Of a stretch of 64,000 nucleotides of DNA, positions 1 through 64,000 are shown piece after piece; position 1 is the first letter of the stretch, and each line of letters opens with the position of its first letter. The stretch comes from Rhodospirillales bacterium (lineage in GTDB: Bacteria > Pseudomonadota > Alphaproteobacteria > Rhodospirillales > UBA2165), in assembly GCA_030745835.1 (NCBI GenBank), contig JASLNU010000016.1, positions 40,945 to 104,944 on the forward strand, read 5' to 3'. The notes under the pieces are model-generated. The model was given only the letters and a program-made list of their open reading frames with translations, was not told the origin of the DNA and ran no database searches. The translations under genes were made by a program, and so were the position numbers.

Positions 1-192
1 ACCGAAACGCCGGACGGCAAGGCGGTGCGCATGCAGCCGCCGGCGGTGGATGTGGAGGGTCAATCGGGAGACATGCCGTTTCCCGCCAAATACGGCGCCG
101 ACACGGATGAGGTGCTGACCGAAGCCGGATACGGGGCGGAGGAATTGAACGCCTTGCGCGCCGGCGGCATCATTCCAGATGCACCGAAATGA
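1..192 (+). CDS. 3' end of a family III (CaiB/BaiF-type) CoA-transferase, 5'-truncated by the window edge
   Basis: Frame 1 is open from base 1 to TGA at 190-192. The tail reads ...[34 protein letters not shown], which resembles C-termini of CaiB/BaiF transferases. Its stop overlaps the next start (ATGA at 189-192). It is absent from the ORF track because there is no in-window start. Confidence 0.45.
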
Positions 193-1754
193 GCGCCGCG
201 GAAGACTATCCGGAACTTCCCAAAGTTTATGACACCGTTGTCCACATGCTGGCCGAGGCGGTTTCGCGCGCTGGCGACGCACCGGCTCTTGAATGCCAAG
301 GCAACAGCCTGAACTACACCGAATATGCCCGCTGCGTTGGCGGTTTCGCCGCCGAATTGATGAACATGGGCGCACGAGGCGGGCGCGTCGCGCTGATCTG
401 CGGCAATTCCATCCACATGGCCATCGCCACCTTCGCCGGGCACGCGGCGGGGGCGCAGGTGGTGCCTGTCAATCCGATCTATACCGGCCGCGAGCTTGGC
501 ATCGTCCTTGCCGACGCGGACGCAAAAGCCGTGGTTTACGACGCGGCGGCGGCATTGGTCGAACCCATCGCCGCCGAGCTTGGTATCGTCCACCGCATCA
601 TGGTCGGTGATGGCGGCCAGGGAGACGGGCGTTCATTGGACGCCTGGCGCGACGATGCCTCGGCGCGGCTGCCGAACGAACTGCCGACGCCGGAGAGTCT
701 CGCCACCCTGCAATATACCGGCGGCACCACCGGGCTGCCAAAAGGCGTCAACATCACCCACCGCCAGCTTGCCGTGAATATCAGCCAGCGCGAAGCCGCC
801 TGGCCGACCCGCCCGGGTGACGAACGCATCCTTTGCGTGATGCCCCTGTTCCACGTTTTCGCCAGCTCGGTCTGCCTGCATCCCGCCGTCTATTGCCGGG
901 GAACGATGGTTATCCTGCCGCGCTTTCATCCCGGGATGGTGCTGGACGCCATCGAAAGTTCGCGCATCACCCGCCTGCCGGCGGGGCCCACCATTTTGCA
1001 CGGGCTGATGGGGTTCGACGGCTTCGAAGACCGTGATTTTTCATCCCTGCGCTCGGTTTATTCCGGCTCGGCGCCGCTGCCGGAAGAAACCTTGCACAAA
1101 TGGCAGGCGATCACCGGTTGCCCGGTGCTCGAAGGTTTCGGCCAGTCGGAGGGCGGACCGGTGCTCACCGTCAATTGGGAAGGCGCCGGGATCGTCCCCG
1201 GTTCGGTCGGCAAGCCGCTGCCCGCAACCCGGATCGAAATCGTCGATGTGGAAACGGGCAATAAAGTTTTGCCCGCCGGCGAACAGGGCGAGGTGCGGGC
1301 AAAGGGGCCGCAGGTCATGTCCGGATACCGGGGTCGGCCGCAAGAGACGGCGGAAACCTTGCGCGGTGACTGGCTCTACACCGGCGATATCGGCGAGCTC
1401 GATCAAGACGGCAACCTCTATATCCGCGATAGAAAGAAGGACATGGCCATCGTCGGCGGTTACAACGTCTATCCGAGGGAGATCGACGAGGTGCTCTATA
1501 CCCATCCCGATGTGGCCGAGGCGGCGGCGGTGGGCGTCAATGACGCCTACCGAGGGGAGGTGATCGTCGCCCATGTGGTGCTGGCGGCTGGTAGCCGTGC
1601 AAACGCCGAAGAACTGATCGAACATTGCGGGCGCAACCTTGCCAAATACAAGGTGCCGGGGCGCATCAATATCGTCAATGAAATCCCGAAAACCACGGTC
1701 GGCAAGATCGACAAGGCCGCCTTACGCGAAATATCAGCGGCGGAAGGTGGCTAA
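189..1754 (+). CDS. AMP-dependent acyl-CoA synthetase/ligase (ANL superfamily)
   Basis: 521-aa ORF with the ANL motifs '[12 protein letters not shown]', '[21 protein letters not shown]', '[22 protein letters not shown]' and C-terminal '[10 protein letters not shown]'. Confidence 0.9.
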
Positions 1755-1799
1755 TTCGGTGACAGTTTACTTTTTAAAAAGTAAACTGTCACCGAATTA
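1752..1799. terminator. Perfect 48-bp palindrome (24-bp arms, no loop), likely a bidirectional terminator or hairpin
   Basis: 'taattcggtgacagtttacttttt' at 1752-1775 is exactly reverse-complementary to 1776-1799. It overlaps the ligase stop codon (TAA 1752-1754), so its left arm begins on that stop, and it has an A/T-rich centre. Confidence 0.5.
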
Positions 1800-1810
1800 A
1801 ACTCCCATCA

Positions 1811-1871
1811 GACCGTCGTCCACATGCTGGCCGAGGCGGCTTCGCGCGCCGAGCCGCTGAACTGATTCACC
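1811..1871 (+). pseudogene. Relic fragment resembling the 5' end of the adjacent acyl-CoA ligase gene
   Basis: 1811-1850 'gaccgtcgtccacatgctggccgaggcggcttcgcgcgcc' matches 231-272 of the ligase gene ('gacaccgttgtccacatgctggccgaggcggtttcgcgcgct') with a few mismatches. The following 'gagccgctgaactgattcacc' resembles 'cagcctgaactacacc' at 305-320. There is no intact ORF. Confidence 0.4.
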
Positions 1872-2035
1872 ACCACATCCCCCACCGGTCCCGACCCTCA
1901 CCTTCCCAAATGGGATATGGAGGGAGCGGTATGAAGATATAACTGGCACGGCCGGACCCCTTCCCCCCTCCTAACCGGAAACCGGCGGGCGCCGTCACGA
2001 TGGGTGTTTATTTGTGCAGGTTGGTACAAGCCGCT

Positions 2036-3883
2036 TCAGTCGATGACAATCACCTCGCCGTCCGGAACCTCCGCGTAAAGCCGCTCGACCAGGTCGGCGC
2101 GCCGTTCCAATGTGGCGCGCTGGTTGACATAGCCCTTGTCGGTTATTTCGTTGGCGTCGATCCCGGGCGGCTCGGCCATCAGCATGATGCGCCGCACAGC
2201 GCGGCTCGATCCGCCGCCGGAAGCCTGGTTGTGGGCGGCGACCTTCTCTTGGATATGGGCGGTGATTTTTTCATCGGCCATCAGCGCGCCGATATCGGCG
2301 TCATCACCGGCACCGGCGATGGTGCGCAGGCCGGCGGCGTTGGGCCAGGCGAGGGCGGCGATATAATCGCGGTCGTGGCCCGAGATGACGGCATCCTGGA
2401 TCACCGGCGCGGCGGCGGCGATCAGGTCCGGGCGCAGGACGCCGGGATGCACCCAGGTGCCGCTGGCCAGCTTGAAATCCTCGGCGACGCGGCCGTCGAA
2501 CAGCATGCCCTTGGCCGCATCGCCGGCATCCTCGAGGCGCATGGCGTCGCCGAAGCGGAAAAAACCGTCTTCGTCGAAGGCAGCAATGGTAAGGTCGGGC
2601 CGGCCCAGATAGCCGGGCGTGATGTTGGGCCCGCGGCCCCGGATTTCCAGTTTGCTTTCGACCGGCGCCAGCTTGACCTCGGCGCCCGGCGTCACGTTGC
2701 CCACATTGCCGGCCCGGTCGACGATCCAATGGGCGGCGGTCATCAGCGGCGCCGATTCGGTGGAACCAAATGCCGAGGCCATGACAATACGCTCGCCGGT
2801 GGTCTCGATCGCCAGGCTTTCCAGGCGCTGCCAGAGATCGGCCGACAGCGCCGCGGCGGCATAGAAAATCAAGCCGATGCGGCTGAAGAAATTTTCCCGC
2901 AAATCCTTGTCCCGTTCCAGGAACGGCAACAGCATGCCGTAGCCCGCCGGCACGTTGTAATAGGCGGTCGGCGCGATGTCCTTCAGATTGGCCGCCGTCT
3001 TTTCGATCAGGCCGGGGGCCGGCTTGCCCTCGTCGATATACATCGAGCCGCCGGTCTTGAGCGCCAGATTGAGGACGTAGTTGCCGCCGAAGGTATGGTT
3101 CCAGGGAAGCCAGTCAACCATCACCGGCGGCACCTCCATGTAATAGGGAATCTGCTGAACGCTCATCTGCTGGTTGGAACACAGCATCGCCTGCGTATTG
3201 ATGACGCCCTTCGGCGTGCCGGTGGAGCCCGAGGTAAAGAGGTATTTGGCCACATGATCGCCGGTCACCGCCTGGAACGCGGCTTCAACACCCTGACCGG
3301 GCGTTGCCTTCGGGAGATCGGAAAAATCGGTGGCTTTTGCGTCCGCCGGCGGATCGCCCGAGACCACCAGTTCGGCATCTCCGAAAGGCACGGCGCCGAG
3401 AACCTTTTCAAAGGCGGCGCCGCTGGCGGCATAGACCAGGCCGGGCTCGACCAGTTCCCGGATCAGCTTGACCTTGGCGAAGTCGGCGCTCATCAGCGAA
3501 TAGGCCGGCGAAACCGGCGCCACTGGGATGCCCACCTGCATGGCGCCGAAGGAGAGCAGCCCGTGATCGATGCCGTTGCCGGAGAGCAGCATCACCGGCT
3601 TTTCCGGGCCCAGGCCGCGGTCCAAGAGGGACGCCGAAATGGCGTCGCACATTTGCCTTGCCTCGGCATAGGTGACGGTCCGCCAGCCGCCGCCCGGTTC
3701 GCGCTCCGCCAGGAATATCGTGTCCGGGCGGGCCTCGGCCCAACCCCGCATCAACTCGCCCAGTTGAGTCTCAAATGGCCCTAACGGGTCGGTCGATTTG
3801 AGGATGACGCCACCGTCCGCCAAGGGCGTGCTTTCGATCGATGGCGTCGCCAGCGAGATTTTGCGAATCGGCGTCGGTGCCAT
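2036..3883 (-). CDS. Feruloyl-CoA-synthetase-like AMP-binding acyl-CoA synthetase
   Basis: ORF 2036..3910. I prefer the ATG at 3883 (MAPTPIRK...) because GGAGG lies about 7 nt upstream. Motifs 'FTSGSTGTPKGV' and 'FRFGDAMRLED', with the long C-terminal region typical of Fcs-type ligases. Confidence 0.8.
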   Translation of the reverse strand: MAPTPIRKISLATPSIESTPLADGGVILKSTDPLGPFETQLGELMRGWAEARPDTIFLAEREPGGGWRTVTYAEARQMCDAISASLLDRGLGPEKPVMLLSGNGIDHGLLSFGAMQVGIPVAPVSPAYSLMSADFAKVKLIRELVEPGLVYAASGAAFEKVLGAVPFGDAELVVSGDPPADAKATDFSDLPKATPGQGVEAAFQAVTGDHVAKYLFTSGSTGTPKGVINTQAMLCSNQQMSVQQIPYYMEVPPVMVDWLPWNHTFGGNYVLNLALKTGGSMYIDEGKPAPGLIEKTAANLKDIAPTAYYNVPAGYGMLLPFLERDKDLRENFFSRIGLIFYAAAALSADLWQRLESLAIETTGERIVMASAFGSTESAPLMTAAHWIVDRAGNVGNVTPGAEVKLAPVESKLEIRGRGPNITPGYLGRPDLTIAAFDEDGFFRFGDAMRLEDAGDAAKGMLFDGRVAEDFKLASGTWVHPGVLRPDLIAAAAPVIQDAVISGHDRDYIAALAWPNAAGLRTIAGAGDDADIGALMADEKITAHIQEKVAAHNQASGGGSSRAVRRIMLMAEPPGIDANEITDKGYVNQRATLERRADLVERLYAEVPDGEVIVID

Positions 3884-3917
3884 GATTAGCCTCCCCGTGA
3901 TACAGGCCACTAGGTGG

Positions 3918-4784
3918 TTATACCATCTCCGCCATCATCGGGCCGAACAATTCGCCGTCCTTTTGGAAAATCCGGTCGAGCACGGTGAAATGATTGGCGC
4001 CGGCAATGGACACCATCCCGGCCTTCAATCCGGCGCTACGGCAATGGGCCACATAGGCGGCTGATTGTTCGTGAAATCCCTCCGGCTCGTCGTCGCCGAC
4101 GATGGCCAGCACCGGGGCCGGAACCGTCGGCGGTTCATCCAGCAGCCCGTTGCGCTGCGCCATCTCGAGATCAAGGCGCACATCATCGTTGATCGAGGTG
4201 TGCATGATCGCTTCCGGCTCGAAGATGCCGCTGATCGGCAGCGCACCCTTGAAGATATCCTTTGGCAGGCCGGCCGCCGGCCAGTCCTGGCGCATCATCA
4301 TCGCCGTCAAATGGCCGCCCGCCGAATGGCCGGAGATGTAAAGCCGGTCCCCGTCGATGCCGAGGGCGCCGGCATTTGAATATATGTAAATCACCGCCCT
4401 TCGGATTTGTTCGACAATGGTATCGAGGGTCACTTCGGGGCAAAGATCGTAGTTCAGCGAAATATGGGTGACGCCGCCGGCGGTGACATCGCTCGCCAGA
4501 TGACTGTGGTCGCTCTTGTCCATCATGCGCCAATAGCCGCCGTGAATGAAAATCTGCGCCGGCGGCGTTGATCCACCGGTATCATCCGTGGCGGCAAAGA
4601 TATCGAATGTTTCCTTGGGCGCCGGACCGTATCGGACATCGTATGTTCCGTTCAGGCCTGGCCGTGCCCGCGCCGCCCGCTCCGGCAATTCGGTCAACAA
4701 TTCCATGGCGTTCGAGACCGTCAGGCGCGGATTAAAATGGTGCTCAATGGTTTCGTCGTCTTCGCGGCGCCAATCGAAGTTCAT
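3918..4784 (-). CDS. Alpha/beta hydrolase (esterase/arylformamidase-like)
   Basis: 288 aa with the oxyanion motif 'HGGYW' and the nucleophile elbow 'GHSAGG'. Confidence 0.8.
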   Translation of the reverse strand: MNFDWRREDDETIEHHFNPRLTVSNAMELLTELPERAARARPGLNGTYDVRYGPAPKETFDIFAATDDTGGSTPPAQIFIHGGYWRMMDKSDHSHLASDVTAGGVTHISLNYDLCPEVTLDTIVEQIRRAVIYIYSNAGALGIDGDRLYISGHSAGGHLTAMMMRQDWPAAGLPKDIFKGALPISGIFEPEAIMHTSINDDVRLDLEMAQRNGLLDEPPTVPAPVLAIVGDDEPEGFHEQSAAYVAHCRSAGLKAGMVSIAGANHFTVLDRIFQKDGELFGPMMAEMV

Positions 4785-4859
4785 ATGCCTTGCTCCCTGG
4801 TCAGCGGCCTGTGTATTCCGGATTGCACGAGCAGTAATGCCGCGACTGCCGAGTGGGAC

Positions 4860-5570
4860 CTAAACACCAAGGTAACGGTGCTGGATTTCTTGGTTGGCGC
4901 GCAAATCGGCGGACGATCCGGTCCAGACGACGCAGCCCTTTTCGATAATGTAATGCCGGTCGGCGATGCGCGACAGGATATCCACGTTCTTGTCGATCAC
5001 CAGGATCGATTGGCCTTCCGATTTCAGCATCTCCAGCACCTTCCAGATTTCGGCGCGGATAAGGGGGGCCAGGCCCTCGGTCGCTTCGTCCAGGATCAGA
5101 AGCCCGGGATTGGTCATCAGGGCGCGCGAAATCGCCAGCATCTGCTGTTCGCCGCCGGATAGCTGATTGCCCATGTTCCCCTGGCGCTCACGCAGCTCCG
5201 GAAACAACGCGAAGACGCGTTCCATGGTCCACGGATTTTCGGTTCCCAACCGGTTGCCGGCGGTGGCGACCAGATTCTCGCGCACGCTCAGATTGGGGAA
5301 TATCTGCCTTCCCTCGGGAACCAGGCCGAGGCCCAGTTTGGCGATCTTGAAGGATGGCAAATCGCGGATGTTTTCCCCTTGGTAATCGATGCTCCCGGCG
5401 TGGGCGCGCACCAGACCCATGACGGTGCGGATGGTGGTGGTTTTGCCCATGCCGTTGCGGCCGAGGAGGGTGACCATTTCGCCTTCGGCGACATCCAGCG
5501 ACATGCCGAACAGCACCTGCGAAGCGCCGTAAGAGCTTTCGATGCCCTCGAGCCTCAAGAGGTCGGCCAT
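4860..5570 (-). CDS. livF: Branched-chain amino acid-type ABC transporter ATP-binding protein (LivF-like)
   Basis: Walker A 'GRNGMGKTT', signature 'LSGGEQQML' and Walker B 'LLILDE'. The ATG at 5570 overlaps the upstream stop by 1 nt. Confidence 0.85.
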   Translation of the reverse strand: MADLLRLEGIESSYGASQVLFGMSLDVAEGEMVTLLGRNGMGKTTTIRTVMGLVRAHAGSIDYQGENIRDLPSFKIAKLGLGLVPEGRQIFPNLSVRENLVATAGNRLGTENPWTMERVFALFPELRERQGNMGNQLSGGEQQMLAISRALMTNPGLLILDEATEGLAPLIRAEIWKVLEMLKSEGQSILVIDKNVDILSRIADRHYIIEKGCVVWTGSSADLRANQEIQHRYLGV

Positions 5571-6316
5571 CAATCTTCCCCCAGATAGGCGCGGCGCACA
5601 TCCGGGTTGGCGCGGATTTCTTCGGGCGCGCCGCAGGCGATGGCCTGGCCGTAGACCAGTACCGTGATCCTGTCTGCAAGGGCGAACACGGCATCCATGT
5701 CGTGCTCGATCAGAAGCATGGTGTATTTGCTTTTCAAGGAGCGCAGATACTGGGTCATGCGTTCGGTATCGTCGGTGCCCATTCCGGCCATCGGTTCGTC
5801 GAGCAAAAGCAATTTCGGCGAGGTCGCCAGCGCCATTGCAATCTCAAGCTGGCGCTGTTCGCCGTGCGCCAGGTTGCCGGCGAGCACGTCGCCACGGCCG
5901 CCGAGACCGATTTCGGCCAAAAGCTCGCGCGCCGGTTCCTTGAGAGACGGATCGGTCCGGGCCGGCTTCCAAAAATGGAAACTGTGCCCCTGGCGGGCCT
6001 GAATGGCCAGCGCGACATTATCGACGGCCGGAAAATCCAAGAGAATACTGGTGATCTGAAAAGACCGCACAAGCCCCGCGTGACAACGATTGGAAGCGGA
6101 CATATTGGTGATGTCCTGGCCGTCGAAATTAATCTGGCCTGCGTCGGGTTTCATCATCCCCGATATCTGGTTGATCACCGTCGTCTTGCCGGCGCCGTTG
6201 GGACCAATGACGGCGTGGATCTCGCCCTCGGTAACATCCAAATTGAACGCATCGGTGGCGACCAAGCCGCCGAAACGCTTGACCAGGTCGGTGACTTTTA
6301 AAATCGGCTCACTCAT
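5570..6316 (-). CDS. livG: Branched-chain amino acid-type ABC transporter ATP-binding protein (LivG-like)
   Basis: Walker A 'GPNGAGKTT', 'LAHGEQRQLEIA' and 'LLLLDEP'. I prefer the internal ATG at 6316 (MSEPILKV...), which overlaps the end of livM. Confidence 0.85.
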   Translation of the reverse strand: MSEPILKVTDLVKRFGGLVATDAFNLDVTEGEIHAVIGPNGAGKTTVINQISGMMKPDAGQINFDGQDITNMSASNRCHAGLVRSFQITSILLDFPAVDNVALAIQARQGHSFHFWKPARTDPSLKEPARELLAEIGLGGRGDVLAGNLAHGEQRQLEIAMALATSPKLLLLDEPMAGMGTDDTERMTQYLRSLKSKYTMLLIEHDMDAVFALADRITVLVYGQAIACGAPEEIRANPDVRRAYLGED

Positions 6317-7268
6317 GGCTTCGCTCGAATTTCTTGAAGACGCCCTCAAGTCCGCCGCTCGCGAACAAGATCACGATGATCAGGAAGGGACCGAAAATCA
6401 GGTGCCAGGCCTCGGTGATATTGGACAGGATTTCCGCCAATATCCAATATAAGAGGGAACCGCCGATCGGTCCGAACAGGGTTCCCATGCCGCCCAGGAC
6501 GACCATGAAAATAAGCTCGCCCGAACGCGGCCAATATATCATGTCGGGGCTGACGAAGTCCTCGAAGTTGGCCGACAGAATTCCCGACAGGCCGCACATG
6601 ACCCCGGCGATGACAAAGGCCGTCAGCTTGTAGCCGTAGGTCGGATAACCGATGGAACGCATGCGCGGATCGTTGGATTTCGAGCCGCGCAGGACCATGC
6701 CAAAGCGCGAGTTGACGATCCGGTGGACCAGATAAAGACATCCCATCATCACCGCGAAGATGAAGTAATAGAAGGTCATCGCGTCCGATAGGTCGAAGAA
6801 AGGAATGCCGAAATCGCTGCGCGCGTCGATCGGCAAGCCATCGTCGCTGCCGTAGAATTCGACGCTCAATGCCAGGAAATAGATCATCTGGGCGAAAGCC
6901 AGGGTGATCATGATGAAATAGACGCCGCGCGTCCGGAGGCAGATAATGCCGAATATCAAGGCAAAAAGGGCGCTTGCCAGCAGACCCACTGGCCACTGGA
7001 TGTAGGCGCTTTCGATGCCGTGGAAAGCCAAAATTCCGACCGTATAGCCGCCGATGCCGAAATAGACGGCATGACCAAAGCTGATCATGCCGCCATACCC
7101 CATGATCAAATTGAGGCTGATCGCGGCGATCGCCCAGATCATCGTGCGCGCGAAAACATCGATAAAGAAATCCTGTCCGATAAGCGGCGCGACGATCGGC
7201 ATCGCCGCGCAGATCAAAACGACGGCGGTGTTGTAGAGTCCGCGGGCGGTCTTAATATAATTCAGCAT
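6309..7268 (-). CDS. livM: Liv-type ABC permease (LivM-like)
   Basis: 319-aa polytopic membrane protein located in the liv-like operon between LivH-like and LivG-like genes. Confidence 0.8.
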   Translation of the reverse strand: MLNYIKTARGLYNTAVVLICAAMPIVAPLIGQDFFIDVFARTMIWAIAAISLNLIMGYGGMISFGHAVYFGIGGYTVGILAFHGIESAYIQWPVGLLASALFALIFGIICLRTRGVYFIMITLAFAQMIYFLALSVEFYGSDDGLPIDARSDFGIPFFDLSDAMTFYYFIFAVMMGCLYLVHRIVNSRFGMVLRGSKSNDPRMRSIGYPTYGYKLTAFVIAGVMCGLSGILSANFEDFVSPDMIYWPRSGELIFMVVLGGMGTLFGPIGGSLLYWILAEILSNITEAWHLIFGPFLIIVILFASGGLEGVFKKFERSHE

Positions 7269-7279
7269 ATCCGGCCATT

Positions 7280-8203
7280 TTAAGCGCCGCGCGGCGGGAA
7301 CAACCCTTGCGGCCTGATGGCCAAGATGACAGCCATCAGGATGTAGATCAGCATTGAGGAAATCGCCGGCCCGGCCGCCTCGGCGGCATTGGGGGCAAGG
7401 AAGTTGAGCATGGCGACATCGATAAACGAGCGCCCCATGGTGTCGATGACGCCGGTCAGCACCGCCGCCACAAAGGCGCCGCGGATCGAGCCGATGCCGC
7501 CGATGACGATAACTACGAAGGCCAGGATCAATACATCCTCGCCCATGCCGCTCTGCGCCTGGGTGATCGGGGTCACGATCATGCCGGCCAAACCGGCGAG
7601 CACCGCGCCGAGGCCGAAAACCAGGGTGAACAGCATCGATATGTTTATCCCCAGCGCCCCGACCATTTCCCGGTTCGACGCACCGGCCCGGATCAGCATG
7701 CCGATGCGTGTCTTGGTGACCAGCAGATAAAGCCCCACCGCCACCAGCATTCCCACGGCGATGATCACCAGCCGGTAGTCGGGAACCGTAATGCCGCCGG
7801 GAAAATTCGAAAATCCGGAAAGATATTCGGGCAACGGAAAGGCGACGCCCGCGGGACCGAAAACAATCACGAACAGCTCGTTAAAGAACAGGATCAGGCC
7901 AAAGGTCACCAAAACCTGATCCAGGTGGTCCCGGACGTACAGGGTTTTGAGGACGGTAAATTCCAGAGCCACGCCGGCAAGCATCATTGTCGGCACGGCG
8001 AGCACCATTCCCAAAACGAAGGAATCAGTCCATAGGGCCAGGGTGGCGGCGAAAAAACCGCCAAACATGTAAAACGTGCCATGGGCCAGATTGATCAGGT
8101 CCATGATCCCGAATACCAGGGTCAGCCCCGCCGCCATCAAAAACAATATGATGCCGAGTTGAAAACCGTTGAACAACTGTTCGGCAAGGAGAACGTAATC
8201 CAT
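7280..8203 (-). CDS. livH: Liv-type ABC permease (LivH-like)
   Basis: 307-aa polytopic membrane protein with an N-terminus of 'LLAEQLFNGFQLGIILFLMAAGLTLVFGIM' type. Confidence 0.8.
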   Translation of the reverse strand: MDYVLLAEQLFNGFQLGIILFLMAAGLTLVFGIMDLINLAHGTFYMFGGFFAATLALWTDSFVLGMVLAVPTMMLAGVALEFTVLKTLYVRDHLDQVLVTFGLILFFNELFVIVFGPAGVAFPLPEYLSGFSNFPGGITVPDYRLVIIAVGMLVAVGLYLLVTKTRIGMLIRAGASNREMVGALGINISMLFTLVFGLGAVLAGLAGMIVTPITQAQSGMGEDVLILAFVVIVIGGIGSIRGAFVAAVLTGVIDTMGRSFIDVAMLNFLAPNAAEAAGPAISSMLIYILMAVILAIRPQGLFPPRGA

Positions 8204-8294
8204 GATCCGACGTCTTGAAGAATTCGCCCCATATATCAGAAAGCGGGAACGGCGTACCGTCCCCGCTTTCCCCGTTTTTTAGCGCCAGCCTTGG

Positions 8295-9473
8295 TTAAAG
8301 CTTGCAATCCTTCACATAGGGCGTTTCGTGATTTTTGAACACCGTATCGCGCAACGAAACCATCCATTTGCCGTCCTTGTCGGCGACCACTTCCCTTGAA
8401 TAGAAATTCTGGATCGGGAAATGATTGCGGCCGAATTTGAACTTGCCGCGGAGCGACGCATAGTCGGCTTTCATCATGGCGGCGCGCATGCCGTCGGTAT
8501 CGCCGATATTGCCATTCAAGGCATCGACACCGGACTTGATCAGCAGGATCGTGTCATAGGCCTGGGCCGCATAGTGCGACGGATAGGCGCCGGTCTTCTT
8601 TTTGAAACCGGCGACAAAGCGCTTGTTGGTGGCGTTATCCAGATCGGGCGCCCAGAACATGGTGTTGTAGGTGCCGAGGATATTGTTCAGACCGGCCTTC
8701 TGGAACAACGGCAGGGTCGAGCCGTCCATCGAAAACACTGTGTAAAGGGGGACCGATTTGGCCAGGCCCGATTGCTTGAACTGGGTCAGGAATTTGGGGC
8801 CCGCGCCGCCTGGATAGAAGGTGAAAACGCCGTCCGGTTTGGCCGCCTTGACCTTCGAAAGCTCGGCCGACCAGTCGGCGTGGCTCGGCCACGGGGTCAT
8901 ATCCCTGCCGACAACCGTGCCCTTGAACCTGGCGGTGACGCCGTTCACCATCTGTTTGCCGGCCGCATAGTTGGCCGCCAAGATGTAGAGTTTTTTGACC
9001 CCCTTCTGATTCAGGAGCTCACCCAGGGCGCGGGCGTTTTGGCTGTTTTCCCAGGCCGCGTTGAAGAAATTCTTGTGGCATTTCTTGCCGGCGTAAAGCG
9101 AGTGTCCGGCGTTGGAACTGATAAAAATCTTGCCCGATTTCAGGACCACCGGCGCCGAAGCCGCCAGCACATGGGACCAGATATAGCCGGCGAAAATGTC
9201 GACCTTGTCTTTTTTGAGAAGCTTTTCGGTCTTCTGCTTGCCTTGCTTCGGATTAAAACCATCGTCTTCGAACACGACCGAGGCATTCTGGCCGCCCATC
9301 TTGTTTCCGATATGCTCCATCGCCAGTTCTACGGCGGCTCTTTGCTGTTTGCCGATAATCGAAGCCGGTGTGGTTAGCGTGGTGACAAAACCGATCTTAA
9401 TGTCTTTAGCGTATGCAACGGGCGCCGCCGTGATAGCCATAACCGGCGCGAGCCAAAGTAATTTCTTTAACAT
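8295..9473 (-). CDS. Periplasmic substrate-binding protein of the Liv-type (cluster B) ABC importer
   Basis: I prefer the ATG at 9473 (MLKKLLWLAPVMAITAAPVAYA, a signal peptide) because GGAGGA lies upstream. Leu/Ile/Val-binding-protein-like fold is inferred from context and from 'KIGFVTTLTTPAS'. Confidence 0.75.
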   Translation of the reverse strand: MLKKLLWLAPVMAITAAPVAYAKDIKIGFVTTLTTPASIIGKQQRAAVELAMEHIGNKMGGQNASVVFEDDGFNPKQGKQKTEKLLKKDKVDIFAGYIWSHVLAASAPVVLKSGKIFISSNAGHSLYAGKKCHKNFFNAAWENSQNARALGELLNQKGVKKLYILAANYAAGKQMVNGVTARFKGTVVGRDMTPWPSHADWSAELSKVKAAKPDGVFTFYPGGAGPKFLTQFKQSGLAKSVPLYTVFSMDGSTLPLFQKAGLNNILGTYNTMFWAPDLDNATNKRFVAGFKKKTGAYPSHYAAQAYDTILLIKSGVDALNGNIGDTDGMRAAMMKADYASLRGKFKFGRNHFPIQNFYSREVVADKDGKWMVSLRDTVFKNHETPYVKDCKL

Positions 9474-9602
9474 GGGATCCTCCATCTGGTCATATTTATG
9501 TTACGAAACGAATTTTTAGCCACTCATTGGCGCGCATTGTAGGGTGGATCGAAGGATATTCCAAGGCATGATGGACCGGATTCAGATAAATAATACATGC
9601 CA

Positions 9603-11171
9603 CTAGATAGCCTCGAATTCGGTTTCACTGTTTCCGTCCCGCGCCGCTTCGGCGGCGCCGTGCAGATCGCGGCGCAGCACCTTGCCCGCCGCGTTGCGCG
9701 GCAAGGCATCGAAGAACATATAGGCTTTCGGCCGCTTGAACCCGGCCAGCCCGCTGGCCCGCAGGTGCGCGTCCAATTGATCGGCGCTAGAACCGGCATC
9801 GCCCGCCACCACGCAGGCGACGACCATCTGTCCCCATTTGGCGTCGCTGATGCCGATCACGGCGGCGTCGGTCACGCCGGCATGGCTGATCAGCACCGGT
9901 TCCACCTCGGACGGGTGGATATGCTCACCGCCCGAGCGGATCATGTCGTCCGAGCGGCCGATCAGATCGACATCGCCATCGTCATGCAGGAGGCAAATAT
10001 CGCCGGTGTAATACCATCCGTCCCGCAGCTTTTCCGCCGTCACTTCGGGCCGGTTCAGATATTCGCTGAAAACAGTGTCGCTGCCGGCATCGACGATCAA
10101 TTCGCCTTCTTCGCCGGCGGCCACCACATCGTCCGGTCCGCCGTCCAATTCGATGACCCGGGTGCGCGAATAGAAACCCGGGCGCAGCCGCCTATGCCGG
10201 CCGACCGGATCGGGGTTGTAGAGCGAGCACATGGTTTCCGTGGTGCCGTAGATGTGGCGCACGACACCGCCCCATTCGGCGTCCATCCGTTGCAAAAGCG
10301 GCGGCACGATTTCCGCCCCGCCATAGAGAACCAGTTGCAGCGAACGCATTTTTTCAGGCGCGTAATTGGGCGCCGAGACAATAGCGAAATAAAGCTGCGG
10401 TACGGCGAACATGTAGGTGATCCCCAGTTCTTCCACCATCTCGTTGGCGGTAACCGGGTTGAAGGCGGATTGAACGAAATAGGTGCCGTTCATGGCCAGG
10501 GTCACCAGGAACACGCCATAAAACCCGATGGCATGGCTGAGCGGCATGAAGCCGAGGGTGCGCAAATGGCTGCCGTGGCGCAGCCCCGCCTGTGTCGAAA
10601 GCCAGAGTATGCGATGCTCGGTCGTGCGCTGGCTCAGCACCACGCCCTTGGGCAGGCCGGTGGTGCCCGACGTGTAGAAGACAAAGGCCGGATCTTCCCG
10701 CGCCAGTTCGGGAAGCGGGCCGAGCGCCCCGGCATCGCTCCGGCAATCGCCGAACGACGTGCCCTCGCTCCGATCCGCGCTCATGGTCAGGATCATGGCG
10801 TCATCGGCCAAGGCCGCGGAAACTTCGGCGGCCAGGTCTTCATCGGGCAGGAGCACCGCGGCCTCGATGCCGCCATCGGCAATCAAGGCTGCGATATCAC
10901 CGGCGGTCAGGCGGAAATTAAGGAGCGCCGGAACCGCGCCCAGCCGTTGCAGCGCCAACAACAGGACCGCGTGATCGAACAGCGGCGGCAAGGCGGTGGC
11001 GACGCGCGTTCCCCTGCCGATGCCGCGTTCCGCCAGGCCGGCCGCGACCATCTCCACCTCGGCGATAAGCTGCGCGTAGGTGAATTGCCTATCGCTGATA
11101 TCATCGACCATGGCCGGCCGGTCGGGCGAGCGTTCGGCGGCCAGCCAGACTAGCTGGTAACAGGTCTGCAT
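9603..11171 (-). CDS. AMP-dependent aryl/acyl-CoA ligase (4-chlorobenzoate/benzoate-CoA-ligase-like)
   Basis: 522 aa with motifs '[13 protein letters not shown]', 'YGTTE', 'YYTGDICLLHDDGDVDLIGRSDD' and 'PRNAAGKVLR'. Confidence 0.85.
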   Translation of the reverse strand: MQTCYQLVWLAAERSPDRPAMVDDISDRQFTYAQLIAEVEMVAAGLAERGIGRGTRVATALPPLFDHAVLLLALQRLGAVPALLNFRLTAGDIAALIADGGIEAAVLLPDEDLAAEVSAALADDAMILTMSADRSEGTSFGDCRSDAGALGPLPELAREDPAFVFYTSGTTGLPKGVVLSQRTTEHRILWLSTQAGLRHGSHLRTLGFMPLSHAIGFYGVFLVTLAMNGTYFVQSAFNPVTANEMVEELGITYMFAVPQLYFAIVSAPNYAPEKMRSLQLVLYGGAEIVPPLLQRMDAEWGGVVRHIYGTTETMCSLYNPDPVGRHRRLRPGFYSRTRVIELDGGPDDVVAAGEEGELIVDAGSDTVFSEYLNRPEVTAEKLRDGWYYTGDICLLHDDGDVDLIGRSDDMIRSGGEHIHPSEVEPVLISHAGVTDAAVIGISDAKWGQMVVACVVAGDAGSSADQLDAHLRASGLAGFKRPKAYMFFDALPRNAAGKVLRRDLHGAAEAARDGNSETEFEAI

Positions 11172-11189
11172 GGCAGGGTTCCTAGTTCC

Positions 11190-11510
11190 TCATGTCTCAT
11201 CGGGCCGGTAGCGCTTGCCGCCGCCCAGTTTATAAATCCGCTTGTAGTGCCCGGTGTTGAAGCGCCGGCCCTCGACCAGGGTGCGGATGAAGGTCACTTG
11301 CTCGACTTCCAGGTTCAAGCGCTCGGCAATCTCGCCATCGGTCAGGCCCATGCCTTCGCGGCCCGCTTCGATGGCGTCCCAATCGAGGCCGCGGACCGGG
11401 TCGCCGAGCCGGGTCTGCTTGTTGTGGCTCAGATCGAATATCTGATTGCCCAGTTCCGCGACCATGTCCTCAGATACCCCATACTGTTCATGGAAACTGG
11501 TTTCGGCCAT
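11190..11510 (-). CDS. Small (106-aa) hypothetical protein with a possible HTH segment
   Basis: The ATG at 11510 overlaps the upstream stop by 1 nt (TGATG). The segment 'GLTDGEIAERLNLEVEQVTFIR' resembles a sigma-70 region 4 / LuxR-type helix-turn-helix. The longer track ORF (to 11609) would run into the upstream gene. Confidence 0.5.
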   Translation of the reverse strand: MAETSFHEQYGVSEDMVAELGNQIFDLSHNKQTRLGDPVRGLDWDAIEAGREGMGLTDGEIAERLNLEVEQVTFIRTLVEGRRFNTGHYKRIYKLGGGKRYRPDET

Positions 11511-12439
11511 CACGCACCTCCTTTTTCGAGGTCCGCCTGGGCCCGGCGGATGGGATCGGCCAATGGCGCCTTGGTGGCGATCGGACAGACCCGCATGCAT
11601 TCGAAGCATTGCGCCAATAGCCCGCCGCTGCCCACCGACATCTTGTACCAGAGGGTCTTGTTTTCGGGCCGGTGCAGCATGGCGCTCCGCTCTTCCGGAG
11701 TTCCGGCGTTCATGGCGCCGGCCAGGACCGAGGCCAGGGTTTCATATTGCTGGGTCATTTCGGCGCAGGCGGCCATCTCGTAATTCATTTCCGTCTGATT
11801 GCCGGCGTCGTCGATGCTACCATCCAGGCATTGCACCGGGCAGAACTTCATGCACGGCGTCTTACCGATTTGTTTGTACATTTGGGCGCAGGAGGTTGCC
11901 GGGCAGGGGTTTTCGGTCATCGGCGCATCGGGCGGCAGCTCCAGTTCGGTGAAAACCGAGGCGAAATACATGTAGCCGTATTCGGGATGCAGCAGAATAT
12001 CGCCGGCCAGGGAACGGGCGCCGATGCCGGCCAGTTCGGCATGCAGCTTGATGCTTTGCAGCGGCACCCTGGAGCCCAGTTCCGGATCGATGTCCGGCGG
12101 ACAATAGACCGAGCGCGCCAGGTACGCCCGCTCGACCATGAACGCCAATCCGTAGGCGATGGAGTAGGCACGGCCCTCGGTTGAGCCGAAAAAGGTCAAG
12201 GCCTTGGCCGGCACGGTCCAGGCGCCTTGCGTCTGGCCGCCGACGCCGAGTGAGATCACCGATTTGACCCTCGGCATCAGATCGCTCGGCCGGTGGCCGG
12301 CGGGCGCGATGCGTTCGATGGCGTCCAGATCGGCAACCCCCGCCGCCAGCGCGCCTTTTTTCAGGCAATAGCCGAGGATCGCTTCCTTGGCCTCATTGGG
12401 ATCCAGGGGGGAATCGATGTCTATTTGGTTTTTTGCCAT
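11510..12439 (-). CDS. QueG/RdhA-superfamily-like iron-sulfur protein, paralog A
   Basis: 309 aa with 'HAELAGIGARSLAGDILLHPEYGYMYF' (compare the QueG core AGLG..GKN..LI..), a Cys-rich block 'CPATSCAQMYKQIGKTPCMKFCPVQC' and a distal 'CFECMRVCPI'. Confidence 0.55.
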   Translation of the reverse strand: MAKNQIDIDSPLDPNEAKEAILGYCLKKGALAAGVADLDAIERIAPAGHRPSDLMPRVKSVISLGVGGQTQGAWTVPAKALTFFGSTEGRAYSIAYGLAFMVERAYLARSVYCPPDIDPELGSRVPLQSIKLHAELAGIGARSLAGDILLHPEYGYMYFASVFTELELPPDAPMTENPCPATSCAQMYKQIGKTPCMKFCPVQCLDGSIDDAGNQTEMNYEMAACAEMTQQYETLASVLAGAMNAGTPEERSAMLHRPENKTLWYKMSVGSGGLLAQCFECMRVCPIATKAPLADPIRRAQADLEKGGA

Positions 12440-12440
12440 C

Positions 12441-13754
12441 TCAGCCGCGCCTGTCGACGAAACGGGGCGCCTTGACGCTGGTTTCGAATTCCTTGGCCAG
12501 GGTTCCCACCTCCAGGAATTCCACCTCGGGGGTCAGCTCGAACTTGATCTTGGTCTCTTCGATGACCGTTGCCCGCAACTGGTCCTCGTCGACGCCCCGG
12601 CGCGCTTCGACGGAAATTTTGAACACGTCATTTCCGTCCTGGCTTTCCAGCGCCTCGGCCTTGAAATCGTTGACCGCCACGTTTTCGAACAGGAAATCTT
12701 CCAGATCCTGGTGGTTGATATTGACGCCGCGCACCTTGAAGAAGCCGGCCGTGCGGTGGGCGTGCTCAATCACCGGGAAGACGGCGAAATCGCTCCCGGT
12801 TGCGCCCTCGCTTTTATAGGTGACGATGTCGGCCGCGTTCCAGCGCAAGAACGGCGCGCCGTTGTTGGAAAACAGCGGCGTGACGATCAACAGCCCGGGC
12901 TCGCCCTCGGCCACCGGCTTTTTGGTTTCCTCGTCGACCACCTCGATATAGGCGAGGTCGGTCCAGATATGAAAGCCGTCGCGGGCCTCGCTTTCGGCGC
13001 CCATCATCGAGCATTCGGTCATCCCGAAACAATCGAACATGTCGGCGCCCCATTCCCGTTCCAGCTTGTCGCGCTTGGCCCTCGATACCGGCTCGGCGGT
13101 GCACAGGATGCGGTTCACGCTGCCGCCCGCAAGATCATAGCCTTCCGCTTGCGCCAGGTTGGCCAGGTGCAGGCCGTAGGAGGACATGCCCATCCACAAT
13201 GTCGGTTTCAGGGACCGGATCAGCTCCAATTGCGTCGCCGACGGCAACGCCGCGCCGGCGCCGGCCCAGACCATGCCGATATCGAGGATGCGCCCGGCCC
13301 GCGCCCACATATGCCCCGCCGGATGGATGCCGAGGGGAAAAGAGAGATGCGCCACATGCCCGGCATCGGTGCCCGTACATGCGAAGGTGCGGGTGAAACC
13401 GACCATGTTGTAGCGGATGTCCTCGTAGGTTTTGGGGTAAAACAAAGGTTTGCCGGTGGCTCCGCCGGAACGCCAGAACTCGCAAATCTCAGGCCCGCCG
13501 GCGATGCAGAAATCGGCGTAGAATTCCTCGGCCGACATTTGGCGAAGCACGTCCTTTTCCAGGATCGGAATCTTCTGCCATTCCTCGGGATCGTCCAGCT
13601 TGTTCATATCGATGCCCGACAGCTTGTCCTTCCAGAAGGCCGATTTTTTCGCATTCTCCACCGCCTTCACCTTCTGGCGGCGTTGGATGTCTTCGATTTC
13701 CCTGCGATCCCTGGGCAGGGCCAGGGGCAGGGTTTCGATTGGGGCTAAGGTCAT
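12441..13754 (-). CDS. Phenylacetate-CoA ligase (PaaK)/coenzyme F390 synthetase-family adenylating enzyme
   Basis: 437 aa with 'WRSGGATGKP', 'GMTE', and the PaaK-style C-terminal small domain ('FKVRGVNINHQDLEDFL...'). ATGA overlap with the upstream gene at 13751-13754. Confidence 0.8.
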   Translation of the reverse strand: MTLAPIETLPLALPRDRREIEDIQRRQKVKAVENAKKSAFWKDKLSGIDMNKLDDPEEWQKIPILEKDVLRQMSAEEFYADFCIAGGPEICEFWRSGGATGKPLFYPKTYEDIRYNMVGFTRTFACTGTDAGHVAHLSFPLGIHPAGHMWARAGRILDIGMVWAGAGAALPSATQLELIRSLKPTLWMGMSSYGLHLANLAQAEGYDLAGGSVNRILCTAEPVSRAKRDKLEREWGADMFDCFGMTECSMMGAESEARDGFHIWTDLAYIEVVDEETKKPVAEGEPGLLIVTPLFSNNGAPFLRWNAADIVTYKSEGATGSDFAVFPVIEHAHRTAGFFKVRGVNINHQDLEDFLFENVAVNDFKAEALESQDGNDVFKISVEARRGVDEDQLRATVIEETKIKFELTPEVEFLEVGTLAKEFETSVKAPRFVDRRG

Positions 13755-14740
13755 GCTGACTTCTCTCCGATCCAGCGTGCCTGGGCCTGATATCCGTCAG
13801 GCATGTTACCAGCCGCCTCGGCGGCTTTCATGTCCTCTAGGCGGGCGTCTTTTTCCGGGCTGGCTTCGGGGATTTCCTCAAGGGCATCCTTCAGCATCGC
13901 ATCATAGTCGTCGCCCGCCGGGCAGACATCCTGGCAGCGGCGGCAGCCGGTCACGACACCGGCGCCGCGCAGGATGCTTTGCCACAAATTGAAGCTCTCT
14001 TCCGAGCGCAGCATAGCCAAGCGCTCCTCCAGGTCCGGCGCATCGAAGATGTTGCCGAGATGCTCGGTCAATTGGGCGAAGCCGTGCGGCGAGCGGTAGC
14101 GGTCGCAAGCCGGCCAGTCGCGCTGCCAATGGCCGATGACATCGCCGGGGCAGGCGGCAAGGCAGCGCCCGCATTCGGGGCCGGGGCAAAGGGCGTCCGT
14201 CCGGCGTTTATCGGTTTCGCAATCGAACGAAGACAGTATGGCCGACAGCATCACCCGCGGCCCGAATTCGGGGGTCAGGAGTTGCAGATTGAGCCCCAGG
14301 GTGCCGAGCCCCGCTTCCACCGCGGCGTGGTTCAGGGACAAAAGCGTCGTCAGATGTTCGCCCGGATCGTTCTGGTAACGCCAAGGATCGACATGGGTCG
14401 GCGGAATGATGATCGCCGGATAACCGTTGTCTTCCAGCCAATAGACGATGTCGAGGGAGGTTTCCTCGAGCGCCGTCAGGGTCAGTTCGTCATTGTAATA
14501 TTTGTGGCGTTCGTCCCAGCGGGCGATGCGCGAGGTGCCGGCGGTCAGTTTCTTGGCGATGATAATCACCTTGCCGGCATCGTAATCGGTGATGTCGGAG
14601 GGGCGGCGCTGATCGTCGGCGCCCGGCGGGTTGGCCTCAAGCTCCATGCCGTCGGCGATGCCGACCAGATCGGCGCCGAATTCCATGGCCTTGGATTTGA
14701 CCGCCTCGGCGCTGATCGGGGTTTGAAATTCAGAAACCAT
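13751..14740 (-). CDS. QueG/RdhA-superfamily-like iron-sulfur protein, paralog B
   Basis: I prefer the ATG at 14740 (MVSEFQTPISAEAVKSKAMEFGADLVGIADG) because GAGGAGGA lies upstream. Core 'NHAAVEAGLGTLGLNLQLLTPEFGPRV', clusters 'CPGPECGRCLAACPGD' and 'CRRCQDVCPAG'. Confidence 0.6.
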   Translation of the reverse strand: MVSEFQTPISAEAVKSKAMEFGADLVGIADGMELEANPPGADDQRRPSDITDYDAGKVIIIAKKLTAGTSRIARWDERHKYYNDELTLTALEETSLDIVYWLEDNGYPAIIIPPTHVDPWRYQNDPGEHLTTLLSLNHAAVEAGLGTLGLNLQLLTPEFGPRVMLSAILSSFDCETDKRRTDALCPGPECGRCLAACPGDVIGHWQRDWPACDRYRSPHGFAQLTEHLGNIFDAPDLEERLAMLRSEESFNLWQSILRGAGVVTGCRRCQDVCPAGDDYDAMLKDALEEIPEASPEKDARLEDMKAAEAAGNMPDGYQAQARWIGEKSA

Positions 14741-14744
14741 GCAC

Positions 14745-15758
14745 TTAATCCTCCTCACCGGCGCGTTCTTTTTGGCGCTTTTTGAATTCCTGTAGCTGGC
14801 GGGCGACGATGCCCTGATAGCCGTCCGGCCCGACCCAGCGCAGGTTCCATTCATTCAGCCCGGCGATCTCGGCGCCGCTCTTGCGCGCTTCCTTGAAGCC
14901 AGCCGCCTTGGTCTTTTTCTCGGGCGTCATTTCCGGGATCACCTTTTGCATTTTGGCCAGGTGCGCGTGGTAATCGTTGCCCACCGGACAGACGGCGAGG
15001 CAGCGCGGGCAATCGCCGAACGAGCCGACGACCCGCAGGAGACCCTGCCAGAAGCCGAATATTTCCCGGTCGGCGAGCAGCGCCTTCTGCTCGGCGGCCG
15101 GCTTTTGCGCATATTCCTCCCAGAAGCGGAGGATGGTGTGGAAGCCGAATTCCTGGGCCTCGGTGGCGCAATTGCGCTTGTCGATGCCGAAATGGCGGAC
15201 CGCGTCGGAGGGGCAGGAATAGAGGCAGCGGGAACAGCTTTCGCCGATGCAGACCTGTTCGCTCATCGGCGCATCGGCGTCCAATTCGGCTTCGGTCAGG
15301 ATGCCCGTCAGGTAAAGGCGCGGGCCGAATTCGGGAGTCAGGATATTGACCTCCAGCCCGAAGGTGCCGAGCCCGGCTTCAATCCCGAGATGGCGGGTCG
15401 AAAGCCTGCCGTAGCTGGCTTTCTTGTAGCTCCAATCGGTTTCCTGGCCGGCGGTGACAAAGCTCGGATGGCCGTCCCGTTCCAAAGCCTCGGCGATGCG
15501 GTAGGCGATGCGGTCCATGCGCCGGAGCACCATCATATCCATATATTGGACCGGCACCGTCGTCTTGCAGCGAAAAGCCCCAACCGGAATACGCTTGACG
15601 ATGACGACGACGCTTTTGACGTGCGGCGAGATGCGTTCCGGCGTCTGCGGGAACTTGGGATCGGGCGGCAAGGCGTTGAGTATGTCGGCGCCGGCGATGC
15701 CGACCAGGTCGGCGCCCAGTTCCTTGGCCAGGTTTTTTACCGCCGCCGCGTCCATCAT
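14745..15758 (-). CDS. QueG/RdhA-superfamily-like iron-sulfur protein, paralog C
   Basis: I prefer the ATG at 15758 (MMDAAAVKNLAKELGADLVGIAG), which forms an ATGA overlap with the upstream ligase stop. Core 'TRHLGIEAGLGTFGLEVNILTPEFGPRL', clusters 'CIGESCSRCLYSCPSDA' and 'CPRCLAVCPVG'. Confidence 0.6.
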   Translation of the reverse strand: MMDAAAVKNLAKELGADLVGIAGADILNALPPDPKFPQTPERISPHVKSVVVIVKRIPVGAFRCKTTVPVQYMDMMVLRRMDRIAYRIAEALERDGHPSFVTAGQETDWSYKKASYGRLSTRHLGIEAGLGTFGLEVNILTPEFGPRLYLTGILTEAELDADAPMSEQVCIGESCSRCLYSCPSDAVRHFGIDKRNCATEAQEFGFHTILRFWEEYAQKPAAEQKALLADREIFGFWQGLLRVVGSFGDCPRCLAVCPVGNDYHAHLAKMQKVIPEMTPEKKTKAAGFKEARKSGAEIAGLNEWNLRWVGPDGYQGIVARQLQEFKKRQKERAGEED

Positions 15759-17401
15759 CCGCCCGCCGGCTTGAGCCGGCCTTTCATGACCTTGTTGGTG
15801 GGCGTCAGCGGAAAAGACTCCACCAGCTCTAGATGCTCCGGCCATTTGTTCTTGGCCATCTGGTTGGCGTCCAGGAACGCGGTGATGGTTTCGAGGCTCA
15901 CATCAGCGCCGGCGGCGGGTTGCACGAAGACACAGGCGCGCTCGCCCAGAACCGAATCCTTCATGGGCACGATGGCGCATATCGCGACATCATCCATCTT
16001 GCCGATCAATGCCTCCACATCGGCGGGGTTGAATTTGACGCCACCGCGGTTGATCACGTCCTTGGTGCGCCCGGTGATGCGGAGGTAGCCGTCCCCGTCG
16101 ATGGTCGCAAGATCCCCCGTATGGAACCAGCCATCGGTGAAGGATTGGTCATTGGCCTCAATGTTATTGTAATAGCCGGGGAATACGGACGAGCCCCTGA
16201 TCTGCAATTCGCCCTCTTCGCCGGTTCCAAGGCGCGCACCGTCATCGCCGACGACGCAGATTTCGTTTCCGGGCGTTACCAGGCCGACCGTGTCGTACCG
16301 GTTGCGTGGGCTATCGCCGGGCCGGTTATAGGTGCCCGCCTGCAATTCGGTCATGCCCCAAAGCTGTAGAAACTGGCCACCCGGCAGTTGACCGTCCACA
16401 TATTCGGCCAGATCGGACGGACATGAACTGCCCGAACAAATTACCAGCCGGACCGAGCTTAAATCGGCGCCTTCATATAATCCCGCTTTCTGGCAGGCGG
16501 CGTGATGGGCGGGGCCGGTGAACAGCACGCTGGCCTGACCCTCGGCCACGGCGGCGACGAAATCGGGCGGCGTGAAGGCGGGCAGCACATAGGTGGTGAC
16601 GCCGGCGCAAAGACCGATCTGCAGCGAAAACAGCCCGTAAAGATGGCTGAAGGGCGCCGGGCTGAGGATGACGTCGTCATCGCTGATCTGGAATTCCTTG
16701 ACCGAATGGCGGGCGTTGGAGCCGAACGGATGGGCGCTGACCGCAACCCCCTTGGGGCTGGAAGTGGTGCCCGAAGTATAGAGGATCACATGGGGATCGT
16801 CCGGCGACGGCCGGCGACTGGGCGGCGCTGTGCCGGTCCCAAAAAGGTCAGAATAAGAAACGGCTCCTTCCGTTGGTTCGCCGAGGGCGAACACATGATC
16901 CAGGTGCGCCAGTTTATCCTTCAAGCCCACATGGACCTCGGCCAGCGGATAATCCTTGAACCGGGCAAGGCAGATCACGGCGCGGGCGCCGCTATGGGCC
17001 AACAGCCCTTCCAGTTCGGCGGCCCGGTAAGGGAGGTGAATGGTCTGCATGACCCCGCCGATGCGGGTTATGGCAAGAAATGACAGAATGAATTCCGCCG
17101 TGTTGGGCAATTGGATGGCGATGACATCACCATGGCCGAGACCCATCGCCGTAAAGCCGCCGGCCAAATCGTCTATCTTGGCGTTCAGCTCGGCGAAGGT
17201 GATGGCTGCCCCGCCGCCGGCGATGGCGGTCTGATCGGGCTTGGCGGCGGCGGCGCGCTCGATCCAATCGATCGCGGTCTCGTCCAGCCACAGGCCTGTT
17301 CCCCGGAAATCGCGGTCGGCGTTCTTCCAATATGGCGGAAGTTCGGAGCCTTTCACCGGCGGTGCCTCCCTCTTTTCAGTTATCGCGTCGATGGGTTTCA
17401 T
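15755..17401 (-). CDS. AMP-dependent acyl-CoA synthetase/ligase
   Basis: 548 aa with motifs 'LYTSGTTSSPKGV', 'WGMTE', 'FHTGDLATIDGDGYLRITGRTKD' and 'PTNKVMKGRL'. Confidence 0.85.
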   Translation of the reverse strand: MKPIDAITEKREAPPVKGSELPPYWKNADRDFRGTGLWLDETAIDWIERAAAAKPDQTAIAGGGAAITFAELNAKIDDLAGGFTAMGLGHGDVIAIQLPNTAEFILSFLAITRIGGVMQTIHLPYRAAELEGLLAHSGARAVICLARFKDYPLAEVHVGLKDKLAHLDHVFALGEPTEGAVSYSDLFGTGTAPPSRRPSPDDPHVILYTSGTTSSPKGVAVSAHPFGSNARHSVKEFQISDDDVILSPAPFSHLYGLFSLQIGLCAGVTTYVLPAFTPPDFVAAVAEGQASVLFTGPAHHAACQKAGLYEGADLSSVRLVICSGSSCPSDLAEYVDGQLPGGQFLQLWGMTELQAGTYNRPGDSPRNRYDTVGLVTPGNEICVVGDDGARLGTGEEGELQIRGSSVFPGYYNNIEANDQSFTDGWFHTGDLATIDGDGYLRITGRTKDVINRGGVKFNPADVEALIGKMDDVAICAIVPMKDSVLGERACVFVQPAAGADVSLETITAFLDANQMAKNKWPEHLELVESFPLTPTNKVMKGRLKPAGG

Positions 17402-17551
17402 AGAATGATATTGGCAAGCCGCCCGTCAACCAGCAAATAACGATAATCGCGGGCGGGCGCGGGCTCTGAAATTGAAAGCCGGTGCGTAATTTGCTATCCG
17501 CTCCGATCCCGGAACGGCATGCGGCCTGAATTCGATCGGTAATATCCCTTA
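17402..17551. promoter_or_regulatory. Divergent intergenic region (candidate promoters for the 14-gene minus-strand cluster and for the DMT gene)
   Basis: 150-bp non-coding gap between divergently oriented genes. No consensus elements were identified by eye. Confidence 0.3.
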
Positions 17552-18439
17552 ATGACAAAATCCAGTCCCATGATCGGCGCCTCGCTGATGACCACCGCGT
17601 TGATCTTCAACGGCGTCAAGGACGGTTTCGCCAAGCTTCTTTCGGGCAGCTACGAGCCCTTGATGCTGCTCTGGATGCAGCTTCTGTTTGCCTGCGTGGT
17701 CCTTCTGCCGGTGATCGTGCGCCGCCATGGGGTTTCCATTTTGCTGCCGAAGCCGTTCATGTTGCAGGTCCTGCGGGCGTCGGTTCTGGTCATCGGTGTC
17801 GGCTGCTTCTATTGGTCGCTCCGTTTCATTTCCCTTGCCGACGCCACCGCGATGATCTTCCTGGCGCCGCTGGTGGTGACGGCGCTGTCGCCCCTGGTGT
17901 TGGACGAGGCATTGGGCAAGCGCCGCAGCATCGCCGTGGTTATCGGTTTCCTCGGGATTCTGCTCATTCTCCGCCCCGCTTTCGACGGTGATCCCAAGGG
18001 TTACATGATCGGACTGGCGGCGGGCTTTTCCATCGGCCTTTTCTATATCGCCAACCGCAAGCTGGCCGCCTACACGCCGCAGATCGTGGCCGCCGCCTAT
18101 ACGCCCCTGATCGGCGCGATCCTGGTTGCGCCCCTGGCGCCGCTGTTCTGGACGGCGCCGCTTATCGAGGACGGCGGGTTGATCGTGGCGTTCCTGGTGC
18201 TGGCGACATTGGGCCAGGTGATGATGATCTCGGCCTTCGCCTATGCGCCCGCCAATATCATCGCGCCGTTTCAATATTCACAGATCATCGGGGCGATCGG
18301 CTTCAGCGTCATCGTGTTCAACGATTTCCCCGGTCCCTGGACCTGGTCGGGGATCGCGCTGATCGCCGGCGCCGGCATCTATATCGCCGTCCGCGAAACC
18401 CGCACCAAGGACGGCCAGAAACCCCGGGCGGCCGGTTAA
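17552..18439 (+). CDS. DMT-superfamily (EamA-like) transporter
   Basis: 295 aa with about 10 hydrophobic segments and a two-fold EamA-like organisation. Confidence 0.75.
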   Translation: MTKSSPMIGASLMTTALIFNGVKDGFAKLLSGSYEPLMLLWMQLLFACVVLLPVIVRRHGVSILLPKPFMLQVLRASVLVIGVGCFYWSLRFISLADATAMIFLAPLVVTALSPLVLDEALGKRRSIAVVIGFLGILLILRPAFDGDPKGYMIGLAAGFSIGLFYIANRKLAAYTPQIVAAAYTPLIGAILVAPLAPLFWTAPLIEDGGLIVAFLVLATLGQVMMISAFAYAPANIIAPFQYSQIIGAIGFSVIVFNDFPGPWTWSGIALIAGAGIYIAVRETRTKDGQKPRAAG

Positions 18440-18648
18440 TCCGAAACAGTTGCCGCCCAAGCCAGCATTTCCTCGCCCCACGATTTGGCGGTCGGCGCAT
18501 CGACATCGAGGATGGTAAAGCGCGAACCTTCGCGGATGCGGATGCGCAAAAGCTTGAGCCCGCTTTCGTGGACGACATCTTGCAGCAGCACTTGGCGGCC
18601 ATAGGGCGCCTCGAGCTCGGCTAGGTCTTTGACGTCTTCGCCGGTCAT
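18436..18648 (-). CDS. Small hypothetical protein (70 aa)
   Basis: The ATG at 18648 (MTGEDVKDLAELEAPYG...) overlaps the upstream stop by 1 nt (TGATG). I do not recognise a family. Confidence 0.45.
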   Translation of the reverse strand: MTGEDVKDLAELEAPYGRQVLLQDVVHESGLKLLRIRIREGSRFTILDVDAPTAKSWGEEMLAWAATVSD

Positions 18649-18866
18649 CAGCGGCGCGCCGTGAATGCGATTTCGAGGGCGGTTTCCCAATCGCGCGGCG
18701 TGTCGCCGAAATCGGGCTTCAGATCGAACTCGATCAGGACCAGCCCTTGCTCGCCGCTTTTGCGCACCACCTGCAGCAATTCGGCGAAGGAATTGATCTC
18801 GTGATGCTGGATGATGATATCGCTGAGCTTCAACATAGGTGTCTTTATCCTAGTGGCCTGCGTCAT
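18648..18866 (-). CDS. Small hypothetical protein (72 aa, or 62 aa from the ATG at 18836)
   Basis: ORF immediately downstream of the TauD-like gene and translationally coupled to the next small ORF. I do not recognise a family. Confidence 0.45.
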   Translation of the reverse strand: MTQATRIKTPMLKLSDIIIQHHEINSFAELLQVVRKSGEQGLVLIEFDLKPDFGDTPRDWETALEIAFTARR

Positions 18867-18880
18867 GTAATTTTGTCGGA

Positions 18881-19846
18881 TTATCGGTACCCGGTTCCGG
18901 CAATCCGATCAAGGTAGTAGACGCGGTAAATGAGCCGCTTTTGCGCTTCGCCGGCGCCGTCGACAAACGCCGTCCGCCCATGCAGGACATTGTTGCAGAC
19001 CAGCCCCCAGCCGGGTTTCAGGGTCACTCTATGAATATATTGGGAATCGCCGGTAAACAGCCGGCCGAGGCATTCCAGGCCGCCCTTGACGGCGCCGTCA
19101 TCGGCCCCATCATCGGCCCAACTGACGAACCGCTTGCGTGCCGTGTAACGCAAATGAAGGGCGCCGGTTTCAGGATCGATGGCGAAGGCCGGCCCCGCTT
19201 GCTCGGACCGCCGCTCGATACCGCCTTCGATATTGGCGGGGATGGTCAGGGCATCGGGGCGCATCAGGGCGCCGATGAAATCCGGGTTTTCGTCGCGGAG
19301 GTGAATGTAGGCGATGTCGGGATCCAGGAGAAAGCTTTCGCCGCCCGATGCGGCGGCGCCGGCGCAATGCAGCAGCAAGGCCCGGACCCGGCGTTGGGGC
19401 GGGTTATAGGTGCCGTCCGTGTGCCAGCCGAGGGCCCGGTCGGTGTAGGGAATATAGCTCTGTTTTTCGGCATCGCCCGAGACCGCCAGTTCGCTGACGC
19501 CGTCTTCGTCGGTGGTCAGCGGCTTATCGATCCTCTTCAGGCCGAGGCGCGCGCCCAACTCCAAGGGCAGGCTTTTGTCACCGGCGCCCGAAACGCCGGA
19601 CGCATAGACCGCCATGTTGGCCCGCCGGCACAGGCTGGTCAGCGCCGCCGCCTCGTCCGCCGAAAGCCTCGCCGGGTCTTCGACCGGTACGATCAACTCG
19701 TCCAGGGACCCCGGGTAGCCGGCCAGTTTTTGATCCCGCCACCGACGGTAAGCGCCCTCGTTCTCCAGATCGAACGGAGAGCCGTGATGCTGGCCATTGG
19801 TCGCCCCAGGGGCGCTGCCGGGGAGGCGGGCTGTCTCAGATTTCAT
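18881..19846 (-). CDS. TauD/TfdA-family Fe(II)/2-oxoglutarate-dependent dioxygenase-like protein
   Basis: 321 aa with 'LGWHTDGTY' (the HxD of the facial triad) and distal 'NNVLHGRTAF' (His plus Arg). Confidence 0.65.
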   Translation of the reverse strand: MKSETARLPGSAPGATNGQHHGSPFDLENEGAYRRWRDQKLAGYPGSLDELIVPVEDPARLSADEAAALTSLCRRANMAVYASGVSGAGDKSLPLELGARLGLKRIDKPLTTDEDGVSELAVSGDAEKQSYIPYTDRALGWHTDGTYNPPQRRVRALLLHCAGAAASGGESFLLDPDIAYIHLRDENPDFIGALMRPDALTIPANIEGGIERRSEQAGPAFAIDPETGALHLRYTARKRFVSWADDGADDGAVKGGLECLGRLFTGDSQYIHRVTLKPGWGLVCNNVLHGRTAFVDGAGEAQKRLIYRVYYLDRIAGTGYR

Positions 19847-20342
19847 CGATGATCACCGTGTCGAGACCAGACTAGCGGCGGCGGCCCTTTAAGAAAACCA
19901 CAACTCACCAATAACCCGGCCTTGCTGAAAATGCTGACATTGCCCGGCTTGTTATTACATAAAATAACTGTTGTATTTTTTTATTGTCAACGCTATTATA
20001 GTAATTGTCAAATAAATAGAATAAAAAAATGTTAAATGTTATATTTTCCTTTGAATCTCAACTATATCCACAATATTTTTGATGTTGTCTTGATCGAAAA
20101 CGGTGTAGTAAAACAGTACTCATAAAATACGTTACTGTGAGGTCTGAAGTCGGGCTTGCTATTTCAGTGTTTAATGAAATATAATGCCGGCGCAGAATTT
20201 GGGCGCGTATAATTGCTTAAACGGGTGAGGATTTCGGCTTTAGAATTTGCTCCGAATATCCCTAGTTTTAAGTGCGGATCGGAAGCCGCCGACAGGCATC
20301 GGTTCGCAAGCTTGAAGAAAGGCCAAAGGAAAGGAACCTACC
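19847..20342. promoter_or_regulatory. AT-rich divergent control region upstream of dsrA
   Basis: About 500 bp of non-coding sequence. The core, roughly 19960-20230, is visibly A/T-dominated against a GC-rich background. It contains a repeated 'attgtcaa' (two copies about 23 bp apart near 19983-20013), and a purine-rich RBS 'aaggaaagga' precedes the dsrA GTG. Confidence 0.5.
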
Positions 20343-21623
20343 GTGGCGAAGAAGCAACATGACACGCCGTTGTTGGACGAGTTGGAAAGCGGCGCCTGGC
20401 CCAGTTTCGTAACCGGGCTGAAACGTCTCTCCGAAGACGAAGACAAGCCCTATGCCGGTATGATGAAGGACCTTCTTGGCCAGCTTGAACATTCCTATGA
20501 AACCCGGCTCGGCTATTGGAAGGGCGGCACGGTCAGCGTCTATGGTTATGGCGGCGGCGTCATTCCGCGCTTTTCCGAAATGGCCGAGGAATACCCCGAA
20601 TCCAAGGAATTCCATACTTTGCGCGTGCAGCCCCCCGCCGGCATGCACTATTCCACCGATTTTTTGCGCCAGATATGCGACGTTTGGGAAAAGCACGGTT
20701 CCGGCCTGATCGCCCTGCATGGCCAAAGCGGCGATATCATGTTCCAGGGCTGCACCACCGAAAACGTGCAAAAAGCCTTCGACGATTTGAACAAGATCGG
20801 GCTTGATATGGGCGGCGCCGGCCCTGCCTTGCGGACCTCGGTCAGCTGCGTCGGCCACGCCCGCTGCGAGCATTCCTGCTTTGACGAGGTGCGCGCCCAC
20901 CGCCTGTTGATCAACGCCTTCCTCGATGAAATGCACCGCCCGGCGCTGCCCTATAAGTTCAAGTTCAAGTTTTCCGGCTGCGGCAACGATTGCTCCAACG
21001 CCATCCAGCGCGCCGACTTCGCGGTCATCGGCACCTGGCGCGACGCGATGAAGGTGGACCAAGACGAGGTCAAGAAATACGTCGCCGAGGCGGGCCGCAA
21101 ATACACCATCGACAATGTCATCACCCGCTGCCCGACCAACGCGCTCAGCATCAATGACGACGATACGCTGGACGTCGATAACAAAAGCTGCGTGCGCTGC
21201 ATGCATTGCATCAATGTCATGACCAAGGCGCTGGCGCCGGGCGACGACCGCGGCGTCACCATCCTGATGGGCGGCAAGCGCTCGCTCAAGATCGGCGATC
21301 AGTTGGGCACCGTCGTGATCCCGTTTTTCAAGCTGGAAAGTGACGAGGATTTCGAAGCCCTGGAAGAGCTCGGCGAGACGGTGATCGACTTCTTTGCCGA
21401 AAACGCCCTCGAGCATGAGCGCGTCGGCGAGACCATCGACCGCATCGGGCTGGCCAATTTCCTGGAAGCCATCGGCGTCGAGATCGATCCCAACATGATC
21501 AATCACCCGCGCACCAATTCCTATGTTCGTACCGACACCTGGGACGAGGAAGCGGAAAAGTGGAATGAACGCAAGGCGGAAAAAGATGCCGCCAAAGAAT
21601 CCTCAGGCGTGGCGGCCGAGTAA
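20343..21623 (+). CDS. dsrA: Dissimilatory sulfite reductase alpha subunit (oxidative-type context)
   Basis: GTG start. The N-terminus 'AKKQHDTPLLDELESGAWPSFV' is the classic DsrA start. Cys motifs 'CVGHARCEHSC' and 'FSGCGNDC', and a ferredoxin insert 'CVRCMHCINV'. Confidence 0.95.
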   Translation: MAKKQHDTPLLDELESGAWPSFVTGLKRLSEDEDKPYAGMMKDLLGQLEHSYETRLGYWKGGTVSVYGYGGGVIPRFSEMAEEYPESKEFHTLRVQPPAGMHYSTDFLRQICDVWEKHGSGLIALHGQSGDIMFQGCTTENVQKAFDDLNKIGLDMGGAGPALRTSVSCVGHARCEHSCFDEVRAHRLLINAFLDEMHRPALPYKFKFKFSGCGNDCSNAIQRADFAVIGTWRDAMKVDQDEVKKYVAEAGRKYTIDNVITRCPTNALSINDDDTLDVDNKSCVRCMHCINVMTKALAPGDDRGVTILMGGKRSLKIGDQLGTVVIPFFKLESDEDFEALEELGETVIDFFAENALEHERVGETIDRIGLANFLEAIGVEIDPNMINHPRTNSYVRTDTWDEEAEKWNERKAEKDAAKESSGVAAE

Positions 21624-21675
21624 TCGCGCTGCCGGCCGGTGTTCCACACGAATAGTTGAAAGCAAGGGTTATTAA

Positions 21676-22758
21676 ATGAGCGACGCAGCAACCGAACCCC
21701 GCAGGCCCGACGAGACCGGTGTCCCCGATCCGTTCCCGCTGATGCATCCCCTCCTTAAAAAGAACTATGGGGATTGGAAGTGGCATGACCGTCCGCGCCC
21801 CGGTGTCCTCCGCCATATGGCGCATAGCGGCGATCAGGTTTGGACCGTGCGTGCCGGCACCCAGCGGCAACTGGACGTCCACACCATCCGCAAGCTTTGC
21901 GATATCGGCGACGAATATGCCGAGGGCCATGTCCGCTTCACGGTGCGCAGCAATATCGAATTCATGCTGTCGAAAGAGGAAATGGTCGCGCCGCTGATCG
22001 AAAAGCTGACCGAAGAAGGCTTCCCGGTCGGCGGCACCGGCAATTCCATGTCGATGATTGCGCACACCCAGGGCTGGCTGCATTGCGATATTCCGGGCAC
22101 CGATGCCTCGGGCGTCGTCAAGGCCCTGATGGATGAACTTTACGAAGAGTTCACCAACGAAGAAATGCCCAACCGGGTGCGCGTCACCACCTCGTGCTGC
22201 CAAATCAATTGCGGCGGCCAGGGCGATATCGCGATCAATGTCCAATACACCAAACCGCCGGTCATTAAACACGACCTGATTGCCAATGTCTGCGAGCGCC
22301 CGGCGGTGGTCGCCCGCTGCCCGGTGGCGGCGATCCGCCCGGCGATGGTCGACAACAAACCGTCCCTCGAGGTCGATGAAAAGAAATGCATCTGCTGCGG
22401 CGCCTGTTATCCGCCGTGCCCGCCGATGCAGATCAATAGCGACGAATCGACCAAGATCGCCATTTGGGTCGGCGGCAAGCATTCCAATGCCCGCTCCAAG
22501 CCGACATTCCATAAATTGGCGGTCGCCGGGCTGCCCAACAATCCGCCGCGCTGGACGGAGGTTGCGGACGTGGTCAAGAATATCCTTTACGCCTACAAGG
22601 AAAATGCCCGCGATTGGGAGCGTATGGGCGAATGGATCGAGCGCATCGGCTGGCCGGAGTTTTTCGAACTGGCGGATATTCCGTTCACCAAATTCCACAT
22701 CGACGATTTCCGCTCGCCGCGCGGAACGCTGAACGCGTCGGCGCATGTGCATTTTTGA
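21676..22758 (+). CDS. dsrB: Dissimilatory sulfite reductase beta subunit
   Basis: 360 aa with 'TSCCQINCGGQGD' and a ferredoxin domain 'CICCGACYPPCP'. It directly follows dsrA. Confidence 0.95.
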   Translation: MSDAATEPRRPDETGVPDPFPLMHPLLKKNYGDWKWHDRPRPGVLRHMAHSGDQVWTVRAGTQRQLDVHTIRKLCDIGDEYAEGHVRFTVRSNIEFMLSKEEMVAPLIEKLTEEGFPVGGTGNSMSMIAHTQGWLHCDIPGTDASGVVKALMDELYEEFTNEEMPNRVRVTTSCCQINCGGQGDIAINVQYTKPPVIKHDLIANVCERPAVVARCPVAAIRPAMVDNKPSLEVDEKKCICCGACYPPCPPMQINSDESTKIAIWVGGKHSNARSKPTFHKLAVAGLPNNPPRWTEVADVVKNILYAYKENARDWERMGEWIERIGWPEFFELADIPFTKFHIDDFRSPRGTLNASAHVHF

Positions 22759-22788
22759 GGCTGGATGATTTAAGGTTAAGGGGTGGGG

Positions 22789-23148
22789 ATGAAGTTAGGT
22801 ATTTTGGTTAGCGAAGGCCCGTTCACGCATCAAGCGTCGGACAGCGCCTATCTATTCACCAAGGCAGCCTTGGAAAAGGGGCACGAAATCGTTCGCGTGT
22901 TCTTCTACCACGACGGCGTCTACAATTCGAACAAGCTGTCCGAGCCGCAAAGCGACGACCGCAATCTGGTCAAGCTTTGGTCGGAACTGGGCGAAGAGCA
23001 TAATTTGGACATGGTCGTTTGCGTCGCCGCCGCCATGCGCCGCGGCGTCAAGGACGAGCTTTTGGCCGCCGGCTTCCATATTTCCGGCCTTGGCCAGTTG
23101 GTCGAAGCCGGTATCGTCGGCGACCGCCTAGTCACTTTTGGGGATTAG
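22789..23148 (+). CDS. dsrE: Sulfurtransferase DsrE
   Basis: I prefer the ATG at 22789 (the track starts at GTG 22783). 'MKLGILVSEGPFTHQASDSAYLF' and the active-site region 'DMVVCVAAAMRRG'. Confidence 0.9.
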   Translation: MKLGILVSEGPFTHQASDSAYLFTKAALEKGHEIVRVFFYHDGVYNSNKLSEPQSDDRNLVKLWSELGEEHNLDMVVCVAAAMRRGVKDELLAAGFHISGLGQLVEAGIVGDRLVTFGD

Positions 23149-23171
23149 TGGTCACCTTTGGGGATTGATAG

Positions 23172-23573
23172 ATGAGCGAAGCAGAAGAATTCGACGACGA
23201 CGAATTTGACGGGCCGGTCAAAAAATTCATGTATGTGAACCGCCGGGCGCCGTACGGAACCATCTATGCGCTCGAAGGCTTGGAAGTGGTTTTGATCACC
23301 GCCGCCTTCGATCAGGATGTGAGCATGGTGTTCATCGATGACGGCGTCTTCGAGATCAAGAAGGGACATGATACCGAGGCCGTCAACATGAAGAATTTTT
23401 CGCCCACCTATCGGGCCCTCGACGGTTATGATGTGGAAAAACTATATGTCGAGCGGGAATCCATGGAAGCCCGCGGCATGACCGAGGACGATCTGATCGT
23501 TCCCGTCGAAGTGCTGAGCTCGGACGAGCTCGGCGCGCTGATGCAGGAACAAGACGTGGTCATCGGGTTTTAG
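23172..23573 (+). CDS. dsrF: DsrF
   Basis: 133-aa DsrE/F-fold protein ('RAPYGTIYALEGLEVVL') located between dsrE and dsrH. Confidence 0.85.
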   Translation: MSEAEEFDDDEFDGPVKKFMYVNRRAPYGTIYALEGLEVVLITAAFDQDVSMVFIDDGVFEIKKGHDTEAVNMKNFSPTYRALDGYDVEKLYVERESMEARGMTEDDLIVPVEVLSSDELGALMQEQDVVIGF

Positions 23574-23584
23574 GAACTGATACG

Positions 23585-23893
23585 ATGGCAATGCTGCATA
23601 CCGTTAATAAATCGCCCTTCGAAAAAAACGCGCTTCGGAGCTGCTTGCGTCTCGCCAAGGACGGCAGCGGCGTGCTGTTGATCGAGGATGGCGTTTACGG
23701 CGCGCTTTCGGGAACGGCCGAAAGTTCCCAAATCGAGGCACGCCTAGGCGATATCAAGTTCTATGCCCTGGGGCCGGATTTATCGGCCAGGGGCTATGAT
23801 GCCGACCGCTTGATCGATGGCATCGAGGTGGTCGATTACGCTGGCTTCGTCGATCTCGTGACCGAGTTCGACGCGGTTCAATCCTGGCTTTAA
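23585..23893 (+). CDS. dsrH: DsrH
   Basis: 102 aa with the 'MLHTVNKSPF' type N-terminus, at the expected position in dsrEFH. Confidence 0.85.
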   Translation: MAMLHTVNKSPFEKNALRSCLRLAKDGSGVLLIEDGVYGALSGTAESSQIEARLGDIKFYALGPDLSARGYDADRLIDGIEVVDYAGFVDLVTEFDAVQSWL

Positions 23894-23931
23894 CTTAGGT
23901 CTGTCCGACACAGAGAGTGGGGAATATTTCA

Positions 23932-24264
23932 ATGAGCTATCAGTTAAACGGTCAAGAAGTCGCCGCCGACGAAGAAGGCTATATCACCGATATCAGCCTT
24001 TGGACCAAGGATCTGGCGGCACAGATCGCGGAAAGCGAAAACATCGATATGGAAGACGACCATTGGGAAGTCGTCAATTTCCTGCGCGATTATTACGAGG
24101 AATATCAGATCGCGCCGGCGATCCGGGTTCTGACCAAGGCGGTCAAGAAATCCATGGGTCCGGAGAAGGGCAACTCCAAGTACCTCTACGAATTGTTCCC
24201 CTATGGTCCGGCGAAACAGGCCTGCAAGATCGCCGGTCTGCCGAAACCGACCGGCTGCATTTAA
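23932..24264 (+). CDS. dsrC: DsrC
   Basis: I prefer the ATG at 23932. The C-terminal arm 'CKIAGLPKPTGCI' carries the two conserved Cys (Cx10C, with the penultimate residue Cys). Confidence 0.9.
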   Translation: MSYQLNGQEVAADEEGYITDISLWTKDLAAQIAESENIDMEDDHWEVVNFLRDYYEEYQIAPAIRVLTKAVKKSMGPEKGNSKYLYELFPYGPAKQACKIAGLPKPTGCI

Positions 24265-24309
24265 GGCACGCGGCCCCGAATACGTGCCGGGGCGGAGGGA
24301 AATAGCGTT

Positions 24310-25050
24310 TTGTTGACGTTGGTTTACGCGTCTCTGTTCTATCTGGCTGCGTTGGTTCTGGTGCTCGGGTTGGCCTATCGGGTGCGGCTCTATTGGAGAA
24401 CCCCGGCGCCGCTCAAGATTCCGACGACGCCGGCGCCGACCACCAGTTCCGGCGTTGCGCTCCGCATGGCGCGCGAAGTGGTGTTGTTCGAGAGCCTCTT
24501 TAAATCCAATAAATGGACTTGGATTTTCGGCTGGATGTTCCACGCCGCGCTGGCCTTGGTCCTGGTCCGCCACCTCCGCTATTTCATCGAGCCGGTCTGG
24601 GGTTGGCTGGCCCTGATGCAGCCGCTTGGCATCTATGCCGGATTTTTCTTAGGTTTGGGATTGGCCGGGGCCTGGGCGCGGCGCTTTTTGGTGGCCCGCG
24701 TCCGCTACATCTCGGCGCCGTCCGACCATCTGATGCTGGCGCTGCTTATTTTGATCGCGGCCAGCGGGCTGGCCATGAGATTCGCCGCGCCCACCGATAT
24801 CGTCGCCGTCAAGGCCTTCATATTGGGGCTGATCTATTTCGACTGGCGGCCCTTGCCCGCCGATCCGCCGATCCTGGTGCATCTCGGCGCCGTCATCCTG
24901 TTGATGATCGTCTTTCCGTTTTCCAAGCTGTTGCACGCCGCCGGCGTTTTCTTCAGCCCGACCCGCAACCAGGCCGACAATCCGCGCGAAGTGCGGCATG
25001 TCACGCCCTGGGCGGAAAATGGGGCGGCCGGCAAGGCCCCTGGGGAATAG
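24310..25050 (+). CDS. dsrM: DsrM (NarI-like dihaem cytochrome b membrane subunit)
   Basis: 246-aa membrane protein with about 5 TM segments and conserved His residues. It has a non-ATG start (TTG at 24310 or 24313), so the exact start is uncertain. Confidence 0.85.
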   Translation: MLTLVYASLFYLAALVLVLGLAYRVRLYWRTPAPLKIPTTPAPTTSSGVALRMAREVVLFESLFKSNKWTWIFGWMFHAALALVLVRHLRYFIEPVWGWLALMQPLGIYAGFFLGLGLAGAWARRFLVARVRYISAPSDHLMLALLILIAASGLAMRFAAPTDIVAVKAFILGLIYFDWRPLPADPPILVHLGAVILLMIVFPFSKLLHAAGVFFSPTRNQADNPREVRHVTPWAENGAAGKAPGE

Positions 25051-25064
25051 TCGGAGAATAGGTC

Positions 25065-26597
25065 ATGGACGATTTCACCGTTCCCGAGCTTCCGGACATC
25101 CCCGAACAGCCCAAGCTGGAGCCGGGCGCGATGTCCCATTCCAGCCCCTTCGTGGCCGCGCCCGAGCACCAAGAGGCGCTGGGCTTTCCGGGTGAATTGC
25201 CGGAAAACTGGAAGCAATTGGCGCTCGAAAAAATGGGCGAGCTGTTGGGCAAGTACCGCTCGCTCCGCGTCTATATGGATAGTTGCGTCAAGTGCGGCGC
25301 CTGCACCGACAAGTGCCATTATTTCCTCGGCACCGGCGATCCCAAGAACATGCCGGTGGCGCGCCAGGATTTGATGCGCGATGTCTACCGCCGCTATTTC
25401 ACTTATTCCGGCAAGTGGTTCCCCTGGCTGGTCGGCGCCAAGGATCTGACCGAGGAAATCCTCGACGATTGGTACATCTACTACCACCAATGTTCACAGT
25501 GCCGGCGCTGTTCGGTCTATTGCCCCTACGGCATCGACACCGCCGAGGTGTCGATGGCGGCGCGCGAAATCATGGACCATATCGGCAAGGGCCAGAAATA
25601 CTGTAACGAGATCATCGGCAAGGTTCATAGCATCGGCAACAATCTCGGCCTGCCGGAACCGGCCTTGCGCAATACCCTGGAAGACCTGGAAGAGGATCTC
25701 GAGGATGAAACCGGGCTCAAAGTCCGCCTGCCGCTGGATGAAAAGGGCGCCGATATCCTGCTGGTGACGCCGAGCGCCGATTTCTTCGCCGAGCCGCATG
25801 TGGACGGGCTGATGGGCTATGCCAAGGTCTTCCATCAGGCCGGCGTCAGCTGGACCCTTTCCTCTTACGCCTCGGAAGCCGCCAACTTCGCCATGTTCAT
25901 CGGTTCCTACGATCAGATGCGCGAGGTCGCGATGCGGATCCGCAAGGCGGCCGAGGATTTGGGCGTCAAACGCATCATCGTCGGCGAGTGCGGCCATGCC
26001 TGGCGGGTCGCCTACAGCTTCTGGAACACGCTGGCCGGGCCGTTCGATTTCCTCGATCCCGATTATCCGGTGCCGCAGCATATTTGCGAATTTACCCACG
26101 ATCTGATCGAGAAGGGCGAGCTGACCTTCGACAAATCCGCCAACGATCACATGACCCTGACTTTTCACGATTCCTGCAACGTCTCCAGGGGCTCGCGCAT
26201 GGGCGGCGATCCCGGCGGCCAGTTCCGCATCCCGCGCGAGATCATCAAGGCCTGCTGCAACAATTTTCACGACATGGCCGCCGATACCATCCACGAAAAT
26301 ACATTCTGCTGCGGCGGCGGCGGCGGGCTTCTAACCGACGATCTGATCGAGCTTCGGGTCAAGGGCGCGCAGCCGCGCATGCAGGCGCTTAAACAAGTGG
26401 CCGAGGACAAGGGCGTCACCCACCTGGCCGCCATTTGCGCCATCTGCAAAAGCCAGTTCGCCAAGGTCATGCCCTATTACGGCTTCGAAATGGACGCCAT
26501 CGTCAGCGTCCACCAGCTGGTCGGCAACGCCATCGTTCTGGACGGCCAGGAAACGGACGAGCCGGAAACTGGCGAACCGGAAGACGACGAAACTTGA
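25065..26597 (+). CDS. dsrK: DsrK (HdrD-like Fe-S/CCG-domain subunit)
   Basis: 510 aa with 'CVKCGACTDKC', 'CSQCRRCSVYCPYG' and the CCG motif 'FCCGGGGGL'. Confidence 0.9.
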   Translation: MDDFTVPELPDIPEQPKLEPGAMSHSSPFVAAPEHQEALGFPGELPENWKQLALEKMGELLGKYRSLRVYMDSCVKCGACTDKCHYFLGTGDPKNMPVARQDLMRDVYRRYFTYSGKWFPWLVGAKDLTEEILDDWYIYYHQCSQCRRCSVYCPYGIDTAEVSMAAREIMDHIGKGQKYCNEIIGKVHSIGNNLGLPEPALRNTLEDLEEDLEDETGLKVRLPLDEKGADILLVTPSADFFAEPHVDGLMGYAKVFHQAGVSWTLSSYASEAANFAMFIGSYDQMREVAMRIRKAAEDLGVKRIIVGECGHAWRVAYSFWNTLAGPFDFLDPDYPVPQHICEFTHDLIEKGELTFDKSANDHMTLTFHDSCNVSRGSRMGGDPGGQFRIPREIIKACCNNFHDMAADTIHENTFCCGGGGGLLTDDLIELRVKGAQPRMQALKQVAEDKGVTHLAAICAICKSQFAKVMPYYGFEMDAIVSVHQLVGNAIVLDGQETDEPETGEPEDDET

Positions 26598-26608
26598 AAG
26601 AAAAGACA

Positions 26609-28549
26609 ATGGACAAAACGGTAAACGAACAGCAGCTGACCAATCGCCGCTACCGGGACGGCGATGACCAACATCTGCCCTGGCAGCAGGAGATTTTCGA
26701 GGCCGATCATACCTACAAATGCCCGACCTATGTCCACCGCACGCCGCCATGCCAGGGCAGCTGCCCGTCGGGCGAGGATATCCGCGGCTGGCTCAACATC
26801 GCGCGCGGTATCGAAAAGGCGCCCGACGGCATGAGCTGGCAGGAATATGCCTTCAGGCGCATTACCGAAGCCAACCCATTTCCGGCGATCATGGGCCGGG
26901 TCTGCCCGGCGCCGTGCGAGGACGGCTGCAACCGGAACGAGGTCGAAGACCATGTCGGCATCAATTCGGTGGAACATTATATCGGCGATTATGCCCTGGA
27001 ACATGGCTTCAAGCTGCCCGATCCCGGCCCCGATACCGGCAAAAAGATCGCCATCATCGGCGCCGGCCCGGCGGGCCTCACGACCGCCTATCAGATGCGC
27101 CTGCGCGGCCATGCCTGCACGGTGTTCGAGCGCCACACGGAGCTTGGCGGCATGATGCGTTACGGCATCCCCGGCTACCGCACGCCGCGCGATGTGCTGG
27201 ACGGCGAGATTGGCCGCATCATCGATATGGGCGTCGAGGTGCGGACCAATTGCAAAATCGGTGTCGATGTCAGCCTGGATGAGCTTGAAAAAGACTTCGA
27301 TGCCATCTTCGTCGGCACCGGCGCCCAGGACGGCACCGCCTTGGCTGTCCCGGGCGGCGACGCCGACAACTGCATCAGCGGCATCGCCTTCCTCGATGCC
27401 TTCAATGACGGACGGCTTAAATTCGGCGCCGGGCGGGTGCTGGTCATCGGCGGCGGCGATACGGCGATGGATGTGGCCGCCGTCGCCAGGCGTCTCGGCC
27501 ATATCACCAAGGTTCATGAAAAAGACCTCCCCGAATATGTGGTGCTCGGGCAGACTACGCACGATGTTGCCACCGTCGCCAACCGCAAGGGCGCCGACGT
27601 GCAGATCGTTTACCGGCGGCCGATATCGAAAATGCCGGCGGCCAAGATGGAGATCGAGCACATCACCAAGGAAGGCGTGGAAATCCAGGAATCCCTGATC
27701 CCGCTGGAGGTGATCAAGGATTCGGGTGGCCGCGCCACGGCCTTGCGCGTCCAGAGCGTTGATTGGTCGTCGGGCCAGATGGAACCCATCGAGGGCACCG
27801 AGCGGGATATCGAATGCGATTTGATCGTCGCCGCCATCGGCCAGGTCGGCGATTTCATCGGCATGGAGAAGCTCGACAACGGCAAGGGGCTGTGCGATGC
27901 CGACGGCTTCTACCGGATTCCCGATATGGAACAATATTATGTCGGCGGCGACGTGGTGAAACCGCACTTGCTGACCACCGCCATCGGCCATGCCTCGATC
28001 GCCTCGGAAAGCATCGATCATTATCTGCAAGGCCAGGACCCGGGCCGGCGGCCGAAGGTGGATGTCCACCATTTCAACCTTCTCGGCAAGTTGCGCGAAA
28101 CCGGATTGGCGCCCGAAGATTACAACCACCAGCCGGCGGTCGGCACCGATGCGGAAAATTTCGCAATTCACAATTACGAAGACCGGGGGCATGCGGAAAT
28201 CGTGCCCGCCGACCAGTTGTTCCTGGGCCATTGGACCTATGTGTCGCGCGCCCGGCGCTCCGAACAGGATATTACCAGCGGTAACGTGCTCGGCCATTTC
28301 GATGAGCGCATCGTCGGTCTGGAGGAGGAAAACACGGTCGCCGAGGCCGAGCGTTGCATGAGCTGCGGCATCTGCTTCGAATGCGACAACTGCATCATTT
28401 ACTGCCCGCAGGATGCGGTCGAGCGGGTGAAAAAAGACCGCTCCACCGTGGGCCGCTATGTGGACACCATCTACGACAGATGCATCGGCTGCCATATCTG
28501 CGCCGATGTCTGCCCGTCGGGCTATATCCAGATGGGCCTCGGCGAATAA
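26609..28549 (+). CDS. dsrL: DsrL copy 1 (NAD(P)H:acceptor oxidoreductase, GltD-like with N- and C-terminal Fe-S domains)
   Basis: I prefer the ATG at 26609 (MDKTVNEQQ...), just after the dsrK stop. 'CPTYVHRTPPCQGSCPSGEDIRGW', 'IIGAGPAGL', 'VIGGGDTAMDVA', and a C-terminal ferredoxin 'CMSCGICFECDNCIIYCP...CIGCHICADVCPSG'. Confidence 0.9.
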   Translation: MDKTVNEQQLTNRRYRDGDDQHLPWQQEIFEADHTYKCPTYVHRTPPCQGSCPSGEDIRGWLNIARGIEKAPDGMSWQEYAFRRITEANPFPAIMGRVCPAPCEDGCNRNEVEDHVGINSVEHYIGDYALEHGFKLPDPGPDTGKKIAIIGAGPAGLTTAYQMRLRGHACTVFERHTELGGMMRYGIPGYRTPRDVLDGEIGRIIDMGVEVRTNCKIGVDVSLDELEKDFDAIFVGTGAQDGTALAVPGGDADNCISGIAFLDAFNDGRLKFGAGRVLVIGGGDTAMDVAAVARRLGHITKVHEKDLPEYVVLGQTTHDVATVANRKGADVQIVYRRPISKMPAAKMEIEHITKEGVEIQESLIPLEVIKDSGGRATALRVQSVDWSSGQMEPIEGTERDIECDLIVAAIGQVGDFIGMEKLDNGKGLCDADGFYRIPDMEQYYVGGDVVKPHLLTTAIGHASIASESIDHYLQGQDPGRRPKVDVHHFNLLGKLRETGLAPEDYNHQPAVGTDAENFAIHNYEDRGHAEIVPADQLFLGHWTYVSRARRSEQDITSGNVLGHFDERIVGLEEENTVAEAERCMSCGICFECDNCIIYCPQDAVERVKKDRSTVGRYVDTIYDRCIGCHICADVCPSGYIQMGLGE

Positions 28550-30511
28550 ATGAATAAATTGGATAAAATGACCACGACCGGGCAATCGGGATCGAACAGT
28601 TGGCGCCGTTTTCAGGACGGCGACACCAGATTTGATTCCTGGACCGATAAAATTTTTCTGGCCGGTCATTCCCATCAATGCCCGACCTATATCCACCGCA
28701 CGCCGCCGTGCCAGGGAAGCTGCCCGTCCGGCCACGATATCCGCGGCTGGCTGAGCATAGCCCGCGGCATCGACAAGCCGCCCACCCCCGGCATGGCCTG
28801 GCAGGAATATGCGTTCCTCAGCATGATCAACGCCAATCCATTTCCGGCGACCATGGGCCGGGTCTGCCCGGCGCCCTGCGAAGACGGCTGCAACCGCAAC
28901 GCGGTCGATGATTTCGTCGGCATCAACGCGGTCGAGCAATATGTCGGCGATTGGGCCATCGAAAACAAGATTCCGCTGCCCGGGCCGGATAGCGAAACCG
29001 GCATGAAGGTGGCGGTGATCGGCGGCGGACCCGCCGGCTTGACGGCGGCCTATATGCTGCGCCGCAAGGGACACGGCGTCACCATTTTCGAAAGCCAGGC
29101 AGAGCTCGGCGGCATGATGCGTTACGGCATCCCCGGCTACCGCACGCCGAGGGACATGATCGACGCCGAGATCGGCCGCATCCTCGATACCGGCGTCGAG
29201 GCGCGGCTCGAAACCCGCATCGGCAAGGATATCAGCAAGGCCGATCTGGAAAGCGAATTCGATGCCGTCTTCTGGGCCATCGGCGCGCAACAAGGCCGGC
29301 CGCTGCCGGTCCCGGGCGCCGATGCCGAGAACTGCATCACCGGCGTTGATTTCCTCGAAGCCTTCAACCAGGGAAGGCTGCAATTTGCCGCCAAGAAGGT
29401 GGTCGTGGTCGGCGGCGGCGATACCTCCATCGACGTTGCCTCGGTCGCCCGCCGCATCGGCCATATCGAACATGCCGGCGAAAAAGACCGTCCCGAAAAC
29501 GTGGTTCTCGGCCACACCGCCCACGATGTCGCCGGTTCGGTTCAGCGCCAGGGCGTCAAGGCGGTGCTCACCTCGTTGTTCCCGATCGATGAAATGACCG
29601 CCGCCGAACGCGAACGCGAGGACGCCAAGAGCGAGGGCGTCCAGTTGAAAGGCGGCGTAATGCCCGTCGAAATCGTCAAGGATGACGATGGGCGGGCGGT
29701 TGCCATCCGCATGTGCGCATGCGAAATGGACGGCATGAAGCCGCTGCCGATGGAAGGCACCGAGTTCGAAATCGAATGCGATCTGGTGGTCTCGGCGATC
29801 GGCCAGATGGGTGATCTAAGCGGCCTCGGGGGGCTCGACAATGGCAACGGATACATCGCCACCGACGAATTTTACCGCGTCGAGGGCAAGGAAAACCAGT
29901 TTGCCGGCGGCGATATTATCCGCCCGCATCTGCTGACCACCGCCATCGGCCAGGCGCGCATCGCGGTTCAAGGGATCGACAATCATCTATCCGGCGCCGA
30001 GCCCGGTAAACGGCCCAAGGTCGATGTCCATCATTTCAATCTGCTCGGTGAATTAGGCCAGCGGGATTTATCGCCGGCGGAATTCGACCACGTGCCGGCG
30101 CGCGGTACATCTGGGGCTGATTACGCGGTCCATAATTACGAGGACCGGGCGGCCACCCACATCATCCCCAATGACGAAATGTTCCTCGGCCATTTTCCCT
30201 TCGATGATCGTAACCGGCGCCAGGAACTGCATGTTTCCGAAGCCGACGTCCTCGGCCATTTCGCCGAACGCATCCAAGGGCTGAGCGAGGAACAGGCGGT
30301 CGCCGAAGGCCGCCGCTGCATGAGCTGCGGCATGTGCTTCGAATGCGACAACTGTGTCATTTTTTGCCCGCAGGATGCGGTTTTCCGGGTCAAAAAGGAT
30401 AAATCCGCCGTCGGCCGCTATGTCGATACCGACTATAGCAAATGCATCGGCTGCCATATCTGCGCCGATGTCTGCCCCACCGGCTATATCCAGATGGGCC
30501 TCGGCGAATAG
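28550..30511 (+). CDS. dsrL: DsrL copy 2 (tandem paralog)
   Basis: Its ATG directly abuts the stop of copy 1. It has the same domain series: 'CPTYIHRTPPCQGSCPSGHDIRGW', 'VIGGGPAGL', 'VVGGGDTSIDVA', 'CMSCGMCFECDNCVIFCP...CIGCHICADVCPTG'. Confidence 0.9.
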   Translation: MNKLDKMTTTGQSGSNSWRRFQDGDTRFDSWTDKIFLAGHSHQCPTYIHRTPPCQGSCPSGHDIRGWLSIARGIDKPPTPGMAWQEYAFLSMINANPFPATMGRVCPAPCEDGCNRNAVDDFVGINAVEQYVGDWAIENKIPLPGPDSETGMKVAVIGGGPAGLTAAYMLRRKGHGVTIFESQAELGGMMRYGIPGYRTPRDMIDAEIGRILDTGVEARLETRIGKDISKADLESEFDAVFWAIGAQQGRPLPVPGADAENCITGVDFLEAFNQGRLQFAAKKVVVVGGGDTSIDVASVARRIGHIEHAGEKDRPENVVLGHTAHDVAGSVQRQGVKAVLTSLFPIDEMTAAEREREDAKSEGVQLKGGVMPVEIVKDDDGRAVAIRMCACEMDGMKPLPMEGTEFEIECDLVVSAIGQMGDLSGLGGLDNGNGYIATDEFYRVEGKENQFAGGDIIRPHLLTTAIGQARIAVQGIDNHLSGAEPGKRPKVDVHHFNLLGELGQRDLSPAEFDHVPARGTSGADYAVHNYEDRAATHIIPNDEMFLGHFPFDDRNRRQELHVSEADVLGHFAERIQGLSEEQAVAEGRRCMSCGMCFECDNCVIFCPQDAVFRVKKDKSAVGRYVDTDYSKCIGCHICADVCPTGYIQMGLGE

Positions 30512-30528
30512 GAGCGGGATCGAAGAAC

Positions 30529-30975
30529 ATGCGACGCGCCTTCCCAAAAACCCTTGCCGCCGCCGGTCTTATGGCCGTCGCGGTTTTGCTTGCCGGCATC
30601 GCCTGGGCGGCCAATGATTCCGCCCGCAAGAGCCGCGTGCCGATGCCGAACATTCCGAAAGCGTTGAAAGAGGCCGAGCCGGGCCACGCCGAGCGCTTGC
30701 GTAACGATCACAGGCAGCTCCTGGTCCACAAGCGCGACCAGACCATGCGCCAAGGTATCCGGACCGCTAAGGACAGCCTCAAGGAATGCGTCGCCTGTCA
30801 CGCCGTGCCGGGACCCGACAAGTTGCCGGTTTCGGCGCAGAGCCCCGAGCATTTCTGCCGCGTCTGCCACGATTATGCAGCTGTCAGCATCGATTGTTTC
30901 AGTTGCCACGCGTCGCGCCCGCCGAAAGACGTGGCCAATGCAAATAAAGGTGGCAGCGGAGGGGGCAAACGATGA
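30529..30975 (+). CDS. dsrJ: DsrJ (periplasmic trihaem cytochrome c)
   Basis: I prefer the ATG at 30529, giving a signal peptide 'MRRAFPKTLAAAGLMAVAVLLAGIAWA'. There are three CxxCH motifs: 'CVACH', 'CRVCH' and 'CFSCH'. Confidence 0.9.
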   Translation: MRRAFPKTLAAAGLMAVAVLLAGIAWAANDSARKSRVPMPNIPKALKEAEPGHAERLRNDHRQLLVHKRDQTMRQGIRTAKDSLKECVACHAVPGPDKLPVSAQSPEHFCRVCHDYAAVSIDCFSCHASRPPKDVANANKGGSGGGKR

Positions 30976-31712
30976 GTATCGATAAAGGCCGCCGCGCTAT
31001 TTTGGGTGGCTTTGCCGCCGCCGCCGGCACCGCCATCGCGCCGGGCATCTTCCTGTTGGCGCCCGCCGCGGCGCGCGCCCCGGATGCGCCGGCCTCGGAC
31101 AAGGTGCGCTGGGGCCTGCTCATCGACACCAACAAATGCGAAACCGGGTGCGATGCCTGCGTCGCCGCCTGTTTCAAGGAAAACGGCATCGGCAATAGCG
31201 GCCGCCCGGCGTCCGATCCGCAATGGATACGCAAAGTGAAGGTGGAAAATCCGAAGACCGGCTTCACCCGTGAATTCCCGGTCATGTGCCAGCATTGCGC
31301 GGCGCCGCCCTGCGTCGATGTCTGTCCCACCGGCGCCTCGTTCAAGCGCCAGGACGGTATCGTCCTGGTCGATAAGCATACCTGCATCGGCTGCCGCTAT
31401 TGCATCATGGCCTGCCCCTACAAGGCGCGCTCGTTCGTGCACGAGGATCTGACCGACCAGAAGCCCGATGTGCCGCGCGGCAAGGGAAGCGTCGAGGGCT
31501 GCACCCTCTGCGTCCACCGGGTCGACAGGGGCCAGATACCGGCCTGCGCCGAAGCCTGCGCCGCCAAGGACAGCAAGGCCGCCGGCGCCATTACATTCGG
31601 CGATCTGAACGATGCCAAAAGCGATATCGCCAAGAAAATCGCCGCCGTCGCGACCAAACAGATCCGGGCCGATCTCGGCCTCGATCCCGGCGTCCGGTAT
31701 TTGGGGCTATAG
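30972..31712 (+). CDS. dsrO: DsrO (periplasmic polyferredoxin, Tat-exported)
   Basis: Twin-arginine-like leader 'KGRRAILGG' and multiple 4Fe-4S motifs ('CQHCAAPPCVDVCPTGA', 'CIGCRYCIMACPY', 'CTLCVHR'). ATGA overlap with dsrJ. Confidence 0.9.
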   Translation: MSIDKGRRAILGGFAAAAGTAIAPGIFLLAPAAARAPDAPASDKVRWGLLIDTNKCETGCDACVAACFKENGIGNSGRPASDPQWIRKVKVENPKTGFTREFPVMCQHCAAPPCVDVCPTGASFKRQDGIVLVDKHTCIGCRYCIMACPYKARSFVHEDLTDQKPDVPRGKGSVEGCTLCVHRVDRGQIPACAEACAAKDSKAAGAITFGDLNDAKSDIAKKIAAVATKQIRADLGLDPGVRYLGL

Positions 31713-31716
31713 CAAT

Positions 31717-31990
31717 GGCTAGTGTCCTGCATCATCTAATTTGTACCCCTACGATCGCTTTTCCCGTTTCCTCGGTAGGAGGAAGGGCGCGGGCGATGCG
31801 GGCCCATCGGCTAGCCCTTACGACGCTCCGAGGGGGCGGGAAAAGTGACCCGGAGGGCGGCGTTGCAAGGCTCCCGGACATCGTCGCGCACCCCTTGTGG
31901 TGGATTGACACCACGGCGCGGCACGCTCCTTGCCGGAAACCTTGCAACGCCGTCGTAGGAGAACAAATTAGATGATGCAGGACACTGGCC
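31717..31990. repeat. 274-nt nested-hairpin element bounded by ~40-bp inverted repeats; the right arm contains the dsrP RBS and start codon
   Basis: The left arm (31717-31757) and the reverse complement of the right arm (31951-31990) share 24 contiguous identical nt ('agtgtcctgcatcatctaatttgt') plus flanking matches. Internal complementary pairs: 31758-31766 with 31837-31845, 31859-31870 with 31940-31951 (12 bp), and smaller hairpins. Confidence 0.7.
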
Positions 31991-33198
31991 TCGATAAAAC
32001 CGCCTACAGCGTATTGCGCGCCCCCGCCACCGGCTTCTACGCCGCGTTTCTCATCGCCGGGCTGATCGCCATGATCGGTTTGGCGGCGGCCTGGGTGATG
32101 GAAGTCAACGGCCACCATATCACCGGTATGAACAACCAGATCGTCTGGGGCACGCCGCATGTCTTTGCCGTCTTCCTGATCGTCGCCGCCTCCGGCGCCC
32201 TCAACGTCGCCTCCATCGGCAGCGTCTTCGGGCGCGCCCCCTATAAGCCGCTCGGCCGGCTGTCGGCGCTGCTTGCCATTGCCATGCTGGTCGCCGGGCT
32301 GGCGGTGCTGGTGCTCGATCTCGGCCGGCCCGACCGGCTCATTGTCGCCATGACCAAATATAATTTCAAATCCATCTTCGCCTGGAACATCTTCCTCTAT
32401 ACCGGCTTCATCGCCGTCGTCGGGGTCTATCTGTGGCTGATGATGGAACGGCGCATGAACCGCTTTGCCGCTGCCGCCGGCACCGTCACCTTTGTCTGGC
32501 GGCTGGCTCTGACCACCGGCACCGGCCTGATCTTCGGCTTTCTGGTATCGCGCCAGGGCTACGACGCGGCGGTGATGGCGCCGCTGTTCATCGCCATGTC
32601 TTTTTCATTCGGCCTTGCGGTTTTCCTGATCATGCTGCTGGCTGCGGCCCGCGCCGAGGGTGGTACCGTCGATGGCGCGCTCACCGAACGCTTGGCGAAG
32701 CTTTTGGGCGTATTCGTCACCGCCGTTCTTTATTTCGTCGCCGTGCAGCACCTGACCAACCTTTACGCCACCGAACATCACGGCGTCGAACGGTTTATCC
32801 TGATGGATGGCGGCATCTATACCGGCTTGTTCTGGATCGGCCAGATTCTGATCGGCGGTGTTCTGCCCCTAGGTATCCTGTTTCATCCGGTTTTGCGCCG
32901 CACCGCCGGCAATGTGCTGATCGCCGCCGCTCTCGTTATCCTTGGCGGTTTTGCGCAAGTTTATGTGATCATCATCGGCGGCCAGGCTTTCCCGCAAACC
33001 CTGTTTCCGGGGATGAAGGTGTCGTCCTCCTTCTATGACGGCGCCGTCGGCTCGTACCTGCCGAGCCTTCCGGAGGTCCTTTTGGGGCTCGGCGGAATTG
33101 CTTTTGCCGTGCTGATCGTGATGATGGGCCTGCGGGTGCTCGAGATGATGCCCGATCTGGCGCCGGCGCCGGCGCAAGATGGCGCCGACAACGGCTAG
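31972..33198 (+). CDS. dsrP: DsrP (NrfD/PsrC-like integral membrane quinone-interacting subunit)
   Basis: 408-aa protein with about 10 TM segments, at the expected position after dsrO. Confidence 0.85.
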   Translation: MMQDTGLDKTAYSVLRAPATGFYAAFLIAGLIAMIGLAAAWVMEVNGHHITGMNNQIVWGTPHVFAVFLIVAASGALNVASIGSVFGRAPYKPLGRLSALLAIAMLVAGLAVLVLDLGRPDRLIVAMTKYNFKSIFAWNIFLYTGFIAVVGVYLWLMMERRMNRFAAAAGTVTFVWRLALTTGTGLIFGFLVSRQGYDAAVMAPLFIAMSFSFGLAVFLIMLLAAARAEGGTVDGALTERLAKLLGVFVTAVLYFVAVQHLTNLYATEHHGVERFILMDGGIYTGLFWIGQILIGGVLPLGILFHPVLRRTAGNVLIAAALVILGGFAQVYVIIIGGQAFPQTLFPGMKVSSSFYDGAVGSYLPSLPEVLLGLGGIAFAVLIVMMGLRVLEMMPDLAPAPAQDGADNG

Positions 33199-33220
33199 TT
33201 GCCGATAATATGGCAAAACC

Positions 33221-34225
33221 ATGAGCGAAGAACATCCATTTGCGCCTTATGTCCGCATCCTGGCGCGCGGCAAGACCAAATCCCGGCCCTTTACCGGCGA
33301 AGAGGCCGAGGCCGCCATGGCCATGATCCTGGCCGGCCAAGTGCGGCCGGAACAATTGGGCGCGTTTTTGATGCTGCTCCGCTTCAAGGAAGAAACCGCC
33401 GAGGAAATCGCCGGCTTCGTGCGCGCCGCGCGCGCCACCTTCGATCTGCCGGGTGCGCTGCCAGGGGTCGATCTCGATTGGTCGTCCTATGCGGGCAAGC
33501 GCCGGCAACTGCCCTGGTTCCTGCTTTCGGCGCTGGTTTTGGCGCAAAACGGGGTTCGGGTGATCATGCATGGCACCGAGGGGCATACTCCGGGCCGGGT
33601 CTATTTGCGGGATACCCTGGAAACCCTGGGTTTGCCGGTCAGTAATTCTTTTACCGAGGCCGCCGCCGCCGTCGAAGCTGCCGGCTTCGCCTATCTGCCG
33701 CTGGAGGTTTTGAGCCCGGTATTGCGCGAGATTATCAATCTGCGCCCGGTGTTGGGATTGCGCTCGCCGGTGCATACGGTGTCGCGGCTGTTGAATCCGT
33801 TCTCGGCAACCCACGTATTGCAGGGCATATTCCATCGCGGTTTCCAGGATACCCATCAGGTGGCGGCGCAAATACTCGGCTATTCCGAGGTTGCCGTGTT
33901 CCGGGGCGAGGGCGGCGAGATCGAACGCCGCCCCAACAAACCGGCGGAGGTGTTCACCCTTTCGGGCGGTGCCTTGGGCGAGGAAAACTGGCCGACGCTG
34001 ATCGATGATCCGGTGCAGCCGGAAGACGCGGATATGGACATCAGCCGCCTGGCCCGCATCTGGCGCGGCGAGGAAGACGACGAATATGGCGCCGCCGCCG
34101 TCGCCGGCACCTTGGCCATCGCCCTCAAACTCCTGGGCCGCGCCGGCAGCATCGATCAGGCCGACAGCGATGCCCGCGCCATGTGGCAAGGCCGCGATCG
34201 CACTAAAATGGGACTGGCCGCGTAA
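33221..34225 (+). CDS. Glycosyltransferase family 3 / anthranilate phosphoribosyltransferase-like (TrpD2/YbiB-like) protein
   Basis: 334 aa. The N-terminal helical domain ('LTGEEAEAAMAMILAGQVRPEQLGAFLMLLRFKEETAEEIAGF') is typical of the TrpD/GT3 family. Its stop overlaps the dsrN start (TAATG). Confidence 0.6.
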   Translation: MSEEHPFAPYVRILARGKTKSRPFTGEEAEAAMAMILAGQVRPEQLGAFLMLLRFKEETAEEIAGFVRAARATFDLPGALPGVDLDWSSYAGKRRQLPWFLLSALVLAQNGVRVIMHGTEGHTPGRVYLRDTLETLGLPVSNSFTEAAAAVEAAGFAYLPLEVLSPVLREIINLRPVLGLRSPVHTVSRLLNPFSATHVLQGIFHRGFQDTHQVAAQILGYSEVAVFRGEGGEIERRPNKPAEVFTLSGGALGEENWPTLIDDPVQPEDADMDISRLARIWRGEEDDEYGAAAVAGTLAIALKLLGRAGSIDQADSDARAMWQGRDRTKMGLAA

Positions 34226-35658
34226 TGACTGGAATGGGCACGCGCGGCTTCCTGGTTTCCGCCGCCAACAAGTCTTCGGGGAAAACCACGGTGACCCTGG
34301 GTCTCTGCGCCGTCATGCATCAACGGGGCCTCGCCGTGCAGTCCTTCAAAAAGGGGCCCGATTACATCGATCCCATGTGGCTGGGCCGGGCCGCCGGACG
34401 CCCCTGCATCAATCTGGATTTCCATACCCAGACACCGGACGAGATAGCGGCTGCGTTCCAAGCCCGCGCCCTTGAGGCCGATGTCGCGGTCATCGAGGGC
34501 AATAAGGGCCTGTTCGACGGCGTCGATCCCGACGGCGGCAATTGCACGGCGGCGCTGGCCGGGCAGCTCAAACTGCCGGTGGTGCTGATCATCGACAGTT
34601 ACGGCATCACCAGGGGCATTGCGCCCCTGCTTCTCGGCTATCAGGCGTTTGCCGGCGATGTCGCCATCGCCGGGGTTGTCCTCAACAAGGTCGGCGGCGC
34701 GCGGCACCTCACGAAGTTGCGCCAGGCGGTCGAAAGCTACACCGATCTGCCGGTCCTCGGCGCCGTCGACAGGCGGCCCGAGATTGAAATATCGGAGCGC
34801 CATCTGGGCCTGATCCCGACCAACGAGGCGGCCGGCGCCGATGCCTTGGTCGCCGGCATCGCCAGGCTGATCGAAAGCTCGGTGGATGTGGAAAGACTGC
34901 TGCAACTCGCCGCGCCGGTAGCGGCAGCGCCGGCGCAAGCATCGCTTCGCAAAAGTTCGGGCGCGCCGGTCCGCATCGGCATCGCCCGCGATGCTGCCTT
35001 CGGCTTCTACTATCCGGATGATGCGGCGGCGCTCGAAACTTGCGGCGCCGAGCTGGTGCCCTTCGATTGCCTTAAAGACAAACATTTGCCTTCCGTGGAC
35101 GGTCTCTTTATCGGCGGCGGTTTTCCGGAAAATCATTTGGATGCACTGTCCGACAACATGACCTTGCGAGGCGAAATTCGCGCCGCCATCGAAGGCGGGC
35201 TGCCCGCCTACGCCGAATGCGGCGGCCTTCTTTATCTGGCGCGCAGCCTGGAAATGGGCGAAAAGCGCCGCCATATGGTCGGCGTCATTCCCGCCGACGG
35301 CGTCATGAACGAACGCCCGGTGGGCCGCGGCTATATGCGCCTCTCTGAAACCGGCGCCGGTTTCTGGCCCGAGGCATCAACGCCGGCACTTAAGGAATTT
35401 CCCGCCCACGAATTCCATTATGCCTCGCTGAAGGGGGATTTGAGCGAATTGCCGTTTGCCTATGACGTGGTTCGCGGATTTGGGCTAGACGGGCGGCGCG
35501 ACGGCTTGATGATCCACAACCTTCTCGCCTGTTTCGCGCATCAGCGGGACACGGCGGCCAACCGTTGGGCGGAACGCTTCGTCGGTTTCGCGCGCCGGGT
35601 CAAATCGGATGCGATTGCCGTGCGTCCGGCGGCGCCCGAAACCGCCCTGACCGGATAG
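34225..35658 (+). CDS. dsrN: DsrN (cobyrinic acid a,c-diamide synthase-like sirohaem amidase)
   Basis: 477 aa with a P-loop 'SAANKSSGKTTVTLGL' and a C-terminal glutamine amidotransferase region 'AECGGLLYL'. Located in the dsr context. Confidence 0.85.
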   Translation: MTGMGTRGFLVSAANKSSGKTTVTLGLCAVMHQRGLAVQSFKKGPDYIDPMWLGRAAGRPCINLDFHTQTPDEIAAAFQARALEADVAVIEGNKGLFDGVDPDGGNCTAALAGQLKLPVVLIIDSYGITRGIAPLLLGYQAFAGDVAIAGVVLNKVGGARHLTKLRQAVESYTDLPVLGAVDRRPEIEISERHLGLIPTNEAAGADALVAGIARLIESSVDVERLLQLAAPVAAAPAQASLRKSSGAPVRIGIARDAAFGFYYPDDAAALETCGAELVPFDCLKDKHLPSVDGLFIGGGFPENHLDALSDNMTLRGEIRAAIEGGLPAYAECGGLLYLARSLEMGEKRRHMVGVIPADGVMNERPVGRGYMRLSETGAGFWPEASTPALKEFPAHEFHYASLKGDLSELPFAYDVVRGFGLDGRRDGLMIHNLLACFAHQRDTAANRWAERFVGFARRVKSDAIAVRPAAPETALTG

Positions 35659-35673
35659 CCCGCCGCTCTAGCC

Positions 35674-36303
35674 ATGGCGAAACAGCCCAGCTCTCCCGAT
35701 CAGCCGCCCCTGCAGGTTGCCATTGCCGACAAAAGCCCGTTGATTCAGGCGGCGCTCAATCACCTGATATCCGAGGATCCAAGGTTCCAATTGCAGGCCG
35801 TTTGCGGCGATGGCGAGGAACTGTTGGAAATCATCGAGGCGACCGATCTTGATGTGGTGGTGACCGGCTGGGTGATGCCGCCCGGCGATGGCCGCTATGT
35901 ACTCGATCACCTCAAGGCGACCGAATCGGCGCCCAGGGTGGTCGTCTATACCGGCGCCGAAGGCGAAATGGTGCCGTCCCTGGTGATGGCCCATGGCGGC
36001 GCCGCGTTCGTCTCCAAAAGCGAACAGCCGCACTACCTTCTCGATACCATCGCCGATGTCGGCCAGGGCAAAATGGTGTTTCCGTTTTTGGATGTGAAAC
36101 GTATCCATGATAATCCATTGACTGGCCTGACCAACCGCGAACTGGAGGTTCTTTCGTCGCTCGCGGCGGGCCGTACCAACAAGGAAATCGCCCGTGAACT
36201 GGGCGTTTCCGCCAACACCGTCAAATACCATGTGCGCAATCTGTATCAGAAGCTGCGGGTGAAAAACCGCGGCCAGGCGATCGGCCTCTACTTGAAGTCC
36301 TGA
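35674..36303 (+). CDS. LuxR/NarL/FixJ-family response-regulator-like transcription factor with an atypical receiver
   Basis: The C-terminal HTH 'LTNRELEVLSSLAAGRTNKEIARELGVSANTVKYHVRNLYQKL' is canonical LuxR-type. The receiver-like N-terminus has 'DVVVTGWVMPPGDG' where 'DlvllDlxMPgmdG' is expected. Confidence 0.85.
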   Translation: MAKQPSSPDQPPLQVAIADKSPLIQAALNHLISEDPRFQLQAVCGDGEELLEIIEATDLDVVVTGWVMPPGDGRYVLDHLKATESAPRVVVYTGAEGEMVPSLVMAHGGAAFVSKSEQPHYLLDTIADVGQGKMVFPFLDVKRIHDNPLTGLTNRELEVLSSLAAGRTNKEIARELGVSANTVKYHVRNLYQKLRVKNRGQAIGLYLKS

Positions 36304-36313
36304 ACGATGATCA

Positions 36314-36358
36314 TTCGGGTAGGAAAGTACCTACCCAAATGAATTTTTCCTACCCACC
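36314..36358. promoter_or_regulatory. Three TACCC-containing heptamer-like repeats (one inverted, two direct)
   Basis: 'gggtagg' at 36317-36323 is complementary to 'cctaccc' at 36330-36336. A second 'cctaccc' lies at 36349-36355. These resemble NarL-type TACYYMT heptamers, and they are adjacent to the LuxR-type regulator gene. Confidence 0.3.
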
Positions 36359-36428
36359 AAAGGGATATTCTTGTTCCTTTCGGCAGCCGTTAAATTGCCC
36401 GCTGATTTTACGTTTTTATGTTGTGAAA

Positions 36429-36476
36429 AAGGCCAGCCGCGCGCAGTCGCGTCCCGCGGCGGGCCTTCGTTTTTTC
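36429..36476 (+). terminator. Rho-independent terminator-like hairpin with a T-tract
   Basis: 'aaggccagccgcg' (36429-36441) pairs with 'cgcggcgggcctt' (36455-36467) with 1 mismatch, followed by 'cgttttttc'. It lies 28 nt upstream of the cbbF ATG. Confidence 0.55.
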
Positions 36477-36503
36477 AGAATGCTGTTGCGAATGGAGGCG
36501 GTC

Positions 36504-37538
36504 ATGGAAAATATCATTGAAAAATACAGTCCGCTGGAAGCCTACCTGGACGCTTGGACGATGGGCGATCCGGCGCGCCGCGCCATCGCCGAAACGGTCG
36601 CCGCGTTGGCCAAATCCTGCATCACCATAGCGGCGCTGGTGGCCAAGGGGCCGCTGGCCGGCGAACCCGGCAAGGTGGTCGGCAACAACGCCGACGGCGA
36701 TGCCCAGCAGGAGTTGGATATGCTCGCCAATCAAATCATCGTCGACGGGCTGTGCGCCGCGCCGGTGGACCGCATCATCTCGGAAGAGATGGAAAAGCCG
36801 ATGGAGTTCACGCCGGAAGCGTCGCTGACCGTTGCCGTCGATCCGCTCGACGGTTCGTCCAACATCGACACCAATCTTTCGCTGGGCACCATATTCTCGA
36901 TAACCTCGGTTGCCGCCCGGCGGCTGCCGAGGGGCGCCGATCAGGTTGCCGCCGGATACGTCATCTATGGGCCGCAGACCATGCTGGTCCTCTCGGTGGG
37001 CGACGGAACCCACATTTTCACCCTCGATCCCGACAGCGGCGTCTTTAAATTGACCACGGCGGCGGTTTCGATCCCGACGAACACCCGCGAATTTGCCATT
37101 AACGTTTCCAATTTCAGCCACTGGGACGGGCAAATCAAAACCTATATCGGCGACTGTTTGGATGGCGAACATGGGCGCCGCAAGGATAATTTCAATATGC
37201 GCTGGAACGCGTCCCTGGTTGCCGATTGCCATCGCATTCTGTCGCGCGGCGGAATTTTCCTTTACCCCGCCGACGGGCGCAAGGGTTATGCCGAAGGACG
37301 CCTCAGGCTGCTTTACGAAGCCAACCCGATCGCCTTTCTGATCGAACAGGCGGGCGGGCGCGCCTCATCCGGGCGCCTGCCGATCCTGGAACTTGATCCG
37401 ACCCACGTGCATCAGCGGGTGCCGCTTATTTTCGGCTCGGTCAACGAGGTCGAACGGGTTGAAAGCCTCTATGCCGACCTAATCCCGGCCGGCGATCCGT
37501 CGCCCCTGTTCGAATATCGCGGCTTGTTCCGGTACTGA
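36504..37538 (+). CDS. cbbF: Fructose-1,6-/sedoheptulose-1,7-bisphosphatase, class 1 (CBB-cycle type)
   Basis: I prefer the ATG at 36504 (MENIIEKYSPLEAYL...) because GGAGG lies 5 nt upstream. The track start at 36339 would read through the terminator hairpin. Motif 'AVDPLDGSSNID'. Confidence 0.85.
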   Translation: MENIIEKYSPLEAYLDAWTMGDPARRAIAETVAALAKSCITIAALVAKGPLAGEPGKVVGNNADGDAQQELDMLANQIIVDGLCAAPVDRIISEEMEKPMEFTPEASLTVAVDPLDGSSNIDTNLSLGTIFSITSVAARRLPRGADQVAAGYVIYGPQTMLVLSVGDGTHIFTLDPDSGVFKLTTAAVSIPTNTREFAINVSNFSHWDGQIKTYIGDCLDGEHGRRKDNFNMRWNASLVADCHRILSRGGIFLYPADGRKGYAEGRLRLLYEANPIAFLIEQAGGRASSGRLPILELDPTHVHQRVPLIFGSVNEVERVESLYADLIPAGDPSPLFEYRGLFRY

Positions 37539-37561
37539 TACCGGCGGAAAGGAACAGAAAC

Positions 37562-38428
37562 ATGTCCATTAAACATCCGATAATTTCGGTGACCGGATCG
37601 TCCGGCGCCGGCACCACATCGGTCAAGGATACGTTCCAGTTGATTTTCTGGCGCGAAAAGGTCAACGCCGCCTTTGTCGAGGGCGACGCCTTTCACCGCT
37701 ATGACCGCGAAGACATGAAACAAAGGGCTATCGATGAAGCCGCCGGCGGCAATGACCATTTCAGCCATTTCGGCCCTGATTCCAACTTGCTCGAGGAACT
37801 GGAAGCCGTGTTTCGCGAATATGGCGAGACCGGCGGCGGGCGTACGCGTCACTATGTCCACGATCTCGAAGAAGCGGAACTTTACGGTTCGCCCGCCGGC
37901 ACCTTCACCGAATGGGAAGCCTTTCCCGAAGGCACCGATTTGATGTTCTACGAGGGCCTGCATGGGGCCGCCGTTACCGACAAAGTGGACATCCCCCGTC
38001 ATGCCGACCTTAGGATCGGTGTCGTCCCGGTGATAAACCTGGAATGGATTCAAAAGCTGCACCGCGACAAGGAAACGCGCGGCTATTCGACCGAGGCGGT
38101 GACCGACACCATCCTCCGGCGGATGCCCGACTACATCAACTATATCTGTCCGCAGTTTTCGGAAACCGATATCAATTTCCAGCGCATCCCCACCGTCGAT
38201 ACCTCGAACCCGTTTATCGCGCGCTGGATACCGACCGCCGATGAATCGATGGTGGTGATCCGTTTCCGCGATCCGCGCGGCATCGATTTCCCCTATCTGG
38301 TGTCGATGATCCATGACAGCTTCATGTCGCGCGCCAATATCATCGTCGTCCCTGGGGCTAAGCTGGATCTGGCCATGCAGCTGATCCTGACGCCGATGGT
38401 AATGAAACTCATATCCTTGAAGCCTTGA
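37562..38428 (+). CDS. cbbP: Phosphoribulokinase
   Basis: 288 aa with the N-terminus '[17 protein letters not shown]', typical of bacterial PRK. Confidence 0.9.
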
Positions 38429-38453
38429 ATTCTCGTTCGAAAGGGACCGGACA

Positions 38454-39833
38454 ATGGACCAGTCAAACCGCTACGCCGATCTGAGCCTGAAAGAAGCCGA
38501 TCTTATCGCCGGGGGCAAACATGTCCTCTGTGCCTACATCATGAAGCCGAAGGCCGGCTACGGATATCTGGAAACCGCCGCCCATTTCGCCGCCGAATCC
38601 TCGACCGGCACCAATGTCGAGGTTTCGACCACCGACGATTTCACCCGTGGCGTCGACGCCCTGGTCTATGAAGTCGACGCAGCCGGCGAGATCATGAAAA
38701 TCGCCTATCCGACCGACCTTTTTGACCGCAACATCACCGACGGCCGCGCCATGATCGCCTCGTTCCTGACGCTCTGCATCGGCAACAACCAGGGCATGGG
38801 CGATGTCGAATACGCCAAGATGCACGATTTCTACATGCCGCCCGAATATTTAAGCCTCTATGACGGGCCGGCAACCACCATCGCCGATCTGTGGCGCGTG
38901 TTGGGGCGCCCCGAGGTGGATGGCGGTTTCATCGTCGGCACCATCATCAAACCCAAGCTTGGCCTGCGCCCGCAACCCTTCGCCGACGCGGCGTACGATT
39001 TCTGGCTGGGCGGCGATTTCATCAAGAACGACGAGCCCCAGGGCAACCAACCCTTCGCGCCGTTGAAGGAAACCATCACCTTGGTGGCCGACGCATTGCG
39101 CCGCGCCCAGGACGACACCGGCGAGGCGAAATTGTTTTCCGCCAACATCACCGCCGACGATTATCATGAAATGATCGCGCGCGGCGAGTTCATCCTGGAA
39201 AGCTTTGCCGAGAACGCCGGCCATGTGGCGTTCCTGGTGGACGGTTATGTGGCCGGCCCGCAGGCCATCACCACGGCCAGGCGCACATTTCCAAACCAAT
39301 ATCTGCATTATCACCGGGCCGGCCACGGCGCCGTCACCTCGCCGCAATCGAAGCGCGGCTACACCGCCTTCGTGCTTTCCAAGATGGCCCGCCTGCAAGG
39401 GGCGTCGGGCATCCATACCGGCACCATGAGCTTCGGCAAGATGGAAGGCGAATTGGGAGACAAGAACATGGCCTATATGATCGAGCGCGACAGCGCCGAC
39501 GGCCCGTTCTTCCATCAGGAATGGCTGGGCATGAAGCCGACCACGCCGATCATATCGGGCGGCATGAACGCCCTCCGCATTCCCGGCTTTTTCGACAATC
39601 TGGGTCATTCCAACCTGATCCTGACCGCCGGCGGCGGCTCTTATGGCCATCTTGACGGACCGGCGGCGGGCGCCGTCTCCCTGCGCCAGGCGGAACGATG
39701 CTGGAAGGCCGGCGCCGACCCGGTTGCCTTCGCCCAGGATCACCAGGAATTTGCCCGCGCCTTCGAAAGTTTTAGCACCGATGCCGACCAGCTTTATCCA
39801 AGCTGGCGCGAGGCGCTGAAACCGGCGGCGTAG
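38454..39833 (+). CDS. cbbM: RuBisCO form II large subunit
   Basis: 459 aa. '[38 protein letters not shown]', '[16 protein letters not shown]' and '[23 protein letters not shown]' are near-identical to the R. rubrum CbbM blocks recalled from memory. Confidence 0.95.
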
Positions 39834-39865
39834 TTCCCAAATCCTTCCAATTTAATAAGGCCCAA

Positions 39866-39893
39866 AATCGGCTTTATGAAAGCCGCTTTATCT
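39866..39893 (+). terminator. Small hairpin downstream of cbbM (possible terminator)
   Basis: 'cggcttt' (39869-39875) pairs with 'aaagccg' (39879-39885) across a 3-nt loop, followed by 'ctttatct'. Confidence 0.4.
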
Positions 39894-39942
39894 GAGATGT
39901 TGATATGCTTGGGTAAACCCGGGAATTTGGGGCGGATCAATC

Positions 39943-40647
39943 ATGACCGATGTCGGTGGCGCCTTCGCGGCGGCGGCAACGTTAATTCTAAACCTGGAAA
40001 GCGGGCTCGCGGAAATCGTCCTCTTGTCGCTGAGGATCAGCCTGGTCGCGGTCGCCGTCGCCTGCATCATCGGGCTGCCGATGGGCGCGGCGCTGGCGGT
40101 TTTCCGTTTTCCCGGACGCAAGGTTATCGTCGTCGTCCTGAACGCGTTGATGGGCCTGCCGCCGGTGGTGGTCGGCCTGATCGTCTATCTGGCGCTGTCG
40201 CGCTCGGGCCCGTTCGGAACCCTGGGGCTGCTGTTTACGCCGGCCGCCATGATCATCGCCCAGGTGTTCTTGATCACGCCGATTATCGCCGCCCTCACCC
40301 GGCAATCGACCGAAGACCTCTGGAACGAATATTCGGAACATCTCAGATCCATCGGCTCAAGCCCGATGCAGACCGTCAGCACGCTTCTCTGGGATGACCG
40401 GTTCAGTTTGATCACCACCGTGCTGGCCGGGTTCGGGCGGGCCAGCGCCGAGGTTGGCGCGGTGATGATCGTCGGCGGCAATATCGATCATTTGACCCGG
40501 GTGATGACCACCTCGATCGCGCTCGAAACTTCGAAGGGCGATCTGGCGCTGGCGCTGGGCCTTGGCATCATCCTTCTGGTCCTGGCGCTGAGCGTCAACG
40601 CGGCGGCGTTCCTGGTCAACGAGGCGGCGATGAAACGTCATGGATAA
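39943..40647 (+). CDS. tupB: ABC transporter permease, tungstate/oxyanion (TupB-like)
   Basis: 234-aa protein with about 5 TM segments, in an operon with a TupA-like binding protein. Confidence 0.55.
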   Translation: MTDVGGAFAAAATLILNLESGLAEIVLLSLRISLVAVAVACIIGLPMGAALAVFRFPGRKVIVVVLNALMGLPPVVVGLIVYLALSRSGPFGTLGLLFTPAAMIIAQVFLITPIIAALTRQSTEDLWNEYSEHLRSIGSSPMQTVSTLLWDDRFSLITTVLAGFGRASAEVGAVMIVGGNIDHLTRVMTTSIALETSKGDLALALGLGIILLVLALSVNAAAFLVNEAAMKRHG

Positions 40648-41458
40648 TCGAATCGGCCCAGCGGCGGCGGAAGAAAAATTGGCGGTCGGTTGCAACCTGC
40701 TGCCCCTGGTGCTCGACAAACTTTCCTATGAAATCGGCGGCACCCGGCTGATCAAGGAAATTTCGGCAAGTTTCGATGCCGGCTCGCTGACCGTGCTGAT
40801 GGGCCCCAACGGCGCCGGCAAAAGCTTGCTTTTGCGCCTCTGTCACGGTTTGATCGCGCCCTCGAGCGGCGCTATCAGATGGGACGGCACGAAGCCACGG
40901 AACCCGGAGCATTATCAGGCGATGGTCTTCCAGCGGCCCACCATGTTGCGCCGTTCGGTCACCGCCAACCTGCACCATGTATTGAAGCAGCGCCGGATTG
41001 CGCGCGCCCAACGCCTCGAAATCATCGACGACATGCTTAGGCGGACCGGCCTGGCGCGCCTGGCAAAAGCGCCGGCGCGCTCGCTTTCGGTCGGCGAACA
41101 GCAGCGCCTGGCGGTGGCCCGCGCCTGGTCGGTGAAGCCCGAGGTTCTGTTCATGGACGAGCCGACCGCGGCTCTCGATCCCGCCGCCACGCACGCGCTC
41201 GAAGATATCATCGCGGCGATACGGGATTCGGGGACCAAAATCATCATGTCCACCCACGATCTCGGCCAGGCGCGGCGCCTTGCCGATGATGTGGCGTTCC
41301 TCTATCGCGGACGGCTTCTGGAGCGGGCGGATGCCAAGTCATTCTTCGATAAGCCGGAGAACGATCTGGCCGAAGCGTTTCTGAATGGCGAGCTGTTGTG
41401 GTGGAACCGCAAGGAAATGAAGCCGCCGGAAAATTTCAAGGTGCGTTGGCAGAAATGA
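40640..41458 (+). CDS. tupC: ABC transporter ATP-binding protein (TupC-like)
   Basis: Walker A 'GPNGAGKSLL', signature 'LSVGEQQRLAVA' and Walker B 'VLFMDEPT'. Confidence 0.6.
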   Translation: MDNRIGPAAAEEKLAVGCNLLPLVLDKLSYEIGGTRLIKEISASFDAGSLTVLMGPNGAGKSLLLRLCHGLIAPSSGAIRWDGTKPRNPEHYQAMVFQRPTMLRRSVTANLHHVLKQRRIARAQRLEIIDDMLRRTGLARLAKAPARSLSVGEQQRLAVARAWSVKPEVLFMDEPTAALDPAATHALEDIIAAIRDSGTKIIMSTHDLGQARRLADDVAFLYRGRLLERADAKSFFDKPENDLAEAFLNGELLWWNRKEMKPPENFKVRWQK

Positions 41459-42315
41459 GCCGGGCGGCGTTTTTGCTGTTCGGATTGGCGGCGGTAACGT
41501 CGATCCTGATGCAATCCGCCGGGCCGGCGCGCGCCGCCGAGAATTCTTTCATCATGGCCTCGACCACATCGACGGTGAATTCCGGATTGTTCAAATCCAT
41601 CCTGCCGCTTTTTACCGCGCGAACCGGGATCGCCGCCCGGGTATTGGGGGTCGGCACCGGGCAGGCGATCCGCATTGCCGAGCGGGGCGATGCCGATGTC
41701 CTGTTCGTCCACCACAGGGAATCCGAGCTGGCCTTTGTTCAAGGCGGCTTCGGCGTTAAGCGCCATGACGTGATGTTCAATGATTTCGTCGTCGTCGGCC
41801 CGGCGGCTGACGCGGCGCGGGTCGGGAGCGCCGGAAGCGCGAGCCGGGCCTACCGGAAAATCGCCGCCGCCCGGTCGATATTCGTATCCCGCGGCGATGA
41901 CAGCGGCACCCACAGGAAAAGCCTGGAAATCTGGCGCCGCGCCGGTGTCGAGGTCAAGAATTTCAGCGGCCGATGGTACCGCGAAGCCGGCGCCGGCATG
42001 GGCGCCACCCTCAATATCGCCACCTCGATGGAAGCCTACACCTTGACCGACCGGGCCACTTGGGAAGCTTTCCGCAACAAGGGATCGCACCGGATACTGT
42101 ACGAGGGCGGGCCCGGCCTTAAGAATCAGTATGGTGTAATCCTGGTCAATCCGGCGCGCCACCGTCATATTCGCGTGGCCGCGGCGCGCGCCTTCATCGA
42201 CTGGGTGTTGTCGGATGCGGGGCAGGCAGCTATCGATGGCTTTCGCATCAACGGCAAGCAGATATTTTTCGCCAACGGGCGGCGCGCAGGGGGCGGGGAG
42301 GCAGGAAAGCAATGA
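41455..42315 (+). CDS. tupA: Periplasmic tungstate/oxyanion-binding protein (TupA-like)
   Basis: I prefer the ATG at 41455 (ATGA overlap with the ATPase stop), giving a signal peptide 'MSRAAFLLFGLAAVTSILMQSAGPARA'. Anion-binding motif 'ASTTSTVNSGL'. Confidence 0.55.
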   Translation: MSRAAFLLFGLAAVTSILMQSAGPARAAENSFIMASTTSTVNSGLFKSILPLFTARTGIAARVLGVGTGQAIRIAERGDADVLFVHHRESELAFVQGGFGVKRHDVMFNDFVVVGPAADAARVGSAGSASRAYRKIAAARSIFVSRGDDSGTHRKSLEIWRRAGVEVKNFSGRWYREAGAGMGATLNIATSMEAYTLTDRATWEAFRNKGSHRILYEGGPGLKNQYGVILVNPARHRHIRVAAARAFIDWVLSDAGQAAIDGFRINGKQIFFANGRRAGGGEAGKQ

Positions 42316-43907
42316 ACGAAATTGCGGAATTCGATTACGTGATCGTCGGCGCCGGTTCGGCGGGGTGCGTTGTCGCCAACCGGCTGAGCGAGGACGAAGA
42401 CGTCTCGGTCTGCCTGTTGGAGGCGGGGCCGCCCGACCGCAGCTGGCAAATCCATGTGCCGCTGGCGGTGATCTGGGCGATGATGAACGACAAGATTATT
42501 TGGAGATTCAATTCGGCGCCGCAGAAAAATGCCGGCGGCAGGTCCATATATATGCCGCGCGGCAGAACCCTCGGCGGCTCCTCCGCGATCAACGGCATGG
42601 TCTATGTGCGCGGCAATCCCGGCGACTATGACGAATGGGCGGAAGCCGGTAATTCAGGCTGGTCGTGGACCGACGTTAAGCCGTATTTCCTGAAATCCGA
42701 AAACAACGAACAATTTGCCGGCGATGGCCATCACGCCGCCGGCGGGCCGCTCAACGTGACCTTCATTTCCGATCCCAATCCGGTGGTCGATAGCTTTGTC
42801 GCCGCCGCGATGAGCCTTCAGTACCGCCACAATCCCGATTTCAACGGCGACACCGAGGAAGGCTTTGGCATCCACCAGGTAACCCAGAAGGGCGGGCGCC
42901 GCTGGACCACGGCGCGCGCTTTCCTGGAACCGGCGCGGTCGCGCAAGAATTTGACCATCATGACCGACGCGCCGGTAACGCGGGTGCTCCTCGAGGGCGG
43001 GCGGGCCACCGGCGTTGCCCTCGACGGCGGCCGGACGGTTGGCGCCCGGCGCGAGGTGATCCTGTCGGCCGGTGCCATCACATCGCCGAAAATCCTGATG
43101 CAATCGGGTATCGGCGACGGCGCCGATCTGCAAGGCTTGGGTATAACCACCCGGCATCAATTACCCGGTGTCGGGCGCAACCTGCAGGATCATGCCAGTA
43201 TTCATGCCCTTGTCAGGGTCAAAAGCCGCGTCCCGGTCGGGTTTTCGATATCGGCCATGCCCAGGCTGGCTTTATCGGTTTTCGATTACGCCTTTCGCCG
43301 GCGCGGTTTGTGGTCGTCCAACATGGTCGAGGCCGGCGGCTTTATCCGCACCAGGCCGGACCTGACCCGGCCCGATATTCAATATGTGCTGACCCCGGGC
43401 TACCGCGCCCGCCCGCCCAGACTGATTGCCTATGGCCACGGCTATTCCATCACCAGCGTGCTGCTGCGTCCCAAGAGCCGGGGGCGCGTGACCCTGGCAA
43501 ATGGCGGCGAATCCTTTGCGCCGGTCATCGATTCCCGCTTTTTCGAGCAAGCCGAAGATTTGGAAACCCTGCTGCGCGGCTTCAAGGAATCCTTCCGCCT
43601 TTTGCAAGCAGATGCGTTTCAAGGTTACCAGCCGATCGATTATCTGCCGCGCACCGGCGCCAGCGACGACGAATTGCGCCAATATATCCTGGACAACTCG
43701 GCAACTATTTTCCACCCGGTCGGCACCTGCAAGATGGGCTCGGGCGAAGCGGCGGTGGTCGATGCGCGGCTGCGGGTGCACGGGCTCGAGGGCCTGCGCG
43801 TCGCCGATGCCTCGATCATGCCGACCATCGTCGGCGGCAATACCAACGCGCCGGCCATCATGATCGGCGAAAAAGCGTCCGATATGATCAAGCAGGATGC
43901 CCGCTAA
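42312..43907 (+). CDS. GMC-family FAD oxidoreductase (choline/alcohol dehydrogenase-like)
   Basis: 531 aa with 'FDYVIVGAGSAGCVVANRLSED', 'GGSSAINGMVYVRG' and C-terminal 'HPVGTCKMG'. Confidence 0.85.
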   Translation: MNEIAEFDYVIVGAGSAGCVVANRLSEDEDVSVCLLEAGPPDRSWQIHVPLAVIWAMMNDKIIWRFNSAPQKNAGGRSIYMPRGRTLGGSSAINGMVYVRGNPGDYDEWAEAGNSGWSWTDVKPYFLKSENNEQFAGDGHHAAGGPLNVTFISDPNPVVDSFVAAAMSLQYRHNPDFNGDTEEGFGIHQVTQKGGRRWTTARAFLEPARSRKNLTIMTDAPVTRVLLEGGRATGVALDGGRTVGARREVILSAGAITSPKILMQSGIGDGADLQGLGITTRHQLPGVGRNLQDHASIHALVRVKSRVPVGFSISAMPRLALSVFDYAFRRRGLWSSNMVEAGGFIRTRPDLTRPDIQYVLTPGYRARPPRLIAYGHGYSITSVLLRPKSRGRVTLANGGESFAPVIDSRFFEQAEDLETLLRGFKESFRLLQADAFQGYQPIDYLPRTGASDDELRQYILDNSATIFHPVGTCKMGSGEAAVVDARLRVHGLEGLRVADASIMPTIVGGNTNAPAIMIGEKASDMIKQDAR

Positions 43908-43914
43908 GGCTTGA

Positions 43915-44448
43915 TCAGTTCAGCTTGTCCGGCAAGTCCTGGATGGCCTCGTCGATCAGGCTGGCCGCCTTTTCGCCCTGGGCCTGTTCAGCCAGCAGCG
44001 TCCGTGTCGCGTCCACCGCCAGATCGGCGGCGACGGCGCGGACCTGGTTGGTGGCATCGGATTCGGCCTGGGCGATGCGGTCTATCGCCTGTTTTTCGCG
44101 TCGCTTGAGGGAGGCTTCGAGTTCTTCGGTCATGCGCTGGCGCAAAGCCTGCCCTTCGTCACGCGCGCGCGCGATTATGTCCTCGCTCTCTTTCTCCGCC
44201 TCGGTCAGCTTGCGCTTATAGCTGGCCAAGAGGTTCTGCGCTTCCTCGCGAAGCTGGGTCGCTTCCTCGATCCGGTTCTGGATTTCGGCAATTTTTTCAT
44301 CGAGGGCGGAGGTGGCGATGCGCCAGGCGGGCTTGGCCAGCAATGCGGCCAGGATGACGAAGGATATGGCGACCCAGAATGTGGGCGAATGCCAGAAGGG
44401 TTCCGCACTGGCGGCGCCGGCCGATGCGGCATAAGCGTTTGATATCAT
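43915..44448 (-). CDS. atpF: ATP synthase F0 subunit b
   Basis: 177 aa with a single N-terminal TM segment and a long charged helix. It is the last gene of the alphaproteobacterial F0 operon. Confidence 0.8.
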   Translation of the reverse strand: MISNAYAASAGAASAEPFWHSPTFWVAISFVILAALLAKPAWRIATSALDEKIAEIQNRIEEATQLREEAQNLLASYKRKLTEAEKESEDIIARARDEGQALRQRMTEELEASLKRREKQAIDRIAQAESDATNQVRAVAADLAVDATRTLLAEQAQGEKAASLIDEAIQDLPDKLN

Positions 44449-44939
44449 CAGTTCCTTGCCTCCAACGCCCTGTCGATGGCGGCGGCGACCGCCGCGTCCG
44501 TCGGTTTCTCGCCGATCAGGCGTTCGGTCGCGACGGCGGCGGCTTCGATGGCGGCTTCGCGAATACCGGCCACCGCGTCCTGTTTCGCCTGGGTGATATT
44601 TTCCTCGGCGGCCTTGATCGTCTCCGCCATTTCCTTGCCCAGCTCTTCGGTGCGGCGGGTGGCTTCCTCGGATGCGGCCCGGGCGGCGTCCTGGATGGCG
44701 CCGCGCGCCTGTTCGCGCGCCTGGATCAGAGCCGCCTCGTAAGCCTCCAATTCGGTATCGGCCTCGGCGCGCAGGTTTTCGGCGGCGTCAAGATTGTCGT
44801 CGATCTTTTCCTGGCGCTCTTCGAGAACCTGGGCGATGCGCGGCAATGCGACGCGCGACATCAGCACGTAAAGGAGAACAAAGGCGATCACCAGCCAGAC
44901 GATCTGGGTGGGAAAGGTTAGGATATCGAACTGTGGCAT
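44448..44939 (-). CDS. atpF2: ATP synthase F0 subunit b'
   Basis: 163 aa. 'MPQFDILTFPTQIVWLVIAFVLLYVLM' is typical of b'. Confidence 0.8.
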   Translation of the reverse strand: MPQFDILTFPTQIVWLVIAFVLLYVLMSRVALPRIAQVLEERQEKIDDNLDAAENLRAEADTELEAYEAALIQAREQARGAIQDAARAASEEATRRTEELGKEMAETIKAAEENITQAKQDAVAGIREAAIEAAAVATERLIGEKPTDAAVAAAIDRALEARN

Positions 44940-45019
44940 CGGTGTCCCATTGGCGGTCGTGGGGCGGCCGTGGGGCCGTTGATCGGTATCGGAACCCTTT
45001 ACGGGCCCCGATCATCCAA

Positions 45020-45244
45020 TCAGGTGAACAGCAGGATAAGCGCGATAACCAGCGCGAAAATGGCGAGCGCCTCGACCAGCGCGAAGCCGATGAAGGTCAT
45101 CGTGCGGATCGAACCCTCGGACGCCGGATTACGGCCAACGGCGGCAATGAAGCTAGCGAAAATCAAGCCGATGCCGACCCCCGGGCCGATAACGCCGAGC
45201 ACGGCCAATCCCGCGCCGAGCAGCTTTGCAGCTTCTGTTTCCAT
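45020..45244 (-). CDS. atpE: ATP synthase F0 subunit c
   Basis: 74-aa two-helix proteolipid with a 'GRNP' loop and the carboxylate in 'FALVEALAIFA'. Confidence 0.95.
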   Translation of the reverse strand: METEAAKLLGAGLAVLGVIGPGVGIGLIFASFIAAVGRNPASEGSIRTMTFIGFALVEALAIFALVIALILLFT

Positions 45245-45295
45245 GATGGGATATCCTTTCTTAATCTGGAATTCAGGTAATCTGGTGATTGTCGA

Positions 45296-46027
45296 TCAGT
45301 GAAGGTGGACCGCATCGTTGATGTAGATGCAGGTCAGAATGGCGAAAATATAGGCTTGCAGGAATGCAATCAGAAGTTCGAGCGCCGATACCGCGACCAA
45401 TCCGGCAATCGGCACGATACCGAATATGCCGAGCGGCACGACGAAACCGGCAACCACCTTCAACAGGGTGTGCCCGGCCATCATGTTGGCGAACAGGCGC
45501 ACGCTCAGGCTTATCGGGCGCGACAGGTACGAGATGATCTCGATCGGGATCAACAGCGGCGCCATGAAAATCGGTACGCCTTCGGGCAGGAAGTAGCCGA
45601 AGAACTTGACGCCGTGCTTGGCGATGGCGATCACCGTGACGGCGACGAATATGAAGCCGGCCATGGCGAAGGTGACGATGATGTGGCTGGTATAGGTGAA
45701 GGCATAGGGCAAGAGGCCGAGCATGTTGCCGAACAAGACGAACATGAACAGCGTGAAAACGAAGGGGAAGTAGGGCCGCCCTTCCTTGCCGACGGTGTCG
45801 CTGACCATTTTTGCGATAAAGCCGTAACTGAGCTCGGCGATCAATTGCCAGCGGCCCGGCACCAGGGCACGGCTGCGCACGCCGAGGATCATCATCGCCG
45901 ACGCCGCCAGTATGGCCAGGATCATGAAGGCGGCGGAATTGGTGAACGAAACATCAAAATCGCCGATGCGAATCGGTAGCCATGGCGTAATTTCGAACTG
46001 TTCTAACGGATTATGCGCTTCAGCCAC
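45296..46027 (-). CDS. atpB: ATP synthase F0 subunit a
   Basis: 243 aa with 'LSVRLFANMMAGH' (essential Arg). Confidence 0.95.
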   Translation of the reverse strand: MAEAHNPLEQFEITPWLPIRIGDFDVSFTNSAAFMILAILAASAMMILGVRSRALVPGRWQLIAELSYGFIAKMVSDTVGKEGRPYFPFVFTLFMFVLFGNMLGLLPYAFTYTSHIIVTFAMAGFIFVAVTVIAIAKHGVKFFGYFLPEGVPIFMAPLLIPIEIISYLSRPISLSVRLFANMMAGHTLLKVVAGFVVPLGIFGIVPIAGLVAVSALELLIAFLQAYIFAILTCIYINDAVHLH

Positions 46028-46415
46028 TCAACCGGTCCCCTGGTTCGTCGTCGGTGGTGCCGTTTTTCGTCTGGCTGCCCGGCGAAGGGCGTTTATAGCC
46101 CGCGCTGTACCCCAAATTATTGACCAAACGAAATACGTTCAAAATACCTGCCGCGCCTCCTAACAGCGCGAATAGAATCAACAGCCACGGCTTGGTTTCC
46201 AGCCACCGGTCCAAAACAAGGCCGATGCCGATACCAACCCCCAATGCCGCAATCATTTCCGTGCCGACGCGGGTGGCGACTGCCAACCCGCTTCGATGCG
46301 ATTCCGACGCTGCCCCGGGCTTTCCATTAGGCTCCGAAAACGGCTGTTCCCCGCGCAGGCGGTGAATGCGTGTTTCAAAGTCTTGCTTGGACCGTGGATC
46401 TTTTCCCTCGCTCAT
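46020..46415 (-). CDS. atpI: ATP synthase protein I (AtpI-like)
   Basis: I prefer the ATG at 46415 (MSEGKDPRSK...). It is a small protein with two TM segments, directly upstream of and overlapping atpB. Confidence 0.6.
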   Translation of the reverse strand: MSEGKDPRSKQDFETRIHRLRGEQPFSEPNGKPGAASESHRSGLAVATRVGTEMIAALGVGIGIGLVLDRWLETKPWLLILFALLGGAAGILNVFRLVNNLGYSAGYKRPSPGSQTKNGTTDDEPGDRLSG

Positions 46416-46579
46416 CGCGAAGACCTCCACCGTCTGATAAGAGGGGCTGTCGGCAGAAAACTCCTTCCGGACGAAGTCGCGCCATTGAATTCGCGGGAAC
46501 ATATCTTCCGCACCAGGCACTGTCAAGGTTCAAAGGCCTTGACCTAAATGGCTGATATTAAACAAAAATAATTCGATTT

Positions 46580-49500
46580 TTAGGCGGTCGCGCGCATTTC
46601 TATCGCCTGGCCCAGATCGACCGAAACCAGCTGTGAAACGCCCTGTTCGCCCATCGTCACGCCGAACAACCGGTCGACCCGCGCCATCGTCATGCGATGG
46701 TGGGTGATGACCAGGAAACGGGTCGAAAGGGAATGGGCGATTTCCTCGACCAGGGAACAGAAACGGTCGACATTGGCATCGTCCAAGGGCGCGTCGACCT
46801 CATCCAGCACGCAGATCGGCGCCGGATTGGTCAAAAAGACGGCGAACAGCAACGACAGGGCGGTCAGGGCCTGCTCGCCGCCCGATAGCAGCGATAGCAC
46901 CTGCAGGCGCTTGCCCGGCGGACTGGCCATGATCTCGAGCCCGGCTTCCAGGGGATCGTCCGATTCGGTCAAGCTCAGATGGGCGCGGCCGCCGCCGAAC
47001 AGGCGCACGAAAAGTTCCTGAAAATGGGTGTCGACTTCCTTGAACGAGGCTAAGAGGCGCTGCCGTCCCTCGCGGTTCAATTCGTTGATGCCGCGGCGCA
47101 GCTTGTCGATGGCCTGCAACAGATCGGCGCGTTCCGAGACCAGTGTTTCCACCTGTTCGCTCAGTTCCCCGGCCTCGGTCTCGGCGCGAAGGTTCACCGG
47201 GCCCATGTTTTCGCGCTCCCGGATCAGCCGCTCGACGCGCCTTTCGGCGGCTTCCAATTCGGGCGGCTCGGCATCCTCTTTGAGCCCGGAAATCTCGCGC
47301 AATTCACCGGGCTTGGAGCGGAGCCGGTCGGCAATGCGCTCGCCAAGCGCGCCGGCGGCCTGTTTCGCCTGCTCGACGGCGGCTTCGGCGCGCACCCGCG
47401 TCTCGCGCGCGCCGGACAAAACGGCTTCGGCTTCGCGCAGGCGCTTGTCGGCTTCGCCGAGCCGGGTTTCCCCCGCCGCCAGCTTGTCGGCGAAAGCGTT
47501 GCGCTCGGCTTCGGCTTTTTCGGTGCGGTCCAGCAGTTCCGCCCGCCGCCGTTCGATGTCCGATGGCAGATCGGAAAGGCGCGCCAATTCCTGTTCCAGC
47601 GCCTCGCGGCGTTCCGCCAATTGGCCTTGGCGCTCGATGGCGCCGGATTTGCGTTGCTCCCAGGATGCGGCCTCCCGGGTGATGGTTTCAAGCCGCCGGC
47701 GGCGGTCGTCGGCGCGCCGGTTCAGCGTCTCGAAGGCGCTTTGCGCCTCGACAAGCTGGGTGCGCCGCGCCGCGACATCTTCGCGCAGTTCTTTGGCTTC
47801 GGTGCGCACCGGTTCGATATCGGAAAGAGCGCCTTCCTCTTTTGCCGCCTCGGCGAGCGCCGCTTCGGCTTCTTCGATGTCCGAGGCGAGGCGCGCCGCC
47901 GTTTCCTCGCGCGCCGACAGTTTGGATTGCGATTCCGTGGCCCTTTGCCGGACCTGAGCCAGTGCGCCGCGCGCTTCCGATAGCGCGTCCCCGGCGTTGC
48001 GCGCCTTGCTCCGGGCGTCGGCTTCATGGCGCGCGGCCTGCTCGGCGGCGGCACGGGCCGCATCGGCGCTTTCCTTGGCGTCAATGGCAACGCCGCCGGC
48101 ATCGGCCAGCTTTTCGCGCACGCCTTCAAGCCGGTTGCGCTGCTCGAGGCGCACCGCCGCGCCGGTGGGCGCCTCGGCGGCCGCAAAATAGCCATCCCAG
48201 CGCCAGAACGCGCCATCGCGGGTCACCAGCCGTTGGCCCTGGCGCAGCTCGGCAAGCAGGCGCCAACCGGTGTCAAGGTCATCGACGATACCAATTTGCG
48301 CCAGCCGCCGGTTCAAGGCACCCGGCCCTTGGACATGAAGCGACAGCGGCTCGGCGCCGCCCGGCAGCGCCGGCGCATCACCGGCCGGCGCATCAACTTG
48401 ATGCCAGTGCATCGGCGCCGCCTCGTCGGTGGCCGCCGATAAATCGTCGCCAAGCGCCGCCCCCAATGCCGATTCCAGGCCGGCATCGACGGTAATGGCA
48501 TCGACCACCGGCGGCCAAAGATCGGGATCGCCCGTTTCAAGCAGTTCGGCGAGGGCCTTTTCCTCGGCTTCCAGGCGCGCCGCCTCGTTGATCCGGCCCT
48601 GCGCGGTTTCGACGGCTTCATCGGCTGATCCTTGGGATTCGCGGCGGGCGGTTTCGGCGGTCTCGGCGGCGGCGCGGGTGGCCCCTGCCGCTTCCTCGGC
48701 GGCGGCGGCATTTTCTTCCGCCTCGGTAATTTCGGCCGGATCGACGGCGGCGGTGCGCAATTCGGAAACCTGCGCGCCCAACTCGTCCTGGCTTTGCCGC
48801 AAGCGTTCCATGCGCCCGGTCAATTCGAAGCGCCGCCGCGAAAGATCGGTCCGGCGGGCTTCCAGGCCGGCCAGTTTTTCGGTCAATTTGGATAGGCTGC
48901 TTTCAGCGCTTTGCGTCTCGCCGCGCCGGGATTCAAGATGGGCTTCGGCTTCGGCGATCAGTTCTTCTTCATCCTTGCCGACGCCGCCGATTTCAGCCTC
49001 TTCCGAGCCGAGGCGGGATATCGCCTGCTCGGCGTCGCCGGCGAGGGCCGCCTCGCGGCTGGTATCCTCGGTGATCTGTTCGAGCCTCGCTTCGCCATCC
49101 CGGCGCGCGGCCTCAAGGCGTTCGCCTTCCTCTTCCAAATTTTCGCGGGCGATGGTCAGGCGTTGCAGCGCCGCCGCCGCCGCCGCTTCGTCGTTGCGCA
49201 GCTCGGGCAGCCCCGATGCCGCCTCGGCCTGTTCGGTGGCGGCACGGGTCGCGGCCCCGGTGGCTTCGCCAACCTCGCGCTCGACCTCGGCCAGGCCCTG
49301 CTCGGCGGCCTGCAATTCCTCGGCGGCGTTGTTCCACAGAATAAGAAACAGGGTGGCTTCCGCCTTGCGCACATGGTCGTTGAGGTTGCGGTAGCGGGTT
49401 GCCTGGCGGACCTGTTTCTTGAGGCTCTGCATCTGGGCTTCCAGGGTCACCAGGATATCGTCCAGGCGTTCCAGGTTGGTATCGGCGCCGCGCAGGCGCA

Positions 49501-50044
49501 ACTCGGCTTCGTGGCGCCTGGAATGAAGTCCGGTTATGCCCGCCGCTTCCTCCAGGAGCTTGCGCCGTTGCGTCGGTTTGGCGGCTATCACCTCGCCGAT
49601 ATGGCCCTGGCCAACCAGCGCCGTCGAGCGGGCGCCCGAAACCTGATCGGCGAACAGCAATTGCACGTCGCGGGCGCGCACTTCCTTGGAATTGACCCGG
49701 TAGGTGGAGCCTTTTTCGCGCTCGATCCGGCGGCTGATTTCCAGTGTATCGGTTTCGTTGAACTCGCCCGGCGCGTCGCGCTCCGAATTGTCCATGGTTA
49801 AGAGAACCTCGGCAATATTGCGCGCCGGCCGGTTCGCGGTTCCCGAGAAGATCACATCATCCATTTCGCCGCCGCGCATCTGCTTGGCCGAGGTTTCGCC
49901 CATCACCCATTTCAGGCTTTCGACGATGTTCGACTTGCCGCAGCCATTGGGCCCGACGACGCCGGTCAGGCCGGGCTGGATATCCAGCTCGGTCGCATTG
50001 ACGAAGGATTTGAATCCGGTGAGCTTTATTTTGCTGAATTGCAC
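46580..50044 (-). CDS. smc: Chromosome partition protein Smc
   Basis: 1154 aa. N-terminal Walker A 'GPNGCGKSN', long coiled coils, C-terminal signature 'LSGGEQALTALSLLFA' and Walker B 'VLDEVDAPLD'. Confidence 0.95.
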   Translation of the reverse strand: MQFSKIKLTGFKSFVNATELDIQPGLTGVVGPNGCGKSNIVESLKWVMGETSAKQMRGGEMDDVIFSGTANRPARNIAEVLLTMDNSERDAPGEFNETDTLEISRRIEREKGSTYRVNSKEVRARDVQLLFADQVSGARSTALVGQGHIGEVIAAKPTQRRKLLEEAAGITGLHSRRHEAELRLRGADTNLERLDDILVTLEAQMQSLKKQVRQATRYRNLNDHVRKAEATLFLILWNNAAEELQAAEQGLAEVEREVGEATGAATRAATEQAEAASGLPELRNDEAAAAAALQRLTIARENLEEEGERLEAARRDGEARLEQITEDTSREAALAGDAEQAISRLGSEEAEIGGVGKDEEELIAEAEAHLESRRGETQSAESSLSKLTEKLAGLEARRTDLSRRRFELTGRMERLRQSQDELGAQVSELRTAAVDPAEITEAEENAAAAEEAAGATRAAAETAETARRESQGSADEAVETAQGRINEAARLEAEEKALAELLETGDPDLWPPVVDAITVDAGLESALGAALGDDLSAATDEAAPMHWHQVDAPAGDAPALPGGAEPLSLHVQGPGALNRRLAQIGIVDDLDTGWRLLAELRQGQRLVTRDGAFWRWDGYFAAAEAPTGAAVRLEQRNRLEGVREKLADAGGVAIDAKESADAARAAAEQAARHEADARSKARNAGDALSEARGALAQVRQRATESQSKLSAREETAARLASDIEEAEAALAEAAKEEGALSDIEPVRTEAKELREDVAARRTQLVEAQSAFETLNRRADDRRRRLETITREAASWEQRKSGAIERQGQLAERREALEQELARLSDLPSDIERRRAELLDRTEKAEAERNAFADKLAAGETRLGEADKRLREAEAVLSGARETRVRAEAAVEQAKQAAGALGERIADRLRSKPGELREISGLKEDAEPPELEAAERRVERLIRERENMGPVNLRAETEAGELSEQVETLVSERADLLQAIDKLRRGINELNREGRQRLLASFKEVDTHFQELFVRLFGGGRAHLSLTESDDPLEAGLEIMASPPGKRLQVLSLLSGGEQALTALSLLFAVFLTNPAPICVLDEVDAPLDDANVDRFCSLVEEIAHSLSTRFLVITHHRMTMARVDRLFGVTMGEQGVSQLVSVDLGQAIEMRATA

Positions 50045-50074
50045 CTTGTCGCCGCCCCCGCGTTCCCGGCCGCC

Positions 50075-50707
50075 CTATTTGCCAGCCTTGGCGATCGCAT
50101 TGTCGAGCACCTTGCGCAGCCTTGCCGCCGTCAGCTCGCCCTCGATGATACGATCATTGAGAAACATCGTCGGTGTGCCTTCGACTTTCCACTTATTGGT
50201 GCCGGTGGTGCGGCTTTTGATAATGCTGTCGTAAAGCTCCCGGTTGGTAAGGCAGGCATCGAAGGTTTTTTGCGAAATCCCCGCAAGGCGGCCGAGCTGC
50301 GCCAACGCCGCCGCCGGGTTGGCCGCCCGCGCCCAGTTCGATTGCGAGCGGTAGAGAATCTCGATCATCGGGAAATAGCGCTCCTTGGCGGCGCAACGGG
50401 CCAGCATCGATCCCGCCTCGGCCAGCTGGTCGAGTGGGAAGTCCCGGTAGATCAGGCGCACCTTGCCGGTATCGATATATTCCTTCTTGATTTGAACCAG
50501 GGCGCCGGTGTGCAGCGCGGCGCAATGCGAGCAAGTCAGCGATGCGTACTCGATCAAGGTTACCGGCGCATCGGCGCGGCCCATCACCTTTTCGCCGAGC
50601 ATGATATCCTTGGGCGGCAGGTTCTGCGCCCGGGCCGTGAACGCGATGAGCGCCAGCACCACGGCGATACCGATAGTTTTACCTGATTTCACTATATGTT
50701 TGGGCAT
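50075..50707 (-). CDS. DsbA-family thiol:disulfide oxidoreductase
   Basis: I prefer the ATG at 50707 (GGGAGG upstream), which gives a signal/anchor segment. Active site 'CSHC'. Confidence 0.8.
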   Translation of the reverse strand: MPKHIVKSGKTIGIAVVLALIAFTARAQNLPPKDIMLGEKVMGRADAPVTLIEYASLTCSHCAALHTGALVQIKKEYIDTGKVRLIYRDFPLDQLAEAGSMLARCAAKERYFPMIEILYRSQSNWARAANPAAALAQLGRLAGISQKTFDACLTNRELYDSIIKSRTTGTNKWKVEGTPTMFLNDRIIEGELTAARLRKVLDNAIAKAGK

Positions 50708-50827
50708 TACGCCTCCCACCCACAATATGTTGACGAATATAATCCCCGATTCCGCGCTCGACAAGCGGCTAGAGTGCATTGGGCACGAATAGGATTAATT
50801 TAATTAGGCACAGAGATTGTCGCGGTT

Positions 50828-51319
50828 CTACGCCTTCTTGGCGGCATTGCGCGCCTGCACGCCCTCGCCCAAGGCCTGCAATGCGTCTCTAAGTTCGGGA
50901 TCGGTGATGCCGCTCAGGCGCGCAGCCAGCGCCGCCCGGCCGGCGCTGTCGATGACCGGTTCGGGCTTGTTTCGCGATTTCTTAAGGCGTGGAATCGGCC
51001 CGTGGAGGATGCGCACCCGCCCGACCGCGCCATAGCCGAAATGGCTGTTGATGCGCTCGATAATCTGCGGCTCCAGGTGCTGGATCTCAAGCGCCAGGGC
51101 CGAACTTTCGACGCGCAGGTGCAGCGTGCCGCCGCGCCGGCTCTGCCCGGGATAGGATATCCGTTCGGGGAAACTGGCACTGGCCAGCGCACTGCCCATA
51201 ATCTCGGCCCAATGATCGACGATACCGGCGGCGGCGAAGCCGCGGCGGGCGAAGATCGGCCGCGTCAGCCTGTCGATGCTGGTGCTGATGGCGCGGACCT
51301 GATGGCGTTTCACGGTCAT
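50828..51319 (-). CDS. DUF721 (DciA-like) protein
   Basis: 163 aa. The N-terminal half ('...GTLHLRVESSALALEIQHLEPQIIERIN') matches my recollection of DUF721 proteins, which are often found next to mutY in alphaproteobacteria. Confidence 0.5.
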   Translation of the reverse strand: MTVKRHQVRAISTSIDRLTRPIFARRGFAAAGIVDHWAEIMGSALASASFPERISYPGQSRRGGTLHLRVESSALALEIQHLEPQIIERINSHFGYGAVGRVRILHGPIPRLKKSRNKPEPVIDSAGRAALAARLSGITDPELRDALQALGEGVQARNAAKKA

Positions 51320-51402
51320 CGCAACAGGGTAGGGCGCGCCGGACCCGAGGGCAAATCAATTTGGCGTGGCGGTGCCCTTGAATATTTGTTACCCCCAACG
51401 GC

Positions 51403-52476
51403 ATGGACCAGAAATCGATCTTGACGGCCTCGGCCCGCCTGCTCGCCTGGTACGACGCCAACCGGCGTGCCTTGCCCTGGCGGGCGGCGCCCGGCACGGC
51501 GCCGGACCCCTATCATGTCTGGCTGAGCGAGATCATGTTGCAGCAAACCACGGTCGCCGCCGTGACGCCCTATTTCGATTATTTCATAGAACGCTGGCCG
51601 CACATCGGCGCCCTGGCGGATGCCTCCCTCGACGAGGTGCTGCACGCCTGGCAGGGGCTCGGATATTATGCGCGGGCGCGCAACCTGCATAAGTGCGCCG
51701 GTATTGTCGGGCGCCAACTGGGCGGGCGTTTTCCCGCCGATGAGGCCGCCCTCCGCCGGCTGCCGGGCATCGGCCCCTATACGGCGGCGGCGCTGGCGGC
51801 GATCGCCTTCGGCCTGCCGGCGGCGCCGGTGGACGGCAATATCGAACGGGTTATCGCCCGCCTGTTCGCCCTCGCGGCGCCGCTGCCCAAGGCCAAGCCG
51901 CGGATCAAACGCCTCGCCGAAAACCTGACACCGGAAAGCCGCGCCGGCGACCATGCCCAGGCGATGATGGATCTCGGCGCCGGCATCTGTACGCCGAAGC
52001 GGCCCGAATGCGGTTGCTGCCCGCTGGCCATGGATTGCGCCGCCAGGGCCGCCGGCAAGGCCGAGGCCTATCCCCGGAAAGGCCCGAAAAAACCCAAACC
52101 GACGCGCCGCGGCTGGGTCTTCTGGGCGCGCGACGATACGGGCCGTGTGCTGATCCGGCGGCGGCCGGAAGCCGGGCTGCTCGGCGGTATGATGGAGTTC
52201 CCGTCCACCGATTGGATCGAGGCGCCGCCAAGCGAGGTCACCCAGGACGCCGCTACGGCATCGGCGCCGCTGCCGGCCGAGTGGCGCCGGCTGCCGGGCC
52301 TGGTGCGCCACAGCTTCACCCACTTTCATCTGGAATTGGGCGTCCTATCGGGTGAATGCGCATCGCCGGTGGGTGAAGGCACCTGGTGCGCCGTCGAGAA
52401 ATTGGGTGAACACGCACTGCCGAATCTAATGAAAAAGGTGGCCCGCCACGCCATTCAACATGCTGAACCGCTCTAA
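51403..52476 (+). CDS. mutY: A/G-specific adenine glycosylase MutY
   Basis: 357 aa with 'PYHVWLSEIMLQQT', HhH-GPD 'LPGIGPYTAAA', an Fe-S loop 'CTPKRPECGCCPLAMDC' and a C-terminal NUDIX-like domain. Confidence 0.9.
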   Translation: MDQKSILTASARLLAWYDANRRALPWRAAPGTAPDPYHVWLSEIMLQQTTVAAVTPYFDYFIERWPHIGALADASLDEVLHAWQGLGYYARARNLHKCAGIVGRQLGGRFPADEAALRRLPGIGPYTAAALAAIAFGLPAAPVDGNIERVIARLFALAAPLPKAKPRIKRLAENLTPESRAGDHAQAMMDLGAGICTPKRPECGCCPLAMDCAARAAGKAEAYPRKGPKKPKPTRRGWVFWARDDTGRVLIRRRPEAGLLGGMMEFPSTDWIEAPPSEVTQDAATASAPLPAEWRRLPGLVRHSFTHFHLELGVLSGECASPVGEGTWCAVEKLGEHALPNLMKKVARHAIQHAEPL

Positions 52477-53690
52477 ACGTTGACGTTGATGGTGGCGCCG
52501 AGCACCGCCTCGGCGGACGCCTTGGTGTCGGGCGCGGTGGGGTTGTCCTGCGCCAGCACCAGGGTGTGAACCAGGGTGTTGCCGCGCGCCGCGAGCAAGG
52601 CGAAATTGAATTTCACCACCTGGAATTCCAATTGCGCGGCCAGTAGGTCCGCCTGCCGGTCGCTTTCGATATCCTCGGCGATGTCGGCGATTTCCGATTC
52701 GAGGCCGCCGATCAGGCTGTCGAAGACGGTGGCCCTGGATCGCAGCGTCGCCCGGTCGTCGAGGAATTGCGCCTCGGTCAGGAGGATAATCGATTCGGCC
52801 TCGTTGAGATCGTCCTTGGCGCGGTCGATGGCGGTCTGATTGCCGAAATCCTCGTACAGCCAGGCATCCAAAACCCCGAGCCCGCCCTTGGTCAGGGTGC
52901 CGGTGATGTTGGTGTTGTCCGACAGGTCGAAATCGACGGCGCCGGTGGCGGTGTTGATGCTGTTGAGGGTGATGTCGGTGACCGCGTCGGTGGTGCCGGT
53001 GGCGGTGTCCGGGTAGCTGGAATATTCGCTCAAGGTGCCGACCGTATCCTCGCTTGCCGCAAAGCCGGTGTCCGAATTCCAGAAATCGCCGCTGCCGTCC
53101 TCGGTGATATAGTAATCGGTGCCCAGGTAAACGCCATCGATCTGCACCGTATCGCCTCTGGAATTATAGGGCGCGAACAGGGTTTGCGTGGCGAACGAGG
53201 AACGCGATAGGGATTCGATCAGGTTCTTCTGGAAATAGACGCCGCCGTCCTTGAACAACTCGGCGCCGGCGCTGGCCAGCTGGTTGATCTTGCGCAGCTT
53301 GTTGTCCCAATCGACGGCCAGCGAAGCGGCGGTGATGTCGCCGTTTTCCAGATCGGTGATCTGGTCCTCCAGATAGGTGATATGGTTTTTCAAATAGGCG
53401 ATCTGGTCGAAAGCCTGATTGATGACGCCGATGGCGTCGTTGATGCGGTCCTTGCGGCTGATCAGTTGCGACTGCTGGCGCAACAGCGCTTCGCTGATCG
53501 GCGAGGTGGCGGCGCGGTCGAGCTGGGCCAGCGCCGCATCGATGCGCGATGTGAACTGATCGGTAAGGCTCTGGGCGGCCAGCGACTGCGCCGTCCCCCT
53601 GGACAGCACAAGCACCCGGTCGGTGGTGTTGATGCCGCCCGATAGGGTATTGACGATAGTGATCGCCGGATCAAATGCCGCTACGGCCAT
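52473..53690 (-). CDS. Hypothetical protein with flagellin-like architecture (helical N- and C-termini, Thr/Asp/Gly-rich centre)
   Basis: I prefer the ATG at 53690 (AGGAGG 11 nt upstream). 'NDAIGVINQAFDQIAYLKNHITYLEDQITDLENG' and C-terminal 'AIDRAKDDLNEAESIILLTEAQFLDDRATLRSR...' loosely parallel flagellin D1/D0 segments. This is not a confident family call. Confidence 0.3.
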   Translation of the reverse strand: MAVAAFDPAITIVNTLSGGINTTDRVLVLSRGTAQSLAAQSLTDQFTSRIDAALAQLDRAATSPISEALLRQQSQLISRKDRINDAIGVINQAFDQIAYLKNHITYLEDQITDLENGDITAASLAVDWDNKLRKINQLASAGAELFKDGGVYFQKNLIESLSRSSFATQTLFAPYNSRGDTVQIDGVYLGTDYYITEDGSGDFWNSDTGFAASEDTVGTLSEYSSYPDTATGTTDAVTDITLNSINTATGAVDFDLSDNTNITGTLTKGGLGVLDAWLYEDFGNQTAIDRAKDDLNEAESIILLTEAQFLDDRATLRSRATVFDSLIGGLESEIADIAEDIESDRQADLLAAQLEFQVVKFNFALLAARGNTLVHTLVLAQDNPTAPDTKASAEAVLGATINVNV

Positions 53691-53864
53691 GCGTTCCCGA
53701 CCTCCTGTCGGACCACAAAGCGTCATATTTCAGGGCGCCGGTTCGGGACATTCTATCCCTCGATAAGAAACCCGGCGTCCGCGCTGGTGCCTTCTTGTAT
53801 ATCATATTGGCATGCTTCGGCGCAATGTCGAGCCCTAAAAACGCCTATTTCAGGCGCTTTTGCA

Positions 53865-54473
53865 TCAGAGGTCGACCCCCCGGCGCTCGAGGGCCCGGCG
53901 CCACATGGTTTTCGGATTAGCGCCGAATATCATGCCCCTGTCGGCGGCCACGATGACCCAGTCCTTGCGTTTCAGCTCGCCCTCCAACTGGCCGGCGCCC
54001 CAGCCCGAATAGCCGAAGAACAGCACCGATTTTTCGGGCCGCGCGCCGGCGGCGAAGGCATCCAGGATTTCCCGCCCCGATGAGACCGCGAGGCCGCCCT
54101 GTCGGCAGATCGAGGTGCCGGCGCTGAATTCGGCGGTGTGCAGGATGAAGCCGACATCCACGTGCACAGGCCCGCCGAGGCGAAACTGCATGACCCCCTC
54201 GGCCTTGCCCGGCGCGACGCTGAACGAGCGCAGCATATCGGCCATCGAAACCTTCCCGCCCGCCCGGTTGAGGATCAGCCCGAAGGCGCCGTCCGCATCA
54301 TGCTTGCAAAGATAGATCACGGTTTTGGCAAAATTGGAATCGGCCATGCGCGGGCTGGCGACCAGGAATTTTCCGGCCAGCGAGGCTTCTTCCGCCATTG
54401 CCGGCATGGTGGCGGCAAGGAGAATCACCAGGCAGGGCGCTGCCATCGATCCAATAAAACGCCGTAAGGTCAT
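53865..54473 (-). CDS. yqgE: YqgE/AlgH-family (UPF0301) protein
   Basis: The internal ATG at 54473 gives 202 aa. 'GKFLVASPRMADSNFAKTVIYLCKHDADGAFGLILNR' and 'GYSGWGAGQLEGEL' are family hallmarks. The rest of the 542-aa track ORF is antisense to the neighbouring gene. Confidence 0.8.
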   Translation of the reverse strand: MTLRRFIGSMAAPCLVILLAATMPAMAEEASLAGKFLVASPRMADSNFAKTVIYLCKHDADGAFGLILNRAGGKVSMADMLRSFSVAPGKAEGVMQFRLGGPVHVDVGFILHTAEFSAGTSICRQGGLAVSSGREILDAFAAGARPEKSVLFFGYSGWGAGQLEGELKRKDWVIVAADRGMIFGANPKTMWRRALERRGVDL

Positions 54474-54557
54474 CTTCGGTTCCCGGCATTCTTTCGTTAA
54501 CCGTCGGGCAGTATAGTCTGGCGGGTAGCAATAATGAAGTAGAGCCTCGAGGCGGCC

Positions 54558-55397
54558 ATGAGCATCGATACAGCAGATAAATTGTTCGGCGCCCCGGCGC
54601 TTGGCGACTACGCCATGCGGGGCGTGGAAAGCGTGCCCGGCATGCTGCAAAGCGGCTCGGTCTCGGTCCTCTGGTCGCTGATCGAATTGCAGGACGAGTT
54701 CGGCATCGGCGGCGATGTCGCCGAAATCGGCGTCCACCACGGCCGCCTGTTCATCATGCTCTGCCTGGCCCTCAATGCCGGCGAGCGCGCCTACGCCCTC
54801 GATATCTTCGGCGATCCGCCGGGCAGCCACGCGGAAGACCGGGACCGGTTTGTTGCCAATCTGGCGCGCTTCGGCATCGGCCCGGATCATTTCGAGCTGG
54901 CCGTCCAGGACAGCCGCGCCATCACCCCCGGCGCCTGGCCTCATATGACAGAGGCGGCGGGCAATATCCGGCTGATCAGCGTCGATGGCGATCACCGCCG
55001 GGACGGGGTGCTGCATGACCTGGCGCTGGCCGGGGCGGCCTTGAACCAGGGCGGCGTGATCATCGCCGATGACCTCTTCAATCCCTGGTATCCGACGGTG
55101 ACCGAAGCCATCTATGATTTCTTCCGTGGACCTTGCGGCGATCTGCAGCCGGTCGCCTTCATCGCCGCCAACGGCCCGGTCGAAACCGGCGCCGCCAAGC
55201 TCCTGATCGGGCGCGCCAGCCACGCGCCCCGCTACAAGGCCGGCCTCAAGCTCCTCAACCAGGACGACCTCAAACATTGCGACGCCTTCGCCGGCCACGC
55301 CGACGTGCCCAGCTTCTTCTTCGCCGGCCAACCCAGCCGCCGCCCCCTGGACGGTGCCATGCGGGAAATCTTGCGGGATATTACACACGGGGAATAG
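54558..55397 (+). CDS. Class I SAM-dependent methyltransferase-like protein
   Basis: 279 aa. 'VAEIGVHHGRLFIML' (GxG-like SAM loop) and 'VDGDHRRDGVLHDL' resemble the Methyltransf_24-type fold. Confidence 0.5.
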   Translation: MSIDTADKLFGAPALGDYAMRGVESVPGMLQSGSVSVLWSLIELQDEFGIGGDVAEIGVHHGRLFIMLCLALNAGERAYALDIFGDPPGSHAEDRDRFVANLARFGIGPDHFELAVQDSRAITPGAWPHMTEAAGNIRLISVDGDHRRDGVLHDLALAGAALNQGGVIIADDLFNPWYPTVTEAIYDFFRGPCGDLQPVAFIAANGPVETGAAKLLIGRASHAPRYKAGLKLLNQDDLKHCDAFAGHADVPSFFFAGQPSRRPLDGAMREILRDITHGE

Positions 55398-56154
55398 CCC
55401 GGCTGGGGATGGCCCAACGACACAGCCCGGCTGGGGATGGCCGGGTCGGCCAGCCGGGCGTTGATCTAGGCACCTGTCTATGTGAAGTGCCAAGCCCTGG
55501 CTCGCTAATTAGGACAGGTGCCAAGTTTGACGCCCGCATGGCCAACCCGGCCACGCCTGAGCGGGTTGCTTCGTTAAAGTGCGACACATTTCGGCGAAAA
55601 CGGGCATAGGCATTATGGGCTTTTATAGGCATTTATTGGCTTTTTCAGGCTTTTGAACCGCCGAGGCGATGAGGCGGCGAGGTACGGGGAAAACCGCAAA
55701 CAGCGCCGTCATACCCCGACTTGATCGGGGTATCCAGAGGGGCAGCGGAGTATCCTGGATCACCCGATCATCTGTTTAGACCGGAGACATAGCTGACAGG
55801 TGTTCGGAGAGATGGTTGACACATTCCGGCGAAATCCACCATACCGGATCACCATCATTGCTATCGGTTCATACCGTTTCATACCCTTTTGTCCCCCGCG
55901 CGCGGCGGCGCACCCCCGGCCAAACCGCAAGCAACCGAGGCCCGCAATCCCTGTTCCTTATTGAACATTCACGATGTCGGAGCGCAGAAATATAATATAG
56001 AACAAAAATAGAACAATTGCAAGGAAATTCGACATCTCGCATGTCCGGTCCCGATGACGTTTTCGGTCCATTTCCCGTTTACCGTTTGATTTATTGCCTG
56101 ATTCTCAACTTCGTTTAATATCACGGTTACAGCTAATGTTCTCCGGGGAGGACG

Positions 56155-59100
56155 ATGGCGGATCAACCGCTGAAACGCAGGCTGGCGGCGATCCTGGCCG
56201 CCGACGTGGCCGGTTATACGGCGCGCATGGAAGCCGACACCGACGGCACCGTCGCCGCCTGGCAGGATGCCCGTGAAAAAATCGTAAAACCAAATGTCGC
56301 CGGTTATTCCGGCAACATCGTCAAGCTCACCGGCGACGGCTTCCTGGTCGAGTTTCCGACCGTCCAGGACGCCGTCAACTGCGCCATCGCCATGCAGCAG
56401 GAATTGGCATCCCACAGCCTTGAATTCCGGATGGGCGTCAATCTCGGCGATATCGTCGATGACGGCGAGGATATCCACGGCGAGGGGGTCAATGTGGCGG
56501 CACGGCTTGAAGCCCTGGCCGAAGCCGGCGGCATCTGCATCTCGGGCATGGTCTACGAATCGATCCGCAACCGGATCGAAGCCGTCTTCGAGGACCGCGG
56601 CGAGCAGCAGGTGAAGAACGTTTCGGCGCCGGTGCGGGTCTATGACATCCGCTTGCATGGCCCCGCCGCCGGCCCCGATCCCGCCGCCCCTGGCGCCGCC
56701 GCCGATATCGCCGATACCGACAAACCCTCCCTCGCCGTGCTGCCCTTCGAGAATTTATCGGCGGACCCGGAGCAGGAATATTTCTCCGACGGCATGACCG
56801 AGGACATCATCACGGCGTTGTCGCGAATTCGCTGGTTTTTTGTCATCGCCCGAAATTCGAGCTTTGCCTACAAGGGCAGGAATGCGGACCTGCGCGATGT
56901 CGCGGCCGAGCTTGGCGTCCGTTACATTATCGAGGGCAGCCTGCGCACGGCGGGCAACCGGATTCGCCTCACGGCTGAGCTTGTCGATGGAACGAATGGT
57001 GCTCAAATCTGGTCGGAACGCTTCGATCGGGATATCGAGGACATGTTCGATCTGCAGGACGAATTGACGCAAACCATCGTCGCCGCCATCGAGCCGCAAT
57101 TGGGCCGCGCCGAGCAGGAAAGGGCGAAGCTCAAAAAACCCGGCACGCTCGGCGTCTGGGATATTTATCAGCGCGGCATGCACGAGCTGCACCGGCTTAC
57201 CGAGGACAGTCTCGCCGCCGCCGAGGCGACGCTTACCACCGTCACCGAAACCGATCCGGTTTTCGCTGCCGCCCATGCGGGGCTGGCCGAAGTTCACTTT
57301 TACAATCTCGTTCTCGGTTTCGTCGGCGAGCCCGATGCGTCGCGTGAAAAAGCGCTTTCCGCCGGCCGCCGCGCGGTAGAGCTCGATCAGGAAGACGCCA
57401 ATGCCCACTGCGCGTTGGGGCGGGCCTATACCGTCAACAGGATGTTCGACGACGCCATCCCCGAATTTGAAACGACGCTAGACATCAACCCCAGCCATTC
57501 TCTCGCCCATTATGGGTTGGGTTCGGCACACTTATACATGGGCTCGCCGAAAGCCAGCCTGCAGCATTTGGATACGGCTATTCGCCTGAGCCCGCAGGAT
57601 ACGAACCTTGGCTCATTCTTCGTGCGCAAGGCGCAGGCACATCTTTATCTGCAAGAGCACGTGGAAGCGGTTGACTGGGCCCGGCGCGCGCTCCGGCTGC
57701 CCAACTTCCAATGGTCGCGCTACGTCATGCTGATCTCGGCCCTTGGACATCTCGGCCGCGCCGACGAAGCGGCACCGGCGATCGAAGAGCTGATGCGGCG
57801 CGTGCCGAATTTTTCCAGGCAATATGCCTTGGATTACTCGCCGTGGCTGGATGACGATTATTTTAGGCATCTGGCGGACGGCCTCGAGAAGGCGGGTTTG
57901 CCGGAACCTACATCCGCCGAAGAAGCCGCCGAGCCGCCGGCGCTTCCCGACAAACCCTCGATCGCCGTGCTGCCCTTCGACAACCTGTCGGGCGATGCGG
58001 AGCAGGAATATTTCAGTGACGGGATAACAGAAGACATCATCACCGACCTTTCCAAGGTCTCGGCGCTTTTCGTCATCGCCCGAAATTCAACCTTCACCTA
58101 CAAGGGCAAGGCGGTGGATGTGAAGCAGGTGGCGGCCGAGATGGCGGTCCGCTACGTGGTCGAGGGCAGCGTCCGCAAGGCGGCAAACCGGGTCCGCATC
58201 ACCGCACAGTTGATCGACGGAAGCACCGGCGGACATGTTTGGGCCGACCGCTATGACCGCGAGCTCACCGACATATTCGAGGTCCAGGACGAGGTCACGC
58301 GCAATATCGTCGATTCCCTGAAGGTCGTGCTTAGCCCCGATGAAGACGCCCGCATCGGCGGCAAGGGCACTCGCAATATGGAAGCCTACGATATTGCGCT
58401 CCGGGCACGTGACCTTATCTGGCGATTTACCGCCGAAACGAACGCGGAAGCTTTAGTCATGCTCAAAAAGGCGGTTGAGTTGGATCCGAAGTTCAGCTTG
58501 GCCCAATCCGGATTATCGCTGCTGCTTTCCACCGACTATGTCAATGGGTGGAACGAAGCAACCTACGAGACCCTTGAGGAATGCCTTGATCTGGCAAGAC
58601 TTGCCATCGAACTCGACGCAACAGACCCACAGGGTTATTGGGCACTAGCCGTCGCATTTATGTGGAAACGAGATTTGGATAGGGCAAATTTGGAAATTGA
58701 ACGCGCCATAGCGCTAGATACGAATTTGGCTTCTGCATATGCGATCCAAGGAAACATACTTGGCTTTGCAGGACGTCCGGTCGAAGCAATGGCGAGCTTG
58801 GAAAAAGCCATGAGTCTGGACCCGCAGTTTCCCGATATTTATTTGCATCTTCTTGGGCACAGTCTTCTGCTGCAAGGCAAATACGAGGATGCTGCAGAAC
58901 ATCTTAGAAGTCGGATCCGCCGGTTTCCTGAGACCGACATTTCACGGGTGTTGCTGGCATCCTGTTACGGTCATCTCGGCCAGAAGGATGCGGCGGAAAA
59001 AGTGTGGCAGGAGCTTTTGCTTGGCCATCCCGATTTTTCGCTGGAGAACAAGGAGCGGGTCCAGCCCTACAAAAATCCGGCCGATTGGGAACATATCCTA

Positions 59101-60351
59101 GACGGCCTTCGCAAGGCCAGGCTGCCGGAACCGGCGCCCGCCGAAGAGGCGCCGCCAACCCTCCCCGACAAACCCTCGATCGCCGTGCTGCCGTTCGACA
59201 ACCTGTCGGGCGACGCCGAGCAGGAATATTTTTCCGACGGTATATCGGAAGACATCATCACCGCGCTCAGCCGCATCCGGACATTCTTCGTTATCGCCCG
59301 CAACACCACCTTTACCTACAAGGGGCAGGCCGTGGATGTGCAGGCCATCGCCAAGGATCTGGGTGTCCGCTACGTGCTCGAAGGCAGCGTGCGCAAAGCC
59401 GGCAACCGGGTGCGCATCTCGGCCCAGTTAATCGATGGTGAGACCGGCAATCATCTGTGGGCAGAGAAATACGACCGCGAGCTGGAAGACATATTTGCCG
59501 TCCAGGACGAGATCACGCAAACGGTTGTCGGTTCGCTACAGCCAGAACTCGGTAAAGCAGAACAGCAGATTTCCCGGAGGAAGAAGTCGGAAAATCTAAA
59601 TGCCTGGGAATGTTTCCAGAGGGCGATGTGGTACATAGACCAGCGAAATCTGACCAGTATCGCAGAAGCGCGTATTTGGTTTCGGCGCGCGACGGAGATC
59701 GATCCTGAATTTGGTGATGGCTATGCGGGTTTTGCATGGACGTATCAGCTAGGCGTTTTAATGGGAGAGGAGGATCAGGATGCCGAAGAAGCCGAGCAGG
59801 CTGCTCGGCGCGCATTGCAGATCGATAACAACAGTCCAACGGCGCATTTAGCCTTTGGTGCTGTTTCCGTCATTCAACGGAATCACCCGGTGGCAATCGA
59901 ACATTTGAATAAAGCCATAGAATTGAACCCGAGCTATTCCCAGGCGCACCATCTTCTATCACGGTCATATTCCCATTCCGGCAACCCCAAAGAGGGGCTG
60001 TTTCATGGGCACGAAGCGGTAAGATTGAGCCCCAATGATCCGACCCTGGGAGGATTTTATGCCGCGATTTCTTTGGCCCACCTTTATCTGCGAGAGCACG
60101 AAGAGGCCGTTATTTGGGCCCGAAAATCATTAGATGCCCCGGGTTTCGGGGCTATGACCTTCCCATTTCTGATATCCGCACTTGGACATCTCGGTCGTTT
60201 GCCGGAGGCAGAGGTGATCATCGCAGAGTTTCGAAAACTCCACCCAAGGGCAAATTATGCGTTCTTCCGCGACGATTTCCCAACATCGGACGAAGCTTGT
60301 TTAGAACACCTGATTAACGGTCTCCGCAAGGCCGGGTTGCCGGATAGCTGA
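56155..60351 (+). CDS. Class III adenylate/guanylate cyclase fused to three tandem (TolB-N-like + TPR) modules
   Basis: 1398 aa. The N-terminal cyclase domain has 'LAAILAADVAGYTARM', 'KLTGDGFLVEF' and 'GEGVNVAARLE'. It is followed by three ~400-aa repeats, each starting 'DKPS[LI]AVLPF[ED]NLS.D.EQEYFSDG' and ending '...GL[ER]KA.LP[ED]'. Confidence 0.85.
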   Translation: MADQPLKRRLAAILAADVAGYTARMEADTDGTVAAWQDAREKIVKPNVAGYSGNIVKLTGDGFLVEFPTVQDAVNCAIAMQQELASHSLEFRMGVNLGDIVDDGEDIHGEGVNVAARLEALAEAGGICISGMVYESIRNRIEAVFEDRGEQQVKNVSAPVRVYDIRLHGPAAGPDPAAPGAAADIADTDKPSLAVLPFENLSADPEQEYFSDGMTEDIITALSRIRWFFVIARNSSFAYKGRNADLRDVAAELGVRYIIEGSLRTAGNRIRLTAELVDGTNGAQIWSERFDRDIEDMFDLQDELTQTIVAAIEPQLGRAEQERAKLKKPGTLGVWDIYQRGMHELHRLTEDSLAAAEATLTTVTETDPVFAAAHAGLAEVHFYNLVLGFVGEPDASREKALSAGRRAVELDQEDANAHCALGRAYTVNRMFDDAIPEFETTLDINPSHSLAHYGLGSAHLYMGSPKASLQHLDTAIRLSPQDTNLGSFFVRKAQAHLYLQEHVEAVDWARRALRLPNFQWSRYVMLISALGHLGRADEAAPAIEELMRRVPNFSRQYALDYSPWLDDDYFRHLADGLEKAGLPEPTSAEEAAEPPALPDKPSIAVLPFDNLSGDAEQEYFSDGITEDIITDLSKVSALFVIARNSTFTYKGKAVDVKQVAAEMAVRYVVEGSVRKAANRVRITAQLIDGSTGGHVWADRYDRELTDIFEVQDEVTRNIVDSLKVVLSPDEDARIGGKGTRNMEAYDIALRARDLIWRFTAETNAEALVMLKKAVELDPKFSLAQSGLSLLLSTDYVNGWNEATYETLEECLDLARLAIELDATDPQGYWALAVAFMWKRDLDRANLEIERAIALDTNLASAYAIQGNILGFAGRPVEAMASLEKAMSLDPQFPDIYLHLLGHSLLLQGKYEDAAEHLRSRIRRFPETDISRVLLASCYGHLGQKDAAEKVWQELLLGHPDFSLENKERVQPYKNPADWEHILDGLRKARLPEPAPAEEAPPTLPDKPSIAVLPFDNLSGDAEQEYFSDGISEDIITALSRIRTFFVIARNTTFTYKGQAVDVQAIAKDLGVRYVLEGSVRKAGNRVRISAQLIDGETGNHLWAEKYDRELEDIFAVQDEITQTVVGSLQPELGKAEQQISRRKKSENLNAWECFQRAMWYIDQRNLTSIAEARIWFRRATEIDPEFGDGYAGFAWTYQLGVLMGEEDQDAEEAEQAARRALQIDNNSPTAHLAFGAVSVIQRNHPVAIEHLNKAIELNPSYSQAHHLLSRSYSHSGNPKEGLFHGHEAVRLSPNDPTLGGFYAAISLAHLYLREHEEAVIWARKSLDAPGFGAMTFPFLISALGHLGRLPEAEVIIAEFRKLHPRANYAFFRDDFPTSDEACLEHLINGLRKAGLPDS
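56719..60348 (+). repeat. Three tandem intragenic repeat units of about 1.2 kb (56719-57948, 57949-59166, 59167-60348)
   Basis: Unit boundaries are set by the recurring 'gacaaaccctc' (DKPS) at 56719, 57949 and 59167. The first ~75 nt of units 2 and 3 are roughly 90% identical by eye. Confidence 0.8.
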
Positions 60352-60412
60352 AATGCCGCACGGCTCGGTGGCAGCCATGCGCCCCTAATCGATCTGCAAT
60401 AGCTTTCTGGCG

Positions 60413-61237
60413 CTATAGGGTCATCAGGTCTTCGCCGATGGTCAGCGGCCCGGAATAATCGCGGCCGATGATCTCGCGCAATTCTTCCGCTATCGAGATC
60501 GGATTCATGTGCGAGGTGACCAGCAGTTTGGGCGCCGCGTCGCGGGCCACCATGCCGATCTGTTCGGGAAAGGTGTGATAGAGCGCCATCGCTTCAAGCC
60601 TTTGCTCGGCGCTTTCCCATCCCGATCCCGGAATGAAGGGCATTTTCGCGGCATGCATGCATTCATGCACCAGAAGATCGGCGCCATGGGCATGCTTGAC
60701 CAGGTTCTCGCAAGGCCGCGTATCACCGGACAGGACGATGCCCCGATCCTTGGCATCGAAACGGAAGCCGAAGGCGTAATCGATGGGCGGGTGTTCGACG
60801 CGAAAGGCGGTGACCTTCAATCCGTCCAATTCGAGGACCTCGCCCTCATCGAATTCATGGACGATGACCTCCGGCAACGGGCGCGCCGTGCCCTGGTGCG
60901 CGACGCGAATTTTCAGATCGTATTCGTGCAGGCGCATGATATTTTCGATCATCTCCTTCTGGCGCGGCGGGCCATAGACATTGAGCGGCCTGTCGTCGCC
61001 GAATATCCAGCGGGTAATGATGAAATGGTCGAGATCGATATAATGATCGGAATGGTGATGGGTGATCAGGAGATGATTAATCTCGGGCGGCCGTATCCCG
61101 GTTTCGTGGAGCCGGGTGACGACCCCGGAGCCGCAATCGACGAGGATGTTTTCGGCGCCGGCGTGGATCACCTGGGACGGCCCGCGGCGGTCGGGGTTGG
61201 GCGTCGGGGTGCCGGTGCCGAGAAGCGTTATCTGCAT
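60413..61237 (-). CDS. MBL-fold metallo-hydrolase (RNase Z/arylsulfatase-like)
   Basis: 274 aa with 'MQITLLGTGTP' and the metal motif 'ITHHHSDHYIDL'. Confidence 0.8.
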   Translation of the reverse strand: MQITLLGTGTPTPNPDRRGPSQVIHAGAENILVDCGSGVVTRLHETGIRPPEINHLLITHHHSDHYIDLDHFIITRWIFGDDRPLNVYGPPRQKEMIENIMRLHEYDLKIRVAHQGTARPLPEVIVHEFDEGEVLELDGLKVTAFRVEHPPIDYAFGFRFDAKDRGIVLSGDTRPCENLVKHAHGADLLVHECMHAAKMPFIPGSGWESAEQRLEAMALYHTFPEQIGMVARDAAPKLLVTSHMNPISIAEELREIIGRDYSGPLTIGEDLMTL

Positions 61238-61291
61238 GTATTCCGTTCCTTGTGGTGTGCTCTTGGGGGCTGCCGGTAAATACCACCCCCA

Positions 61292-62221
61292 CTAATCCAT
61301 CTTCAACAGCTTCCTGGCGTTGCCGGAGAATATCTTGTCCTTGTCTTCGGGGTCCAAGTCCATCTCCTCGATCAGCGCAATGCCGCGTTCCTTCAGGACA
61401 TCCAAAGGCGGGGCGTCGGTGCCGAAGATGATGTGATCGGCGCCGACGGTTTCGATGGCGCAGCGCGCCGCCGGGGGGTGGTAGCTGACGCAATCGAGAT
61501 AGGTCATTTTCAAATACTCGCTGGGCTTTTTGTTGATCAGCATCGGCTCGTAGGAGCCTAGGAAATAGGCTTCTTCCTGTAATTCATAGGCGTAATCCAT
61601 GCGCCCGATCATTTCCGAGATGCCGCCGCCGAGATGGGTGCAGACCAGCTTCAGGGTCGGGAATTTCTCGTAGATGCCGCGCACGATCAATCTCGATAGG
61701 GCCAGGGCCAGGTCCATCGGCCGGCCGATGGACGACGCCAGGCGGTAGTCCCGCAATCGTTCCTCGCCGAAGCCGACCGAGGGCGGGTGCATCATCACCG
61801 GGATATCGAGCCTGGTCACCAGTTCGAAAAACGGCAATGCGTCGTCGTCGTCGGGGTAATGGCCGGGCACGCTCGACATGATCATCACGCCCTTGAGCCC
61901 GTCCTCGGTGACCGCCCGCTCCAACTCCTTCAAAATCTCGTCGCCGCCCGACGGCAGGCAGCAGGCGAGGGCGGCCAGCTTATCTGGATATTTGGCCTGG
62001 GTTTCGGCGAAGAATTTGTTGTAGTCGCGGATTTCCCGCAGCCGGTCGGCCGGGCCGAGCTCGCCGAGGCCGTGCAGGGAGTTGGAGATGACGATGAAAT
62101 CGACCTGCGTGCGTTCCTGCGCCGCCAGCACCCTTTCCAGCGCCATCGGGCATTTGCCCTGCCAGCGGGGATGGTCCGCATATTTGGGCGGATGCACGTG
62201 GTTGTGGAAATCGATAATCAT
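61292..62221 (-). CDS. Amidohydrolase-2 (ACMSD-type decarboxylase/hydratase) family protein
   Basis: 309 aa with 'MIIDFHNHV' (HxH metal motif) and distal 'IIFGTDAP'. Confidence 0.75.
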   Translation of the reverse strand: MIIDFHNHVHPPKYADHPRWQGKCPMALERVLAAQERTQVDFIVISNSLHGLGELGPADRLREIRDYNKFFAETQAKYPDKLAALACCLPSGGDEILKELERAVTEDGLKGVMIMSSVPGHYPDDDDALPFFELVTRLDIPVMMHPPSVGFGEERLRDYRLASSIGRPMDLALALSRLIVRGIYEKFPTLKLVCTHLGGGISEMIGRMDYAYELQEEAYFLGSYEPMLINKKPSEYLKMTYLDCVSYHPPAARCAIETVGADHIIFGTDAPPLDVLKERGIALIEEMDLDPEDKDKIFSGNARKLLKMD

Positions 62222-62256
62222 CGGCTTGTCTCCGTGGCGGCGCGCCGGCTCACATT

Positions 62257-63261
62257 TTAAGCCTTGAAGCGCGGATAGAGTTTTTCGGCGTTGCCGCCGA
62301 GGATGGCGTCGCGCTCCGCTTGGCTGAGGAAATCGATTTCCTCGATGGTGGTCTTGATGTCGTCCCAGTCGCGCCCGGTGGCTTCGTTGAAGGCCGAGCC
62401 CGAGCCCGGTTTTTCGGTGCCGAACAGGCAGCGATCGGCGCCGACCAGGCCGAACAATAGTTCGAGCGACGGCTTGTAGTGGATGCAGGTATCGTAATAG
62501 AGCCGTTTCAGGCTTTCGCTGAACGTTTCCTTCAATTCCTGATTATTGGCATATGTGGGCAGGCCGCGTTCGGCTTCCCAGCGGCCCATCTGATAGGGGA
62601 CGCTGCCGCCGCCATGGCCGACGATAATCTTGAGATCGGGGAAATCCAGGAACACGCGGCTGGCCAGCAGCGACAGGGTGGCGATCGATTCTTCGGTGAT
62701 GAAGTGCCCGGAATAGCTTTCCCGTTCGTTGCAGCAGCTCGACGAATGGATCAGCGCCGGAATATCGAGCTCGCACATTTTCTCGTAGACCGGATACCAG
62801 TAGGCATCGCCGAGCGCCGGCGTCGTGTTCCAGCCTTCGCTGGGATCTGGATTGAGCAATAGCCCGACGAAGCCGAGCTCGCCGACGCAGCGGTCGATCT
62901 CGGCCAGCCAGTCCTTGGGCTCGGTGCCCGGCGCCTGCGGCATCGAACCGACGCCGCGGAAGCGGTCGGGCCGGGTTTCGCAGACCCGGGCGATGACGTC
63001 GTTGGTGGCCCAGGTGTAATATTGGACGATCTTGGCCGGCTTTTGCGAATGCATCATCTGGAACGGGCGCGGCGAAATGAACTGCACGTCGGTGCCGACG
63101 CTTTCCTGGATCTTGACGTTGTTTTCGGTGCTGGCGGCGATCTTTTCGTCGGCGATCTTGGGCGGGTTGTACCCCGTTGCGCCGGCGTTGGCGATCAGGT
63201 TGCCTTTGTAGGCATATAGGTCCATCGGCGCCACCACATGGGCATGGCAATCGATAATCAT
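62257..63261 (-). CDS. Amidohydrolase-2 family protein (LigJ/gamma-resorcylate-decarboxylase-like)
   Basis: 334 aa with 'MIIDCHAHV', 'VGHGGG' and 'LFGTEKP'. Confidence 0.75.
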   Translation of the reverse strand: MIIDCHAHVVAPMDLYAYKGNLIANAGATGYNPPKIADEKIAASTENNVKIQESVGTDVQFISPRPFQMMHSQKPAKIVQYYTWATNDVIARVCETRPDRFRGVGSMPQAPGTEPKDWLAEIDRCVGELGFVGLLLNPDPSEGWNTTPALGDAYWYPVYEKMCELDIPALIHSSSCCNERESYSGHFITEESIATLSLLASRVFLDFPDLKIIVGHGGGSVPYQMGRWEAERGLPTYANNQELKETFSESLKRLYYDTCIHYKPSLELLFGLVGADRCLFGTEKPGSGSAFNEATGRDWDDIKTTIEEIDFLSQAERDAILGGNAEKLYPRFKA

Positions 63262-63396
63262 AGCTTTGATTCTCCTTTGGTATTTTTAAAGTTGGCGTTC
63301 GTGTTGGAGAGTTGGCGCCGGATCATTTCGTGCCGGCCGTTTCATCCCTGTTTCTCAAGGGATGATTTTAGGCAGGTCTTTTGGCTGTTTGCAAAT

Positions 63397-64000
63397 TCAG
63401 GCTCCGCCGGGCTTCGCGCCCTCGATGCACCGCTCCCGCCACAGATCCCGCACCGCCGCCAGGAAATCGGCGGCGAAGCCCGGGCCGTCGCAGATCGGGC
63501 TTGCCGCCAGTCGGCTACGGAGGCCGGCGCGAAGGCCGGCCAGGCGCTCGGTATCGCCGGCAAGCTTCACCGCCAGTTCCCGATAGCCGTCCAAGTCATC
63601 GGCGATCAGTTCGTTGAGACCCATCGCCGAGAGATGGCCGGCGGCGTGCCGCCCGGCGCAGGATTTGCCAGGGAAGGTTATCATCGGGACACCCATCCAC
63701 AAGGCTTCCAGGGTGGTCAGCCCGCCCGAATAGGGAAAAGTGTCGAGGCTTAAATCGACCATATTGTAACGGCCGAGAAAATCCCCATGCGGCGCGCTGC
63801 CGAGGATGGTGATGCGGTCCGGCGAAATACCTCCGGCGCCAAATTCATCGATGATGCGAGAGACGTTGGCCGCGTCGTCCATGCCGCCATATCCCAGGAT
63901 CAACCGGGAATCTGGAACGGCGGCGAATATCCGGGACCAGGCGTCCAGCACCATGCCGTTGATTTTTCTTGGCTGGCTGAGGCAGCCGAAAGTTATGTGG
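63397..64000 (-). CDS. C-terminal part of a GT41-like (O-GlcNAc-transferase/SPINDLY-type) glycosyltransferase; N-terminus lies outside the window
   Basis: 'LSLDTFPYSGGLTTLEALWMGVPMITFPG' is the typical GT41 C-terminal catalytic-lobe motif. The frame stays open to the window edge. Confidence 0.6.
   Translation of the reverse strand, partial: HITFGCLSQPRKINGMVLDAWSRIFAAVPDSRLILGYGGMDDAANVSRIIDEFGAGGISPDRITILGSAPHGDFLGRYNMVDLSLDTFPYSGGLTTLEALWMGVPMITFPGKSCAGRHAAGHLSAMGLNELIADDLDGYRELAVKLAGDTERLAGLRAGLRSRLAASPICDGPGFAADFLAAVRDLWRERCIEGAKPGGA

Follow-up and report, generated by a model that had tools for sequence, protein, structure and literature searches.

We found that the minus strand of a 64,000-nucleotide stretch of Rhodospirillales DNA (here called the window) carries an operon that joins two separable cassettes. 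One encodes two iron-sulfur proteins and a PaaK-like ligase (C-B-PaaK), and the other encodes a third iron-sulfur protein, A, with a 106-aa protein and, in some loci, a ligase. On sequence grounds, C, B, and A all belong to the QueG/RdhA superfamily, and none of them is QueG or a family-level reductive dehalogenase (RDH). We give roughly even chances to the interpretation that the operon (approximately 4860 to 17401) serves the catabolism of a carboxylic acid, probably aromatic or alicyclic, that is reduced by cytoplasmic proteins of a QueG/RdhA branch. A sequence-only reading had described three paralogs wrapped around a PaaK-type enzyme; this description had to be amended, since each cassette is also found alone.

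The three ORFs proposed in that reading exist on the minus strand (Table 1). Reading the junctions directly, we found all of the predicted start/stop overlaps: ATGA between lig548 and C (15755-15758) and between B and the PaaK-like gene (13751-13754), and TGATG between A and the 106-aa gene (11508-12). C and B are separated by a 4-nt spacer, and the Shine-Dalgarno sequence there is GAGGAGGA, and the PaaK-like gene and A are separated by a 1-nt spacer. These overlaps and short spacers argue for a single operon. Longer ORFs with upstream starts (13751-14854 and 14745-15845) were rejected because the homologues are 329 to 340 aa long. No electron-donor gene was found in the operon.

Table 1. Genes of the operon and its flanks. 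Importer Pfam domains were called on the contig identical to the window's.
Feature	Coordinates	Strand	Description
lig548	15755-17401	-	548 aa; FadD-type AMP-binding acyl-CoA ligase; operon's first gene
C	14745-15758	-	337 aa; QueG/RdhA-superfamily Fe-S protein; putative catalytic subunit
B	13751-14740	-	329 aa; C paralog; may serve C as a non-catalytic or electron-transfer partner
PaaK-like	12441-13754	-	437 aa; PaaK/F390-synthetase-type adenylate-forming ligase
A	11510-12439	-	309 aa; divergent QueG/RdhA-superfamily Fe-S protein; core of second cassette
106-aa protein	11190-11510	-	free-standing form of lig548-type AMP ligase N-terminal domain
lig522	9603-11171	-	522 aa; second FadD-type AMP-binding acyl-CoA ligase
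LivJ-type ABC importer	4860-9485	-	Pfam Peripla_BP_5/6, BPD_transp_2, ABC_tran
Importer substrate-binding protein	8295-9485	-	
Importer permeases, two	7280-8203 and 6309-7268	-	
Importer ATPases, two	5570-6349 and 4860-5573	-	
EamA-family permease	17552-18439	+	PF00892; divergent from operon

The similarity among the three proteins far exceeds chance: B and C are 34% identical over 318 aa (E = 7e-57), A and C are 28% identical (E = 3e-12), and A and B are 24% identical (E = 7e-10). This bears out the common scaffold proposed earlier, and the motifs quoted for it are all found in the translations, namely, the N-terminal ELGADLVGIA segment, the H..(x)..AGLG..GL...LTPEFGPR core, and the Cys runs of C (CIGESCSRCLYSCP and CPRCLAVCPVG) and B (CPGPECGRCLAACP and CRRCQDVCPAG). 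A had been called more degenerate, but it keeps all eight Cys; its first Cys motif is C-x4-C-x11-C-x3-CP, with a 9-residue insertion. The eight cluster Cys residues are 100% conserved among 26 C-type, 18 B-type, and 16 A-type sequences. Their spacing fits the QueG cluster ligand sets, Cys184/187/190/243 and Cys194/210/236/239 (PMC4646009). Class-III enzymes carry no sequence motif that marks cobalamin binding (PMC4646009). Profile alignment sets Y86 of C, the class-III Tyr, on the Tyr of the QueG DYH motif. This column holds Tyr in 88% of C-type and 100% of A-type sequences and Leu in 18/18 B-type sequences. We found 2465 homologues of C, many of them 76 to 90% identical, and 948 homologues of A, which are 70 to 85% identical.

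In NCBIfam searches, the sole non-ferredoxin matches were QueG and RDH. TIGR00276 (QueG; cut-off, 200 bits) scored 51 bits for C, 34.7 for B, and 24 for A, in alignments that span just ~60 to 80 model positions. The RDH profile (cut-off, 160 bits) scored 29.6 bits for C and did not match A or B. A PDB sequence search with C returned QueG (5d08; E = 3e-9) and PceA (1e-6), and a family profile improved these to 1.6e-13 and 1e-12, respectively; NpRdhA matched at 1.5e-5. We obtained a structural model of low quality for C (pLDDT, 62; below 50 in the Fe-S half). When it was searched with Foldseek, the best 46 matches were QueG, PceA, NpRdhA, or an RDH complex, and the B12 chaperones CblD and CblC came after these. 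These searches support the QueG/RdhA-type scaffold that had been recognized earlier, and C belongs to the superfamily by fold as well. The strongest similarity is confined to the ferredoxin half and one loop.

QueG (Bacillus subtilis 5d08/5t8y and S. thermophilus 5d6s) is the best sequence and fold match. The window proteins resemble it in having an N-terminal corrinoid-type domain, an AG(L/I)G...TPE(F/Y)G loop, an eight-Cys ligand pattern for two [4Fe-4S] clusters, and, in C and A, the active-site Tyr. In contrast, they are only ~20% identical to QueG and have a ~27-residue insertion between the fifth and sixth Cys. The QueG catalytic Asp is replaced by Ser in C, Met in B, and Arg in A; the Asp and His of the DYH motif are missing from all three. 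Pfam detected no DUF1730 or HEAT-type C-terminal domain in them, the latter corresponding to the tRNA-binding repeat domain of QueG. Whereas QueG stands alone, the window proteins are multi-paralog, putatively heteromeric, and share their operon with ligase and transporter genes. Because the curated scores are far under the cut-offs and the QueG Asp, the DYH Asp and His, and the C-terminal domain are missing, we place none of them in the QueG or RdhA family.

With the RdhAs (respiratory PceA 4uqu/8q4h and catabolic NpRdhA 4ras and BhbA), the window proteins share the superfamily and the redox-chain architecture. Like the catabolic RdhAs, they are predicted to be cytoplasmic, with no TAT signal, and they lie in an aromatic-acid catabolic setting. 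Unlike RdhAs, they are 309 to 337 rather than 450 to 700 aa long, score far under the RDH cut-off, lack an RdhB anchor and a fused reductase module, and would act as a C/B heterodimer, whereas RdhAs are single chains. Their coupling to CoA or AMP ligases is, to our knowledge, without precedent among RdhAs.

We found that C and B are neighbours in 15/15 related loci, always with B directly after C, and that the PaaK-like gene directly follows B in 14/14 loci with sequence there. All of these relatives are uncultured genomes. A C-B fusion protein of 678 aa occurs in other marine organisms, on 19+ contigs from five sources; the fusions are seen as P0300 and P0301, of which P0301 is a second, independent fusion. 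We propose that C and B form a heterodimer. The heteromeric assembly suggested earlier is supported for C and B only, by their constant adjacency and fusion. Upstream, lig548 is conserved 5' of C in L005, L006, and L013. An enoyl-CoA hydratase gene adjoins the C-B fusion and is also present in L001 and L019-22, and CoA-transferase genes occur in neighbourhoods of relatives. The C-B fusion has no ligase close by, and distant multi-module relatives are ligase linked in 1/80 loci, so the ligase partner may be dispensable.

A occurs without C-B-PaaK in five loci (L016-18, L106, and L107), and the 106-aa protein always adjoins A. The latter had been described as HTH-like, but it has no significant Pfam or NCBIfam match, HTH families included; its single-sequence model is helical (pLDDT, 52). 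It is 56% identical to residues 9 to 104 of the 653-aa AMP ligase after A in L018, and such fusions of 653 to 661 aa occur in five independent contexts (L012, L016/17, L018, L106, and L107). lig548 shows 42% identity to the L018 fusion in its ligase part and is of the same orthologue type as the ligase that bears this domain elsewhere. We propose that the 106-aa protein corresponds to the docking or N-terminal domain of a FadD-type ligase, detached from its enzyme. FAA-hydrolase and thioesterase genes adjoin A in relatives, and in L089 an A-like protein has an acyl-CoA dehydrogenase and an AMP ligase on one side and a LivJ-type ABC transporter on the other.

The PaaK-type call for the 437-aa ligase was confirmed. 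It has AMP-binding and AMP-binding_C_2 domains, like the phenylacetate-CoA ligase PaaK and its clade (F390 synthetase FtsA, FlxY, BagE/FevW, and amide synthetases of the AjiA1 type), with the P-loop SGGATGKP and the C-terminal catalytic Lys region, and it matches PaaK 4r1l in the PDB (E = 1.5e-27). Its best curated families are PaaK (147 and 105 bits), FlxY (132 bits), and F390 synthetase (83 bits), all under the equivalog cut-offs; the scores of 105 to 147 bits compare with cut-offs of 646 to 700 bits. Unlike PaaK, it has no paa ring-epoxidase genes nearby and is always encoded after two QueG-like genes. The flanking genes are AMP-binding ligases by Pfam, as had been proposed: lig548 has AMP-binding (7e-76) and AMP-binding_C, and lig522 has AMP-binding (1e-61) and AMP-binding_C (6e-16). 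The best NCBIfam matches of lig548 are long-chain (313 bits) and cyclohexanecarboxylate-CoA (303 bits) ligases; these and every lig522 match are under cut-off, and the window ligases fit no curated substrate-specific family. The aryl specificity proposed earlier for lig548 and lig522 is thus far putative. lig522 is present in L013 (79% identity) and missing from L005.

The recurring neighbours are the LivJ-type importer, EamA, enoyl-CoA hydratase, and aromatic ring-cleavage genes, with the aromatic-catabolism genes varying between loci. Six loci (L005, L007, L009, L012, L013, and L089) have a homologous transporter next to the cassette, and the importer is likely the uptake system for the substrate. 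EamA genes are near C-B-PaaK in L001, L005, L019, and L020 and near A in L016-L018. In L012, a gentisate-1,2-dioxygenase-like gene lies directly 3' of the PaaK-like gene, with a Rieske oxygenase gene close by. In L001 and L019, a true RDH-family gene (TIGR02486, 203 bits; cut-off, 160) lies ~6 kb from C-B-PaaK, in a block that also holds Amidohydro_2, RidA, EamA, CoA-transferase, and ECH genes. In five genomes whose flanks otherwise differ, a RibA GTP cyclohydrolase II gene is divergent beside C-B-PaaK.

These data bear on several other explanations. The proteins could be a divergent, heterodimeric type of RdhA that takes Br or Cl off halogenated aromatic acids after CoA activation, a possibility we consider unlikely but worth weighing; it is equally tentative that these acids would include bromo-hydroxyphenylacetates or benzoates and that the hosts would be aerobic bacteria, marine and sponge associated. 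The RdhA fold and RDH profile matches, the nearby RDH gene, and the presence of Defluviicoccus MAG proteins among the closest C homologues are consistent with it, and known catabolic RdhAs (NpRdhA and BhbA) act on halogenated hydroxybenzoates. However, those enzymes are single polypeptides that use free acids rather than CoA esters, the RDH score of C is low and A and B score nothing, the window has no halogen-related gene, and only one group of related genomes has a true RDH gene adjacent. It is similarly doubtful that corrinoid binding has been lost, leaving cobalamin-free poly-[4Fe-4S] proteins that carry electrons to another enzyme or a nitroreductase-like N-domain that performs flavin or direct Fe-S chemistry. 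The restricted QueG/RdhA similarity, the missing Asp and His residues, the short lengths, and the lack of the Tyr in B would fit this, as would the absence from the window of any Rfam element, cobalamin riboswitch included. Nevertheless, the N-terminal domain fold search brings up only corrinoid proteins (QueG, RdhA, and CblC/CblD), the Tyr is kept in 2/3 types, and whole proteins are 70 to 90% identical across orders, which suggests a catalytic rather than generic ferredoxin role.

A biosynthetic cassette, in which the PaaK/F390-synthetase-like enzyme adenylylates a cofactor or metabolite (e.g., a flavin or pterin derivative) that C/B then reduce, seems quite improbable. F390 synthetase is in the same ligase family and adenylylates F420 at a phenolic OH, and RibA is a suggestive neighbour, but the RibA link comes from one related clade (77% identical RibAs) and is absent from the window and L005-L014, and an importer with two FadD-type ligases is typical of catabolism. 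That one paralog is the housekeeping queG is very improbable indeed. Some sources automatically name homologues "epoxyqueuosine reductase QueG," but the profile scores, the substituted catalytic residues, the missing C-terminal domain, and the location within a ligase/transporter operon all oppose this, and we rejected it at the sequence level for A, B, and C.

We therefore return to the reduction of an activated acid as our working model. The LivJ-type transporter would bring in the acid, and the adenylate-forming ligases (one PaaK type and two FadD type) would turn it into an acyl-AMP or acyl-CoA. This would be reduced by a new cytoplasmic QueG/RdhA branch of class-III B12/2x[4Fe-4S] reductases, for which we infer a probable corrinoid, the subunit roles, dependence on a CoA thioester, and the reaction itself. 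In the first cassette, C is likely catalytic because it retains the class-III Tyr, and B, with Leu at this site, is likely a scaffold or electron conduit; the second would pair A with the detached ligase domain. An external donor of low potential may supply electrons, which would reach the corrinoid (or other) site by way of the two [4Fe-4S] clusters; a two-electron reductive elimination at this site could release a halide, a hydroxyl group, or the oxygen of an epoxide. CoA-thioester activation followed by reductive elimination has precedents in 4-hydroxybenzoyl-CoA reductase, dehalogenation by benzoyl-CoA reductase (BCR), and epoxide deoxygenation by PaaABCE. The shared mechanism logic is an analogy only: these enzymes belong to the Mo-hydroxylase, BCR, and di-iron families, which are unrelated to the window proteins, and none employs a QueG/RdhA-type protein. 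The earlier reading knew of no described pathway with this composition, and we found no pathway, paper, assigned name, or curated model that covers either cassette. Such ligase-paired Fe-S cassettes are widespread, and their function is probably the reduction of activated acids.

Three paralogous Fe-S proteins, which we call C, B, and A, are encoded on the minus strand of the window in one gene string with a PaaK-type ligase, two FadD-type AMP-binding ligases (lig548 and lig522), a 106-aa protein, and a LivJ-type importer. We found that the junctions read exactly as the sequence-only reading had described them, with ATGA overlaps at lig548/C and B/PaaK and a TGATG overlap at A/106-aa. C and B are separated by 4 nt, and the PaaK-type gene and A are separated by 1 nt. 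Long open reading frames on the opposite strand (e.g., 9597-11153 and 12387-13748) were rejected as high-GC shadow frames. An RNA scan found no Rfam element, including riboswitches, within the window, and promoter and terminator scans of the window gave signals not above those of shuffles. The tested gene products of the window are identical to those of a marine MAG (GCA_002687515.1, contig NZAK01000058.1).

Coordinates and strands of the features of the operon, the dsr cluster, and the RibA genes of related loci (L numbers)
Feature	Sequence	Coordinates	Strand	Remarks
lig548	window	15755-17401	minus	first in transcription order
C	window	14745-15758	minus	second, after lig548; 337 aa
B	window	13751-14740	minus	third, after C
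PaaK-type ligase	window	12441-13754	minus	fourth, after B
A	window	11510-12439	minus	fifth, after PaaK; 309 aa
106-aa protein	window	11190-11510	minus	sixth, after A
lig522	window	9603-11171	minus	seventh, after 106-aa
LivJ-type ABC importer	window	4860-9485	minus	last in gene string; binding protein 8295-9485
dsrA	window	20343-21623	plus	
dsrB	window	21676-22758	plus	
DsrK	window	25065-26597	plus	
DsrP	window	31972-33198	plus	NrfD-type
DsrN	window	34225-35658	plus	CobB/CobQ-like
RibA	L001	8747-9895		divergent to C-B-PaaK
RibA	L019/L020	7742-8893		divergent to C-B-PaaK
RibA	L021	7776-8888		divergent to C-B-PaaK
RibA	L022	7735-8850		divergent to C-B-PaaK

Other genes surround this string. An alpha/beta-hydrolase gene (3918-4784, minus) lies just past the ABC transporter with two more AMP-binding ligase genes (189-1754, plus, 521 aa; 2036-3910, minus, 624 aa), and five genes for adenylate-forming enzymes fall within the window's first 17.4 kb. 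The stretch 18436-19846, between an EamA gene and the dsr cluster, holds a gene for a DUF6967 protein (18436-18690, minus), a 62-aa ORF, and a gene for a TauD-family dioxygenase (18881-19846, minus), an arrangement that is kept on identical contigs. A complete oxidative-type dsr cluster (20343-35658, plus) starts ~500 bp past the TauD gene and also holds DsrEFH, DsrC, DsrM, and a tandem pair of DsrL-like genes (26435-28549 and 28550-30511), both of which carry Fer4_20, Pyr_redox_2, and a ferredoxin domain at the C terminus. The duplication of dsrL in the window is unusual.

Profile libraries, PDB sequence searches, and a fold search with a model of C firmly placed the three proteins in the superfamily of epoxyqueuosine reductase (QueG) and reductive dehalogenases (RDH; RdhA). 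In a Pfam search, A, B, and C gave sub-threshold ferredoxin matches only. The NCBIfam QueG model TIGR00276 scored A, B, and C at 24.0, 34.7, and 51.0 bits against a cut-off of 200, and these matches spanned only model positions ~129-207 of 337. The NCBIfam RDH model TIGR02486 scored C at 29.6 bits against a cut-off of 160.35 and matched neither A nor B. When we searched the PDB with C alone, we found QueG (5d08; E 3e-9) and PceA (E 1e-6). A 45-sequence profile found QueG (1.6e-13), two PceAs (1e-12 and 2e-12), Streptococcus thermophilus QueG (8e-10), and NpRdhA (1.5e-5), and one ferredoxin was the only other match. The AlphaFold model of C had a pLDDT of 62, with the Fe-S half below 50. The top 46 PDB matches of this model in Foldseek were all QueG, PceA, NpRdhA, or an RDH complex (E 2e-8 to 8e-5), although TM was only ~0.35; the B12 chaperones CblD/CblC came next. 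Foldseek and the sequence profile together predict that C has an N-terminal corrinoid-binding-type (nitroreductase-like) fold followed by a ferredoxin module. The QueG/RdhA scaffold recognized earlier was recovered by profile searches and, for C, by the fold search.

Membership of QueG proper or of RdhA proper is excluded. A, B, and C are only 309 to 337 aa long, and their alignment to QueG stops past the second Cys motif. Pfam found no DUF1730 or HEAT domain in them, and there is no helical-repeat C-terminal domain. Their low TIGR00276 scores and the absence of this domain and of catalytic residues rule out that any copy is simply the housekeeping queG. Nor do they have the build of a catabolic RdhA (a ~700-aa chain or a fused reductase). 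Two marks of a respiratory RdhA are absent as well: their N termini open straight with the conserved core, with no twin-arginine motif or TAT signal, and the operon has no gene for a small membrane anchor like RdhB.

The paralogy of the three proteins was confirmed by pairwise comparison. B is 34% identical to C along 318 residues (E 7e-57); A is more distant, with 28% identity to C (E 3e-12) and 24% identity to B (E 7e-10). An alignment of 26 C-type, 18 B-type, and 16 A-type sequences, taken from related loci, database matches, and two natural fusions, showed that eight cysteines are 100% conserved in all three types (C170, C175, C178, C182, C197, C250, C253, and C257 in C), arranged as three cysteines, a fourth followed by proline, one lone cysteine, and finally CxxCxxxCP. 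Because all eight are invariant in every type, A is not degenerate, as had been thought; it differs only by a 9-residue insertion within the first Cys motif. In S. thermophilus QueG, the two [4Fe-4S] clusters are held by interleaved ligand sets, Cys184/187/190/243 and Cys194/210/236/239 (PMC4646009). The eight-Cys pattern corresponds to these two sets; the fifth and sixth cysteines stand ~27 residues further apart than in QueG.

One active-site tyrosine, above the corrin, is the sole residue common to all class-III B12 enzymes (PMC4646009). By profile alignment, Tyr86 of C is the putative equivalent of the Tyr of the QueG D-Y-H motif. The column set in this way holds Tyr in 88% of C-type and 100% of A-type sequences and Leu in 18 of 18 B-type sequences. 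The flanking Asp and His of the QueG motif are absent in this alignment, replaced by Ile/Ala and Arg. The column of the QueG catalytic Asp (D130 in S. thermophilus, D134 in Bs), assigned by the Tyr-to-Asp spacing (PMC4646009), holds Ser in C (Ser115), Met in B, and Arg in A.

When 1.84 billion representatives were searched exhaustively with a profile, 4,813 relatives were found at E ≤ 1e-3. The best two matches, of 678 and 670 aa, each consist of a complete C-type module followed by a complete B-type module. The 678-aa sequence occurs identically on at least 19 contigs from several sources (NCBI, JGI, ENA, Logan, and Tara), and its cluster holds more members of 672 to 678 aa; we therefore consider this fusion genuine. 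It adjoins an enoyl-CoA hydratase gene and has no ligase nearby. Both C-B fusions (P0300 and P0301) are genuine. Two apparent ones from a clustered protein database, P0153 (543 aa) and P0154 (515 aa), were rejected because their junctions and tails read out of frame, indicating gene-calling read-through over frameshifts; database protein lengths should be used with caution as evidence of fusion. Constant adjacency of C and B, together with natural fusion, supports a putative C-B heteromer, and to this extent the heteromeric reductase proposed earlier stands.

Among more distant relatives, chains of 725 to 836 aa hold two or three QueG-like modules, are often in tandem arrays, and often follow an IclR-type regulator gene. 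Together with the C-B fusions, they make multi-module assembly a theme of this branch. An ancient PaaK link to these relatives was not found; any AMP ligase occurred in only 1 of 80 metagenome loci. This family (L023-L102; P0350, P0366, P0376, and others) comes mostly from mid- or low-GC metagenomic contigs, reaches RDH scores of up to 126 bits, below the cut-off, and is named only by automatic annotation as QueG.

Homologues are widespread, with ~2,500 detectable for C and ~950 for A, many of them 70 to 90% identical. Their hosts are marine, sponge-associated, soil, and groundwater Rhodospirillaceae, Defluviicoccus, other Alphaproteobacteria, and Burkholderiales. None of the relatives is from a cultured, studied organism, and a plasmid collection gave no match for C. 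Scanning the genome collection with just C yielded no more than 11 loci, as the peptide patterns were too specific, and a profile search with the A/B/C alignment added little, mostly returning C orthologues already found.

Comparison of neighborhoods showed that the coupled gene order of the window is made up of two separable cassettes and is not a single unit built around PaaK. B directly follows C in 15 of 15 related loci, and a PaaK-type ligase follows B in all 14 that have sequence there. The other cassette is A with the 106-aa gene. This pair adjoins PaaK in the window, L005, and L013, lies 2.5 kb off in L006, and is divergent in L012. It is absent near C-B-PaaK in L001, L019-22, L009, L010, and probably L014, and A occurs without C-B-PaaK in L016-18, L106, and L107. 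A 310-aa gene after PaaK in L001 was rejected as an A homologue (E 1.4). A 370-aa MetE-like gene (PRK06520-type, Meth_synt_2) adjoins PaaK in a Burkholderiales locus (L008, 3328-4440, minus), and the same kind of gene adjoins A in L016/L017 (8701-9813, minus). The Meth_synt_2/MetE-like family also includes Zn-dependent alkyl and epoxide transferases.

The PaaK-type ligase has an AMP-binding core (PF00501, 1e-12) and an AMP-binding_C_2 domain (PF14535, 2e-4) in Pfam, and it matches the PaaKs 4r1l (1.5e-27) and 2y27 (1.4e-21) in the PDB. On these matches we place it in the PaaK-like clade of ANL adenylate-forming enzymes, in agreement with its earlier assignment. It scored below the PaaK equivalogs (TIGR02155, 104.6 versus 646 bits; NF041878, 146.9 versus 700 bits), the window holds no paa catabolic genes, and no ligase of the operon reached any substrate-specific curated cut-off. 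A second PaaK-type paralog, 52% identical to that of the window, lies 4 kb upstream of C-B-PaaK in L009 (4613-5992, plus), next to genes for an OYE/FadH-like flavoprotein and a LivJ-type binding protein.

The 106-aa protein had been taken as HTH-like, and we found no significant HTH or other profile match for it; a single-sequence model (pLDDT 52) gave no fold assignment. In L012 and in the A-only genomes (L016-18, L106, and L107), A is followed by the gene for a 653- to 661-aa AMP ligase. The first ~105 residues of this ligase match the 106-aa protein (56% identity, E 1e-30), and the ligase portion resembles lig548 (42% identity, E 2e-132). This homology identifies the 106-aa protein as a detached domain of a ligase. 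A 142-aa gene of L089 was rejected as a further homologue. QueG-like and adenylate-forming enzymes are paired in two independent ways: C/B goes with the PaaK-type ligase, and A goes with a ligase of the FadD type that bears the 106-aa domain. L089 provides a third case of such pairing.

The recurrent neighbors include transport and acyl-CoA genes. A LivJ-type importer lies beside the cassette in the window, L005, L007, L009, L012, and L013, and EamA permeases, enoyl-CoA hydratases, and a CoA-transferase recur. FAA-hydrolase-family and thioesterase genes adjoin A. In L012, a cupin gene like gentisate/5-aminosalicylate-1,2-dioxygenase directly follows PaaK, and a Rieske oxygenase is also present. 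In L089, an A-like protein, whose first Cys motif has the insertion seen in A, is flanked on one side by an acyl-CoA dehydrogenase and an AMP ligase and on the other by a LivJ-type ABC transporter. The best-supported reading, which we give an even chance of being right, is a catabolic module for import, activation, and reduction of an organic acid. According to this model, the acid would be imported by the LivJ-type system, activated to an acyl-AMP or acyl-CoA by the ligases, and reduced by cytoplasmic class-III-type Fe-S (probably corrinoid) enzymes. In the proposed C-B heterodimer, catalysis would fall to C, and the Tyr-less B would serve as a scaffold or in electron transfer; A would be an additional reductase that moves separately and is tied to a ligase of its own. 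We infer the corrinoid and the roles of the subunits, as well as the reaction, which may be reductive loss of halide, hydroxyl, or epoxide oxygen. The observation behind the sequence-only reading is confirmed, and its interpretation, a reductase of an activated organic acid, is largely right. The anatomy calls for refinement: the genes form two cassettes, and the 106-aa protein corresponds to a domain of a ligase and is not a demonstrated HTH protein.

A more specific version of this model is that the proteins are divergent catabolic dehalogenases. A true RDH-family gene lies ~6 kb from C-B-PaaK in L001 (2305-3606; 202.7 bits with TIGR02486 versus a cut-off of 160) and L019 (1384-2694), in a block with Amidohydro_2, RidA, EamA, CoA-transferase, and enoyl-CoA hydratase genes. 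This gene and the occurrence of hosts named Defluviicoccus favor the dehalogenase version. Nothing in the window supports a dehalogenase, however, and we regard this version as unlikely. Because class-III cobalamin binding has no sequence motif (PMC4646009), it also stands as an alternative, though an improbable one, that these are cobalamin-free redox proteins. A biosynthetic role is suggested only by the kinship of the ligase to F390 synthetase and the adjacency of RibA (a PRK08815-type GTP cyclohydrolase II of 370 to 383 aa), which divergently adjoins C-B-PaaK in five Defluviicoccus-like genomes with differing wider flanks. This link is real but confined to one clade and absent from the window and the other loci, and we consider a biosynthetic role very unlikely.

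Returning to the catabolic module, we know of only two established reaction types for class-III B12/Fe-S reductases, organohalide dehalogenation and epoxyqueuosine reduction, and of no QueG/RdhA-type enzyme that carries out reductive elimination on thioesters. We tentatively propose, as a possibility somewhat short of even, that C/B and A form a new class-III corrinoid/2x[4Fe-4S] family. C/B would be the first heterodimeric enzyme of this kind, with one catalytic and one Tyr-less subunit. C/B and A would act on CoA- or AMP-activated organic acids by reductive elimination (dehalogenation, dehydroxylation, or epoxide deoxygenation), and the family would be common among Proteobacteria of aerobic marine, sponge-associated, and soil settings. 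The QueG structure paper predicted that more class-III families exist, which the lack of a cobalamin motif makes difficult to detect (PMC4646009).

As in the sequence-only reading, which knew of no pathway of this composition, we found neither a curated family nor any source annotation or paper describing these cassettes, with subscription journals thinly covered. Source databases call the C and A homologues "hypothetical," "ferredoxin," or "QueG." The cassettes represent a widespread branch of the QueG/RdhA superfamily, whose putative heterodimeric architecture and ligase coupling are new to descriptions of that superfamily. The analysis delimits a candidate family with thousands of highly conserved members and a defined subunit logic (a C-B pair, its natural fusion, and a Tyr-less partner), along with repeated genetic coupling to acid-activating ligases and an importer. 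This brings the family within experimental reach, since the substrate can be sought by screening the binding protein and the three ligases. If the substrate is a halogenated or hydroxylated aromatic acid, these cassettes would reveal a CoA-dependent reductive route that is new to oxic marine carbon or halogen cycling, and the frequent misannotation of their genes as QueG or ferredoxin would also be corrected.

Follow-up and report, generated by a model that had tools for sequence, protein, structure and literature searches.

The periplasmic sensor of CadC has been described as an alpha-beta sandwich followed by a TPR region (PMC9214523), and in its structures (PDB 3LY7, 3LY8, 3LY9 and 3LYA) the alpha/beta sandwich is paired with a TPR-like helical domain in the same two-part layout as in the repeated cassettes we describe here. 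Among the cyclases, XC_0250 of Xanthomonas campestris resembles our protein in carrying an uncharacterised TPR region behind its N-terminal class III cyclase domain (PMC3770947), and rhizobia have one-module proteins (~580–620 aa) in which the cyclase is joined to a single TolB-N-like and TPR cassette and which are annotated as 'adenylate/guanylate cyclase domain-containing protein'. Rhizobial replicons carry many copies each of cyclases that combine TolB-N-like and TPR regions; few uncharacterised groups of class III cyclases in bacteria are larger. The one-module rhizobial cyclases presumably include the S. meliloti CyaF group. The function of the CyaF proteins has been described as unknown (PMC5498481, PMC13001267).

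We analysed a 64,000-nucleotide stretch of DNA from a Rhodospirillales bacterium (GCA_030745835.1 JASLNU010000016.1:40945-104944, referred to here as the window), in which a single complete ORF (56155..60351, on the + strand like all the features below except where noted) encodes a protein of 1398 aa plus stop. Residues 1–582 are ~40% identical to the rhizobial one-module proteins (400 plasmid records plus Bradyrhizobium chromosomes) and have the same layout of cyclase and first cassette, whereas the window protein has three cassettes. We think it probable that this protein, from a marine Rhodospirillales lineage, is a class III adenylyl cyclase that is soluble and cytoplasmic, and that old CadC-like cassettes were shuffled in it into an A-B-A order that would provide putative multi-input control of cAMP. 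By itself the gene is an ordinary though elaborate signalling gene without linked partner genes; our neighbourhood comparison found no conserved gene nearby to suggest a partner, and we saw no evidence for a new mechanism in the gene.

The gene, its catalytic domain and the cassette fold

The ORF is preceded by a Shine-Dalgarno sequence, GGAGG (56147..56151), read directly from the sequence and separated by 3 nt from the ATG at 56155, and by 757 nt of non-coding DNA (55398..56154, no strand assigned) whose 5' end carries a direct repeat of 18 nt. This upstream region includes a sigma-70-like site, TTCACG-17-TATAAT (55968-55996), though this promoter-like match does not exceed what is expected from shuffled sequence; an independent assembly has no ORF call in this region, and Rfam gave no match. 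Inspection of the translation and hydropathy of the 1398-aa protein revealed neither a signal peptide nor a lipobox nor a membrane segment (the maximum Kyte-Doolittle value for a 19-residue window is 1.24). The protein is predicted to be soluble and cytoplasmic because it lacks a hydrophobic segment, and also because the N-terminal cyclase needs cytoplasmic ATP.

The preliminary description of this locus, made from the sequence alone, had placed a complete cyclase domain at about aa 1–165, in agreement with the boundaries we obtained from structural, Pfam and residue-column comparisons (aa 7–164; 56173..56646). These residues align to PDB 3mr7 (E 1.9e-37), with Ma1120 and Rv1900c also matching, and the Pfam Guanylate_cyc profile (PF00211; 25.6 bits, cut-off 21.9) places the domain in class III. 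The catalytic residues identified are the metal-binding D17 and D61, the adenine-specifying K57 and D106, the transition-state N113 and R117, and K154; in the alignment columns D17, D61, N113, R117 and K154 are kept in 98–101 of 101 homologues. The K57/D106 pair is that of 3mr7 and Ma1120 and is common to the window protein and its 30 closest homologues, with a non-canonical D57/R106 pair in 54/101 relatives. In class III cyclases a Lys/Asp substrate-specifying pair indicates ATP. Synthesis of cAMP is expected because the N-terminal domain carries every canonical residue, and from the known mechanism of the family the protein should be an adenylyl cyclase that makes cAMP as a homodimer. XC_0250 (886 aa) is a cyclase–TPR protein with guanylyl cyclase activity that makes cGMP (PMC3770947), which together with the D57/R106 relatives would suit a guanylyl cyclase or an inactive scaffold here as well, but in the window protein the Lys57/Asp106 pair is canonical and all of the metal and transition-state residues are present, and we regard either alternative as improbable.

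A Pro/Ala-rich linker of 24 residues (aa 165–188; 56647..56718), lying outside both domain alignments, joins the cyclase to the first TolB-N-like domain, which comes straight after it. The three tandem units recognised earlier start exactly where the N-terminal-domain HMM does, at 56719, 57949 and 59167. Cassette 1 (type A, 56719..57948) consists of an alpha/beta domain (56719-57093), a long connecting helix, ~7 TPR helix pairs and an LPEP..AEEA..LP linker; cassette 2 (type B, 57949..59166) has its alpha/beta domain at 57949-58323 followed by TPR and linker; and cassette 3 (type A and terminal, 59167..60348) has its alpha/beta domain at 59167-59541 followed by TPR and ends ...GLRKAGLPDS. All three were recognised by HMM match and align end to end (BLASTP E 7e-85 to 2e-121) with 38–46% amino acid identity and 50–55% pairwise nucleotide identity overall. 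The conserved motifs given in the preliminary description, including the linker '..GL.KA.LPEP..AEEA..LP', can be seen in the unit alignment, as can conserved N-terminal domains and diverged TPR halves, and its assignment of the domains as class III cyclase, TolB-N-like and TPR is correct.

Modelled with AF2 (pLDDT 96), the alpha/beta domain shows a beta-alpha unit, a three-stranded meander and a C-terminal helix, as in the TolB_N/PelC/LpoB/CsgG-like fold. Foldseek matched it to the TolB N-domain (TM up to 0.72) and also to PelC, LpoB, FlgT and GNA1162 (E 1e-6 to 3e-8) and CsgG, at only 12–20% sequence identity. Pfam matches among 36 alpha/beta domains were weak (FlgO 23/36, TolB_N 22/36 and FlgT_M 21/36; best E ~1e-6), and no single stretch passes the curated profile threshold for TolB_N-type families. 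The whole-cassette model, made for cassette 1, has a pLDDT of 85 and 14 TPR helices, and TPR_1, TPR_2, TPR_11, TPR_16 and TPR_19 score above their Pfam cut-offs in each module. Two other assignments were rejected. The putative peptide-modification-system cyclase TIGR04510 scored 90 bits against a cut-off of 400 with only one cassette matching. STAND-type cyclases combine a cyclase with an NB-ARC/AAA ATPase and TPR, and a protein of this type (Rv0386-like) was dismissed as no P-loop NTPase family appeared among the Pfam and NCBIfam matches.

Module number and the origin of the array

The preliminary description took proteins of this family to carry one unit each, and this holds for cultured and species-representative genomes (59/59 ORFs), with ~582-aa one-module forms in the 400 plasmid records, but not for metagenomes. 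The best 120 matches in metagenome-derived protein sets have two (98), three (13), four (3) or five (6) modules, and of the best 147 representatives of clusters at 50%, 130 have two or more and one has seven. Five cassettes are found in P0002–P0005 and L058. Cyclases with two to seven modules are frequent among environmental bacteria; the cassette profile itself matches ~60,000 protein clusters (50% identity). The preliminary description had allowed that multi-module homologues might prove both common and already characterised; common they are, but we found no published characterisation of them or of the window protein in the searchable literature.

A repetitive gene from a metagenomic source might owe its three units to an expanded or collapsed repeat in the assembly, and the need to check this had been recognised. 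The units are too diverged in nucleotides (the 50–55% given above) for mis-assembly, and contigs of separate datasets (ENA, JGI, NCBI MAG and Tara), at least 15 in all, carry the 1398-aa protein at 99.9–100% identity, with an identical protein called in another assembly. Because the near-identical protein recurs in this way, we take the triplication to be real and an artefact to be extremely unlikely.

Each cassette has its closest relative in another protein. In the module tree cassette 1 (U1) is sister to P0013_m1 (81–82% identity, bootstrap 100), and its sister was also given as module 4 of the five-module gene in L058 (81% amino acid identity); cassette 2 (U2) is sister to P0008_m1 and P0010_m1 (74–75%, with a bootstrap of 100 for U2 and P0008_m1); and cassette 3 (U3) is sister to P0009_m2 (83–85%, bootstrap 100). 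The window modules are therefore 74–85% identical to sisters elsewhere compared with 38–46% among themselves, and none of 100 bootstrap replicates joined any two of U1–U3. The U2-type clade (support 97) contains both position-1 and position-2 modules, and the closest relatives of the window cyclase domain (71–83%) are in yet other genes than the cassette sisters.

The starts of units 2 and 3 had been described as about 90% identical in nucleotides, which is correct for the very start (95% over 60 nt and 89% over 90 nt) but not beyond, with identity falling to 88% over 113 nt, 79% over 120–150 nt and 75% over 375 nt. The 113-nt segments, each comprising the junction and the 5' end of a cassette, lie at 57933..58045 (cassette 2) and 59151..59263 (cassette 3). 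Over the first 60 nt, module pairs within a gene are more alike (0.85–0.95) than sister pairs (0.78–0.80), and over nt 91–375 this order is reversed; likeness of junctions within a gene is also seen between non-sister modules of other genes. It should be noted that this homogenisation concerns short stretches, with 57/60 matches compared to 47–48/60.

These observations bear on the suggestion that the array arose by internal duplication followed by diversification. A recent in-place tandem triplication of one cassette, with fast divergence of the TPR halves, would fit three co-linear units of equal length and the likeness of the N-terminal domains of units 2 and 3 (75% in nucleotides, 95% over the first 60 nt). 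It is contradicted by the closer, fully supported sisters of every module in other proteins and the lack of replicates joining two units, and the high identity is limited to ~100 nt at a junction where the same pattern recurs between non-sister modules of other genes; as a recent event, we consider it highly improbable. The mosaic origin offered earlier as the alternative fits the module tree as well as the junction and GC3 evidence.

The spot GC counts reported before (26/60, 26/60 and 33/60) are exact, and the greater AT content of the TPR halves of units 2 and 3 is located at third codon positions: GC3 of the TPR parts is 0.71 in unit 1, 0.57 in unit 2 and 0.53 in unit 3, compared with 0.75–0.81 in the N-terminal domains and a mean of 0.746 (sd 0.07) for ORFs elsewhere in the window. 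A 60-codon sliding profile reveals a trough of 0.40–0.55 in the TPR core of cassette 2 (58495..58950), across which GC at codon positions 1 and 2 is flat and third-position identity to the sister module falls to 0.34–0.64, and another of 0.50–0.58 from the TPR part of cassette 3 to the stop codon (59400..60348), a level matched by 0/195 windows from the other ORFs. The sister module in L056 lacks the cassette 2 trough (TPR GC3 0.70) and so points to no donor.

Vertical inheritance from an old ancestor with at least five cassettes, followed by differential cassette loss without recombination between genes, would agree with the existence of five-cassette relatives and with the retention of the A-B-A order by P0011 at 45% identity. 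Against this, the neighbours of the sister cassettes are unrelated (L058 module 5 has 48% identity to U3 without being U2-like, and P0009 module 1 has 45% identity to U1), P0008 has a second module that is 90% identical to U3 in the N-terminal domain but only ~30% in the TPR part, the cyclase domain has its closest relatives in different genes, and the GC3 blocks switch inside a single cassette. We judge vertical inheritance with differential loss unlikely.

Cassette shuffling is favoured because of the module sisters elsewhere, the module starts that are alike within a gene, and the GC3 troughs. Our comparisons thus favour a mosaic in which cassettes would have been swapped between genes at conserved junctions and not copied in place. 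Old and distinct cassette types would have been combined as A-B-A with no recent in-place triplication, their nearest relatives lying in other cyclases with two to five cassettes and at other array positions. The conserved linker and cassette start, apparently homogenised within each gene, are probably the recombination site for the swaps, and the TPR parts of cassettes 2 and 3 have what may be a foreign codon composition. A wider version, which we put forward tentatively and with considerable doubt, is that CadC-like cassettes may be exchangeable through this junction among signalling genes, paralogous as well as foreign (cyclases, Ser/Thr kinases and winged-helix regulators), to give arrays of 2 to 7 different sensors attached to a single output domain, and that these two TPR parts might be recent imports from lower-GC donors.

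Proposed function and comparison with known systems

The most likely function, by analogy, would be ligand- or partner-regulated cAMP synthesis. Each TPR cassette would bind its own putative ligand or partner protein, and occupancy might alter the dimer geometry or oligomeric state and hence the cyclase activity, so that several inputs would feed one cAMP output. If the cassettes are exchangeable, environmental bacteria would have in this a combinatorial way of evolving second-messenger signalling with several inputs, and the gene may be a case of modular sensor evolution.

The nearest architectures are those of metagenomic cyclases: P0011 (1401 aa, three cassettes) has the same A-B-A order, and P0002 and P0005 (~2200 aa, five cassettes) are likewise cyclase-first, though these multi-cassette proteins are only 41–45% identical to the window protein overall and have automatic annotation only. 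TolB, PelC, LpoB, CsgG, FlgT and GNA1162 have the fold of the alpha/beta domain in common with the cassettes, but they are either proteins of the periplasm or outer-membrane lipoproteins, several of them ring-forming, and the window protein, lacking an export signal, does not share this location. The analogy with CadC and the TolB-N fold may not transfer because those proteins act in the periplasm. HilA, which is cytoplasmic, is a counter-example to a use of the cassette layout restricted to the periplasm. The central and C-terminal region of HilA/EilA resembles cassette 1 (NCBIfam NF009037, aa 188–486, E 2e-25), but these regulators have one cassette and a DNA-binding winged helix as output; the window protein is not one of them, with 89 bits against a cut-off of 589 and no Trans_reg_C match.

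The cassette model aligns with the CadC periplasmic domain over ~315 of ~320 residues in Foldseek (E 1e-6), though with a global TM of only 0.35–0.45, and NCBIfam CadC (NF007540) matches cassette 2 in its sensor part only (aa 614–891, E 4e-27; 95 bits, cut-off 400). The window protein is not itself CadC, as the score is below the cut-off and it has neither the winged-helix domain nor the membrane helix. For experimenters it offers a repeated unit related to the CadC sensor that is here not exported but stacked and, on our reading, exchanged as a cassette: where the sensor of CadC is periplasmic, single-copy and joined to a winged-helix domain and a membrane helix, those of the window protein are cytoplasmic, present three times and joined to a cyclase.

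The three-unit cyclase gene and its surroundings

At 56155–60351 (+ strand) there is a single ORF for a 1398-aa protein, with a GGAGG motif 3 nt 5' of the ATG. The three tandem units noticed in the preliminary description, U1 (56719–57948), U2 (57949–59166) and U3 (59167–60348), align with one another end to end (BLASTP E values from 7e-85 to 2e-121, 38–46% identity), and an HMM built from the opening 125 residues of each matches at 56719, 57949 and 59167, exactly where the boundaries had been placed, and at no other position in the 64-kb window. The three spot GC counts also proved exact, and the ~90% nucleotide identity reported for the starts of U2 and U3 applies near the start only (95% in the first 60 nt, falling to 89% over 90 nt and 88% over 113 nt) and not beyond it (79% over 120–150 nt and 75% over 375 nt).

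An assembly artefact is ruled out by the divergence of the units, which overall are 50–55% identical in DNA and therefore too diverged for mis-assembly, and by recovery in separate datasets, as independent contigs carry the same three-unit protein. The 90%-identity cluster of the protein has eight members, including two further 1398-aa proteins with 99.9% identity (one of them found on 13 contigs), NCBI MAG proteins, MDP6427955.1 among them, labelled 'Rhodospirillales bacterium', and two gene fragments from the Tara Oceans mesopelagic, from which we take the organism to be a marine Rhodospirillales lineage. An identical protein with the same neighbours is also found on an independent ENA contig.

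Over residues 7–164 the protein aligns with 3mr7, a class III cyclase of solved structure (E 1.9e-37), with matches to Ma1120 and Rv1900c as well, and Pfam Guanylate_cyc gives a weak pass (25.6 bits vs a threshold of 21.9). In an alignment of the window protein and 100 homologues (n = 101), D17, D61, N113, R117 and K154 are found in 98–101 of the sequences, and K57/D106 is shared between the window protein and the 30 sequences nearest to it. A Lys57/Asp106-type pair is adenine-specifying in class III cyclases and, with the catalytic residues conserved, the domain is expected to be an active, dimeric adenylyl cyclase. The charge-swapped Asp57/Arg106 takes the place of this pair in 54 of the 101 related cyclases and Asp/Thr in eight more, mainly within a group of ~1030-aa two-cassette proteins. 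No P-loop NTPase domain is among the Pfam and NCBIfam matches of the window protein, which rules out a STAND-type cyclase. A hydrophobic segment is also absent (the Kyte-Doolittle 19-residue mean peaks at 1.24 over the whole protein) and the cyclase domain lies right at the protein start, so a soluble and cytoplasmic protein is predicted.

The cyclase gene stands alone and no partner gene can be proposed. It is preceded by an unusually long non-coding stretch of 757 nt (55398–56154) which includes an 18-nt direct repeat, GCCCGGCTGGGGATGGCC, found twice in 55398–55445, an inverted repeat near 55710–55735 and an AT-rich tract at 55960–56150; no Rfam family was found in this region, and a promoter-like site within it was discounted as within chance expectation. 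On the 3' side there is a convergent MBL-fold hydrolase gene (60413–61237, − strand) with 61 nt between the two stop codons. The best NCBIfam matches of the hydrolase are RNase Z models (182 bits, under the cut-off), and it has a precomputed Pfam match to Anti-Pycsar Apyc1. We rejected it as a cAMP phosphodiesterase because its match to the 'cyclic nucleotide-degrading phosphodiesterase' model is weak (84 bits, cut-off 400) and the RNase Z models score higher. Its linkage to the cyclase is not conserved, with the cyclase found at none of 12 metagenome loci having MBL orthologues (68–88% identity), which is why this gene is not counted in the system. Synteny with relatives (L065–L068; MBL gene 83–84% identical, and an Amidohydro_2 gene 88% identical in L067) stops exactly at the MBL stop codon (60351/60413 boundary), so that we could not follow cassette gain at the window locus, and these loci have no match to window positions below 60400, which places the cyclase at a rearrangement or insertion boundary. 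The neighbourhoods of the cyclase relatives are unrelated. A gene for a 1154-aa SMC chromosome-segregation protein with SMC_N and hinge domains (46580–50044, − strand) indicates that the window is chromosomal and not from a mobile element.

Cassette number among related proteins

The preliminary description took proteins of this family to carry one such unit (a cassette made up of an alpha/beta domain and a TPR part), and this is so in species-representative genomes, where all 59 related ORFs at 54 loci (mostly from Bradyrhizobium, some as tandem gene pairs) have exactly one cassette, but not in metagenome sets, where two to seven cassettes are common. A plasmid collection yielded 653 matching records, with 400 matching over at least 80% of the cyclase plus one cassette (proteins of ~582 aa with generic annotation only). 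Amongst the best 120 full-length metagenome matches 98 have two cassettes, 13 have three, three have four and six have five, with none having one or seven, and amongst the best 147 new representatives (50% clustering) there are 17 with one cassette, 98 with two, 23 with three, six with four, two with five and one with seven; it should be noted that both rankings favour multi-cassette proteins and so prove abundance, not frequency. With a three-cassette profile, 60,761 representative clusters are matched at E ≤ 1e-30; many of the highest-ranking representatives have N-termini other than a cyclase, and the outputs in the precomputed Pfam lists of full-length matches include Ser/Thr kinase, Trans_reg_C and BTAD. 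The original observation is real and correctly described, but the architecture is not rare, as multi-cassette forms are plentiful in metagenome-derived protein sets and already abundant in public data.

We note that one-cassette members often occur as tandem or near-tandem same-strand pairs in Bradyrhizobium and soil Alphaproteobacteria (L018, L021, L032 and L033; not every member has a matching cyclase domain), and that such pairs could provide substrates for unequal recombination. Among the close relatives, several multi-cassette cyclase genes are broken by frameshifts, including a five-cassette gene (L058, 3852–10451; frames 2,0,0,2,2), two-cassette genes split at different positions within the first alpha/beta domain (L059, 8001–10962, and L062, 8001–10995) and a further interrupted gene (L063, 8001–10995). 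Independent assemblies from three samples (L059, L060 and L061) share the same breaks, and the interrupted genes could be pseudogenes or the result of systematic sequencing errors.

Origin of the three cassettes

The three units are mutually 38–46% identical in amino acid sequence, which is below the identity of each to a relative in another protein. The nearest relative of U1 is the first module of the metagenome protein P0013, which is module 4 of the frameshifted five-module gene in L058 (81–82%), those of U2 are the first modules of P0008 and P0010 (74–75%), and that of U3 is the second module of P0009 (83–85%). Each sister pair has a bootstrap value of 100 in a neighbour-joining tree (60 modules), where no two of U1–U3 are joined in any of the 100 replicates. 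The U2-type clade (support 97) includes modules from array position 1 (P0007 and P0008) and position 2 (P0017). P0008 consists of a cyclase (63%), a U2-like module and a second module that resembles U3 closely in its alpha/beta domain (~90% identity) but not in its TPR part (~30%), while P0009 has a cyclase (62%), a module 45–46% identical to U1 and then the U3-like module. The closest cyclase domains (71–83%; cyclase-domain search, matches <330 aa) are in yet other two-module genes, several of which are split by frameshifts, and the nearest full-length relatives, P0002 and P0011, are just 44–45% identical, although P0011 shares the A-B-A order of cassette types with the window protein.

This sister-module pattern is what cassette exchange would predict and, on these sequence comparisons, the window gene is probably a mosaic with the sisters of its cassettes in other genes and contexts, which was one of the two origins first proposed. 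The other, internal duplication followed by diversification, is contradicted by the module tree as a recent in-place event: triplication of one cassette does not predict that each unit should be nearer to a module of another protein, or that no replicate should join two of them. Differential loss from a longer ancestor would explain only part of the pattern.

Base composition also varies along the gene. GC3 is 0.67–0.87 from the gene start through the U2 alpha/beta domain, 0.40–0.55 in the U2 TPR core (~58495–58950), up again to 0.80 over the U2/U3 junction and U3 alpha/beta domain, and 0.50–0.58 from ~59400 to the stop codon, with GC at codon positions 1 and 2 flat throughout. The other ORFs of the window have a mean GC3 of 0.746 (sd 0.07) and none of their 270-codon windows is as low as the U3 TPR part; the low-GC3 ORFs at 26480–29524, 12387–13745 and 41305–42312 lack any Pfam match and are probably spurious ORFs in the wrong frame, so the background of real genes would be even tighter than this figure. 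For U3, the contig that carries its sister has a GC content of 53.6%, as would fit an import from a lineage of lower GC; in the sister of U2 the GC3 trough is absent.

Within-gene pairs of modules are more similar over their first 60 nt (identities of 0.95 for U2/U3, 0.90 for modules 4 and 5 of L058 and 0.85 for modules 1 and 2 of L056) than sister pairs (0.78–0.80), and this is reversed over nt 91–375 (0.66–0.71 within genes vs 0.79–0.87 for sisters). Within a gene, then, the junctions look to be evolving in concert, as expected if crossovers happen there, a signal that is no more than suggestive as the stretches are short. Recent gene conversion across the whole N-terminal domains of U2 and U3 was rejected, as third-position identity at identical residues falls from 0.79 in the first 40 codons to 0.62–0.68 after these.

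Cassette fold, proposed function and known systems

The alpha/beta domain was modelled with AlphaFold2 from an alignment of 36 sequences covering the 135 residues at the module start (pLDDT 96), giving the order strand, helix, two short helices, three-stranded meander and long helix. Foldseek matches in the PDB were GNA1162, FlgT, PelC, LpoB, the TolB N-terminal domain (TM up to 0.72) and CsgG, and the Pfam matches among the 36 domains, every one of them weak, were FlgO (23/36), TolB_N (22/36) and FlgT_M (21/36), so that the label 'TolB-N-like' was right at the level of fold. In a model of the whole U1 module (pLDDT 85), the alpha/beta domain is linked by a helix (module residues 106–136) to 14 further helices, or ~7 TPR pairs, and the PDB matches of this model include generic TPR proteins and the CadC periplasmic sensor domain.

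The window protein is an intact, predicted soluble protein with a catalytically complete adenylyl-cyclase domain and three distinct CadC-like cassettes. We propose that the dimer would synthesise cAMP, with binding at the three TPR cassettes setting cyclase activity or oligomeric state, and that several inputs would in this way be integrated into one cAMP output. More speculatively, and by analogy with PelC, CsgG and FlgT, which form rings, the alpha/beta domains might serve oligomerisation instead.

Searches of the literature (COG5616, TolB-like + cyclase, cyclase + TPR, cyaF) turned up no study that characterises multi-cassette forms or the role of the cassette in cyclases. A cyclase-TPR guanylyl cyclase, XC_0250, is known from Xanthomonas (PMC3770947), and the function of the rhizobial CyaF proteins is described as unknown (PMC5498481, PMC13001267); the window protein, with its several cassettes, is a variant within a cyclase family that is known but has yet to be characterised. 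The CadC periplasmic sensor (3LY7/8/9/A) aligns to the U1 model over ~315 of ~320 residues (E ~1e-6), and the NCBIfam CadC and HilA/EilA models match U2 (E 4e-27) and U1 (E 2e-25), respectively, with scores far under their curated cut-offs. As the CadC sensor is an alpha-beta sandwich followed by TPRs (PMC9214523), the module can be regarded, from both models and sequence matches, as a CadC-sensor-like cassette, but one predicted to be cytoplasmic in the window protein, as would be the case in HilA, whereas the sensor of CadC is periplasmic.
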